Below are positions 1-64,000 of a stretch of 64,000 nucleotides of DNA, in pieces. The stretch covers positions 68,634,001-68,698,000 of the forward strand of contig CM060733.1 in the NCBI GenBank assembly GCA_030704615.1, read 5' to 3'. Below the pieces are notes generated by a model that did no database searches, had not been told where the DNA came from, and saw only the letters and a list, made by a program, of their open reading frames with translations. Numbering within the stretch: position 1 is the stretch's first letter; the number at the start of each line of letters is the position of its first letter. Position numbers and translations under genes: made by a program. The stretch comes from Takakia lepidozioides. Lineage: Eukaryota > Plantae > Bryophyta.

Positions 1-1570
1 CTCTTCGTTCAAGAGCACTTGGTCTGAACCATCTTCAGACATGATTTTGCCAAGAGAAATCTTGTGGGCTGCCTTCAGCTGAATCTGCTTTGGTCTTGCT
101 CCGGGGCTCAATTTCACCTCCTTTTTTATGATGTCGTGTGCTTCCTGCACAGCCTCACGCATGTTGCCTCTCACCAAGGGGTGGCAGTGGACCCCAACGT
201 GTATGCAAGCTCTAGTCAAGTCCGGGAGCAAATGGATTACGTAATATTGCTTGGCTCTGCACATGGACATGCACGTCGGTGGTTCTTTGCAATGTGCGCA
301 CTTGAAAGTACCCGCAGGAGCTTGGCTGGAGACAATGAATGGATGATGGGTTGTGCCAGTCCAATCCGTCTCATTTCTCCATCCTCCTTTGGAGAGAAAG
401 TGGAAGCAGGCGGGATTGAGGTACCTCAGCTTCCCCGCACAGAGGACGTATCGTACACGAACACCATCAGTAATTTTCGTGCTACTGGTCTTTGTCACAC
501 ACCAGGGGTGTCCGTCATGCTTTCGATCCATGTCTGTTAACATCCCTGAGGCTTTGTTTGACAAAGTAACAGGTGGAAACTCGAAGATGACATTGCCATC
601 GACTTCGGGATGTAGATACGTTACCTTCCTGACTGGAAATTTGGCATAGTCGAGAGCAGCCAGCTCGGAGCGAAACCATCGAGGTGATGTTGCCGTAGGA
701 GCTGCACAATGGACCGGGTTGGAGTTATGCTCGAGGGTACATGCGTAGCACCTGCAGAGACGTCCATGTCAGATTTGAACGACCGTGTGGAGGACATGGG
801 GACCTCAATGCACTCATCTTCCTCGTCGGAAATGTCGAATACGTCCACACGAGAAGCTATGGAGGGTCTTGACGGTCCAGGTCGGGAATGATTATCGTTG
901 CATACCTCTCTGTTGGCAGTGGCCGCCTGTCGGTTTCCCGACTCCTTTGTGGATGGTGTGGGCAGCGACTGGTTCGGAAAGGGAATGGGCATTCCCACAG
1001 CTCGGTACAGGATGGTGTCTGATGGGGGTACGTACCATTCTATTCCGCAACCTCCGTCGTTACCTAGCACGACAAATGGTCTCGTCAACCTGTCTAGGAA
1101 CATCCTTCCTTTCTTCTTCCAAATAAACTCTGCCCGGTTTGAGCTTGAATTTGGAACAAAGGTAAGTTTCATTCACTCTGCAAAGTCCTCCCTCGTTTGG
1201 GATCCAGGCTCTCCCAAGTTGCGAAGGACAGCAAACTATAGCGTAGGAATTCGGAGCCATCGAAGACCGCACGAAGTTGGCAAGTGCGAGGTTCAGTATA
1301 GCGACAGACCAAGGCTCACAGGCACCATCTAAGTGGATCTGCGGAGACCATCGACGATTGGAAGTCGCACATTGAAGTGGAAAGTATTGTTTCAAGCTAC
1401 ATGCATGAAGGTGGGAGGTGTGATTCCATATCCAGTAAGTCTGACAATGATGGCCGATTCGGCGACGAAATAACATCTCCTGACAGTTTCTCTTGAGGGT
1501 GGATCCAGCAGTATTCTCGGTGCAGACATGAACGTTCGCACTGACAAGTGCCAGGACTGTTAGTTAAAAC
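1..1570 (-). pseudogene. MULE (Mutator-like) transposase, 5' part with GCM-like Zn DNA-binding domain; continues off the left edge
   Basis: Inverted near-copy of 24814-26370. ORF 621-1172 encodes ...VVLGNDGGCGIEWYVPPSD..., with a 1-bp frameshift near 672 relative to the second copy. Homology to copy 2 begins at GTTTTAACTAAC (1570). Confidence 0.85.
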
Positions 1571-1654
1571 GGTTAGACAACCAAGTTGTGCTCATTAAGA
1601 TAGGCCGCAATTGTGTTGTTTCGGAACAATGCAGCCCATTGAGGTTCCGCATGC

Positions 1655-2470
1655 GGAAATGAGGTTCCGCATTTCCGTCCAGAGTGATACTTTCGATTGC
1701 TGTTGGACGGAAATACGGCGCCGCATTTCCGTTTTGCATCTTAGTCATGCACCAGTGCGACGAAAATGCGGCACACCCCCGTCCGGGGAAACCTTTATAC
1801 TCTCCAGAACGGAAATGCGGGTGCCGCATTTCCATCCAACAAGTACGGTATGTGACAGTGGAACGGAAATTCGGTACCGCTTTTCCGTTCTGATTGAAAA
1901 TCATGAACCACTGGAACTGAAATGCGGCACAGCATTTCCGTCCGAGTCGCACCTTCCGACATTCCACAACGGAAATGCGGCGCCGCATTTCCGTTTTGTA
2001 TCTGAGGCATAGAGCCGAGGCACGGAAATGCGGCACCGCATTTTCGTCCGGTTGAGACCTTCATACTCTCCAGAACGGAAATGCGGTACCGCATTTCCGT
2101 TCTGACTGAAAATCGTGAACATCGGAACTCAAATGCGGCACCGCATTTCCATCCGAGTCGCACCTTCCGACATTCCAGAACGGAAATGCGGCACCGCATA
2201 TCCGTTCTGACTGAAATCGTGAAACATCGGAACGAAATGCGGTACCCATTTCCGTCGGAGTCACACCTTCCGACATTCCAGAACGGAAATGCGGCGCCGC
2301 ATTTCCGTTTTGTATGTGAGGCATGGAGGTGTGGGACGGAATGCGGCAATTTCCCTTCTGACTGAAATCGTGAAACATCGGAACCGTACGCATTTTTTCA
2401 AGGTACGAAAAACGGAAATGCGCATTTTTGTCCAACAAGTACGTGTAAGGTACTTACGGAATGCGCACCC
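1655..2470. repeat. Array of ~22-bp palindromes GGAAATGCGG(t/c)(g/a)CCGCATTTCC with ~53-bp period (TE subterminal/binding-site array)
   Basis: Motif starts at 1655, 1709, 1762, 1811, 1865, 1918, 1971, 2024, 2077, 2129, 2182, 2233, 2285 and 2338. Spacers recur in a higher-order pattern. Confidence 0.9.
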
Positions 2471-3734
2471 GGGCACTCTTTTTGATATGGAAACACGGCG
2501 AATGGCGCTTGCCCTGATTGAGTTTGGCGCGGGCCTGACCGTTGGATATGATGTTTGTTTTTCGGACGGCAGGCATACCTCGATTCGAATTTTGTAATGA
2601 CGCATAGTCCACGAGGAGACACTTTCGTCCAACCTTTCGAGCCCAAGTGGTGCATCACGCCGTTTCATCTTCTTTTCGTGTCTCTCAATCACCCCTCTCG
2701 CGCCCTTTCCATCTGCACTCTTCCCCTTTTTCCCTGTCTCTGTTCTTCTTATGCTCGAACCTGAGAGGGAGGGAGTGCGCACTAGAGAAGAGACATCGTC
2801 GCAAGCTCCAAAAATTGTACTTCGGACGTAGGCCAATGCCGAAGGGGAGGAAGCAGATGCGTCTACAGGAGGAGATTGCCATCTCACAGCAGCAGGCCAC
2901 GCAGGCAACCCAGCCACCAATGAGAGCTCCGTGCTATCGGGATTCGCGCAGCTGATCGAGCACCGAAACCCCCTCATTTTTCTTTGCAATTCTTAGACTG
3001 TATGCTAGGAGACTTGAATGCAGAAGATGTTTGCATGCCTAACCGGAAAGGTGGACGTGCTGAGGGATCGCAGGAATCCAAAGAGCCGCAGGAAGAGTCC
3101 GTGGAGCTAGCTGCAGCACGCACACCCAGCCGATCCACGAGCACGGTCTTCCTGCCGGGCCTAGCCCTGCGTTTCAAGGACGCGGCTTTGAAGGGCAAGT
3201 CTTTGCAAAGCCCCAGAGAGCGACTCGCGTTCAAAGGTCATGGAGAAATCGCCAGCAGGGGTCGGGCCCTTCTCCAGCAAAGACGAAGAAGAAGCAGCTC
3301 GTCCTTCAACTTGTTTCTGAACCGGATCAGGCCGTTTCCCCCCCACCCAGGCGAATGAAGCAGATTCAATTGCAGCAGACACCTTCACTGCAAGAATGAG
3401 GAAGCACAAGGCAATCAGGGGGAGGGCGGAGCAGTCTCCCGCAAAACCGATTCCACGAGCTGAAGCCCAGTTCCTGCTTGATTTCCAGCCTGGTGATGTT
3501 GGGGGCGTCTCTGCTGCAGCGAAGGCAATGGGATCGACCGATTTGTCGATCTGGTACCGGAGGGTGCTGCCGCTCAACGTTCGCAGCAAGACCTGACCAC
3601 CTTGAGGAAGATCTTCAGAATACTGCAGGCCCGGAGGAGGCCTCTGCAATTGCCGAATTGCCCGCAAAGATTCCCCAGAGTGCAGCTCCAGTTGGGGATG
3701 CTCCAGCTGCTCAGCCCCTACCGCCACCTATAGA

Positions 3735-6700
3735 ATGTCTCCGGAGGAATTCCAAAGTGCAGCGGATACAATGTTGGAGGAGACACACAGTAGCATTGGC
3801 AGAGTTCTGGGCAGCAGGGTATTCCAGCGGACTCTTCGAATCCCACTCTGTCGCATGGTCTCCCTTCCCATCGTCAGGCAGGCACTTCCCGGAGATGTGG
3901 ATAAGCTCAAGTTCGCATTTCGAGAAGGGTACCGTCTAGGTTCGCCAGCCTTCTACGTTTCCCCTTGAGAATGAGGACGGCGAATCTCGTGGACCCACTG
4001 CGGATGAATTGTCAACCTGGGATACCCACTGGCACACTCGCAACACGAATTCGAGGCAACGCTGAAGGGTGATCCAGACTTCGGCCATATGTCGGGTAAA
4101 ATGTTCTTTGTGTGGGACGGGAATCACCGACTTCTTGCCTGGTGGGAGTACATCAAGCAGAACCATGCCAAGCACATTGGCTGGCATTACATGGTGGAGT
4201 GTGTCATCCTCAAGGTGAAGGCGGCAGACTCCTCCCTGCTCAAGAATGCCATGGCGGACCTCAACTCGTAAGATACTCATACCCTCCCAAGCACGTTCGA
4301 AATGCGGTGCCGCATTTCGGTTTCCAATCTGTTTTGTTTCCGTGCTTCCGTGGACTGAACTGGAGAGTGTGCCTTGCAGGGTCACTGAAATGCGTACGTG
4401 CATACCCACATGGCACATATGCTGTACAGGGTGAGGAAAACTGGTCTCACTGATCCGCACATGTTTGCGGAAATGCTGGAGCCCGAGCTCATTCAGAAAG
4501 CCGTGGCAAAAACTGACCGGACATGGTATCGTCTCACTATGGATGGAATGGTGGAGGTGATATACGAAGTAAGTCGTCCTCCCATTTCCCTCTGCTCATC
4601 CTTCCCCAATTTTCAGTAATCTTTCCACATGAATCGAATGTAACGCTTCTGCATGTTTTTGTTGGCAGTCAAACATCAAGCTGGATTTGGCCCATGCCAA
4701 ACGCTTCTTCATGGAAAGTGAGGGGCAGGTCAAAACGTTGCAGTCATTGACTGAGCACTTGAAGGAAGCCGGGTCAAGTCCAGAACAAAATACAAGTCAA
4801 AGCTTGTGAAGCTGGTGGCCATTGCAGATCCGGCACTTGGAAAGGACTTCATCCCCGAGATTGCAAAACACTATTCTCGGGCCATGCAGCCGACCATGCA
4901 GTTGGAGAAACTGCATCACCTCTCAACGGCATGTGTTGAGGCAAAAGAGAAGGTGAGGTTTCAATGCACTGAAGTTCCTTCCTAGCAATAGCCACTCTTC
5001 TTCCTGCTCCTGACATTGGATCGGAAATGGCAGACACGGTGGCTGTCGATCTGGAATGCATCGGAGAGTATAAGGACAATGTGGTCTTTTCCACTCGAAG
5101 TTTCCGACCCTGCAGTGGATGTGTGGCTCAACCGCATGACTTGGTGGTTCCAGGTAATTCAAGGTACTTCCCCAGATTTGCTTTTCTGAAATGAATTCCC
5201 TGAACTGCTACGTGACAATGCATGTGGGAATCGCAGGTAATGACGAATGCGAAGGAGCAAGTCGTAATGCATACAAATTTGTTCGGCTTGTACGTCAAAT
5301 GGGATGGAACACAGACACGGGAAGACTACGTGACACGTTCAGATGTGCGTACAAGGACAACCTCTTCGCCAGGCTGCAGACAGCAAGAAGGAGCGTGGAG
5401 TTTACACATCAGGAGGGAGCGGAAAAGCTGCAATGCGAATTGTTTACAGGTGAAGCCCAGCTGTCCTTGTATGCGAAGCCTGGTTATGAGGTTTGTCTGG
5501 GAAATGCGGCACCGCATTCGCATTTTATGTTTTCGGTTGCACTCTGCGAGTACGTTGGTCTCAACTTTTGCTCACGCATGCTGACTGCCCTGCAGGTATA
5601 TGAAATACGTGCTTCTTCAGACAGGGGCCCTGGCTCAAGAGCCCCCGTTCTTCATGGCTTGGACCGTGGCGGGCCCAAGCTGTGTCTACACACCCGAGAT
5701 GCAGAAACAATGGCATGCCGCGCATCTCGTTGGATGCCCGTGGTACCTGGACATGTCTGGCGGAATTGTTGACGAGTCTGAGAAAGATCTGCACGCGAAA
5801 GCAGAGAGAAGAGAAAGGAAAGACGTGTCCCTGCTGGGCCAGAGTCGGCAAAGGAAGCTGCTGCTCTGGAACAATCCAGAAAGGCAGCTGAGATGGCACA
5901 GAAGACGGTGGATGCAGCTGTGCAGGCTCAACAGAAGGGGTCGAAGAAGAGGACTCGCCAGCAAGGAGCAGCAGTTGTGACACCCAAGAAAACGAAGAAG
6001 CAGAAACAGATATTCAGGAAGAGGTGAGAAGAGGACTCCGATGGAGACTTTGCAACCAGCCCACCCCCCGAAACGCAGCTGAAACCCCTGTGCCCACCGT
6101 TGTCACGAGAGGGACGAGAACTGGCTCGGCAAAGAAGGCACTCTTCAACCCCCGGGGGGCACCCTTTCGAGCCGGTGGAAATGAAGAGGCCGAAAGTGGA
6201 TCCCGATACAGTAGTCCAGTGTGTAAATGAGAGTTTCTTGGCGGCTTTGGATGGACGGGCAGCCAAGTTGGCATACATGAAGACCATGGAGGGTCTGAAG
6301 GGCAGAGCACTGAAAGGCGGCTGCCGAAGAGCCTTCCGACACCCCTGGGTTTCTGAAGATGGTCTCGTTCTTTGAGAGGGTGTGTGCAGACAAGGATTGC
6401 AGGAGGGGCGGAAATGCCACCGAGTGGTCTTGCGATATGATCATCTTGGATATTCCGGACGGAGAGCCTGTGGAAGGACTGCAAGCTTTGCCATCTTGGA
6501 ACAGGTACTCCGAGGACTTTTGGAAGAAAGGATTCGGGCTCGCCCGCATGGTGTTGGACGACAGAGGCTGTGTGGTTGTCCTGGCGAGCAGAGGCAAAAA
6601 CACGCAGACAGGAATTGCGAAGTGGACCCGCAGAGCGCCGTCCCAATTCTGAAGAAGAAGTGGACGTGCATCAACACATTGGGCCTTCGGTCGAAAGGGA

Positions 6701-7926
6701 AGAAGGTAATTACGACATTGGCACTCGTCCTTTCATTTTCTTAGGAGTTTTGAAATGCGGTGCCGCATTCGATTTCTAATCGTTCCCCACTGTGTATGCA
6801 GACAAGCAGTTCGATGCATACTGCTTTGTGAAGGAGAACTCCACCTTTGCTTTCCGGAAGGAGGGATTGTTGTTGACCCGAACTGCGACCCCATCGATTA
6901 CGACGTCTGTTCAACAACGTTCCCACGGAACTTCTCCCTCATAGCCTCACTTCAACGGAACCCCTGCGGTATTCACGGACTCGGAGCCCTGCCTTCATTC
7001 AGACAATTATGGAGACATGCACTGACGTGGAGGGCACAGTGCTCGACCTCATCTGTGGGACAGGTATGCAGAATCTTGTTGTATGTTGTTCTGCAAATTC
7101 TCGTTATGCTTTAATTCGCAACATCTGAAGGGCCATGTCATAATGTGTGGATGGCATTGTAACAGGTGCCTCAATGTGGGCTGGGCGGTTTTCCGACCGG
7201 CACCTCTTTGCCTACGAGGAGGACACATCCGTCTGGGGATCCCATCTGGAAGGGCTGCAACGGAATGTGAAGGCTCCCAAGCCAAGACTCCTCGGATTCG
7301 TCGAAGTCGGAGGAAGAGAGTGGACATTGATGCCGAGGAGAACCCGGAATACGAGTGAGTGCAAAAATTGTAAGTTTGCAAAGCCTTCTGGGTGATTTTT
7401 GTCAAACGCATTTCCGGACTGTGGTTCTCATTGGTCTCGTTGGTGATTGTTATGTGCAGGATTCCAGGATCCGGGTCGAAACATGTAGGGCCTACACTTC
7501 CTGCCAGGAAGAATGTCCCGTTCTTTGCGAGGGCCGACTTCATGACGAGCCCGGTGAAGGACTACTCCCTTCCTAGTTATGCAGCTAAACTCGCAAATAC
7601 AGCGATTAGACGATGTGAGAATCCCAGTAAAGTAGAGCAGATTTTGGAGAGGGCTAGGGAGGACAGAAGGATAAGGAAAGAGTTGGCAACAGCTGAGACA
7701 GGTAGACGGGTGCGAAAGTTCATATGTGATTCAGCGGATGAGAGCGATGCAGACAGGGAGGACGACGACCAACGAAGGTGAGATGGTCGGTTCCGCAAGG
7801 GAAGATGGGATTTTCGAAAGCCTGGCCAACGAGCAGTCCGCTGGAGATGAGAAAGGCAATGACGGGGTGGAGGCGGAGCAGGACAGTCAAGGACAGGATG
7901 ACGATAGTGATGATTTTCAAGATTAA
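3735..7926 (+). pseudogene. Multi-exon gene: N-terminal ParB/sulfiredoxin-like domain plus C-terminal beta-class N4C/N6A DNA methyltransferase-like domain; frameshifted
   Basis: MFFVWDGNHRLLAW (4111-4152, DGxHR motif). CDMIILDIPDG (6431-6463, motif IV-like). RSPAFIQTIMETCTDVEGTVLDLICGT-G (to 7063) spliced over GT-AG intron 7064-7165 to GASMWAGRFSDRHLFAYEED (motifs X, I, II). Acidic tail ends at 7926. Compensating frameshifts near 3962 and 4055; others near 6350, 6640 and 6900. Confidence 0.7.
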
Positions 7927-8063
7927 TAGAATTTTAATGAACTCTCTGTACATTTAATTCTCTTCCAGAGTATATAAAGGAAATTCTCTCCCCGTCCTTC
8001 ATGTCCCCTCTCCCATGTGCTTCTCAACGACACAATCGTCCAAACCACGTCCCTCCCAAAATC

Positions 8064-9033
8064 GGAAATGCGGCACCGCATTTCCATGTTGGAACGGAAA
8101 TGTGGCAACTGCAAAAACCTCCTTTGGAAATGCGGCACCGCATTTCCAAAACCGGGGCAAGAACAATTTTCCGTTTCATGGTTTGGACATCAGAAACTGT
8201 TCGGCAACGGAAATGTGCCGCATTCCCATTCTCGACACGGCAGTTTTGCCGATTGCCAGCTCCTTCCATGGAGGTAAATGGATATGCCACCCCGCATGTG
8301 GAGGTCGAACATGGAAATGCGGTGCCGCATTTACATTTTGGAGATGGACGTTTTTCCAACAGCAGACCCATCGACGGAAATGCGGCTCCCCATTCCATGA
8401 TGCTAGACGGGAATGGGGCACCGCATTCCATTGTCCAAAAGAAATTTCGATGACGTACATGGAAATGCGGCGCCGCATTTCCAAACGGACATCGTTGTTT
8501 GTCCAATTCCAGACCCTTTGACGGAAATGCAGCACCGGTTATTGCCAAACATGGAAATGCGGGACATTGAAACCGCAAAAACAGAGATTCCAGACCATCA
8601 CGCGGCCGCATTCCCCGGACATGAAAATGCGGTGTTTCAGAACGGACATCGTTGTTTCCCAATTCCAGACCCTTCGACGAAAATGCGGCACCGCATTCCA
8701 TTGTGCTCTCCGGAAATGATGCGATGACGGAATGGAAATTCCAATGCGATGACGGACATGGAAATGCGGTGCCGCATTCCATTGTCCGATGAAATTTCGA
8801 TGACGGACATGGAAATGCGGTGCCGCATTTCCAGTATGGACATGGACAAGCATTAGCGATTGGACATGCTTGACATTCAGTCCAATTGGTGCCCGCATTT
8901 CCAATTCGAAGTATGGTAATGCCATGTCAAGAATGAAATGCGGTACCTCATTTCCGTTACGAACTACCACCACGAGAAAAGGTAGCTGCAGAAATCGCTG
9001 CATGGAGAAAAATGAAATGCGGTGCCGAATTTC
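8064..9033. repeat. Second array of GGAAATGCGGnnCCGCATTTCC palindromes
   Basis: About 15 full or half copies (e.g. 8064, 8126, 8313, 8461, 8760, 8811) with less regular spacing. Confidence 0.85.
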
Positions 9034-11439
9034 CGAGTCTTCGGCATGTACATGTTTCCTTTTACTCATACATGGAGTTCCTTCACCTCAGGGACTTTGC
9101 TATCGCTGACTCTGGTATATTCATATGGACAGACACATGTAGAAATGAGACCACAAATGTAAACAGTGTGCCAATTACGGCAGTTCTTGAACCAATGAAA
9201 CACAGCACACAGAAGTGAGGTACGATGGGTTGTTTTATTGATCGAACACGGTGTGTCACATTTAGCAACTCCAGACAATCTAAGCCCTTCCTCCTTCTAC
9301 ATGGGCGTCCACCTAGTCCGACGGAACTTCCATAGAGCCCTCAAAAGAGGCTCATTAACTGATGCGGCACCTCGAGGTAAACTGCAATGCGGTCGATCTG
9401 GTGCCCTGGTGGAGCTGACAACAATGTCATGCCCATCAATGATACCACCATCATACATTGACAAGGTCACTGTGGGCCTCATGTGCCCGTGCGATTTGTC
9501 TTCGCAACTCATCGCAGCCGAATGTCTCCATACACTAGAAGAGCGGAGTGAACTCCCACGATATCGTTTTCCTTTTCCCCCGGTGCCGTCCTCCCTGGTC
9601 CCACTGGCAGCAGTTCCAGCGCGCAAAGCGAGGCGTGCGTGATCTGTCCTGCATCCCCACCCACCTACAATTTTCAGGACCCACAGACCGCATGACCCTC
9701 GCCCTCACTCGCTCAACGCGTAATAGCCCTCCCCAAATACTCCATTTGCACACAAAGGACTCCCGCTTGATTCCGAAGCGTCTGTGAAAACAGAGAGCCA
9801 GACAATGATGTTTCTTGATTCTTGTTTGAACATAGCATAATCGTGGCCATGATAAGGGCAGTCTGCAGGATTTCGACGGCACGACATCCTTGAAAAAAGA
9901 GTAGCGAAGTACGCTCAATGACGCAGCTCCCGGATGGAGGAGGCAGGCAGCGCGGTGGCTGGAAGAAGTTCAAGCAAACGCTGCAATTCCTCACAAACAC
10001 TCCAGGGCACAGTTAAATTCCCCCCTATAGGAACCTGCACAATGAAGATTGGCTACTCCATGAAGGTAGCCGTTTCAGTTTCCTTCCCTGCCATGCAACT
10101 ATGGGCAGTAAGTGCCAGGTGGGCCTATAGCCACTCGAGACGACGAAGTCCATCCCCCCTTCGATGAAAATGCGGCGCCGAATTTCCATCCGGGGGATGG
10201 ACTTCGGTGGCAGATTTCAAACTATACCCGTGATGAGAAAGAGGTATCGGTTTATCCACCGCTGGCGTGATGACCACGTTACACGATGAGTGGTGGTACG
10301 TGGGACCCAGATGCTCCATTATTGGAGCCCGCACTGCTCTTCCGCTTCTCATCATTTCGAAATCTAGGGCTCGTTGCGGTCCGCAAGGTCATTGTCATCG
10401 GCATCAAAGACGTCCTGAGGTCCTCCTTTGCAAGGATGCCGTGCTTCCGAACCGGATACGACTGCCCTTATGGAGTCTTCGATTATCAATGTTATTCGGC
10501 CACATCGGGAGACATCGTTATCTGGTACACAGATTACAAGAAATACTGGTTCGAATGTGGAAACATTGTCCGCTTTTGAGTACTCCCCAGGCCACTACGC
10601 CTTCCGAGCGGGTGACGATCTTGGTCTGAGGAGTCCGTGGCCCGCGCAGCCCCTTGATTCCGATTTTCCCAGCTACGACGGGCACCCATGCAGAAGAATC
10701 GCACATGCTATGCTGTTGCGTGGAACTGCTGCCAATGGACGTGGGTGGACTCCATCGGAGAGACGTCTACTCCTGAAGGAGTGCGCTCCTCTTCTCCATT
10801 GTATGGGGACATTCGCATTGGTGTGGACGACGAAAACATGAAGCTTTCCATATTCGATGGTGGCTGATTGAAGGGCACGACATTGTGGTGGAACATCAAC
10901 AGGGGCGGTACAACGGCTGCAATCCAGTTACCTGGGGAGCCCGATGACTCATGAGCTAGTTCTCAGAGCAGTCGATAGTCCCATTACAAACTGACGTTTA
11001 TTCAGAAGCACAGGGCTAAAGATTTGCTTGCACAATTAGCACAGTATAGACGTGCTTCAAATGCAATTCATGTGGATCAATAAAAACCCCATTGTACCCT
11101 CTTTTTGTACTATTCTGTATCCATTGTTCCCAGAATGCATCATTCCTCATTTCGTTTGGGATTGGGAGTGTGGGTGGATTTTGCAAGTGGCTGGTAGGCT
11201 GAAATGGGCCCCCATTGTACAGAGCAGTACCACCCTACCATTCGCGAAACATTGCCTTTCAATATGTAATTCTAAAAAACATTGCCGAACCTCCTTCATC
11301 GGGAGGTCCTTCTCCCCCTATGACCGTGACACCCTAAACCCTATTCCCGTGGACACTCATTTCTGGAAAATAGTCCTGCTCATGTTTTTTTCGACACTTA
11401 CGACTCTGCTCATGGCTCATGCCGCTCATGGCTCATGGC

Positions 11440-13534
11440 TCATGAAATAGCAGCCCCCCGCTTCATGCCGGGCACCTCCACTTCACTGGACCCATCCGGA
11501 TGGGCCTCCTTCCATCGGTCTTCCCAAAAGTGCCCAGATGGTGTCACAGGTGGGGGACGTAACTCCACTTTGCCATCAAACAAGTGTTTGTCTCTTCTTC
11601 TCCAATGATGGCTCATAGGAAGAAACTTGCGGTAGTTGGGATACACCATCTTGCAAAGATTGTTGGAGCTTTGTGCATCAAGTTCATCGCCACAATGCAG
11701 GCATGTGTGGTACCATTTAGTGCTCAACCCCGAGCAAACAGTAAGTCCTGTAGACATTCCGCCACATTAGGAAAGACAAAAAATTTCCATGTGCATCTAC
11801 CCCAATACGGTGCAGAAGACTGTCGCCGCTACTTCAATCAATCCCAATCCTCATCGATATCCCTTTACAAGTAAATGTACGTGGGTTTCTCATGGGGAAC
11901 ATAATATACCTGGATAATCATGCATTGTCCAAAGCAAGATGCCTCTCATCTGAAAAGATTGTCCGGCCATAGGGTCAAGTGAAGCATCCAATGCCGGGAC
12001 CCCCCTCCATAGCTCCTTCAGTTCATCAACTAGAGGTCGCAAGTACGTGTCCATGTCTTTCACTTGTTTTTTCCCTATGAGACATTCACACCATTAATTG
12101 TTTCAATGCTCCACCATGCTAATTATACTTCATAATGAATGACACATCTTACTACATGATTACGTCACTCATCAATCTTCCATCGGAATTGCGCCAAAGA
12201 GAAGAAGATTAATGTAAAGTCCAAAGAAATAATAAGCATGAAATGGGAACACTCACCCGGTACAATGGCAGCCAACATGATATGGCCTTTTTTTATTGAA
12301 AGATACGGAGGGATGTTGTAATTCACCATGGTCACCGGCCAAGTGGAATGACTACATGACTGGACAGAGTATGGGTTGACCCCATCCAAGGAGAAGCCGA
12401 GGCGGACATGTCGTGGGTCCTCCAAGAGAAAAGGCCACATCTCTTCAGTATGCCTCTATGCTTGTGAATCTTGTGGCCCGCACACCTTTCCCGGGGGGGC
12501 TCCGATGCGAGGCGTGCCATCTCATCAGTTGTGCCAATGAGGGGCTTCGGTAGTGTGCATGCAGTCGCGGGATGATTGGAAAGTAGTGCATTTTTTGGCA
12601 CCATCCCCATGTCGGCCCCATATCATAATCAATGTCATTCATATCTCTAAGTAAAACCTTACGTCTTGTAGTGGTTGCAAAAATGTAGAATGTAATATAC
12701 AAGTGTATTGTGGCGCAAGTATACCTTGCGCGGGGCTTTCTTCCCTTGAACATCATCCCGATATCGGTCTTTGTTGCACTTTGGACACTTGGTGAGTTTC
12801 GCATCCTCTCCGTAGTACAGGGTTTTATCACATGGACATGCATGAAAAATCTTATAGCCCATCCCCACAACATCCAAGGCTGCTCTTGCCTCTTTTATTG
12901 ATCGTGGCATTCTCGGCTTCTAATGTGGGGCAAGGATGTAGTCCGCAATAGTCCGCATTATGGTGGACATATCCACATTGCTTATGCCAAACCGGATTTG
13001 CAAATTCAGCAACAACAAGATGGTTGAAAGTCTACTCACTTTGGCCCCATCGTATAAGGGAGTTTTGGCTTCTTTTTCCATGTCATTCAAAGAGTCTGTG
13101 TCCTCATCTACCACCTGATGCATGAGGGGCTGAGCTGCTGCTGCTCGGTCCCCCCCCCCCCCCCCCCCCACTTCTTTTTTTATTTTCTTGGCCCCCTCTA
13201 TCCCTCTCTCTCCCTCTCTCTCCATATATCTTCTCACGTACTCCTCAATTAAAAGTATTATATCTAATGAAACCTCGCGTTTCTGAATTGAGTATTGATG
13301 CATTTCATATCATGCATCTTGCAGCCCCGTCTTGATGTCCAAGCTCACAATTTTTTGGCTGAAGAGGCATACTGATGCGGGTTTCTTCCTTCTTACGAGC
13401 CCCACCCCATTCTGGATGTGAACATTTTTTTCTCGCAACATGACGTAGATGCAGTTTGTGAGGTAGCGGGGTACGATGCGTGTTTTTCTATTTTTGGGCA
13501 CCGAGCTAGGCGCTTTCCACCTACGCACACACAT
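11440..13534 (-). pseudogene. CACTA/En-Spm transposase (Transposase_21/Tnp2), 3'-truncated, with introns
   Basis: HACPCDKTLYYGE..KCPKCNKDRY; EDPRHVRLGFSLDGVNPYS...WPVTMVNYNIPP; YPNYRKFLPMSHHWRR..FDGKVELRPPP. Confidence 0.88.
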
Positions 13535-14412
13535 TCGTCATCCTCGACATCGGCACCCCCATCATCACCATCATCCGCATCGTCCGTTCCTCCTATTGTA
13601 GATGGTCTTTCCTCATCACCATTGCCATCCGAGGTCCCTCATACCGACCAGCTACATGTCCCTTCCCCTCCATTGCTCAGACCATAGCCGCCATCGAGTC
13701 CGAGTTCGACATCCGGGTATTTGCAGGATTGGGTGTCTCAGTTTTTGTGTAACATGGCAGTTTCCGCAGTGACCTCCCTCCATGGTTTTACCCATATTTG
13801 TCCAACAACTCAATATTTCATCTAAATTTATATGGTATAGGGTTTCTAACTACAATAGGTATGTGTGCCAATTGTTAGATTGCAAAAACAATCATGTACC
13901 AGAGAGCCATAGACTTTTAAAGTTGATTACTGTGGAGTGCAGATGTTACTCATAAAATCTTATGGACTGAAAAAACATCATGTACACTCATACACTGGCA
14001 CAAAGGAAAACACACTAGGGGTGCCATTTTTAAATCCAACCCAAATCCACTTTTATATGGACTAGTTATCTTAGGAATTGAGAGCTATGGACTATTTTGC
14101 ACATAAAAACAGGTTGATTTGCTCTAGTCCATAGCATCTTATGTTTTGGGTTTTTGAGGTGTTGTTTTTTACTAAAAAGACATACAAACCTATAATCTAG
14201 AGGTGCCAGGTCGTATATGGACAAGTGGTTGTAAACTCTACATTTTGACGTCTAAATGTTTTTTCAAATTAAAGATTAAAACATCTAGTAAAGAATGTTT
14301 TCAATATTTGAGGAGGGACTCTTTACTAAAAATGTTATGTATACTACTATCTATCTATTAAAAATAAACTGAAAGCAATAGACTCAACAAAAAAAAATTC
14401 CATGGACTTCCA

Positions 14413-15339
14413 GTGGACTCAACATGTGCCGCTTTTGATCCACCTAATCCTGCAACTGCCCGTCCTCGACATCGGCACCCCCATCATCACCATCATCCGC
14501 ATCGTCCATTCCTCCTATTGTACATGTTCTTTCCTCATCACCATCGCCATCCCGGCCATCTCGGCCAGTACTACCTCCACGCGAGATCCCTCATACCAAC
14601 CTACGTGTCCCTTCCCCTCCATTGCGGAGACCACAGCCGCCACCGAGTCCGTATCCGGGTCCTCCGGCAGAACCCGGATGGATCCCACCACCTTTGGGAA
14701 CTGTGTATGACTGGGACCGATGGATCACTAGGTTCCCATTCCGGGAGAAGGGCCCCCGAAGTGATGGACGGGCGCCGCCCCCTAGGAGAGGTGGACCGAA
14801 GTTGTTCCGCACGGTTGGTCCGCGCCTTCGCCGGCCTGATGACGGCACCATACGTCATCGTGGTGCTAGGGAGCTATTCACGATGGGAGTCCAACCCCAT
14901 TTCTACCAATGTCTTGTGCCTTGTCCAGTTCCGATTCCCGAGGGTGAGCCTTTTCATGTATTGCGTGATGGAGGCAATGGACCCTAGTATGGGTCGCGGA
15001 CTTTTTTTTATGGAGGATGTAGTTTTGGGGGGAGGAGAGGATTCTGTGGATTTGTTCCCCTATTTTGGGCCGAGGTACACCCACCGGGAGTGGCAATTAT
15101 TGCAGACACATGGCCTTGGGTCCTTGATCCATCCTTACATCCTTGTTGTGAACGACAATGATGTAAGGGTGAGAAATTTGGGCCGCAAAGCCCATATTTA
15201 TTGTGACAGAAACCTCGATGTGTACGGCAACGTGGCTGGGCTCATCAACAATTCAGTTACCTTACCACCGGGCCACACCGCCAACGTGTTTTGGGATGAG
15301 CGCCATGACGGGGATAACAACGCCATGTATGGAAACTGA
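14413..15339 (+). pseudogene. Degenerate SET-domain-like (lysine methyltransferase fold) protein
   Basis: MGRGLFFMEDV (14989) ... LFPYFG ... GNVAGLINNS (15226-15255) ... ANV matches the SET pattern GxGLFAxxDI...Y.G...GNxARFINHS..PN. The GEELxxDY motif is missing and the Pro-rich N-terminus is in another frame. Confidence 0.55.
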
Positions 15340-15589
15340 TAATGACATGGTTGTTTTTGGCATCTTAGGATGCCGGCCACAACCCCACGACGTTAATTCA
15401 TGAAGTTCATGATCTTGTCATGAACCGGGATTTTGTTCCTTCGGAGGGGGGTACGTATCAAAGAGACCCGACCCCGTCTGAAATGGCGGTCTCCAATGAT
15501 GAGGACAACAATGACAATGGAATTATGCATGAGGATGTGGCAGCAATGGAGGACCTCTTTTTTTCTTTTGTGAGCAGCAGAGGGACAGG

Positions 15590-18100
15590 GACAGATGGAG
15601 GAGAGAGACGGAGAAATGAGGGGAAAAAAAAAAAAAAAAAAAAAAAATTGTGGGGGGGGGAGTGACTGAGCAGCTGCTGCTCAGATGCCGGTGCTGCTCA
15701 GTCACTCTCCCCCCCCCCCCCCACCTTCTTTTTTAGTTTTTTTTTCCCTCCTCACTCTCTCTTTCTCCCTCTCTCCCTCTCTCTCCACATCTCCATGGGA
15801 CAAAGGGAGAGATGAGGGGAGATACTTTTTGTCATGTCAAGACAAAGACAGGACCCCTAGGGTCGTTGTCATGAAAGAATAATCAGACATATCAGCCACT
15901 TAACAGTGGCACCATCCATCAATCATCAAGCTTAGAAAATCCATAATTACATCCATGCACACTAATGTGTTCATGTCAGTATTATTCATAACCCAAAGAG
16001 TATGCCACTGATGCTGATTGACCACCAGTAATGATCATGATATACATTCAGAGGTCTGGGTGGGATGGCGGGTACTTGGCCATATTTTGGCCTTGATGTG
16101 GTGCAGGTCAAATGGTCATACAGATTTACTGTCTGCAAGCTGTAATCCAAGCATACTTACTCAAATCCCATGGGTATCATGGAGGGTTTAAAAAAAAAAA
16201 AAACACTTGGATATCACAGATTTAAATACCTTGCCCTGCCAGTATTTGTTTAGACTGGTCTGCAGCACAGCTTGCCCCCACAGGGGATGTGGATATGTCT
16301 GGTAAGTTTTCCAGAATACCCCTATACCTTTATTTCTTGCTACAGCTGAAAATCAAAGTCCATGACACAGCAAGGTAAAGATAAAGGACTGCATACACAT
16401 CTTGTGACAGTATGTGATATTGTCAATACACCCTATTCACATCATTCCACATTTGACCATGTCATTACACCATGTCCATGGGGTATTTCCACTTGACCAC
16501 CCTGGCTGCCTCAAAAACCAGTTACCAGTTATATTGCTGCCATATTTCAATGTCAGCCGAATAGCCACATGCAGAAACTTCACCATACCCTGGCCTAAGC
16601 ATCTAGCTAACAAAGCCATCCGGGTTGGAACATAACAGGGGCATTTTACCAACATGGGTACCCGAGTAGCTGCAACAAACAGTTCCTTGCAGCCTCTCAA
16701 TTTGTTTCCAACTACCATAAGGTAAGCAAAGCAAACTAGGGCCTGGAAAACAGATGTGTGTCTCTCACACAAGCCATCATAAACCCGGCTGTCACAACAA
16801 AGCAGAGGTTTTCCACTGGCTGGGCCGAAATAGCCCATCGTAGAAAGCATTACACTTGTTCTTCAAAAATAAAGGAAGGAACGAGGTAGGATCAAGAAAA
16901 ACCATAGAGTAGTTTAGTTTTTCAACATTTAAAGGAGAGTCCCTGGCAAGCGATTCCTTCCCCACCTCTGCAATCCCACTTGGCATCTAGCAGCACCTAG
17001 ACATCAGAATATTAAGTGGAAGCCCTCACCTGTGCTTGTCCCAAAAACCACCACAACGCATTGTGAGTTAGTGAGGATGCACGAGGTGAGTAGCAGGCTT
17101 CCACACTTGCTATCGAGGTCAAATACACTTCAATCTAAGCGCAAAGAATGCCAAAGAAAGCAGGGAAGCAAGACAAACAGAAAAAAAACATTTTTTACTG
17201 TTTGGGGGAGAGTCGTCATCTCTCCACAAGCCTAACCGTGCAGGGAGGTCTCCGCCAGCACCACAGCACTGCTACCTTAACCAAAGCAAAGTCTTGCCAA
17301 GCACAAGAAAAAAGAGCTTGGTCTCAAAAGGTAGGGTTTATAAAGGGAGGGAGACAGAGACTTCCTTGTTCTACCAAGACGCCGCCATTCATCAAAGATC
17401 CAGAGGAGGGCTCCTAGGAAACTTCACAAGCAGGCAGGTGGTACCTCCGCCATCACTGTCGTGGTTCCCTTGTGCAACAAAAAAACAGACAAATGAGACA
17501 GTGAATCTTCCCTCATCTCTAAGCCACCACCATCGCCTTAAAGGGCCCGCATAGGCGGCGCTCATAGGAGCCATAAACACTCACGGATTGGCAGGTCATG
17601 GTATCTGCAGCACGAGCACCATCGCTACTCCCAAGCCGCCATCGCCCGCGCTCTCGCAGTGCAAAAAGAAAGACATTAGGGTTGCGCAGAGTTTTCCCCT
17701 GTCTGGCCCGTCATTCATCCTTCTCAGGAGCCAGCCTGCATGCCCGACGGACGTTGTCCATTTCTCATTCGCGGAAGATGAAAGACATCGTGCGTTCATC
17801 CTGTCTTGAACTCGACGGATGCAGTCCGCTTTGCTTCTAGGTTAGATGAAAAACATCGGGGGGTTTTTTTAATAAAAACTTTTTAATACCTGTCTTGCCC
17901 CGTATTTAGGTCCTGTCAGATGAAGTCTTTTTTTCATCCAGGTTGGATTGAAAAAATAAAAACTGACGGGAGTTTTGCAATCAGTATATTCCGGGTTGAT
18001 GTTCGGATGAAGCAAAAAACCTCACAGGTATTAGTGAAGAAATGTTTCACTAGGGAAAAAAAATGTATTTTGGATGAAAAACATCCAAAATTCCTTGCAA
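15590..18100. repeat. Diverged copy of the multi-kb unit also at 18570-20077 and 23250-24813
   Basis: Shared blocks such as GTCATGTCAAGACA..GACCC..AGGGTC.TTGTCA (15830) and CCTCACCTG...GTTAGTGAGGAT...CACACTTG..ATCGA.GTCAA (17024-17122). Confidence 0.6.
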
Positions 18101-18569
18101 CCCAATTTTTTCATTTTTTTCAAAGATGGAAGTCGGGACAACAATTCCATAAACCCAGTTTGCAGAGGTAGAGAGAGGGAGAGAGAGGGAAAGAAAAGAA
18201 AAAAGGGTGGGGGGGGGGGAGTGACTGAGCAGCAGCAGCTGCTGAGCTCCACCTGTTTTGTTTTTGTTTTGTCCCTCATCACTCCCTCTCTCCCTCTCTC
18301 TCCACATCCTGATGGGACAGAGGGAAAAGAGGGAGAGAGAGGGACAGAAGGAGAGAGGGACAAAGTGAGCGAAGGAGAGAGAGTCACTCTCCCCCCCCCC
18401 ATTTTATTTTATTTTTCCCCCTAAACAGTCCCTCCCTCTCCTTCTCTCTCCACATCTTTATGGGACAGAGGGAGGGATGAGGGAAAAGATGAAGAGAGAG
18501 GGACAGAGGGAGATGAAAAATATATATATATGAAAAAAATTAAAAATAGTGGGGGGGGCGACAGAGCGA

Positions 18570-20077
18570 GAGAGGGAAGATATTCACGTCATGTCAAGAC
18601 ATTGACAAGACCCATAAGGGTCATTGTCAATTAAAGACATAAACAGCCCTGGATAGGGCATTATCTCACATTTCCAGTCTTGTCAAATCATCCCAAAAGA
18701 CACCACCCAATCATCCAAGACAAAACAGGGTGGGAGGGCGGGGTATGTTCTTGTGTGGGACAAGATAAGATATTGTTGTCCCTATGCATGCTGCAAGGCC
18801 TCTTGGTTCAGCCTGTACACATACTAGCAGCTTACCAATTCAGCCATTAATTATGGCAGGTCATGCATCAGCCAAGGCATAAGGACCAGCCTGCATTTTG
18901 TCAGAATCTCAGTATCCCACCAAGCAGTCCAACTTGAGCTAGATGAAGTAGATTCCATATCATTTGTATTCACCCTGAGACATGTGATCATACAAGGTAT
19001 CAAGGGAATGTGAATGCAGCCTGTCAGATTGCAGGTTCAAGACTTGTACCAACAAACAGCATGAATTGCCGAGATCCAACCTCTTTTGTATAAAAAACAG
19101 ATGGCAGGTCATAGGCCTGATGTCATGACAGATTCAAAACAGTAGGTAGGATTCCATTGCAGCTTACCATCCTCATCCTTCATGAGTTCCATGCTAAGAC
19201 ATGCAAAGAACACCTTACTACGATCCATTACACATCAGAAGTAGGCCTGACAAGGAGCAGGGCAGTACCCTACCAGGCTGCCGCCTTAAACTTCAAGGCC
19301 ATCAGATCCATAGTTACCCAAAACCGCCAAAAACATACCACCAAAAACCAGATCCTCTTTGGCCAAAATAACTTACAACCTAGCTTAGTAATCCACAGGC
19401 TGTGCTGTCAAAGATTAAAAGGTAGGGTATGGTTTGTATGCAAGCCTCAGGAAACAAGCCCGTCAGGCCGAGCTGCGCATCGGCGGCAGAACGACAAAGG
19501 CCAGAACGCAGGCTGGAGCATATCAAGTCAAGGGCAGTTGGGTTGAAATCGGGGCTGTAGCTAGCAGCCACCTCACAGCGCGCACAACCCTAGGTCTCCT
19601 CAGCCCATATCCCAATCTGCATGCTCAAGAAACTTCAAAGTAGGTGAGGATCCTCACCTGGTCCCATCACAAGCCCCCACAAAAACAACCAGGTTAGTGA
19701 GGATTGTGGAACCCCAGGTGAATCACAGACCCTCACACTTGTCATCGATGTCAACTAAGAAACTCAAAAGCAAGAGAAAGAGATAAAAACATGAGAATCC
19801 CTAAACTCCAAAGGCACCTTAAGCGATTGGGGAAGAGGGTTATGCGCCATCACCACCCGCAGCAAGCCGCCTCCACAAAGCACATAAGCAATGTAGCATA
19901 GCAGGCACAATCGCAAGGCACTAGAAAGGAGGGAGAGAACTTCCCATCATAAGCATCCTTGCTAAGCACAGAAAAAGCCAGAGGAGGGAAGATGCCACTG
20001 CTTTCATAGCGGTGTTTCCCACTGCAAGAGAGACAAGGCGCCGCCTTCGCGTCCCCCCAGGCGCTCGTCCAGCATGG
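18570..20077. repeat. Direct repeat, copy A (~1.5 kb)
   Basis: High identity to 23250-24813 by eye; copy A lacks a ~70-bp block present at ~23435-23505. Confidence 0.9.
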
Positions 20078-20393
20078 GTACGACACCACAAATGGGGCAG
20101 CCACCGAAGCACGCCTGCCATAACACTCTCCTCGCGAGCTCAGAAGCACATCGCGTGCTTCTGACAGCGGGAGAGACGACATAGGGTTGTCCCCCGAATA
20201 TTCATCCGTGGATGAAAAACAGTAGGACGAATCCATATACCCTGACGGATTTCATCCGCAGCAAGGTTAAAAATAGGTTTTGGGGTAGGGGTTAGGGTTT
20301 CCACCGTAATCAATCATAATTAGGGGTAGTTTAGATCAATTCCAGGTCATAATCACATCATCTATAGACAGATCACTTGTGTCAGGATGAAAA

Positions 20394-20970
20394 AATAGGG
20401 AATATCATCCGTGGCAACGCCTTACCTCCATCTAGGTAATTTCTTTCATTCCTTACCAGACCATCCGGTATGGATAACAAGAGTCAATAAAAGAGAAATG
20501 AAAAATTATCACCTTGGTAGTTTTGTATCCGGTACGGATGGAAAAACAGGATGCTGTTGGCAACCTCCATAGAGGTAATTCTTTTCTTCCATGGTGACTC
20601 ATCTGGTATGGATGAGAGTCATTAGAGGAGGAATGAAAAGGCCAAATGAACCATCCTAGAGGTAATTCAGTGTCCATCCTAGTGGCTCATCCGGTATGGA
20701 TGAAAAAGCCTGATAGAGGATGAGAAAACAAAAAATCCACACTGATAGCAAACTGCCAATTCCCAGTAGAGAGGGAGAGAGAGGGAGAGAGGGGGCACCC
20801 ACCAACCAGCCCTTGGTATGGCAGTCCCTTATGGAATGAGTGTGGTATGCACTCACCCCGTAAGGGAGTGCACACCAGACCCCTTCATAAATGTTCTCCC
20901 TCTGTAATATAGTTTCCCACCCTTGGACACATTTGCCACAGGGGCAGGAAAGACCTATATCCCCTCCTCA
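20394..20970. repeat. Direct repeat (~570 bp) rich in CATCCGGTA(C/T)GGATG palindromes, copy 1
   Basis: Near-identical to 22063-22640. Confidence 0.9.
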
Positions 20971-22062
20971 CACTTGCATAAACCATTGATCAGTGCTGGA
21001 CCCACAACTGGGTCTGATGGATCAAAAGAAGTGACAAAAGAGAATGGGACAAACCCCTTCATACAATGGTACTTGCTTGAAATGTACAGGATTAAGCATC
21101 CTTGGTCATGTGTAGATAATTAGCTACCATGAACGTCAGGTATCAGCTTGCATATATCCAGAAGTAAGATCATAAAGATACATGCACATAGATGAGAGGA
21201 GTATACCAGGTCACGTGTCCTGCCATGATCCGAAATCCCGTTTGCGGATCGGGGAGAACCCTTCTGAACTCCTCCGGGTCCTGTATGACTCTTGGCTGGC
21301 AATGTTGATGGTGGTGGTGGAATTAGACCCCGATCCACCCGGTGGAGAGCGGTTGGTCAATCTGGTATTCTCAGATGTGTTGGCAGGAGTTTGCATCCGG
21401 CCAGAGTGTCCACCCCTTTGGTATAGGCCTCTTCCACGTACCGGGGTATCTCTTCCCCGAGAAGCATATGTTTTACCCTGTTGGTGAGGCGTCTGCCCCT
21501 CCATACGCTGCCTTTTGTAATGACTGAACTGAGGCTTAGGCTGGTTGTCCGAAAAAGTACTAGGTTTTAGCATCTTCTCAATGTATTGGGCTGTCTTGGA
21601 TTCTCCCAGCCTTATACTACCTTAGCATTAGGATCAGCTGCAAATTCGCAGGCTGCCTCCATAATAAATTCCCGGATCATCTGGAAGGTAATCTGTGCCA
21701 GTACGGCAGATCTGGCTGCCTTCATTATCCAGACCAGAAAATTATAATACTTGGTTTGAATGGAAGGGTATGTATCATCAGGGAAGAAAACCGTCAGGTT
21801 ATTCAACATATACCATACCAAGTGATCAAACCAAGAAACACTGCCAACACAACCAAATGAAGCATTTTCAGACCCACAATTACACCGAATGTAAGGCCTA
21901 TGCCAATTGAACAGCTGACTTTTGTGATTCTTAGATCTGGTAGAGCCAGTATGCAGGTCGTTCTTGGTCCGTAAGGTCAAGTTCTCACCTTGATCACAAA
22001 GCTTGTAATAAAAGGTCCGTAGAGGCCATGCCAAGGCAATTGGCTCTTTTTTGAACCTCTGG

Positions 22063-22640
22063 AATAGGGAATATCATCCGTGGCAACGCATTACCTCCAT
22101 CTAGGTAATTCTATCATTCCTCACCAGACCATCCGGTACGGATAAAAAAAAGTCAATAAAAGAGGAAAGAAAAATGATCACCCTGGTAGTTTTTCATCCG
22201 GTACGGATGGAAAAATAGGATGTTGTTGGCAACCTCCATAGAGGTAATTCTTTTCTTCCATAGTGACTCATCCGGTATGGATGAGAGTCAATAAAGGAGG
22301 AATGAAAAGGCCAAAAGAACCATCCTAGAGGTAATTCAATGTCCATCCTGGTGGCTCATCTGGTATGGATGAAAAAGCCTGATAGAGGATGAGAAAACAA
22401 GAAGTCAACACTGATAGCAAACTGCCAATTCCCAGTAGAGAGGGAGAGAGGGGGAGAGAGGGGGCACCCACCAACCAGCCCCTGGTATGGCAGTCCCTTA
22501 TGGAGTAAGTGTGGTATGCACTCACCCCGTAAGGGAGTGCATACCAGACCCCTTCATAAGGATTCTCCCTCTTCAAAGTAGCTTCTAACCCCTGGACAGA
22601 TTTGCCAAAGGGGCTGGAAAGGCCTACTTCCTCATCCACT
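22063..22640. repeat. Direct repeat (~570 bp), copy 2
   Basis: Near-identical to 20394-20970. Confidence 0.9.
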
Positions 22641-23249
22641 CATGTCAAGAAACAAGATTCTGTTGTCATGGATCACAAATAAGTGTAAGGTAGGATGGTA
22701 GCAACCTGCTACCCATCTATACACCATCCTGGTTTTAAGGCCAGTTTTTCCAAAGGTATGATAAGCACATAGCATATGTAAGCACATAGCATATTACATA
22801 TGCATATTTATTTAGTGGTGCTACATAGAGCAAAGCCACTTGTAGAGAGGTATGAAAGCATATGAGCCAAAGAGTATCTAAAACTGATACAAGGCATCAG
22901 CTACAGTAAACCATCTAACACGAGTAGTGTGCATTGACCGGATCATGTAGAAGGTGTACACATACTCCTGCAGGTGGTTTTACCTGGGCCTAGCTCAATA
23001 TATCGGTATGAAGATAAACCTCAAAAGCACTATGTCTATCTCAAAGACCTCCGTGCCCAAATTCACCAACAAATTTTTTGCTGGAGGACATACCTTATGA
23101 AGGTCATTGCTCCATATCTTTGTCATGGAGGGACCTTCTGCCAGGCCAGAAACAAACCATGTTAGTATATCAACATGATGAAGAAATAACCAGAAAGGAA
23201 AGGGGTAGATGGTGTGTACAAGAACCACCGAGTACATTGGAAATAGAAA

Positions 23250-24813
23250 GAGAGGGAAGATATTCATGTCATGTCAAGACATGGACAAGACCCACTAGGG
23301 TCATTGTCAATTAAAGACATAAACAACCCAAAACAGGGCACCATCTAACATTTCCATTCTTGTCATAGCTTCCCATGAATTTGACATCACCCAATCAGTC
23401 ATGATAAAACAGGGTGGGAGGGCGGGGTTTGTTCATGTAGGGGATGCAAGCATCTTGAACACCTGAGATCCGGCCATCTTGGCCAATGAATCATGTGTTC
23501 ATGTGTGGGACAAGATAAGATATTGGTGTCCCTGTGCAGGCTGCAAGGCCTCTTGGTTCAGCCTGTACACATACTAGCAGGCTACCATTTCAGCCATTAA
23601 TTATGGCAGGTCATGCATCAGCCAAGGCATAAGGACCAGCCTGCAGTTTGTCAGAATCTCAATATGCCACCAAGCAGTCCAACTTGAGCAAGATCAAATA
23701 GATTCCATATCATTTGTATTCACCCCGAGACATGTGATCATACAAGGTATCAAGGGAATGTGAATGCAGCTTGTCAAATTGAAGGTTCAAGCAACATGAA
23801 CAGTCGAGATCCAGCCTCTTTTGTATATAAAAAACCAGATTGCAAGTCATAGGCCTGATGTCATGACAGAGCCAAAACTATAGGTAGGATCCCATTGCAG
23901 TTTACCATCCTCATCCTTCAGAGTTCCATGCTAAGACATGCAAAAAACACCTTACTATGATCTAGTACACATCAGAAGCAGGCCTGAAAAGGAGCAGGGC
24001 AGTACCCTACCAGGCTGCCGCCATAAACTTCAAGGCCCCCTGGTCCATAGTCATCCAAAACCGCCAAAAACATACAACCAAAAACCAGATCCTCTTTGGC
24101 CAAAAGAACTGACAACCTACCTTAATAATCCACAGGCTTTGCTGTCAAAGATCAAAAGGTAGGGTATGGTTTGTATGCAAGCCTCAGGAAACAGGCCAGT
24201 CAGGCCAAGCTGCGCATCGGCGGCAGAACGACAAAGGCTAGAACGCAGGCTGTAGCATGTCAAGCCAAGGGCAGTCGGGTTGAAATCGGGGCTGCAGGCA
24301 GCAGCCACCTCACAGCGCGCACAACCCATAGGTCTCCTCAGCCCATATCCCAATCTGCATGCTCAAGAAACTTCAAAGTAGGTGAGGTCCTCACCTGGTC
24401 CCATCACAAGCCCCTACAAAAACCAATAGGTTAGTGAGAATTGTGGAACCCCAGGTGAATCACAGACCCTCACACTTGTCATTGATGTCAACTAAGAAAC
24501 TCAAAAGCAAGAGAAAGAGATAAGAACATGAGAATCCCTAAACTCCAAAGGCACCTTAAGCGATTGGGGAAGAGGGTTATGTGCCATCACCGCCCGCAGC
24601 AAGCCGCCTCCACAAAGCACATAAGCAATGAAGCAAAGCAGGCACAATCGCAAGGCACTTGAAAGGAGGGAGAGAACTTCCCATCATAAGCATCCTTGCT
24701 AAGCACAGAAAAAGCCAGAGGAGGGAAGATGCCACTGCATTCAAAGCGGTGTTTCCCGCTGCAAGAGAGACAAGGCGCCGCCTTCGCGCCCCCCCAGGCG
24801 GTCGTCCAGCATG
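23250..24813. repeat. Direct repeat, copy B (~1.55 kb), joined directly to MULE copy 2
   Basis: Matches 18570-20077 up to ..CGTCCAGCATGG, then switches to MULE sequence. Confidence 0.9.
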
Positions 24814-27800
24814 GTTTTAACTAACAGTCCTGGCACTTGTCAGTGCGAACGCTCCTGTCTGTACCGAGAATACTGCTGGATCCACCCTCAGGAGAAACTG
24901 TCAGGAGATGTTATTTCGTCGCCGATTCGGCCATCATTGTCTAACTTACTGGCTATGGAATCACACCTCCCACCTTCATGCATGTAGCTTGAAACTATAC
25001 TTTCCACTTCAATGTGCGACTTCCAATCGTCGATGGACTCGGCATGGTGCCTGTGAGCCTTCATCTGTCGGTATACTGAACCTCGCGCTTGCCAACTTCG
25101 TGCGGTGTTCGATGGCTCCGAATTTCTACGCTATAGTTTGCTGTCCTCCGCAACTTGGGAGAGCCTGGATCCCAAACGAGGGAGGACTTTGGAGAGTGAC
25201 CGAAACTTACCTTTGTTCTAAATTCAAGCTCAAACCGGGCACAGTTTATTTGGAAGAAGAAAGGAAGGATGTTCCTGGACAGGTTGACGAGACCATTGTC
25301 GTGCTAGGTAACGACGGAGGTTGCGGAATCAAATGGCACGTACCCCCATCAGACACCATCCTGTACCGAGCTGTGGGAATGCCCATTCCCTTTCCGAATC
25401 AGTCGCTGCCCACACCATCCACAAAGGAGTCCGGAAACCGACAGGCGGCCACTGCCAACAGAGAGGTATGCAACGATAATCATTCCCGACCTGGACCGTC
25501 AAGACCCTCCATAGCTTCTCGTGTGGACGTATTCGACATTTCCGACGATGAAGATGAGTGCATTGAGGTCCCCATGTCCTCCACACGGTCGTTCAAATCC
25601 GACATGGACGTCTCTGCAGGTGCTACGCATGTACTCTCGAGCATAACTCCAACCCGGTCCATTGTGCAGCTCCTACGGCAACATCACCTCGATGGTTCTC
25701 GCTCCAAGCTGGCTGCTCTCGACTATGCCAAATTTCCGGTCAGGAAGGTAACGTATCTACCTCCCGAAGTCGATGGCAATGTCATCTTCAAGTTTCCACC
25801 TGTCACTTCCTCAAACAAAGCCTCAGGGATGTTAACAGACATGGATCGAAAGCATGACGGACACCCCTGGTGTGTGACGAAGACCAGTAGCACGAAAATT
25901 GCTGATGGTGTTCGTGTACGATACGTCCTCTGTGCGGGGAAGCTGAGGTGCTTGAATCCCGCTTGCTTCCACTTTCTTTCCAAAGGAGGGCGGAGAAACG
26001 AGACGGATTGGACTGGCACAATGCATCATCCATTCATTGTCTCCAGCCAAGCTCCTGCGGGTACTTTCAAGTGCGCACATTGCAAAGAACCACCGACGTG
26101 CATGTCCATGTGCAGAGCCAAGCAATATTACGTTATCCATTTGCTCCCGGACTTGACTAGAGCTTGCATACACGTTGGGGTCCACTGCCACCCCTTGGCG
26201 AGAGGCAACATGCGTGAGGCTGTGCAAGAAGCACACGACATCATAAAAGAGGAGGTGAAATTGAGCCCCGGAGCCAAACCAAAGCAGATTCAGCTGAAGG
26301 CAGCCCACAAGATTTCTCTTGGCAAAATCATGTCTGAAGATGGTTCAGACCGAGTGCCCTTGAACGAAGAGGAGATCTTGACCTGTTGGAGTCGGTCTCG
26401 CACGTTTGTAGTCCGAATGTGCGGAATCACATCGTATCTTGCAAGCAAGAGTTCGGCCGGGGGTCGGACATGCACTCAATCCCGGAGGTGAAACGAATGA
26501 CTGGATATGACTACATCCAAGGTAGCAGGTTTCCAGGGCAAGGCAGCGAATCCGATCGTTATTACATTTTTAAAATGTCGACGTGTGGGCCTGGGAGTGG
26601 AGTCGACTTGGTCACTCGCATGACAACTGGAAACCTGTCGAATGCTTGGGTAATGTTTGATCACATCAAGCGAATTACAAACCATCAGTGGGTGACTATG
26701 GGTGCGCATGTTTATGACTATCACTCCAAGAGGCTCATGACGATTGCAATCTGCGAGATGAAAGGGGAGGACACACAGTCGGAGATGCATCTGTGGGAGG
26801 GCATAAATGAGCAGATGGCAAGGGCGGGATTGCCAGAGCCCAATTTCAGGGGATTCATGGCAGACAACGCTCAGGCCAACTGGGCAGCGGTGCGGCGTGT
26901 GTACGGTGAGGACCCCAATGTGCCAATGGAGGGGAAAGAGAGATCATGTGGATTCCATTGGATGCAGAGTCTATCCCACTACACTACCAAATTTGTTGCT
27001 AGCTCATTCCAGGCTGAACACCGTGTCCTTTGTACGGCGTGGAAGGATGCACCCACATTTGATGACGCGGAGGTTAAGTTTGCTATCATCAAGGCTTGGT
27101 GGAACACGTCAGGTGCAGTGGAGACAACCAATTTGGGAGCCTTGCACAGCTGGTTGGGGTGGTGGCATTTCCGGTATCGACAGTTTGGACAATACATGCG
27201 GGAGGTATGATGCTGTCATTTTCGTGCATTTGTCTTTCTATTACGGACCTTTCCATTGGTTCCTCACCATTGTTTGTGTCCTTGTAGGAGCGGTGCTTGG
27301 ATTCCGACACGGACATGCCGAACACGAATATGGCAGAATCAGTGCACTCCTCCTGGCGAGCGTCTTCTGCCGCACATCTGGTGGACGTAGTGACGGCCAC
27401 AACGGAGGACATCGACAGAGCAATCATGCAGCAAGCCACGTACTACAAGTTCCTGAGCGGGAAACAATGGGGCTTTGGGCCGGACAGGGAGGAATTGTTG
27501 GTGCAAACAGCTTCGAGGTCGAAGAATCCACTGAAATGGGCAACAGCATTGCGAGAGAAGATCAAAGGGACGCCTCTGCACCGCAGAGGTGAGCACCTAG
27601 AGGGGGACGTCCGTACTCGCCCTGTGAGGCGGAGGATTGAAGAGGAACCCGGGTGCGAAGAGGATTCCTGGAGATCCGACAGGGAACATTCGGACAGCAC
27701 CTCGAGGGCTTGTCATGTTGCCGCACAATGTGTCTTCCAGCAGTGGAAGCCCAAGAAATTCCAGATCGCCATCGCCTTCAAGCGGGGATTCCGTGCGAGA

Positions 27801-28719
27801 AATTCCCACCGCTCGCTTGCCCCAGATTCCGCCCCCTGTTATGCAGTATGGCCAAGCCATTGTGGAGACGACTGTGTCTGCGTCACACTGGAGAATTGCT
27901 CGCACAAAGCCGTCGTTTCGAGGCAGGTGTTCCGCAATTCGAGTGGATACACGACAACGTTGTTTAGAGATGATAAGGAGGAATCCAGATGGTGCTGTCC
28001 CTGCTCCTACTTTTACAGGAAGATTTGTCCATGCAAAGTTTGCGGAGGCGACAACCACCCAGTTCTGGTTCTGCAGGCACGACATTATGACTTGCGTGTA
28101 TGGAAAGCCCAAGTACGGCATACAAACAATGCCAGAGGCTCCCCCGGTGTGGCCGGTGGAACCAGGCTGCGATCTGAGTCAGGTTGAGGCCGACGCCCTT
28201 ACCACCGCAAGATTTCGGATGGTGCAGCGCACTGACGTCCCCAGACAACCATTTCCGCTTCCACAGCCTCCACCACCGACCCCTGTGAGAGCAAGAACAA
28301 TGGGACCCGACAGCTCTAAGCATCCTACACACCGTTGGGGGAAACCGAAGAGGCGGCGACCTCCCTCAAAAGTGAACGAGACAAGGATGGGGAATGCACT
28401 TTGGATGAACTGTACAATCCAGAGCTCGACAGAAGTGCCCCCACCAGGCTTCGGGTGTGTGTATCAGATGGCCACGGCAGGCTCAGCTATTTGCAATGAG
28501 GTGTACACCATCACCATTTCAGAATTACCCACCTGCAATTGCACCGACTTTCAGATCATGGCGAACAAGGGGGCATCATACTGCCCTTGCAAGCATCTGT
28601 ACTACGTGTACCTAAAGAGACTCCGGTGTAATTCCACAACTCATCACTTCATACATGCACCAGGGTTGAGCCCCCAAGAGGTGCACACTCTTCTGAATAT
28701 GGATCCAGGGGACCAGTGA
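24814..28719 (+). pseudogene. MULE transposase: GCM-like domain, DDE core and C-terminal SWIM finger; frameshifted
   Basis: DGHPW..T.....RYVLCAGKLRC..C...CxxC...C...HxGxHxHP (GCM/WRKY-like). WVMFDH, FMADNAQAN, CGFH and TNMAESVH (D, D, CxxH, E). PTCNCTDF...CKHL (SWIM). Intron ~27205-27287; frameshifts near 25296, 26380 and 27650. Confidence 0.85.
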
Positions 28720-29040
28720 CCTTGGCTTGCGGTCCCAACACAATGGTACGCCCATCCTTTTCGGATAGTAGAACTGTACTGCTGCAAGTAGCTCTGACTC
28801 TTGCAGAACTCTCTATGAAGAGTGTATGAAGTTGAATTCGAACTTTGGAGTGCAAATGAGGGCAGAAAATATGGTTTTGGGTGCAGATGACTTTTATTCA
28901 CTCCCAATTTTGCACGCACATTGCATATGCTGTCATTAAGCATATGGTTGAAAATAAGAATAAAACAAATTCATGTGCAGGCGAAACACAGCTTTCCGTC
29001 TCCACAACACGTATATGTCCATTCAAAGAGCGAACGAACA

Positions 29041-29320
29041 GTTGATCATCCAAATGATTTTTGTTTACTTTCAAACTTTGTCAGTATGTTCAGTATACCA
29101 TCTGATAGGTCCCAGACGAATATGACATCAATCGAAATTCATTCAAATGGCGATCAAATCATCGCCCATTCAAATGATTTGTTTTTGCTTTGAAACTTTG
29201 TAGGTATGTTCTGCATACCATCCGACATGTCCCGGACAAATATGAGATCAATCAAAATTCATTCAATGGGCCAACGGATGGTTGCCCATCTAAATGATTT
29301 TTGTGTGCTTTGAAACTTTG
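29041..29320. repeat. Tandem repeat, 120-bp period, ~2.3 copies
   Basis: CAAATGATTT..TGAAACTTTG recurs at 29051, 29171 and 29291. Confidence 0.8.
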
Positions 29321-32300
29321 AAACTTTGCTTTATTAAAGATGAGCAACAAAAGATGAGCAACAAGAAGAAAGATATTTTATATGAATCAGTTAATTGGTT
29401 AATGTATACAAAGTACATCAAGAGAATATCTATTATGCCCCTCTACGCGATCCCAGTCTCAAAACAACCTTACGTCTGTTATACACATCCCATTCATGTT
29501 GTATCCTGAGGTCCCAAGCATCCAGCAAGAACTTGTAGGATGCAAATAGCTCGGTGCTAATACTAGTCTTACTAGCACACACGGATACTACTACTCCAGA
29601 ATATCATCGGGAGGGTCATTCCTCATTGTCAAGCTCCAAATCTTCTCCAACGTACTCATGATCATCATCAACATTAATGTCCTCCCTATCTGAAGCCTCA
29701 TCACACGGCGAATCATCATCCGTATACCCATGATATGGCTCATGCACCGGCTGAACCATAGGATGAGGATCATGTTCTTCATGTTCTTCATTATCGTTCT
29801 CTTCCTCGTCTTCAGATGCCTCCTCGTCATCCTCCTCTCCAATGCCCACCTCAATGTTTACTTCACGATCTCCAACGTTAGTGTTGGAGGCCAGTTGTTC
29901 CTCAATTTCCTCCACCCAATGCATCATCATCTCCACCCTCATACGGTGTCCACCTTCCCACCGGAAGGCAGTAGCCCTATGGGGTCAAGTGACACCATAA
30001 GTTACGTTAAGCAGTAGCGTCCACCCTTCTCCACCCTCATCCTCGGCCTCCTCTTCCTCTTGCACGGCCTCTTCCCCCTCCTCTCCGTGATCCCGTGGGT
30101 CTTCATCTTCCATACCCCACTTAGAACCCTCGCCATGATAAATGCGCCTTCCTCTTGGCCGAGCATGCACAACCACCTTCCAATTGCCCGATCTAGTATT
30201 ATCCGTGAAAAAAAAGACTTGCTCCATATCGGAAGGCCATGCAAATGGCTCGTCAGTGATGCGACTACAGGGAAGGATCCTATCCGCATTGACTTGCATG
30301 AAGCCACATTCATCTTGTTGTAGTGTTGCATTTGCCCCTACAGTGTTGGATCGGAACCACCTCCCCTTGAAAATAATAGGTCGATACTCATCATACTGAA
30401 GTTGCAAAATGGCATCAATCTCCCCAATATATTCAAGCTTTCTTCTTTCGGGTCGAGTGTCCCTTGTGCTTGACACGGAATCTTGCCAATATGTTGCACA
30501 CAAACCAGAGTCAAAAGTGGTCTTCCGGCACATGTCAAGAGAGCGGATGCGGAAATGGCAACCACGAACCCACATTGAGGTGAACGAAAAGACATATTGG
30601 GATGGCCCCCTCGCTAGCTCGCGCACCAAGGCTGACACCACCTCACCGTTGTTCATTGCATGCTCAACTGCACTCCAAAGCCAATGACGGAAGGGTCTCA
30701 ATTGCTGCAAATCAGAAGGCAAAGCGGAAACCAGCCCTCGCCCGCGGCCTCGCCCTCGCGATGCACGCACCTGATCCTGTCCATGTGTGCGTCTCCAAGT
30801 GTGACTAGCCTCCAACCGCCGTGCATTCTCATTCGCATGTCTTGCCTCCCACTCCACTATACACGGGGTGTTCTTCAAAGGTATGACGCCTCCCGAAGGA
30901 AGCGTAACTTATGGTGTCACTTCACCACAAGGGCTACTGCCTTCCAGCTGAAAGGTGGACACCTTCATGACACACCAGACCATGGTTTGAACCCACGACC
31001 ACATCCAACGTGGTATGTGCCCATTACCACTGGGCTACATATTGGTTGTCGGAGTGTTCTTCAACACAAATTAGGCATGTGCTTGCTCTACCAATGTGGC
31101 GGAAAGCTTCACCCTCTTGGACTTTTTTGGCAAAACTTGCTCCTTGCTTATTACATCCCCCTCTTCCTTCCACATTCGGGGGTGTCTTTGTCCACCCTCT
31201 TCATGTACTCCGTACATAGAACCATAGCCTCCTGCAAGGTGTACCCCTCCGCCATACTACCCTCGAGATGCGCCCTTTTTTGCACATGTGCTTTCAGGTC
31301 CTTCATATAGCGCTCAAGAAAGTACATCCAACAAGCATGGACCGGACCGGCAATCTCGGCCTCCTCCACGTTCAAATGCACTACCGAGTGCACTTGGAGG
31401 TCAAAGAAATTAGGGGGAAAATGCATCTCCAACATACACAACACCGTGGCCGCCTCCACTTTCATTCGTTCAAAATCCTTCTCTTCCATCTCTTTTGTGC
31501 AAATCCAACGGAACAAGTCCCTCAGTCGATAGACGGCTTTCCGAATGCCCTCATGTAGTGTCCCTTGTATTGCAACGGGAAGGATGTCTTGCAAAATGTT
31601 GTGGTAGTCATGAGACTTCAAACCATGGATAGTGGCGGCATCCTCAAATTTGTTGCGTAGAGACAGAAGAAATATTAATACTATAGATAATATCAAATTA
31701 AGTTGTACCTAGATAGTCATGCATTGTCCATAGCAAAAGCCCTCGCAAGAGAAAAGAACATCGGCCAGTGAGTGCCGATGCATCATAGGCTGGAACTCCA
31801 TTCCATAAAAGCTTCAGTTCGTCAACCAATGGATGCATATACACATCCATGTCCTTCACTTGTTTTTTTCCTACTACACAAGTTATTTACAATACATATC
31901 AGATCGTTTCAAACACAAACAAAACAAATCATCTTAGTTACATATATATTCGACATTGTACTTCCACGTACATCGTAAAGCAACAAGAAAGAGTTGTGTT
32001 ATTCACCTGGCACAATGGCAGCCAATATAATATGGCCCTTCTTGATAGCAAGATAGGGAGGGATGTTGCAATTAACCAGTGTCAAAGGCCAAGTTGAATG
32101 GCTACTGGATTGGACTGAGAATGGATTGACACCATCCATAGACAAGCCGAGACGGACATGTCTAGGATCTTCTTTCAGAAAAGGCCATTTCTCCTCAGTG
32201 TGTTTCCATGCTTGAGAATCATGGGGGCCACACACCTTTCTCGGGGGGCTTCGATGTGTCGCATACCACTTCATGAGTTGTGCGAAGGATGGACTCCGAA

Positions 32301-32590
32301 ATTGTGCTTTCAAGCATGGGATGTTTGGAAAATAATGCATTTTCTAACCCCACCCACAATCAATATGACAAAATCAACTTCATGTTTATATTTCCATATA
32401 CTCTCATATTACACATACATACATATGAATTGCACAACATATGAATTGAGAACAATCTGCTATCTTGAACCCTAAACCCTAAATTACACTGACATCACTG
32501 ACATTACTGACATCAATGAATATTTGATTTGCCTATTCCCTGCATATTTCATGCCTATTTCATGCCTATTTCAAGTATTTATTCTTTTAT

Positions 32591-33666
32591 ATGTACTTGT
32601 CGAGCGGCTTTTACTCACCCATCCCTTAGCTATCCGAGGTGGAAACTCCAAGATGAAGAGTTGGAATTCTCTAAGCACTCAGCCCGCTCAGAACAATCAG
32701 TCATGACCTACAACTAGTGTATCATGGGGGTGCTTCCTATTTGTATTCCTTCTCGCATTCACATTAGCAAGTTACCTTATTATCTATGATTAAGTATCAG
32801 ATTGCTTCTGCAATCTTCCATGTTCCATCTACCCAAGCATCCATTCCACAGCTTCACTCAGGTCTCTCTACACGGTGTGAGTATGAAATATGTATCAGAT
32901 TAATATCTATAAAGTATCAAGCCGAAGCCATGGTGTTTCTAATCTGCTCTACAGTGCATCTCTACAGCTTGCAGGAATCAAGCATCATCTTGTCGTATCT
33001 CCTCCTCTGTGTAATCTCCATTCCTGCGCTCCAAGATCGTGCTCTCCGCCTGATCTCCTCCAGTGATCTCCAAGAAGTGATCTCCAAGAAGTGACCCTCT
33101 CCATGTTGCTACTCTTCCTATTCTACCTGTAAGCTGTTCTAACCGCCTAACTAACTAACTAACTGTCATCCAAGACAGAATGCACGTTCCCCCTGCAGAT
33201 GTCGTTCCCACATAGTCGTTCCCTATCAATGATAATCGTTCCATGTGAACGCTGTAACGGGCTGTGCCAAGCTGTGTCGGGCTGTGACTGTGACTAGCTG
33301 TGTCGGACTATGTCGGGCTGTGATAGACTGTGATAGGATGTGTAAGGCTGTGTAAGGTTGTGTCAGGCTGTGTCAAACTGTGTAAGGCTGTGTCAGGCTG
33401 TGTAAGGCTGTGACAAGATGTGTAAGGTTGTGATTGACTGTGTTAGGCTATGTCAGGCTGTGACAGGCTGTGTCAAGCTGTGTCTAACTGTGTAAGGCTG
33501 TGACTGACTGTGTAAGCCTGTCTACCACCCCTAAGACCTGTGTCTGTCACCCCTAAGGCCTCTGTTGGTCTGAGTCTACCATCCGTAAGTCTGCGCAAAA
33601 TTAAGGGTACCCCACAAAACCCGTAAAATTGTCTAAGTCCCAGACAACCCTCTAACAATACTAACA
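32591..33666 (-). mobile_element. Probable solo-LTR-like insertion in a CACTA intron
   Basis: Minus strand begins TGTTAG (33666) and ends ..GTACA(T). TTTAT flanks both sides (32586-32590 and 33667-33671). No coding homology seen. Confidence 0.45.
33259..33520. repeat. 10-bp-period minisatellite (TGTCAGGCTG/TGTAAGGCTG)n
   Basis: About 25 degenerate units, directly visible. Confidence 0.9.
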
Positions 33667-34779
33667 TTTATGAAACGCAAAATTATTCGGGAAATATCAT
33701 AACCTAATTCAAAACCCAAAACCCTACCAAGTTATACAATGGAAATTAGATAATTTACCTTTCGTGGGATCTTCTTTCCTTGAACAAATGTCATCTTAGT
33801 ATCTAGATTGTTTGCACCGGGGACACGTGGTAGCACGCTCGTGGTCTCCATAGTACAAGGTCCGATCACAAGGACATGCATGGATAATTTTGTAACCCAT
33901 CCCCACTGAGTCAAGGACTTGTCTTGCCTCTTTTCTCGAGCGTGACAATTTTTTTTTACTCTACATGGGGGGCGAGGATGTAGTCTCCAATAGTGCGCAT
34001 GATTGCAGACATACCAACATTGCTTATGTCAAACCAGGTTTGCAAATTAAGCAATAACAATATGGTGGAAAGCCTACTGACTTTCGCCCCTTTGTACAAC
34101 GGTGTGTTGGCCTCATCCTCCATTGCACTTGGACCCGGATCTTCTCCATCCACCGTGGACGTATCGTGATGATCCCCAATGTGTTGTCCCTCGACACCCA
34201 AATGGTTCATTAAAAGATCCTCCATGGCTCTGACCTCATCAAGGTCCAAACCATCCTCAACATTGGGAACATCCCTTACAAAGTCTTGGGAATATGCAAG
34301 TGGGGCCCCACCCTCATTCATCTCATGGTCCTCCTCGCCATAGTCAACATTCTCTGCCTCAATGCCGGTATGAGATGGCTAGTGCCTCGATGCATACATT
34401 TCTGGTGCATGCACCTTATTAGAAGACCAAAACATTTTTTTCAATACAATATACAATGTTCTATTCAAATTACATGTGTGTGGTGTTGGTACTTTTCTTT
34501 CAGCCATCTAAAAGGATAGGCCCAAGATTTCATTTATTTTTAAGGATGAAAGTAAATATGGAATGCTCAAGCAATGATGACAATGATTCATGTTATGAAA
34601 TATTGTATATATCAGGTGGAACCCTAGTATGAGTGACAGAAAAAGGAGGGGAAAAAAACAAAAAACACACCGTGCTTGCCAAGTGACCCCTTATGTGTCG
34701 CTTAAGCAACGTCCCCCGCCGCCCCCCCCCCCCCCCCCCCCAACAAGACCCCCCAAGAACCCCACCCCCCCCAGAAAAA

Positions 34780-35290
34780 AATATAAAACCCCAAAATGCG
34801 ACGCCATGTGCGTCGCAGTAAACCTGCGACGCTTTTGGCGGCGTAATACGCCCCCCTAGCCCCCCCCCCCGCTTCCCCCCACACAAGAAAAAAAACCCCA
34901 AAATGCGACGCTCTGGGAGTCGCAGCAAAACTGTGACGCTTTTGGCGGCGTAAGGCACCCCTGGCCCCCCTCCCCTGCCCCCCACACAAAAAAAAAAACC
35001 CCAAAATGCGACGCTCTGGGAGTCGCAGCAAAACTGCAACGCTTTTGGCGGCGTAAGCCCCCCCCCCCCAAGACGATCTACCCCCAAAAAAACCCCAAAG
35101 GCGTCGCCGTAAAAATGCGACGTTTTTGCGGCGCTTAGCGTCCCCCTGGGCATCGCAATAGAACTACGACGTTTTTAAAAAAAGAAAAATCAAAATAAGA
35201 ACAAATGACAGATTTTCCATTGCTTGAATTAAAACAATATAAAACCCAACCCCAAATTTGAAAATTGCGTCTCAAAAGCGACGCAATTTT
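34780..35290. repeat. Subterminal-type repeats (AAAATGCGACGC / GCGTCGCA / GACGCTTTTGGCGGCGTAA) upstream of the CACTA gene
   Basis: Three ~105-bp units plus scattered direct and inverted motif copies. Confidence 0.7.
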
Positions 35291-35627
35291 TGAAATTCAT
35301 ATCTCGCGATGGATGATAATCATCCATCGCGTGCTAAAATCGATGAATATATGCCCATGTCCGTCGGACATGGGCAACCCTCATCCCCTATCTGTCTCTC
35401 TCTCCCCTTTCTCTCTGTCTCTAAGTGTCATCGACACTCTCTCCCTCTGCACCCTCTCTCTCTCATGCACTCTCTCCCCCTTGTAGGAATCTTGTGAGGG
35501 GAGAGGGAAGACTCCGGCCGAAGCCGGCGTAACTAAGAGCCACTTCGCCTTGCGGCTACTGCCGCCTTTCGGGGGTGGGCCCTATAAACTATGGGGTGCT
35601 CGGAGAGCACCGGGAACCTTAGAAATG

Positions 35628-35652
35628 GGAGAGAGAGAGAGGGTCCAGAGAC

Positions 35653-35735
<83 letters not shown>
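35628..35735. repeat. (GA)n microsatellite
   Basis: Directly visible. Confidence 0.95.
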
Positions 35736-35739
<4 letters not shown>

Positions 35740-35870
35740 GTGGAGGGGGAGGAGGGGGGATGGGTACCCCCTGGGGGGTACCCCGGGTGCACCCTGGGGT
35801 ATGAAGCCACTTGGGGACCTAGGAGGCTGGATTCGAGCTGCCTCTTGTTAATGATAATTGTTGTAAGGGA

Positions 35871-36183
35871 TGTCAAGTTATTTTATCACTAGTGTGAAAC
35901 TAGCTAGGAAATAGTTAGTTTTGATATATTGACATTTGGGATTGATCCAAGTGTCAATCCAGGGGCCAATATGTGTTTGGGCACCTGGCGTGGTTATCTT
36001 CACGGCAGATCGCGGTGGGCTCATCTTTCTCAAGTTGAGCCTCGTCTAGCTATGGTGCTGTAGTGTGGATTCCCCATGGCGTGGGGTGCACTTGGCTCGA
36101 CTTAATATATGAGTGATGTTTTCATGTGCAAGTGTGTGAGCTTGGTAGAGAGCTTGTGTGCTTGTAATCCTTCTTGTTTATCA
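35871..36183 (+). mobile_element. Diverged LTR-like sequence (TGTCAAGTTA...TTATCA) related to the 354-bp LTRs, opposite orientation
   Basis: Same termini and internal motifs as the reverse complement of 48806-49160; followed by CTCGAGAAAGAT. Confidence 0.7.
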
Positions 36184-37172
36184 CTCGAGAAAGATCAGCT
36201 CGAATCTGTGAATGCCAGGTTCGAGTTAGTTGTAGCACTTGTGTTTTCAGATCGTGAGAAACGGTTCAGCCTAGAGTGTAGGGATCCGTGCATGAGCCTA
36301 TCCAAAGCGGATAGAGTGCAAAGGCGAACAGGTTGCAGGTTTGCAATGGGTAGATGAGGAGCAGCCGAATAGTGGAGCTGCGAGGGGATGCATCACAGCC
36401 TGTTGGGAGCTTCAGCTCCAAGCTCATTAAGAGGTATGAGTGAAGAGAGGGGGTTGGTCCCTGCTGTGTGCAAATCAGTGCACTTATGAAGCATGTGTTG
36501 AATTGAAGTTTCAATCTGAAACTCTAGCACTGTAAGGGCTCTTGAAGTGGCAAGAGTGGGGCTGGAAGGGCAGCAACGAGGCGCTCTAGAGCCAAGGGAT
36601 ATGCATGAGAAGTGCAGGTGCACCAAGTTTGTAAAGGTGTGTATTTTCAGATTCGTTTTTTGTGAGCTTCTTGAAGAAATGGAGCTTGTTGGGCACCATA
36701 TTGCTTGCTTGTTGAGTTTGGGGTGCCTCTGGAGGGCCGTGAGAACTCAAGAGAGCATGGCAGCAGATCTGGTGGCTTCGAAGAAGCCATAGCTCGTCAG
36801 CAGCAGGTGCAGGAGCAAACTCCAGCTCGGGGAGAGCTCGGGAACGCATGGGAATTCGTGGGGAGTTCCTGGGAATGCAGGGAACCGTGGCCGTGATGGG
36901 CAGTGGGGCCGGTATCACGAGATACCATGAGCCCAGCCATGGCTGTTGACCGAGGCCGTTGACCGTGACCGTGGGGAGTCGTGGCGCGGACACCACGGGA
37001 GGGCACGTTGACCGGCTCGTGGGAATGGCGGGCCGTGGTCGGAGGCCGTGCGGGGTCGTGATTGTGATACCACGGGGTATCACGGGGCAGTTTGTGGGCA
37101 GCGTATGCCTAGGGCGGGCCGTGAGAAGTCGTGGCGATGAGGGCCACGGAAGGGCTGCGAACAGGCAGAGCG

Positions 37173-37206
<34 letters not shown>

Positions 37207-37244
37207 AAAACAAAACAAAACAAAACTTTTTCACTCGTTTCGTG

Positions 37245-37745
37245 TGTCGTGCGCATACGTAACGCAACACAACTACATCGCTGTCCAAACCACACCACAC
37301 ATATATGCACAATAAAGATAAGAAAACTAGAAAACACACTGCTCACACCAGAAACAACATGAATCCATCGCTATCACTCTTTAAAACAGAAGTCGAGCCA
37401 GGGGCACCCCAAGCTATGGGGACTCCACCCCACAACAACCTACACTCCCATCATAAGCACACTCAAATCTAAACGCATGAAGGAGCTCGGTCGCGCAGGC
37501 TCAACTCGAGAAAGATGAGCTGCGCGACTGCCGCTCTCGTGAAGATAAGACGGGTCAGGTGTCAAACTAAACTTGACACCTGATTTAACACTTGACCTAA
37601 ATCCAAGTGTTAAATACAAATAACTAGCTTTATTCTAGCTAGTTTCACACTGTGCTTATTTAACTTGACAGCTGTCGTGCGCATACGTATCGCAACACAA
37701 CTACATCGCTGTCCAAACCACACCACACATATATGCACAATAAAG
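37245..37745. repeat. 73-bp direct repeat (37245-37317 and 37673-37745) bracketing the left LTR-like copy
   Basis: 72/73 identical by eye. Confidence 0.9.
37317..37670 (-). repeat. LTR-like repeat (3' copy)
   Basis: Identical to 48807-49160; starts TGTCAAG on the minus strand and lacks the terminal A of CA. Confidence 0.85.
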
Positions 37746-38016
37746 TAGTCTACCACAATCGCCCCCCTAGCTGGTGGATAGGTCCCTCTACCTCCATATA
37801 GCTACAAGACGTAATAGCCATAGCCGTACTAAGTCCTCTATCACTGTCCCTATCGTACTCAAACTCTATAGACCAAGAGGCCGGGTACAAGAGTAGCCCC
37901 ATCGTTAGTCGCCGTCTTGCAATCTGTGAACTTGAGCCAGGACTTCGTGTATTCAAGGTCTCCCGTAGCTGGGCCTTGCGTTTTTTGTTAGCCTTCCATG
38001 GTTGTATCCACTCCCA

Positions 38017-40227
38017 CTATCCAGTGCAATGTGGACATAACCAATCCCCATCCGGAACCATCTCAAGAGGTGGAGTCAAGCATCCCATATGCCAACCTCT
38101 AGAGCATCGATCACACACCAGCATGGTGGCTGCCCTTTTAGCAGACCCACACAACATGCACCTCAAACCTGCAGATACCACTGCCAGGTTTGGGTCAATC
38201 CTGCCATCGACATTCGGAAGGTGACATGGCGCACAATTACGCACATGGTCCTTCCAAGTTATGCCATCCCGACCCTCCAAGACCAAGACGCCTGAGGGCA
38301 AGACCTCTCGAACCCTCAAAATAACACGTCCTGCAGTCACATCCAGGGTCGTAGGAGCAGTCTGCTGCAGATAGACATAGTCGCCAGGGTTGAATCTCCG
38401 AACCCCAGGACGATAGCCCCCACCACGTATGGTAGCATACCTCAATGTATCACGGTGTTGTGCAATGGCAAGGTTCTCGAAAGCCATGGGCATGACTCTC
38501 TTGAACAACTCTGCACGCTGCTCACATGCACGTGCCCACACTTCCGGATCGTCAAGGTTAAGAACTGTAGCAGCTTCTCTGCGAATGGATGTAGGCAAAT
38601 CCGGCTCTCGGCCAAAGAGAAGAAAGTATGGTGAGAAGGAGGCGAGTGATGCTTGCTTGCTGAACCTGTAGCCCATGGCTAACCAGAATAACTGAAGGTC
38701 CCAATCTCCTAGGTGTCCCTTCTGCAAGCCATACTTGCGCAAACCCCTCTTTACTGTCTGAACAACTCTCTCTGCCAAGCCATCGGCCTCAGGATGATCC
38801 CGAGAAGTGGTGCGGTGGTCTATCAAGGCCTTGTCACACAACGCCTGAAACTCCCCCAAGAACTCTCTCCCTTGGTCCGTGAGTACCTCAGCTGGAGCAC
38901 CGAATCGGCTAAGCACACAATCCAAGAATGCATACGCAGCTCCCTCACTAGCCTTATCAGGCAATGGAACCAATTCAATCCACTTGGAGAAGTGCTCCAC
39001 CATCACCAACACGTACTTGTTGTGGCGCATGGTCAGTGGCAATGGCCCTGCGAAGTCAAGACTCCACCTGTAGCCCAATCCCATGATCGGAAGAGGGTGC
39101 AATTGTGGAGTAGGGGCGTTGAATGAAGCACGCACCCTGTCACACACCATGCACCTAGCCACAAATTGTTGCACCTCTGTGTGCATACCACGCCACCAGT
39201 ACTGCCCCTGCAGTAGACTATGAGTGCGTCGCACCCCAAAATGCCCCAACTCCTCATGGGCATGGCGCACTAACCGTGCCCGCTGTGTTGGGTGAGGCAC
39301 AATCCTCACTCGACCATCCTCCCACACTCGGAGCAGGTGTGTCCCCTCCCACTTGAACCTCTTGGCTCGTTGTAGGATCCGATCCCTCTCCTTGGTAGTC
39401 ACAGTGGCTGCCGTGTCTCTAGTGCGGAGGTAGTCCAACACAACTGAATCCTCATGTATATCTTTGGCGCCACCTTGCTCATTGCTGGCCTCAGGGTCCT
39501 CAGACACTTGATCTACAGTCATCCCTGTTGCCGGTCCAACCTGGCCTTCCGCTGCCAAGATACACAGAAATGCAGATGCATGCCATCCGGGCACCATCTC
39601 CTCGTCCGTCTCACCATGCCACCGAACTCCAGTGTCATCCTGTTGGCTCATGCATGGATTGCGACTCAACCCATCTGCATTGCGATTGACCAAACCCGGT
39701 CGATGCACCACCTGAAAGTCATACTCTTGAAGGATGAGTGCCCACCGTGCAAGCTTCCCCGTAAGCTTGTCTGACTCCATCAACCACTTGAGTGGTTGGT
39801 GATCCGTGACAAGGGTGAAGAGATTGCCGTATAGATAGCACCTGAAGTGTGCCACGGCCCACACTGCAGCTAAGCATTCTCCCTCATATGAGCTATACTT
39901 AGACTCTGCAGCATTGTTCGAGCGGCTAGCATAAGCCACTACGAACTCTCTTCCCTCATCATCCACCTGTGTGAGCACCGCTCCAAGCCCCAGCATGCTC
40001 CAATCTATATGCAGCTGAAAAGGACGCCCCCTGATAGGTCGTCTCAAGATGGGCGCCGAGGTCAACCTCGCCTTGAGCTCTTGAAAAGCTTGTTCTTGCT
40101 CATCTTCCCACTGCCACTCCTGGTCCACCTTGGTCAGCTTGGTTAGAGCCTTTGCAATGGCACTAAATCCCTTAACAAACCGTCTGTAATAGTTTGCTAA
40201 CCCCATGAAAGCTCGAACTCGGCTCAC
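38017..40227 (-). pseudogene. pol C-terminal part: RT linker, RNase H, integrase, PHD finger
   Basis: LHIDWS..GLGAVL..YASR (RH). HEELGH..CMVC (HHCC). WSLDF, LTDQGREF and GLAER (DDE). CMLC...CDRC..WHMGC...WLCPHC (C4HC3 PHD). Confidence 0.95.
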
Positions 40228-40269
40228 ATCCGTGGGGCGTGGAACCTGTGCAATGGACTCTACCTTAGT

Positions 40270-41036
40270 CTACTGTACCCCCAATCCTCCAGGATATATC
40301 ATGTGACCCAGATACTCAATCTGGTTGTGGAAAAACTTGCACTTTCCCGGATGTAACTTCAATCCGTGCGCCCTCAAGCGCTCAAATACCCCCTGAAGGT
40401 GTCTCTCATGCTCCTCCACCGTAGCACTAAAGATGATGATGTCATCTATGTAGCACCGAGCAACCTCCACCCCTGCTAGAATCCTGTCCATGACTCTTTG
40501 AAACTCAGCGGGAGCATTTTTAAGCCCAAATGGTAAGAACCGCCACTGGTATAGGCAATCCTTCCCGTGCTCATTGATCCCCAGAATGCCGTCTTTTGCT
40601 TATCCGCCTCCTTGATCGGCAACTGGTGATATCCGGATCGTAAATCCAACGTGCTAAAGACCTTGGAATGCCCAATGGCATCAAAGATCTCCTCTGGTGT
40701 CGGCATGGCATACCTATCGGACTTGGTCTGACGATTTACAGGCCGGTAATCACCGCACATACGTCTCTCCGTCCAATTGCCATAGACATCCTTCTTGGCT
40801 GGCATCACTGTGGCTGAAGCATACTCTCCACCAGAGAGCTCCACCAAACCTGCCTCCCAAAGATCCTGAGTTCTCATCTGAATCAAGGACCTCTCCATGT
40901 CACTGTATCTATAGGGTCTCCGAAAGATTGGCGTGTCAGTAGCCAATTCAATGCAAATCTCTTGACCCTTCAGTGCTCCCAAGTCCTTCAAACTGAAGGC
41001 AAAACAATTCCTGTAAGCCCTCAGGAACCGCCGCAT
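40270..41036 (-). pseudogene. Reverse transcriptase, frameshifted near 40575
   Basis: RMCGDYRPVN, FSTLDLRSGYHQ, LPFGLKNAP, CYIDDII, KCKF. Confidence 0.95.
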
Positions 41037-41150
41037 ATGTCGTCTCTCTCCTCCGGTGACAATGGGTCCAATGTCAGGCTCCCAATTGTCCTCCGTAACT
41101 GCAACCTTAAGTCCAGTGGGCTTAGAGGTAGAGGACGCGTCCCGTGGTTG

Positions 41151-42413
41151 CTATGCTGCAACCTTTTGAGCAGTACTCTCTTCCTGCTCAGTCATTGACA
41201 AGGCCTCATCCTGCCCCATCATCTCATCATTGAGAACCTCCTCATCCCGAGAAGAATCCCCAACCTCATCCATCACAGCTGCCTTGGCTGCCAACTCCCT
41301 CTGAACCTCGAGCACCTCCCACGTGTGCCATGGATGTCTACACCCCGTGGTCCTCACCGGCTCGCCCCCACTCGCTGCCTGTACCGTCCCGGTAGGCAGA
41401 GAGACCATGAAGGGGAGTGCACTCCGCACTCTACGTTGCTCAGCCATAGCCAAGCTAATAATCCAGGTCAAGCAATTGAGATCCATTGCTTGCCCCAACA
41501 CCTGACGTCGTGATGCCTCAGAAAGAGAAGGCACCGCCGTGGTCCTAGTGGAAAACCCCATAGCCCGCTCTCGCTCGTCGGCATTAGGCTCCACTAACTG
41601 CTGCAACTGAGCATCCCACAGGAGGCCAGGTCCACCATCCCGAAAAGCATGGGATCCTGGGAAGCTGAGCAGTGTAGGTAATGCTACTCGTGGTTGACCC
41701 ACCCTGTTGACCACTGCCAAAGGCGAACGGTCATCGTGTCTCACACGTTGAGACTGCCTCCCTGTGTCCAAAATGCCATCCACGGTGAGGTGTGCTGGCC
41801 GCTGCACCCCATCAAATGCACGCTTGAGTAGTGCAGGTGGCATCAAGTTAGTCCACCAAAGCCGTGGACGATGAGCCCGTGACCCCACTGCGGCTGCATC
41901 CAGCAACACTGCTGATCCAAGCCACGACCGGACTTGATGCACACTGGCCATCACCCTGGCCCGAGAATCGCCCATCAGTGGCACATTCTCCAAGATGTAT
42001 GCTGGCGATACAGCTTGATGAAGCTGCAAGTGGCGCAAAATCCGCACCATCTCCCAAAACAGACCCGTCCTCGAGTCTCGCAATCCATTGCCATGCCCGG
42101 CTGATGAATGCCCTTGGCAGGGCCAACCTGCCACTACCAGATCAATGGAGCCAACCTGCTCCAAATCCGGCGCCCCCAACAACGAAATGTCTGCTGGCAA
42201 GGCTTGTTGGTATCCACGAACTGCAGACACTGGTAACAAAGCAGGGTACTGTTGTACCAACTGAGCAACATGGCGCAGTGAGACGCGTCGTGCAGTCTCA
42301 TCCCTCTCCACATACAGGTAACACCTTACCCGCACACCTGCCTGTAGCACAGCAGCCAATCCAGTGCTGATCCCGCCAAACAAGTCCAAAAGGCAAATGC
42401 CTTCATCCGGATA
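41151..42413 (-). pseudogene. C5 cytosine DNA methyltransferase domain within the gypsy polyprotein
   Basis: Motif I DLFGGISTG; II YVERD; III ADI; IV AGWPCQGHS; VI ILENV; VIII AHRPRLWW; IX ERERAMGF; X LGQAM. Confidence 0.92.
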
Positions 42414-43517
42414 CTACCACACAATAGGTGTGGTATCCAATGGTGACAACTGAGGTGGTCCTGGTGCAATACCCGCACTCTCCTCCTCTTCTGACGGTAC
42501 AAAAGCCTCTACCCAGGCTTGTTGCACCCGTCGATCAGCAACCTGCTGCAAATCCTTGCTCGTACCCCACAATGGAGTGTGAGCAACCATGGCAGACAAC
42601 TCCGCCATACCATGCATGTCATCCTGCTCTGCTGGAGGTGGCACATCCTCTGCATGGGCATTGCCTTCTAGCAACTCTCCAGGCCAACTAACTGCAGCTG
42701 TAAAGGCGGCTAGTGTTGGCATCTTGCCCCGCTGGGCAGCCGCTATACCCCCAATGAATGTCACAGGGAGCTATGCACGGCGACCATCGCCTGACTGCCA
42801 TCCAGGCCTGTAGGATGCTGACTCCTCCCAAAAGTCCAGGGTGAAGCCCATGGGGTATAACCCTGCCCCACCAATGAGGACATCGTAAGAGACCGCGTCT
42901 GTCACAATGGCCTTGGCTCGCATCACTGAGCCATCTCTAGGATGATCCGGCTGCAGTCTAATGGCCAACTGATGTCGTGTCATGCCCCGAGCCTGCTCTG
43001 ATCCTCCCAGAGATGTCTGTATCTGGAAAGGACAAGGCTCCATATCCGCCTCCATGAGGCCCAAACCTGCAATAGCAGCTCTGCCCAACATCAGTGGCTG
43101 AGCTCCCGAGTCCAACAAGACCCGAAGTGGCCGGTACTTCTTGCTTGCCGGTCCACTCAAAGTGAAAATGCCTCCCTGGTTGTCTAACAAGACAACTCCA
43201 GGTGTCACCGTGGCGCGCTCAAAGGCTGGCCTAGCTGGCAGCTTTGTCAACCTGGCAGCTGCAGCTTGCCATGGCGCAGCCGTGGCAGTCTTGACCCTCA
43301 AATCCGAGGATCCCTCTGCCACTACACCTTCCACTAACTCCGCAGAAGATGAAGTGACCTCCCCACTCTCACAGAGTGTTGCTGCTAGTCTGAACACTGC
43401 AGCTGGTCTCACCCCCGGCGTCGCAATCATTGTTGCCGAGAACAGTGGGGCCTGACACACAGAGGTGGCTGCCCCCAATAACACACCGGCCGCACTAGCC
43501 TTGGCAGCAGGAGTCAA
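42414..43517 (-). pseudogene. Aspartic protease region of the polyprotein
   Basis: VLLDSGA ... YDVLIG; same frame as the DNMT, separated by TAG stops. Confidence 0.85.
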
Positions 43518-45351
43518 TGCTGCACGTGTAGCTCTCCCAATGGCATAGTAACCTCCGCCTCGGTAACAGTCGGGCGAGAACTAGGTGCCATGGATGGCGT
43601 CGACACAGTCTCCGCCAATGTGAATGACTGAGGAAGCCTCGCCTGACGGCTTGCCTCCCCACGCTGTGGATCCAATTCCACCTCTGCACCTCGTGGCTCA
43701 GGAACTCGTGCTGCTCCTCGAGTCACGGCTGCAGCAGACTCCACCTGCTCTAGTGGTAGTGTCGCTCCGCACATAAATCCCATGCCTCCCATATCTCCTC
43801 CCTCAGGAGCAGGAGGTGGACCATCCCGCCTGGGAGCCGGTACCGCCTGAGCTATAGCCATGGCAGCGAGCCTCTGCTCTAGCTGCTGAAGCCGGTTGGC
43901 CATGCCTTGATCAACACCCTAACCTCCGCGTCCTTGGCCATGTTGAGCTTGCCCTTGGCCTGCACCTCGTGCCCGACCACCTTGTCCTCTCTGGGCTGGT
44001 CCACCTTGCCCCCGGCCACCATTGTTCCCTTGGAATGGCCTGGGCGCAACTCAGGATGCAAGTCATAACACTGGGCATCTCCATGCCCATACTTGCCACA
44101 ATGCCCACACTGCAACTGTGCAGGCTGTGCTTGTGCCGGCCTTCTGCCACCCTCTGGGCAATCTCTCTTGACATGGGGTCCTCCACATGTCCAACATATC
44201 ACCCCTGGTTGCTGTTGGCCTGCAAAAGACGCCACGGGCCTCTGCACCTGAGGTCCCCTGTAAGCTCCATGGAACTTGGGTTGGGCAGCCTTGCCCCCCT
44301 GACCACGCTGTTGGGCAGTCCCTTGTGCCTGTGGGCTGACAGCTGTGCCCCGTGCAGGCATGTCCTTGCCAAATCCAATTGTAACAACTCACTCCTCCAC
44401 CATGTTGAGCTCAATCCGCTCAGCCAGCAGAAACACATCTGCTAATGTGGGTTGGGCTGCTTGTAACAGGGTTGCATCTCGCACCCTTCTCTTGAGCTCC
44501 TTGTCCAGAATTCCATACCAAAACTGGATTGCCTGAGCTTCAGTAACCCCTTGGGTCACACTTATCAAGCGCCTCATACGAGTGTACGCCTCTCGCAGGC
44601 TCTCACTGGGTTTGCGCTGGAAGTCTTGCAAACTTCGCAGCTTCTCTGTCCGTACGCCTTGGTAGTTCCTCCGCAACTCCTGGAAGAACTCCACCACCGG
44701 GTTGAATCTAGGCACATGTGTTGTAGTCGTGGCAGGAGGAGTAGTAGCACCTTTTGAACTGGTACCACCTGCAGAAGCACCAGCACTACTTGCTCCACTA
44801 CTAGTGCTGGTAGTGGGAGCTACTGGTACTGATGCAGCTACTGGTCGCGTCGTGCCTCGAGTAATGGAGACGTAGTCAGGTGACCAATACATCCTCCACT
44901 CCTCAATCTCTGCTTCATGTCCTCGCCTGAACTCGTGGTAATCGTCCATCGGCGGGCCTTCCAAATGCTGGAACAGTCCCTTCCACGCCATGAATGGGGT
45001 GAATAGCTGTGGATTGCGCATCTGCTGCAAATCACACCAGCTGTCGAACTCCTGGATAAAGTCATCCAACTCGATTGTGCCCACAGCTCCAGAGTACCTA
45101 CGAGGCCCCTTGGTAGCTCCATACATCTCCTCCATGTCGTCCCACAACAATGGCGAATGAAAGTGCACACCAGTTGATGAAGCCTCCGAGTCTGTGTCTA
45201 ACTCTACAGTAATTGAGGGTGGCGGTGAAGGTGGTCTGAACCGAATACCTCGTCTTGTGAACCCACTCTCACTGTTACTGCCTGTAGCCGTACTCCCCTC
45301 AAAACCCTTGGGTAACTCCATAATGACACTCACAATGTGCACCTCCTCCAC
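43514..45351 (-). pseudogene. gag with two CCHC zinc knuckles, frameshifted
   Basis: Q..ESLREAY.RM motif; CWTCGGPHVKRDC; CGHCGKYGHGDAQC. Confidence 0.85.
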
Positions 45352-45870
45352 GTGACACTATAAGGCTCTAGTACTAATCTAATAGTGACACGGGTGGGCA
45401 CCTGTTGCAGTTTAAGGGTCATATCCCAATGGCTCAGGGCACCTGCACCTGCATCCACCGCAAGAACTCCTATGGTTGGCTGGTTATCAACCCAGCCTCA
45501 CCATAGAAGAAACACTGGTGGTCTTGCTGGTCATCACTCCAGCCTCACCACCGACAGCATACTCTAGGATTGACCGGTGATCAAATCCGGCCTAATCCCT
45601 ATGAAAGCAAGCGCCCACACAAAACCAACATGGCGCACAGTCAAGCATGCAGGTGTTGGGGGGGATCCAAACACAAGAAATCAAAACATCAACACCCCCA
45701 CACCAAAATCCAGCTGCAATGCTGATCCTGCAGAATAGCCCAGCCCAAAACCCCGGACTGACTGACCTCCACCAAGAGAGGCTTTGGCAACTACAAGTAC
45801 AAGGTAATAAAAATAGTACAGAGATGGAGGGGAAGAATAGAAGCCCGACCAAGCAAGATCTAATCCTGAT

Positions 45871-46620
45871 CTATGCTATCAACTGCCAGACTTCTCTCAA
45901 AGTGCCTCGCTCTGCATGATGGTAAGGTGTAGGAGGTATATCTATGTCCAGAAACTTGCCACTAACCTTGTCCCAAGCTACAGTAGCTCGCTCTAACCAA
46001 CCCTCCTCCTCTTTCTTCCAGGTAGAGACAAAGCAATACTCCCCTATCTCCCGCTCACTGAATACTAAAGAAAACAAAGGTAGGGTCTGATAGTCTCTCA
46101 ACTCGAAAGCTTTGAGATGGTTGCGGGTGTCCTCATTGCGAATGACTGCATCTCCTTCACGCACAACAAACATGTCATTGCTGATGAACCCCCGCTCGTG
46201 GTTGCCCTGTGCAGAGCGTATCCGGCTGCAACCATGTCTGATTGCACAAACTTGTGTAGCTCCTGCTCCTCTGCTCCAGTACACCACGGCCTTGTGGCTG
46301 AACACCTTGGTCCCCGGGGCTGTCTTTGGCTGTGTTCCAAGCCTAGCTTTCACCCACTTTGGTATTTCACCTACAGCTGCAGAACTGCTGGCTCCAACAG
46401 AGTTCTGACTGTCCAAGGCGATATTGAGGCCCTCAATGCCAACTACAGCAGTCTGTTGTCTACTGCTAATGCCTGACTCCGAGTATGCAATCAACTCGTC
46501 CAACTGTTCTCCACTCAAATCAGTCTGAGTTCCTTGGGAAACATAAATCCTGTCCCCTTGTGTGCACAGGCTAAGAGAAGAGACCTGCCCTTCAATTACG
46601 TCCTCATTTCCCCCAGCCAT
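45871..46620 (-). CDS. 249-aa ORF of unknown function upstream of gag (extra ORF)
   Basis: Uninterrupted ATG-to-stop ORF, co-oriented with gag-pol; no motif recognised. Confidence 0.45.
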   Translation of the reverse strand: MAGGNEDVIEGQVSSLSLCTQGDRIYVSQGTQTDLSGEQLDELIAYSESGISSRQQTAVVGIEGLNIALDSQNSVGASSSAAVGEIPKWVKARLGTQPKTAPGTKVFSHKAVVYWSRGAGATQVCAIRHGCSRIRSAQGNHERGFISNDMFVVREGDAVIRNEDTRNHLKAFELRDYQTLPLFSLVFSEREIGEYCFVSTWKKEEEGWLERATVAWDKVSGKFLDIDIPPTPYHHAERGTLREVWQLIA

Positions 46621-47870
46621 GCAAGGAGTACATCCACATATTTGTCTCTCATATAGACCAGCACAGGTTCTAGAGACAGGATTGTGGATCTTTTATGGCA
46701 CACTCACACTCTAAAAATTCCATAGATTTTTAGCATAGTCCCAAAAACAGAAACCAGGTCTAGGTAGGTAGATTTCCCCTTTCTGCAGCTATCCTCCCAA
46801 AAACTGAGTCAAACGGAGTCCATCTGACAAAGTTATGACCAGTTAGGCTCTAAATCATTTAAATTAGATCAAAAGGTTTTTTTTTTTTTTTTTAACACCA
46901 AAACGTTCTCGCCATTACAACCTGTTCCCAGGTTATCTATGGGTTCCTGAGGCCGTTCCCCTCCAGGCTTCTCCAGGCACCAAGAACTCTCCAACTCCAA
47001 GACTCGACCTCAGTTATGGATGGGGTATCACACCCTGGAGCAGCAGGCGTGCGATAACGGATTGCCCTGCATCACCGAATTGGGGACATCGGCAGAGCTC
47101 GAGCGCCTGGGCTTAAGCGCATCCGAGATTGATGATCTCCGACACTGTCTCAAGGCATTTCCACATGCCTTTCAGCTCTACATCAGCGGCAGATTTTGAG
47201 AAGTCATGCAGACAAACTGCTACAGCCTAATACTTTACAGCAAATTGAAATTCCTTGTGTCTGGGCATCAACACCGAAAACCTATGTAGGTACGCATGCA
47301 AAAATTGTTGCTGATGGCTGATATATGTGCCTATTCAAGAGGCCCGTTGCAGGTTAAAGGATGATTGGCAGGGAAATAGGCAAGAGTACTTTCCACTGAG
47401 CTGACCTTACGATCCCCAGAACTACTTGGAAACGGTAGCAACGAGAGCAGAGGTTGGACCTCATCAGTGGGAGGGCACCCAGATGAGATCATTCTGAGTT
47501 GACCAATGGCATGCTTCGGCTCCCTGAATAATGTTGAGAGCCGTGAAGGCAGGATGCTCTGATGCCCAGAGACTGGTATCCAAATGACATATGGCGACTG
47601 CGTGAATGATTGATCCATCTACAGCTGCCAACGAAGCCTGCACCACCTTGGTTCCTGTGACATGATGGCAGTAGTAGAGAGCCGAAGGAAACATAACGTT
47701 GTGGCAAATGACAACATTCTCGCCCTCTACCACACTTTGCTTGGTAAAGTCAACAACCTTCACTGGTGCCTTGGTAATGCCTACACGTCCCACTGATTTT
47801 GGTGAACAAGACTGACAAGGCCAACAGTTTTTTTTTTTTTTTTTTTTTTCAAGAAAGCTGATGGGTGCTT

Positions 47871-48570
47871 TCAGCAGGCAAGTGAGAGTGGATCGCTCAG
47901 GTGCGTGGCCCAGTTGTCCAAGGGACCCTTGCCTATAGCAGCAGCTTGCACAGCAAAACCCAAAGCAGCAACCATGGCCAGCCTTGCATGCTTAATTTCG
48001 GCGAGTTTTAGAACCTCTTTCTTCTCGGGGTCAGCTGCCAGTCCGAGGGGATCGAAGTACTTGCCACCAGGATACAGACGCCTCTCTGGGTCTAACTCGG
48101 CATTCCTTTGGAACTCAATGTATCCTACCACAAGAGTCTCAATCCAGACAAGAGCAGAGATGCTGAACGGCAACGAGAGACCGAAGTAAGAGGGACCATC
48201 AGCAAGTTCCACCTTTACAGCATCTTGCCATGTCACGCCAGTGAACGTCTCGACAGACAATGCTCAACAATGGCAAGCATTGCCCATTTACCGTGGATCA
48301 GTTCGCATTCCCTGAACCTTTGGAGGCCGAACACCTCACTGTACGGTGGGAAGGGAGTGGGGTTGATATCCTTCTTCTTATCAAGACGGGTTCCGATCAC
48401 GACTCCAGCAGGGTTCTTAGCCAAGTTCTGGTTCAGTGAATCCAGCTCGAACTGCAGATACTCTAGAGATTTTCCCAGGGACAGTGGATCGAAACCGTAG
48501 TCGGGGCCTTTGCACCTGGGAACCACAGAGGCCTATCCGCCGACCCAGTCTTCTTAGACCCAAACAGCAG
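47871..48570 (-). pseudogene. LHCB4: Intronless, frameshifted copy of light-harvesting protein CP29
   Basis: DRPLWFPGA; YGFDPL.LGK..EYLQF..DSL.QNLAKN; [20 protein letters not shown]; [17 protein letters not shown]; [10 protein letters not shown]. Internal deletion, truncated C-terminus, 22-nt poly(A) at 47828-47849. Confidence 0.92.
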
Positions 48571-48805
48571 GTCCAGCCCACCTGCTTGTTGTAAAAAGCT
48601 TGGACCCGCTACATTCCCAGGAGGTTAGAACTGTTGCAACGACGCTTTGAGTGGTTCCTGCCTTCCTGTTATGCTCCACTAGGCACACATAGCCAGTCTA
48701 ACTACCGGCTCTCGTGACCAAGCTATATTATAATAGTGCTTAAAAACAAAAACGTCACATCTAGCTTAGCACTAGAAAACTAGATACGGCGTCATCTTTC
48801 TCGAG

Positions 48806-49160
48806 TGATAAGAAAACTAGAAAACACACTGCTCACACCAGAAACAACATGAATCCATCGCTATCACTCTTTAAAACAGAAGTCGAGCCAGGGGCACCCC
48901 AAGCTATGGGGACTCCACCCCACAACAACCTACACTCCCATCATAAGCACACTCAAATCTAAACGCATGAAGGAGCTCGGTCGCGCAGGCTCAACTCGAG
49001 AAAGATGAGCTGCGCGACTGCCGCTCTCGTGAAGATAAGACGGGTCAGGTGTCAAACTAAACTTGACACCTGATTTAACACTTGACCTAAATCCAAGTGT
49101 TAAATACAAATAACTAGCTTTATTCTAGCTAGTTTCACACTGTGCTTATTTAACTTGACA
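48806..49160 (-). repeat. LTR-like repeat (5' copy), TG...CA
   Basis: TGTCAAG...TTATCA on the minus strand; followed by 14 nt complementary to an internal LTR site. Confidence 0.88.
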
Positions 49161-50797
49161 CGTAGGACCTTGATGGGGAGGCTGGGCTATAAAGAACAAC
49201 GGTTTTGAGCTAGCTGATCCGGCAGAAAAGTTGGAATTGCCTCCCTGTTGCATTTTTACAAAGGGAGACCAGCCTGCAGGTAATTCCTTTGGACAGAATG
49301 TTGTTGGGGCCTATATGTACCCTATTTGCTCCATTTTTTAACCTTCAGTGGATGGCGTGGTTTCCTGAGGTAGTTCCATTCTGAGGAATGGCTGGTAGAT
49401 GTAAGGAGGCACTGGCGGACCCTGTGGAGGCTTGCATGGGGCCTTGGAGGCCAAGTTTCATGAGCTCGTGGAGGGCGGTTTGAGGAGTGTCTACATGATG
49501 CTCTCATGGTCATGCAAGTGTGAGAAGAGAGGAAAAAGAGAGTGTTGGGATGAGGGCATGCTGGGGTTAGGCATTGCTTTAGCTTCTCTTCCTCATAGCT
49601 TTTCACCTTCTTTGTAGGCCGAGGCAAGAGTCAGTCCGGGTTTGGGCTGGGGTGTTCTTGTAGGAGCGACACTGTGGAGTTGTTTTTGGTGTGGGGGAGT
49701 TGTTGTTTTCATTCTTGTGTTTGGATCCCCTCCACACCTGCATGCTTGATTGTGCGCCATGTTAGCTTTATGTGGGCGCTTGATTTTATAGGTGGTTGAC
49801 TCGGGCTTGATCGCCGATCCAACCCTAGAGCATGTTGTCGATGGTGAGGCTGGGTTGATGACCAGTCAGACCATCTTTGTTTATCCTATGGTGAGGTTGG
49901 AGGTGATGACCAGCCAACCATGGGAGTGCCTGTGGTGGATGCAGGTGCAGGTGCAGGCTATGTTAGGAACCTAGTATTCCAAACCATAAGCCGCAATAGG
50001 TTCTCTACCCGGTTACATTGTGGAGAGGGGGTTAGAGACATGTTCATGACCGGTTGAGTGTCAGTTTGTCAATACAGAGGTACCACTAGTTGCAAGGGAA
50101 AGTGCCGGTACGAGCACTAGCGGTACTAGCGGGTACACGAGACGAGGTGTGAGGTTTAGGCCACCTTCACCTCCCGTGTCTTCTACGGAAGGTTCTGATT
50201 CAGATTGAGAATCAGGATGACTCACACCGACGGTGCAAGTTGTTTCCTTGCCATTGTTGTGGGACACAATGGAGGAGATGTACGGAGCTACCAAGGGGCC
50301 ACGAAGATACTCTGGGGCGGTGGGCACCATCGAGTTGGATGATTTCATTCAAGAGTTTGATAGTTGGTGTGACTTGCAGCAAATGCGCAATCCATAACTG
50401 TTTACGCCTTTCATGGCATGGAAGGGGCTGTTTCAGCACCTTAAGGGGCCACCCATGGATGATTACCATGAGTTTAGGCGGGGGCATGATGTTGAGATCG
50501 AGGAGTGGAGGATGTATTGGTTACCCGACTATGTCTCTGTCACTAGAGGCACAAGGGCAGCAACTGCACTAACAGCTGCATCGGCAGCTTCCACAAGCAG
50601 CAGCGGGACTAGTGGTACAGAGGCTACGACGTCCACCCAAGCTACTGCTGCACCAGCACCAGTGGCCGTGCCTGCCTTCAACCCTGTTGTGGAGTTCTTC
50701 GAAGAGTTGAGAAGGAACTACCAAGGGGTGAGGATAAAGAAGTTGAGGAGCTTGCAAGAGTTCCAGAGGAAGCCTACTGAGAGCTTGAGGGAGGCTT
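49161..50797 (+). mobile_element. Fragment of a related gypsy element: leader and gag N-half
   Basis: Homologous to 44590-45800 in the opposite orientation (MAWKGLFQHL.GPPMDDYHEFRRGH..ESLREA). Confidence 0.85.
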
Positions 50798-51337
50798 GAG
50801 GGAGGTCCACTCCCTGCTCCTGAGTATTTCCGTCCGGGCTCTTCCTTTCAAATAGAGTGGACTGAAATGCGGCATAGCCGGGTCCGTCCACTGTGACACT
50901 CCTCATTCTGGACCTATTTTTTCACGACTCCGTCGTTTGTATTGTCGATATCAACACAGCAGGATAGGCAAATGAATGGGGCATTCTATAGGAGGAACAT
51001 TTTTACGGGTGTTTCATGGGTACAGGCCGTGGTGGTCCTGTACTCTTATGTCCTCCATTTGGGAAGAATCGTGTTTTAAAGAGGAGAGATACTCCGACTT
51101 GTTCACATCCAGAATAAATAAAAGATTTTTGTGAAGTATGAATTCCTCCTGTGAATGGTCATGTCTTGAGTTTTTTTTAGGAGTCCATGTGGAAGTCATG
51201 TGTTTCTGAATGAGGTCTACAAGTTCTTCCGTCTTCTGTAATCAGACTTCTTACTGATTTCCATGTGATTTTATTTATTTATTTTATTTTTATTGTTTCA
51301 CCATGTATTTCACCATTTCGAAAGGAACATCCCGGAC

Positions 51338-51520
51338 GGAAATGCGGTACCGCATTTCCGTTCTACCATGTCTTCGGTGTCTCAGTGGACGGAAATGCGG
51401 TGCTGCATTTCCGTCGGCTTTCTTCCAAAGGAAGATCCCGGACGGAAATGTGGTACCGCATTCCCGTTCCACCATGTCTTAGGTGTCACAGTGGACGGAA
51501 ATGGGGTGCCGCATTTCCGT
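51338..51520. repeat. Four GGAAATGCGGnnCCGCATTTCC palindromes with exact 53-bp period
   Basis: Starts at 51338, 51391, 51444 and 51497. Confidence 0.9.
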
Positions 51521-51536
51521 TCCACCATGTCTTGGA

Positions 51537-53560
51537 GCTGACTCCTCCCAAAAATCTAGGGTGAAGCCCATGGGGTACAACACTGCCCCACCAACCAGGA
51601 CATCGTACGAGACCGCGTCTGTCACAATGGCCTTGGCTCGTATCACTGAGCCATCTGTAGGATGATCCGGCTGTAGTCTGATAGCCAACTCACGCTGTGT
51701 CATGCCCCGAGCCTGCTCTGATCCTCCCAGAGAAGTCTGTATCTGGAAATGACAAGGCTCCATGTCCGCCTCTGTGAGGCCCAAGCCCACAATAGCAGCT
51801 CTGCCCAGCATCAGTGGCTGAGCTTTTGAGTCCAACAAGACCCGCAATGGCCGGTACCTCTTGCCTACCGGTCCACTCAAATAGAAAATGTCATCATGGT
51901 TGTCTAACATGACAACTCCAGGTGTCACCATGGCGTGCTCAATGGTTGGCCTAGCTGGCAGCTGCAGCTTGCCATGGCGCCGCCGTGGCAGTCTTGACCC
52001 TCACGTCCGAGGATCCCTCTGCCACTACACCTTCCACTATCTCTGCAGAAGATGAAGTGACTTCCCCACTCTCACAGAGTGTAGCTGCCAGCCTAAACAC
52101 TGCGGCTGGTCTTACCCCCGGCGTCGCAATCATGGTAGCCGAGAACAATGGAGCATGACACACAGATATGGCCGCCCCCAGCAGCACACTAGCTGCCGTA
52201 GCCTTGGCAGCACTAAGTAGTGGTGCTGCCCGTGTAGCTCTCCCCAACAGTCGGGCGAGAACTGGGTGCCATGGATGGCATCGACACTGTCTCCGCCAAT
52301 GTGAATGACTGAGGAAGCCTGTCCTAACGGCTTGCCTCCCCACGCTGTGGATCCAACTCCACCTCTGCACCTCGTGGCTCAGGAACTCGTGCTGCTCCTT
52401 AAGTCACTGCTGCAGCCGACTCCACTTGCACTAGTGGTAGTGGTGCCCCACCCATAGTGGTAGTGGTAGTGGCACCCCTCACTAGTGGTAGTGCTGCCCC
52501 ACACATAAATCTCATGCCTCCCATGTCTCCTCCCTTAGGAGCAGGAGGGGGACCCTCATGCCTGGGAGCTGGTACCACCTGAGCTGTGGCTATGGCAGCA
52601 AGCCTCTGCTCTACCCTGCACATAGTGGTAGTGGTAGTGGTAGTGGTGCCCCACCCATAGTGGTAGTGGTAGTGGCACCCCTCACTAATGGTAGTGCTGC
52701 CCCGCACATGAATCCCATGCCTCCCATTTCTCCTCCCTCAGGAGCAGGGAATGGACCATCCGGCCTTGGGGCCGGTACCACCTGAACTGTGGCCATGGCA
52801 GCGAGCCTCTGCTCTAGCTGCTGAAGCCGGTTGGCCATGCCTTGGTCAACACCCTGACCTCCACGTCCCTGGCCATGTTGAGCTTGCCCTTGGCTTGCAC
52901 CTCGTGCCTGGCCACGTTGTCCTCTCTGGCCTGCTCCACCTTGCCCCCGGCCACCATTGTTCCCTTGGAACTAGCTTGGGCGCAACTCAGGATGCAAACC
53001 ATAGCACTGGGCCTCTCCATGCCCGTGCTTGCCACAATGCCCACAGTGCAACTGTGCAGGCTGTGCCTGTGCCAACCCATTGCCTCCCTTTGGGCAATCC
53101 TTCTTGACATGGGGTCCTCCACATGTCCAACACACCACATCCGCCCGTTGTAGGCCTGCAAATGAAGAGAGAGACCCCTGCATCTGAGGTCCTCTCTGTC
53201 CTTCCCTGGGCTTCACCTGAGCCCCATTGTTGCCTTGATCACGTTGGGGTAGTGGCTGGCTAGGAGCACCACTACCCCGTGGTGTCTCCTTAACAAATCC
53301 CACCATGACCACTCGTTCCTCCACCATGTTGAGCTCTATCCGCTCTGCCAGCAAAAACACATTTGCTAAGGTGGGTTGGGCTACTTGTAGGAGAGTTGCA
53401 TCCCGCACCCTTCTCCTCAGCTCCTTGTCCAATATCCCATACCAGAATTGGACTGCCTGAGCTTCCGTAACCCTTTGGGTTACATTTCTCAAGCGCCTCA
53501 TGCGAGTGAAAGCCTCCCTCAAGCTCTCAGTAGGCTTCCTCTGGAACTCTTGCAAGCTCC
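51537..53560 (-). mobile_element. Inverted continuation of the related gypsy: gag C-half, zinc knuckles, protease; internal tandem duplication ~52420-52815
   Basis: Homologous to 42816-44640; protease motif altered to LDSKA; ends before the DNMT domain. Confidence 0.88.
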
Positions 53561-54219
53561 GCCCACAAGGTTAAAGATCATCCCAAACATCATTGGACTA
53601 CGCTCAAATTCAAAAGCACCTCACAGATCTATTGACTTTCAAGACCCGGAGGCCAGTATTGGAATAGCACTGAATCTAATCATTGCAAGTATCTGCCTTC
53701 GACTGCGATCCTTCCCGTCTCTAATGCTCCGTGGTTGCACCCAGCTAACATCTTCAAGAGCGCCCCAGGCCACATGTGTTACCCCGCTCATATTCTGCAA
53801 TGGAGACGAGCCCCGCATTCTTATAACTTCCCTAGTCAGGGAGGGGATGGAATCCCTGTGGATTACAACTACGGACATCAGGAAATTTGTGATAAAGGAG
53901 CCAATTGATGATAGCCCTATCCCAACGCTAAGAAGAAAGATCGAGGACTACTTCCAAGTGGGGGGATGCCTCCGCGTGAGCCTGGCCGCGTGAGCGCGGC
54001 CAAGCTCACGCCACGTCACCGGTTCTCACCACATTGGCTCAAGGGTCCGACGCCACGTCAGCAGTCTTCGCCAACGTGGTTGACGCCACGTCACGCCTCG
54101 CCATGTCATTTCCATGGGCGTACCTACGACCACGGACAGAACAGGGAGAAAGAGACAGGGAGAAAGAGGCCTATAGCCGCGGAATTGGTAGCCGTAGACT
54201 GTTATTTTTTTTATTTTTT

Positions 54220-55480
54220 TTGCATTTGACATTCGGCATTTGGGTGGATGTGATAATTGGTGCCGATCATTACTTCTAGGTTTTTTTTTATTTTTTATTT
54301 TTTATTTTTTACTTTTGATATTTGGCATTTGGGTGGATGTGATGATCAGTGCCGGCCATCACTTCTGTCGGTGCCGCCGATCTTTTTTTTTAAATTTAAT
54401 TTTTTATTTAAAAATACTTTTCTTTCATTCAGCATTTGGGTGTCGACCATCACATCTGTCGGTGCCGCCGATCATCACTCTCCGTTTTTTATTTTTTTGG
54501 ACATTCGGCATTTGGGTGGATGTGATGGTCAGCACCGACCATCACTTCTGTCGGTGCCGCTGATCATCACTTTCTGTTATATATAAATATAAATACAATA
54601 AATTTAAATATAAATATAAATTGGCTTTTTGACATTCGGCATTTGGGCGGATGCGATGGTCGGTGCCGACCATCACTCGCCAGTGCCGTCGATCATATGG
54701 GCATTCGACATTTGGGTGGATGCGATGGTCGGTGCCGACAATCACTTCTGTCGATGCCGCCGATCATCACTTTTTCTTTTTTTTCTTTTTTTTCTTTTTT
54801 TGACATTCGGCATTTGGGTGGATGTGATGATCGGTGCCGACCATCACTTCAGTTACCGATCACCACTCTCCGTGTTTTTTTTTTTTTTTTTTTTTTTGGC
54901 TTTTGTCATTCGGCATTTGGGTGGATGTGATGGTCGGTGTCGACCATCACTTCTGTCAGTGCCGCCGATCTTTTTTTTTGGCTTTTGACATTCGGCATTA
55001 GGGCGGATGCGGTGGTCGGTGCCGACCATCACTTCTGTCAATATCGCCGATCATCACTTTTTTACTTTTTTTTTTTGTTTTTTTGGCTTTTGACATTCGG
55101 CATTTGGGTGGATGTGATGGTCGGTGCCGACCATCACTTTTGTCAGTGCCGTCGATCTTTTTTTTTTTGGCTTTTGACATTCGGCATTAGGACGGATGCG
55201 ATGGTCGGTGCCGACCATCACTTCTGTCAATCTCGCCGATCATCACTTTCTGTTATTTTTTATTTTATTTTTATTTTTTGGCTTTTGACATTTGGCATTT
55301 GGGTAGATGTGATGGTCGGTGCCGTCAATCACTTCTGTCGGTGCCACCGATCATCACTTTCCGATCTATTTATTTATTTTTAAATAAATTTAAGGTGGCT
55401 TTTGATATTTTGGCATTGGGGTGGATGCGATGGTCAGTGCCGACCATTACTTCTGTCGGTGCCGCCGATCATCACTTCTG
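54220..55480. repeat. Tandem array (~13 units, mostly ~85-130 bp) containing palindrome GTGATGGTCGGTGCCGACCATCAC and poly-T spacers
   Basis: TTGACATTCGGCATTTGGGTGGATG recurs throughout. Confidence 0.9.
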
Positions 55481-55789
55481 TTTTTTTTTTTTTTTTTTTT
55501 GTTTTTGTTGTATGCCCAGGGAACGCCACTTGTTTCTAGAATTCCACATCTTGAAGGGGATGAGAGATTCGGCTCCTGTAAGAGGAAATTGAACACCCCA
55601 CCTGGCTCGGATTCTGATTCGCACAGGGCAGACCGTGATAACTTCTCGAAGCCTCATGTTCCCCTCCATAACAAATCGATGTCCGGAACCTCCGACACGA
55701 CGGCAGACTCCAACATCAAACAGTGCCACTGAAATGATGCAGGAGAGAAACTACCCCCTTGATGTGCTGGAGTCCACATGCCCCGACCA

Positions 55790-56528
55790 CGTTTGACACA
55801 TAGAACGCACAAGTGCAGGGTCTCGTGTGAAATGTACATCGATCAGGGCAACTAATTTTGAAAAGTGCACTTCATCTATATTCAGAGGTGGTGCCCGGAC
55901 TCATACTCCGACTTTCACGGGTGTGATGTGTCCATATGGCCAACCAGAAGCAAAAAACCACAAGTTCTGGTTCTGCGCAGACGATTGTAGTAGATGTGTG
56001 CATGGAACTATGCGTTCTTCCGTGGTGATGAAGCCAGCTTTTCCAACCGTTTGGCCCGTCAAGGTGGGAACACATCTCACGAGTTAGGAGATTGCAATGC
56101 TGGAGGAAGCAGATTTTTCCCTTGCGAGACAACCCCAACTGCATGCATGTGCTTTTACTTCTGCATCCTCTCGGGTCCCTCCGGCAAATCCTCACTTGTG
56201 GCCAACCAAACGAGATGGAAAACTGGTTCGGCATTTCCCTCCAACCGCTGAACACTTCGGCAAAGTGGAGTCCGCAAGAATGCTCCAAGCTCGTGTTGCA
56301 AGCACCACGGAAGTGCCCGATTTCCCCAATTGCACATGTCCTGATTTTGTGAATATGCTATCAACCAGTTTGGGCAAGAGAGGTAAATTCATACCCTACA
56401 AACATTTGTATTTCATATTTTTGAAGATGATGGTTTGCGATCCCAAATGTGATAACTTCGTTCACCAGGCCACTCTGAGTTTCAATGAGGTCGATACTCT
56501 ATTGCAGCGGGATACAACACATAGGTAG
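55790..56528 (+). pseudogene. 3' fragment of a related MULE/SWIM transposase
   Basis: PTFTG...FWFC..D..RCV.G...P.VWPV..GT.L and PNCTCPDF...YKHLYFIF are paralogous to 28000-28719. Confidence 0.75.
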
Positions 56529-58481
56529 CATCTGCTATGCAATGTGGTATGTGGACAACCATGCTATGAAATGTGCAATTTGCAACATTGTCATGGAAAT
56601 TCAATTCAAATCAATTCGTTTGCAACATCGTCGGCGGTGCAATGATATGGCGTCCCTTATCCCTCCATTATGCTTCCAACTATACTGAGTGAGCTCTGAG
56701 TGGCAACTTTTAAAAGCACATGCATCATTGCACCTTTCGAAGGCTACATGTTTTCCTGTCGCTATGCACTGCAATCATCTTTTGAAGATGATCCTAACTC
56801 TCATTGTTATTTGGGGAGGGAGCAAGGTCTTCCCGTGGCAGCCTCTGTGGCGCATACTTTGTGAGGATATTTTCTCGTCCTTGTAATTGTAAAAGTGAAA
56901 CAAACATTTGTAATTGCACAATGTTGGATGCTACAATTGTAGGCCCTATGGTAGTCTTCATTGTATTCAGCCAAGGATTCCCTGCATTAATCCCACGGTC
57001 ACAGGACCATCCTCGGTTATAGGCGGCGCATGTTCATGCTGACGTGGCAGATGATGGCGCAGTGCCACATCAGCATTTGTCGCCATATCAGCCTGCTGAC
57101 ATCATGCTCACGCAGTTATACCGTATTACTCGCACTTGCTTCAGCCTATGCAGCGCTGCTGCCGTACCTTGTGCGCCGGGCAAGTCACTCGACCCTAGCC
57201 GGCTCTAGCCTGCTGGTCCAGCAGCCGCAACTCACTCAATGGGCCCCACCACCGTATGTCGCACTCTACGCTCGCGTTTGAGCACCAAGTTACTGGCCCC
57301 ACCACCCCACCACTCTAGCTCACACCACAGCCTAGCTCACCAAGTCACTGGCCCACCACACTCTTGGCACCACTCCTGCAGCGTCGTCCCTACCTTTCGA
57401 GGTTGTCATTGTGGAATGTTGTAGAGCGTGCCGCCTCGTCGCCCTTTTGGAAAGTTCTAGAGCCTTCCGACTCGTCATCCTTCTTGCTCTTTCTACGCTA
57501 CCCGCTACACGTGTGCTCAATATTCAGGCGTTCCAGCAGCCCAACTCGCCCTTTCCATTGGCCGGGCCATTCGCCTTCATCTTGTCGACCTTCAGGATCA
57601 ACCCCTCGCAAGATTTGGGACTCTTATTTATTTATTTATGTACATAATTATACGCGGTTTTCTCAAAGGGAGGTGGAGGGGTGGGGGTTTGGGTACGAGG
57701 GAAGTGGCGCAGCGGGACGGCCAAGAAGGGAAGTCCCGGGAGGGCGCCCGGCTGTGATGCACACAGTGCGACGAGATAGTGGAGGGACCGACATGGGCCA
57801 AGGATTTGACGCGGACCCCGTAGGACGGCCTACGCTCATGCCAGCGTCAAGTTGGCCGCGCTGTTTGCACGCTCGAAATAAACTCGTTGGCTGAGCGAGA
57901 TTGGGTGGGAATCTTGGCCTAAGATTGGAATCTTTTCTAGAACAGCTCTTTTGGTATTCCGCAGAAAAAGACCGGGGCAGTTCTCTCGAGGACGTGCGTT
58001 CCCGGAACAAGGTGCGACGACGGATAGATGTAGATAGTTGAGTTAGGGTAGGCTGGTCCGAGGTGGACACACGCACCGTTATGCGCAGTTAACTGACCAT
58101 TGGAGTTGGTTCCATACATCCGTCCTTTCGCCCTCCCCAGTTTCCTTCGTTTCCTTGTTCTCTCTCACCCTGCGCTTGTGCCTTGTGGCGGAAAAAGCTG
58201 TGGTCTGCAGTAAGTGGGATCGGGCAATCGGGGAGAGGGACTTGCTTGTTACATGTGATTACCGGTGGTGGAGGAGGAAGAGGAGGTACTTCGTATATGA
58301 GGGTGGATCGAGGGGAAGGGGGAAGTTTACATGTGTAGTCTGGCTGGCAGTGCGTGTGCGCGTTCAGCCTCCTGGCCATGTCCATGTCAGCCAGGGTTAG
58401 GGTTGTGGTGTTAGGGTTAGGAGTGCGGCCTGCTCAGGCAGCGCTGCGCTCATTGTCCGGAGTTGGTCAGTGAAGCATCAA

Positions 58482-59787
58482 ATGCCAAGCATGAATCATA
58501 TCCAGGACGCAGCTCTGTTGGAGGCTGCTGCGGCAGCAACATCAGGGGGCAGTGGAACGATGGAAAACTCCCTGGTGTCTGTGAGAGGGGAGAAGAGCGG
58601 CGTGGCACGGGGAGGTGAGAATGGGGACGAGCCCCGGGAGGGTGGCCAGGAGTCTGTGATAGTTGAGAAGAAAGGAGAGCATGCAGCTGTGTGCAAGTGG
58701 ACAATTGTACAGTTTGCCAAGGTTAAGGCGCGAGCACTATGGAGTCGCTACTTTGAGGTAGGGGGTTATGACTGCCGTCTGTTGGTGTATCCTCGGGGGG
58801 ACTCCCAGGCATTGCCAGGCTATCTCTCCATATATTTGCAGGTCACTGACCCCCGAGGCTCCTCATCCTCGAAGTGGGATTGCTTTGCAAGCTACCGCCT
58901 GTGTGTAGTGAACCAGCGCGACGAGACTAAATCGATCCAGCGAGACTCGTGGCACCGGTTCTCCGGTAAAAAGAAGTCACATGGATGGTGCGATTTTACA
59001 CCGTCAGCGACAGTGTTGGACATGAAAGGCGGATTTGTGGTGACCGAGGCGGTTCTGATTACGGCCGAGATTTTAGTATTAAACGAGTCTGTGTCATTTT
59101 CCAGGGATAATGAACTGCCAGTGACCGCGGGGCCTGTTCCAGAAGTGTTGAGTGGAAAGTTCACATGGAAAGTACATAATCTTTCACTTTTTAAGGAGAT
59201 GATCAAAACCCAGAAAATCATGAGCCCTGTGTTTCCTGCTGGGGAGTGTAATCTCAGACTGAGTGTCTACCAGTCATCTGTGAGTGGGGTTGACTACCTT
59301 TCCATGTGCTTGGAGAGCAAGGACACCGAGAAATCTAGCGTTCCCGAACGCAGCTGCTGGTGTTTGTTCCGCATGTCAGTACTTAACCAGCGTGCAGGTA
59401 TGAACCACATGCATCGGGATTCCTACGGCAGGTTTGCTGCTGATAACAAAAGCGGCGATAACACTAGCCTTGGCTGGAATGATTACATGAAGATGGCAGA
59501 CTTTGTGGCAGCGGAGATGGGATACCTAGTCGATGACACTGCTGTATTCAGTGCCTCATTTCATGTGATCAAGGAATCCAGCACGTTTTCAAAGAATCTG
59601 GGGCCAATAGGAGTGAGGGCGAGTGCAAAGAAAAGTGATGGTTACCAGGGCAAGTTTATGTGGCGCATCGAGAACTTCACTCGGCTGAAGGATCTGTTAA
59701 AGAAGCGGAAAATTACAGGGCTGTGCATCAAGAGTAGGAGGTTTCAAGTGGGTAATCGAGATTGCCGACTCATCGTCTATCCCCGAG
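58482..59787 (+). CDS. Multi-MATH (TRAF-like) domain protein, coding exon 1 (At2g25320-like); start uncertain (GTG 58470, ATG 58482 or ATG 58491)
   Basis: Tandem MATH domains (WSRYFEVGGYDCRLLVYPRGDSQALPGY; HGWCDF; LGWNDYMKM); donor YPR-G|GT at 59788. Confidence 0.93.
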
Positions 59788-61652
59788 GTAGGCTGGGGTT
59801 GAACCCTTTTGTTAACATGGCATTTTTAAGGTGTGAAATGGTAGTTGGTGTAGTGTTTTGGGGTCAATGCTAGCCACAATGCACTCGAACAGCTCATGGT
59901 CAACAAGGTTCATATATTGTGCAGTCTTCTACTTGTAACCTATTCAGGAATATGTTGTTACTTCTGTGTTCTGCCATACCCTGTCAAGCAATGCCTGAAA
60001 AATGGATTCAAACATTCAAAAGTTTGGATGACCTTTTGAGTTTCCTATCGTAGGAGAATCCTAATTTCGTGAGGATTTGTTTCACAGGAGATATATCAAC
60101 ATGTATATGCCCAAATTTAAAGGGGTTCCGTAGCTGGTTGGTATTAAGAGTCTTCAGTAGAAGATGGAGCTTTGGCTTCTATGAGTAAAGGTGGCCTTGC
60201 CAAGCTTTGGCAGCTGCTCCCGCTGGCGAATCACATGTGATGGCTGAACTTGCCAGTGTGTTCATACGTTGGAAAGTGGAGCTAACTGTAAGCCCCATGT
60301 GCAGCCGAAATCCATGTTTTGAAGTTGGGGAGCCCTGTAGGGTATGCACAAAGGGAACGTCCTGCCAGTCACTATGTGCAGGAATTGTGGTAGTAACTTT
60401 TGGGTGAAGGATTCAGTATACAGGCACTGCCTGGAAGCCAGTAGAGACAGATGAACCAATATCATGAGGTAGAGTTAGTGAAGTTTGGTAGGCCTTTTGA
60501 TTCATGTGAGGTGTGTTGATGGGCTGGAGCCCTTCACGGTAGCTGTGCCAGGGCCCAATTGGGAGATCTCATTGACTACGCACATTATTACACTCCGGCT
60601 TCAAATGTGTGTCTACAGTTCCCTTATTTTAGCGCTCTCTGGGTGTGCTGGTAGACTGGTCAAATGCCCCTGGATAACTTTGACAAGGTGAGACTATCCA
60701 ACCTTCATAAAAAGTATAATCTTGATAATATTTTCTGATAGCTGGGCTTATGCACATGTGTGCACAATCCTCTGTCACTAAACCCAAAGTCCTTAAGTTT
60801 TTGCAATTCGGAGACACTAGTGTGGCCTGTATTGGATAAGGTTCTGTCAGGAGGCCCTCTCACCATTCGGCTGTCTTTGGGCCTGTGGATGAGAAGTTGA
60901 CCCTGCACCTTCCCTCCAGATCCGGTTGGAAGTGCTAGCCACTTCAATAAGAAGTTAAGAGCCTGGGCTGCCTGGGTTTCACATATCTGTCATATGAGAT
61001 GCTGATTGTGATTGTCTGGTATTCTCATGGCTTATCTCACTGGCAAAATTCTAGAGTATAAATGACAATACTGTCAGATGATGTACACATGTTGTAAGAT
61101 GTAGTCTAATTTCAACAGCCTTGTGGCCTTAAGTCGGCCCCCAACTCTGGCAGTGCTGAGAAGTGGGACAACTCGGCATGATGGAGTCACAATCCAGGCC
61201 GACGAGACAGGTCCTGTACTTCCAGATCGGCAGTATATGTCCTGAGAAAAGTCAGAAAGTAACCTATCAAGAAATTGCCTTCCACAATTTTTATTTTGCT
61301 CTCCCACAAACAGTTTTCACAGTTTAGGCTACTCCCATTGTGCATTCTCTTCTGCTGGCTACTAAGATAAAGTTGTCTCTTACTTTCATATCTGTAAACA
61401 GCATTTCAATGTTGGGAGTTTCTGGATCTATGGTTTTTCCAGAGGCATTGCATTTCTTGTAGCCTTCCTGGGTTCTTGCTGCCTTGTTATCCTCCATAAA
61501 ACCTTCCTGGTTTGAACCTGTCACTCAAAGGCTATACAATTAAGAGAAGTTATTGACGTCCGTGGTGCAAGTTAGGAGCAAGCAATGGTCTACACACAGG
61601 TTTAAGGTTGTGTTTTGACCTATTTGTTGATTTGTGTGGTCAACTGTATCAG

Positions 61653-62147
61653 GGCAGTCACAACCGCCTTGCCACCTCTCAATGTTTCTGGAAGTGACAG
61701 ATCCCCGCAACACATCTGCAGACTGGAGCTGCTTTGTAAGTCACCGTCTGTCAGTTGTGAATCAACGGACTGAGGAACGCTCTGTTACCAAAGAATCTCA
61801 AAATCGGTACTCGAAGGCTGCAAAGGACTGGGGGTGGCGTGAATTTGTCACGCTAACCAGTCTTTTTGACCAAGACTCAGGGTTTCTGGTTCAAGACGTG
61901 GTGGTCTTTTCTGCCGAGGTGCTGATCTTGAAGGAGACATCAACAATGCTGGAGCTTCCTGAAAATGAAGGGGAGGCCCCGTCTACACCTGGTCCAGCAT
62001 CCGGGGGGGGTAGTGAGACGGGCAAGATCGTCAACCGTGGCACGTTCACATGGCGAGTTGAAAATTTTTTGGCATTCAAGGAAATCATGGAGACACGCAA
62101 GATCTTCAGCAAGTTCTTCCAGGCTGGTGGCTGTGAACTTCGCATCG
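61653..62147 (+). CDS. MATH/TRAF-like protein, exon 2
   Basis: AG|GG CAG TCA gives GQSQPPCHLSMFLEV...DWGWREFV...GGCELRI-G|GT; phase consistent with exon 1. Confidence 0.93.
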
Positions 62148-63970
62148 GTGCGTGTTTGTCGCAACTTGCTTATTTTGTATGTGGCCTGTTATGAGTTACT
62201 TGTTGGATGCTTAATTTGGTTCAATCTTTTCAGACTACAATCTGACTGAATTGAAAGGACCATACTTAGAGTTAGTGTGAATCTGCTCCAGAAGAATTTG
62301 ATTGCATTCTGAAAGCTGTGGGTGAATTGTAGCAAGTGCTGCAGGTCAAATTGTCATGGCTGCTTGCTCCAATGCTATGGCGCAAGTTGTGGGCCAGGCT
62401 CGTGGAATTATATGATGTAGTCTTTGAAGGATGAATTGACTCCTCTTTGAACTATTTATTTTTGTGGATATCCAGCACTGTAGTCTAACATTCTTCTATC
62501 AACATTGAGAACTGTCTTATATCTTAAAGTTGTTCTCGTCAGCCTGCAACATAAGAATATTCAGTCTCTCATTATGCTCTGGGCTATTCTGCCCTTCTAA
62601 CATGTGCATGTCTTGTCAAGATGGTCTTGTCTCCTTTGGCCTGTTACTTTACTTGCACATCATGAGTCTTCTGATTGACTCCTTGCTGTAGATGCTGTCA
62701 GTTATCCAGACCTGTCATACTGGTATTTTTAGCTTAACTTTTCAGTTTGGCAGTTCTGTTTCTCATTTTCCTTTGCTTCTGTACAGTACATCCAAGCATT
62801 CAACTTTGGGAGCAAATCTTGTCAGGTAGTTATAGTGACCAGCTTGTGGCCTGCCTTTCCTGCAGGGTTGATTTCCTTAAACTTGCTGGTGAATATTTAT
62901 CGTTCTTCATGAGCTGAGGATAGAATTGTAGCCACCTTATTCTCCAGTATGCGCTGAGACTTGGATTAGGCTGAGTCTCTTTGCAATGGATACTTTCTGG
63001 AAATGTGGTGGCAGGATATTGGGAATGTGGACCCTTTCCAGTATAGTGGGTTTTGATGGATTAGCCGGGTTTATTTTTTGGATGCTTCTACCAAATTCAC
63101 AAATGGTTCTGAACTTTCCATCATGACATATACAATAGTTTTAGATAGAGTACTGCCCCAGCATCCTCTGTAATAATTGAGCCTTGCAGGAAGGAAGGAG
63201 GATCTGTGTGGTGTGATTTAGAATTACAATGGCCTGTAGTTAAAAAAGATAGCAGTAGCTCTCTTTGATCAAAGGCGGAACCGAGAGGCTTTGGTCTGAT
63301 TTAGTAGAGATTTTTGAAAATTTCTCGTTAAACCTCCTAATGTATAAAATCTCTATCTTTTCGTTTTTTCTTATCTTTGATATGCTTCTCTGCTCAGTGA
63401 GATTGTATATCACTTTTTTGCTGGATGTATTCTGAGCATAAGAGAAAGAAGAACTCCTTACAGGTTTGGCTGACTCCGTTGTATAGCCTAGACCCAATGG
63501 TGAGAGTCATTTGGCAGCAACAGCTACTTATCTTATGCAAAAGAGGGTGGGTGTTTCCTTTCCGAATACTTTGGTGGTAAACTAATGTGCCTTCTTTTAA
63601 GCAGGCCTTAACATGGGAATTGGCCGGAGTCTTTCTTCCCAAGACCTGGGCTATCAGGTGCCAAAGTGATGATTTCCATGGGCGGTGTAGTCAGGTAGTT
63701 TGCAACATTTTGCAAATTCCTTAACCCTACTGAAAGAAGGAACCAAACGATGATCGGAAGCAGGTGTGTATGCCACAGCAATGCCCGACCAGTGAGCAGC
63801 GGCATGGAAGTGTGAGGAATAATTAACAGAACGAGTGCCATTCCCAAACCCCATTCTGAGCTTTTTCCACTTTCCACCCTCTCCTCTTTCTAACTCTCCC
63901 CTCTCTCCCAACATACTTTCAATAGCTGGGTAGGACACTGATTCCTTCGTACTTGCTGCTTGGCTCCCAG

Positions 63971-64000
63971 GTGTGTACGAATCCTTTGACACACTCTGCA
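63971..64000 (+). CDS. MATH/TRAF-like protein, exon 3 (runs off the window)
   Basis: CAG|GT GTG TAC GAA TCC TTT GAC ACA CTC TGC gives GVYESFDTLC, in phase with exon 2. Confidence 0.85.
   Translation, partial: MCTNPLTHSA

Follow-up and report, generated by a model that had tools for sequence, protein, structure and literature searches.

Structure of the element

The window analyzed here, 64,000 nucleotides of Takakia lepidozioides DNA, contains a minus-strand element at 49160-37245, a longer span than the 38017..43517 assigned to it by a previous sequence-only reading. Profile searches recovered Gag, protease, a DNMT3-like methyltransferase, reverse transcriptase (RT), RNase H, integrase, and a PHD finger; RVT_1, RNase H, rve, and H2C2 were all matched by Pfam. 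The features are as follows.

48806..49160, minus strand: repeat A1, the 5' element end; starts TGTCA, ends CA; 354/354 bases identical to A2
48994..49008, minus strand: 15-nt stretch of A1 complementary to the primer-binding position; likely transcript 5' end and self-primer
48792..48806, minus strand: primer-binding position, directly past A1
45770..48790, minus strand: enlarged 5' internal region with sense-strand host gene pieces (chlorophyll a/b-binding, BURP)
43517..45357, minus strand: Gag with zinc-knuckle-like region; premature stops at 44391 and 43921, frame changes near 44035 and 43535
42774..43580, minus strand: aspartic protease region, LLDSGA; weak Pfam match (E 0.024-0.035), conserved in relatives
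41400..42413, minus strand: DNMT3-like C5 methyltransferase without internal stop
41145..41153, minus strand: conserved stop in readthrough-type context, TAG CAA CCA, between DNMT linker and RT
39721..41150, minus strand: RT plus RNase H; the frame changes near 40578 and a premature stop lies at 40272
38200..39291, minus strand: integrase, H2C2 zinc domain and rve core (Pfam)
38017..38160, minus strand: PHD finger, followed by the stop that ends the second ORF (Pfam PF00628)
37760..37775, minus strand: polypurine tract, directly before B1; position shared by 10/10 B-A-B ends
37673..37759, minus strand: repeat B1, ends CACGACA (repeat comparison)
37667..37676, no strand assigned: palindromic B/A junction GACA-GC-TGTC, candidate internal attachment site
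37317..37670, minus strand: repeat A2, matching A1
37245..37316, minus strand: repeat B2, the 3' element end; 72/73 identical to B1, without the first ~14 B1 bases

The Gypsy order of Gag, protease, RT, RNase H, and integrase is accompanied by TG..CA ends, a target duplication, and a polypurine tract; two matching LTRs at the element ends, a canonical Ty3/Gypsy trait, were not found. Domain order is kept over 80 metagenome loci, to the extent that each locus covers it, and the window element is a decayed copy of an abundant bryophyte Gypsy family. The Gag match is weak (Pfam E 5e-4). In the 5' region, Pfam identifies the host gene pieces as PF00504 (E 1e-20) and PF03181 (E 2e-27), and the distance from A to gag is 3449 in the window versus 983-1181 in seven relatives.

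The best solved relatives of the integrase are Ty3 Gag-Pol and foamy virus integrase. The PF00628 match closes the 40269-38020 frame (E 1.2e-10); no chromodomain follows the integrase, the PHD finger and a stop standing there instead, and identity with a chromovirus (Tcn1, Chlamyvir, and others) was rejected on these grounds. The best solved relatives of the PHD finger are those of CHD4, PHF12, KDM5B/A, ATXR5, and PHF21A, which bind unmethylated H3K4.

The methyltransferase domain

Both profiles proposed as a check by the sequence-only reading were found, PF00145 matching within 42413-41154 (E 2e-13). The PCQ, ENV, and RxR motifs it had described as intact are present in the window DNMT, and the residues C99, E142, R182, and R184 are invariant in 32/32 aligned DNMT domains (34-69% identity). 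The predicted fold (pLDDT 93.8) is structurally closest to DNMT3A/B (Z 29.2, rmsd 2.5 over 273 residues), and DNMT2 falls far below DNMT3 in a sequence ranking of the domain. An unrearranged, DNMT3-related domain retaining its catalytic residues, the feature by which KnitGypsy-Dnmt3 is recognized, is thus present.

Estimates of dN/dS for the DNMT were 0.13 (L044/L045), 0.087 (L049/L055), and 0.15-0.17 (L004 against four L005-type loci), and reach 0.53 for pairs of decayed copies; between the window and other loci, synonymous sites are saturated (pS 0.74-0.81; pN 0.18-0.44). By these sequence comparisons the family's DNMT is under purifying selection. DNMT and RT-RNase H trees of 22 rows give the same main groups; a separate DNMT tree had three viral methyltransferases as its outgroup (host DNMT3, DRM, CMT, and MET1 being absent from the sequences). 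Absence from related copies, or neutral evolution, had been named as evidence against an integral domain; the DNMT is instead kept in relatives, at the same place, and its integral status is upheld. These data support the DNMT as an integral, selected part of the element and a candidate enzyme.

Viral contigs yielded only four distant methyltransferases (24-29% identity), and ESM Atlas matches were to generic C5-methyltransferase clusters, one of them streptophyte. The CpG ratio is 0.51 in the element versus 0.55-0.65 in the flanks, and CpG/CHG depletion does not separate the two.

Stop codons between domains

Protease, linker, DNMT, and the start of RT share one minus-strand frame, as previously described, with TAG codons at 42773, 42416, and 41153 between them. 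These had all been read as point mutations. That description fits two of the three: position 42773 is mostly occupied by sense codons in relatives (a stop also occurs in 9/44 rows) and 42416 by a sense codon in 79/79 relative rows, so that both look like decay. However, the TAG at 41153, between DNMT and RT, is conserved in relatives as part of a recoding-type signal, and a decay reading for all three was therefore rejected.

A stop followed by CAR-YY within 25 codons of RT occurs in 29/33 close loci, as against 0.8% of all TAG/TAA (147/17452), though many close-locus rows belong to a single subfamily or show one insertion twice, from two assemblies, leaving four independent lineages with the signal. 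The close loci mostly carry CAA CCC, one base from the consensus CAR YYA; in L044 a single stop, TAG CAG TTA, joins in-frame ORFs of 1369 and 1047 codons. The established readthrough consensus is UAG-CAR-YYA, with TMV readthrough of about 10% (PMC2754532). From sequence context, the DNMT/RT stop is likely a programmed readthrough site that places DNMT on the abundant Gag side. A subfamily of ~40% identity has the conserved stop in 0/21 loci (L078 being counted with the close group), and readthrough is consequently not essential to the lineage; DNMT and RT share one uninterrupted Pol ORF there, an arrangement not found in the window subfamily.

Repeats, termini, and priming

Comparisons of ends and junctions draw on the window and the metagenome loci. 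Repeats are laid out as A-coding-B-A-B, with A only at the 5' end and either B-A-B or B at the 3' end; among the ends that either come after a polypurine tract or terminate an element, 15 in all, 10 are B-A-B and five B alone. No B precedes A among the A repeats upstream of coding regions, and the predicted alternative product A-B-A-coding-B was not seen among the ends examined. The internal palindrome has the form CA-NN-TG, and its two middle bases are absent at both element ends. Several A/B junctions have one base common to the end of A and the start of B, and in that of the window about 14 bases are missing from the start of B. No circle was seen in the data, and an RT jump would yield the same A/B junction.

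In seven elements with both ends, the 4-bp flanks are identical in three, match at 3/4 positions in three, and are unmatched in one; the window duplication has one mismatch, though its repeats are nearly identical. The NCGN target-site preference reported for Phygy (PMC6317226) was observed at 0/7 target sites. Taken together, the layout suggests that integration likely proceeds from an end-joined, circle-like DNA intermediate.

The 15-nt inverted repeat in A1 is 100% complementary to the primer position, a match equaled in 0/1000 shuffles. Three distinct primer-site sequences were recovered, each pairing with its own A over 15-17 nt; pairing is exact in 4/6 elements, whereas L057 matches at 14/16 and L033 over 10 nt only. 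This pairing makes it likely that the element self-primes from its own repeat. The self-priming site, the split repeats, and the readthrough signal were not part of the sequence-only reading.

Proposed mechanism and alternatives

The joint reading, which we hold to be fairly probable, is of a recently inserted, decayed bryophyte Gypsy element with a DNMT3-like domain, in which Gag-protease-DNMT would be abundant and RT-RNase H-integrase-PHD likely made by readthrough, and in which an end-joined intermediate is likely cut at the internal palindrome. The transcript would start about 150 bases into A1, its 5' end folding onto the site past A1 and priming without tRNA. About one ribosome in ten would read through the UAG, such that particles would hold far more DNMT than RT. 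Standard LTR replication, given the positions of the primer site and polypurine tract, would produce linear [B-A]-coding-[B-A] DNA; joining of its ends, as in a 2-LTR circle, would create the A/B junction. At the upstream CA-NN-TG palindrome, integrase may then cleave each strand just past CA, so that the DNA inserts in its permuted A-coding-B-A-B arrangement and duplicates 4 bp of the target. Before insertion or during it, packaged DNMT would methylate the newly made DNA, probably at CG, and the PHD finger could steer integrase to nucleosomes whose H3K4 is unmethylated.

An A/B junction might also arise by a third RT template jump from the right DNA end onto the left, with no ligated circle and with integrase trimming at internal palindromes. 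The B-only ends (5/15) fit linear DNA cut at both internal sites, and one base shared by the A end and B start, as in several junctions, suffices for an RT clamp; at the window junction, however, about 14 bases of the start of B are gone, and such losses are usual for end-joining. Palindromic circle junctions are also reportedly cut by retroviral integrases, as far as the available parts of PMC4372172, PMC1905944, and PMC1180852 describe; we regard the jump as unlikely. That the conserved stop merely ends the first ORF, RT-integrase coming from a separate RNA, spliced or shorter, or from reinitiation, is improbable: the L005-type subfamily does have a Met two codons past the stop, but the window and L004 have none ahead of the conserved start of RT homology, the two ORFs remain in the same frame, and CAR-YY persists while the neighbouring protein sequence diverges.

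The function of the DNMT bears a separate alternative, that the domain is kept for nucleic-acid binding in the particle, RNA methylation, or methylation of host chromatin or sibling copies that limits damage. Gag-level expression would exceed the need of one cDNA, the element's CpG ratio is not clearly beyond that of its flanks, and the Klebsormidium domain showed no activity in yeast, its authors themselves naming methylation of RNA and a benefit to the host as possibilities (PMC5890265, available passages); against this stand the invariant catalytic residues, a fold that is that of the DNA-acting DNMT3, and the much lower rank of DNMT2, and such a role seems rather unlikely. A passenger origin, in which a gene of the host or of a microbe landed in this copy and now decays with it, is scarcely credible for the DNMT. 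Host gene fragments have indeed been captured in the 5' part of the copy; nevertheless, the same DNMT position in liverwort, moss, and charophyte relatives, the low dN/dS, and the matching trees led to rejection of both a passenger gene and a neighbouring insertion.

A broader proposal extends the preferred joint reading to a green-lineage-wide Gypsy clade, abundant in bryophytes, for which cutting an end-joined circle at an LTR palindrome would be the normal route; an active DNMT3 at Gag level would methylate the circle, copies would arrive pre-methylated, and a mobile de novo methyltransferase would have added to early land-plant methylomes. This is offered tentatively, as a possibility that we would not favor on balance. 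LTR circles are usually regarded as dead ends; a permuted 2-LTR circle as the inserted form of a DDE-integrase element, if true, would be a natural case of circles as precursors.

Relationship to known systems

Relatives occur in Marchantia, Calypogeia, Sphagnum, Closterium, and Klebsormidium, many Marchantia copies being annotated as hypothetical proteins; the family bears on counts of host DNMT genes. With it, land plants, the model liverwort Marchantia among them, have a mobile element that combines a DNMT3-like writer with a PHD reader, and self-methylation of cDNA, as proposed in 2018, can thereby be tested in a plant open to transformation.

The K. nitens protein P0055 contains DNMT, RT, RNase H, and integrase in the same order; its DNMT is 45% identical to that of the window, and both fall in one RNase H-integrase clade (27 rows, SH-aLRT 100, quick tree). 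In some elements the same DNMT lineage precedes RT, and in others it sits after RNase H and ahead of integrase, a distribution pointing to a single ancient capture with later shuffling of domains and not to one private to Klebsormidium; the available passages of PMC5890265 treat the capture as particular to the K. nitens lineage. Because the DNMT3-like enzyme shares its lineage with the Klebsormidium element, the family extends a published kind and does not represent a separate capture. The sequence-only reading knew of no characterization of this architecture in a land plant; our literature search found no land-plant description of this family, but the kind itself is known from KnitGypsy-Dnmt3 (PMC5890265, in the parts available).

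As those parts describe it, KnitGypsy-Dnmt3 is a Gypsy element that, like the moss element, has split repeats of DIRS type and a DNMT3-like domain that is unrearranged and under purifying selection. The moss element differs in its land-plant host, its many copies, and the conserved stop that parts Gag-protease-DNMT from RT. The available main text of PMC5890265 contains 0 matches to "PHD" or "Marchantia", and its passages mention neither readthrough nor priming and give no mechanism for the split repeats; they report no methylation in yeast by the Klebsormidium enzyme, a result the authors call inconclusive. SymbioDIRS-Dnmt3, of DIRS/Ngaro type, shares the A-coding-B-A-B layout and a DNMT3 in the polyprotein, and its DNMT methylates CG in yeast (PMC5890265, same passages). 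However, DIRS/Ngaro-type elements use a tyrosine recombinase, whereas a DDE integrase, ends of the form TG..CA, and target duplications of 4 bp characterize the moss element; DIRS identity was rejected given the rve integrase, the target duplications, and no recombinase match in the ORFs scanned.

The self-priming Gypsy elements Tf1/Sushi and Tcn1 (PMC6317226) likewise have a primer site that pairs with their own repeat; the moss element differs in having a PHD finger in place of a chromodomain, split repeats, and a DNMT. PHD-bearing non-chromoviruses had been attributed to non-seed plants, yet the main text of PMC6317226 contains 0 instances of "PHD", and a PHD-Gypsy is reported from Chlamydomonas instead (PMC9940879). 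That element, Gypsy-7a_cRei, combines a Gypsy polyprotein, a PHD finger, and biased insertion; compared by description only, it shares the PHD-Gypsy structure with the moss element and has no DNMT among its listed domains. The 3' hexamer following the stop is that of TMV-type readthrough (PMC2754532), although in the moss element it comes after protease and DNMT and not after Gag by itself. In HIV-1 and foamy virus, integrase is reported to cut palindromic CA-NN-TG-type junctions of 2-LTR circles to give integrable DNA (PMC4372172; PMC1905944, PMC1180852; available portions); there the cut is a reserve route at the circle junction that restores normal LTRs, whereas the cut proposed here would fall within the LTR and serve as the usual route. 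The family is a land-plant relative of KnitGypsy-Dnmt3 (PMC5890265), hence of a kind already known, and is classified as a related variant and not as a member.

Coding region of the focal element

The Gypsy element in the window is real, and its identity and anatomy are well supported. A Pfam search and frame scan of the window place Gag, protease, a C5 methyltransferase (DNMT), reverse transcriptase (RT), RNase H, integrase, and a PHD finger on the minus strand of a decayed copy, laid out as follows:

49160-37245, minus: focal element, arranged A-coding-B-A-B
48806-49160 and 37317-37670, minus: repeats A1 and A2
37673-37759 and 37245-37316, minus: repeats B1 and B2
42413-41400, minus: DNMT domain, free of stops
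42773, 42416, and 41153, minus: TAG stops in the frame shared by protease, linker, DNMT, and the start of RT
44391, 43921, and 40272, minus: further premature stops
near 44035, 43535, and 40578, minus: frame changes

The sequence-only reading that the DNMT is integral to the polyprotein is supported by selection on the domain and by the agreement of its tree with that of RT. The PHD finger after integrase recurs in both land-plant subfamilies, in proteins of Klebsormidium and Coleochaete, and in a second architecture described below. Its further claim that only point-mutation TAGs separate the domains held in part: the 42416 stop is almost unique to this copy (of a summed depth of 632,944 in a public run, 627,824 has a different letter), whereas the 41153-type stop before RT is conserved in relatives.

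The two A repeats match at all 354 bases and B1 differs from B2 at 1 of 73, so the insertion is young despite a defunct coding region. A public run, which may be the source of the window itself, contains 79,890 contig records that align on the 7.7-kb coding region with identities spread over 90-100%, a count of records and no copy number; many diverged copies exist. Part of these records also carry the three frame changes, a hint that defective copies may spread in trans.

The methyltransferase domain and PHD finger

By sequence, the closest solved structures to the domain are DNMT3A, 3B, and 3C, with DRM2 and bacterial enzymes ranking lower. A fold model built from a 32-row alignment (pLDDT 93.8) likewise has DNMT3A as its best structural match (Foldseek E 5.8e-20; Z 29.2, rmsd 2.5 over 273 residues), followed at lower Z by the best bacterial enzyme (25.9) and DNMT1 (23.1). 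The catalytic motifs, described from the start as intact, are invariant across the 32 rows at the catalytic Cys, the ENV Glu, and the two RxR Arg residues. The check for neutral evolution also came out in favor of the domain: two unbroken copies (L044 and L045, related metagenome loci) give a dN/dS of 0.13, L049 and L055 give 0.087, and comparisons between subfamilies 0.15-0.17, as against 0.24-0.53 between decayed copies; comparisons against the window itself are saturated at synonymous sites.

The solved fingers closest to the PHD are those of CHD4, PHF12, KDM5B, ATXR5, PHF21A, and KDM5A, all of which bind unmethylated H3K4. We infer that the finger may target the element to chromatin. A PHD-bearing Gypsy is also described from Chlamydomonas in the available text of PMC9940879.

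A conserved stop before RT

Many related database proteins stop 77-165 residues beyond the last DNMT motif. Among loci with DNMT identity of at least 45%, window included, 29 of 33 have, no more than 25 codons from the RT match, a TAG or TAA with CAR-YY after it (TAG CAA CCC in 18, TAA CAA CCC in seven, TAG CAA CCA in two, and TAG CAG TTA in two), rows that are not independent, the signal being found in four lineages with saturated synonymous sites. The background rate is 147/17,452. The four loci lacking the CAR-YY signal are L016 (TAG TAG CCA), L029, L033, and L034; L078, grouped with the distant set because of its frameshifted DNMT, also carries it. The layout is cleanest in L044, where 1369 codons precede TAG CAG TTA and 1047 follow in frame.

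UAG followed by CAR YYA is the consensus of TMV-type readthrough, with an efficiency of about 10% according to the available text of PMC2754532. Conservation and covariation make readthrough at this stop very probable, and protease and DNMT would then be made at Gag level in the window's subfamily. The conserved stop is absent from the distant subfamily (about 40% DNMT identity), in which the frame from DNMT to RT is open, as in the Klebsormidium protein.

Probable self-priming, split repeats, and a proposed route of integration

The 15 bases after A1 are perfectly complementary to A positions 153-167. Primer-site sequences differ in L036 and L050/L055, yet pair at the corresponding A position; pairing is imperfect in L057 and L033. 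The focal element resembles Tcn1 and Tf1/Sushi-type elements in having a primer site complementary to its own repeat, an arrangement from which self-priming was predicted for those elements (PMC6317226, available text). Conservation and covariation strongly favor self-priming here as well.

The complete A-coding-B-A-B layout recurs in four metagenome loci (L036, L050, L055, and L057) and a B-A-B 3' end in five more (L017, the second element of L024, L043, L070, and L078). Five ends carry B alone (L015, the first element of L024, L029, L049, and L059), and L033/L034 and L060 are deleted or cut-off ends. Among A repeats upstream of coding regions in these loci, there were no cases of a preceding B. 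Since B begins right after the polypurine tract and A stops right before the primer site, B+A is exactly the LTR expected from ordinary reverse transcription. At the B|A junction, eight of 10 ends have ACA-NN-TGTCA and two have ACA-NN-TATCA, NN being GC, AC, AT, or GT; the ends come from three subfamilies without cross matches among their A or B repeats. Element termini correspond to the TG (start) and CA (end) of this junction without NN, and the 4-bp flanks match exactly in 3/7 elements, at three of four bases in 3/7, and not at all in 1/7.

On the simplest reading of these sequences, the ends of [BA]-coding-[BA] would be joined and integrase would cut the upstream palindrome of the end-joined DNA. 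Such an intermediate, whether a circle or the product of an RT jump, with a cut at its internal palindrome, best accounts for the ends and is probable. For B-only ends, 1-LTR circles, double cutting, and B-B recombination are possible sources. HIV-1 integrase is reported to cleave 2-LTR circles, which then integrate (PMC4372172; see also PMC1905944 and PMC1180852).

Neighboring features in the window

The 5' region of the focal copy holds host gene pieces, likely acquired by RNA capture during reverse transcription, and further features surround the element:

within 45770-48790, sense to the element: chlorophyll a/b-binding protein piece, apparently without introns, which we take to be Lhcb4-like
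within 45770-48790, sense to the element: BURP C-terminus
46692-45874, minus: 273-codon frame lacking a match in a Pfam search
35871-37244 and 49161-50797, plus, and 53560-51537, minus: older relative, 72-82% identical
54194-55509: tandem/clustered repeats, 82-118 bp unit with T-rich spacers
1671-2341, 8047-8847, and 51317-51533: tandem/clustered repeats of a palindromic ~53/106 bp unit (GGAAATGCGG..CCGCATTTCC)
33258-33547: 10-bp array
18746-19950 / 23496-24687 (about 4.7 kb apart) and 20476-20775 / 22145-22444 (about 1.7 kb): direct repeats, 92-96% identity, perhaps the ends of another element
29988-30908, minus: DUF4216 piece, presumably a CACTA-type transposase region
58401-59870, plus: conserved MATH-domain host gene, with its best match in Physcomitrium patens (93%), ahead of Marchantia and Calypogeia (90%), which makes the host a bryophyte and probably a moss

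The focal element appears to have inserted into the older relative in opposite orientation. That relative carries an A-like repeat and a self-priming match of its own (36019-36035 / 36183-36199). Its later portion is inverted, with a 51-bp inverted overlap (50747-50797 / 53560-53510).

Relatives and distribution

The DNMT search matched 62 longer proteins, including those of Calypogeia fissa, two Sphagnum species, Klebsormidium nitens, and Marchantia polymorpha, the last with many proteins annotated as hypothetical. An RNase H-integrase-PHD search matched 719, and the 120 listed include proteins of Riccia, Calypogeia, Closterium, Klebsormidium, Tetraselmis, and Tetrabaena. When the search was made exhaustive, 261 clusters had E < 1e-30; among the best 150, DNMT lies before RT or after protease in about 17, the order RT-RNase H-DNMT-integrase-PHD appears in 27 (further fragments being compatible), and DNMT alone is visible in 55. 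This second architecture, in which a DNMT of the same lineage sits between RNase H and integrase, is common among the top clusters (database proteins P0038, P0042, P0376, P0382, and others); P0473 and P0507 additionally carry a G-patch domain.

Of 359 relatives confirmed by scanning metagenomes, 80 were retained; L011 clusters with a Sphagnum protein in the DNMT tree. DNMT and RT-RNase H trees of 22 rows, which a coverage filter left without a Klebsormidium row, agree in their main groups, with deep DNMT nodes lacking resolution. A Klebsormidium row is included in a quick RNase H-integrase tree of 27 rows, where it shares a clade with the window (SH-aLRT 100). In a 35-element DNMT tree that also includes Klebsormidium, all 35 separate from three viral enzymes; this is a weak test, as the branches are long and the tree contains only element and viral sequences.

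A Coleochaete scutata transcript (P0065) is 71% identical to the window, and the second bryophyte subfamily only about 55%. The closeness of P0065 may reflect parallel lineages of old standing, horizontal transfer, or contamination. One family member (P0231, the P0067 cluster, and L044) is annotated as uncultured cyanobacterium; the "cyanobacterial" P0231 probably stems from plant DNA that was binned with a metagenome-derived genome.

Comparison with known systems

In searches of the open literature, we found no description of this family in land plants, of its readthrough, or of a mechanism for its repeats. The closest known system is KnitGypsy-Dnmt3 (De Mendoza et al., 2018; PMC5890265), which resembles the focal element in being a Gypsy with a DNMT3-like domain and DIRS-like split repeats. 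The available text of that paper presents it as acquired within the lineage of K. nitens, gives Ka/Ks < 0.2, reports that activity of the domain in yeast was not found, and proposes methylation of the cDNA.
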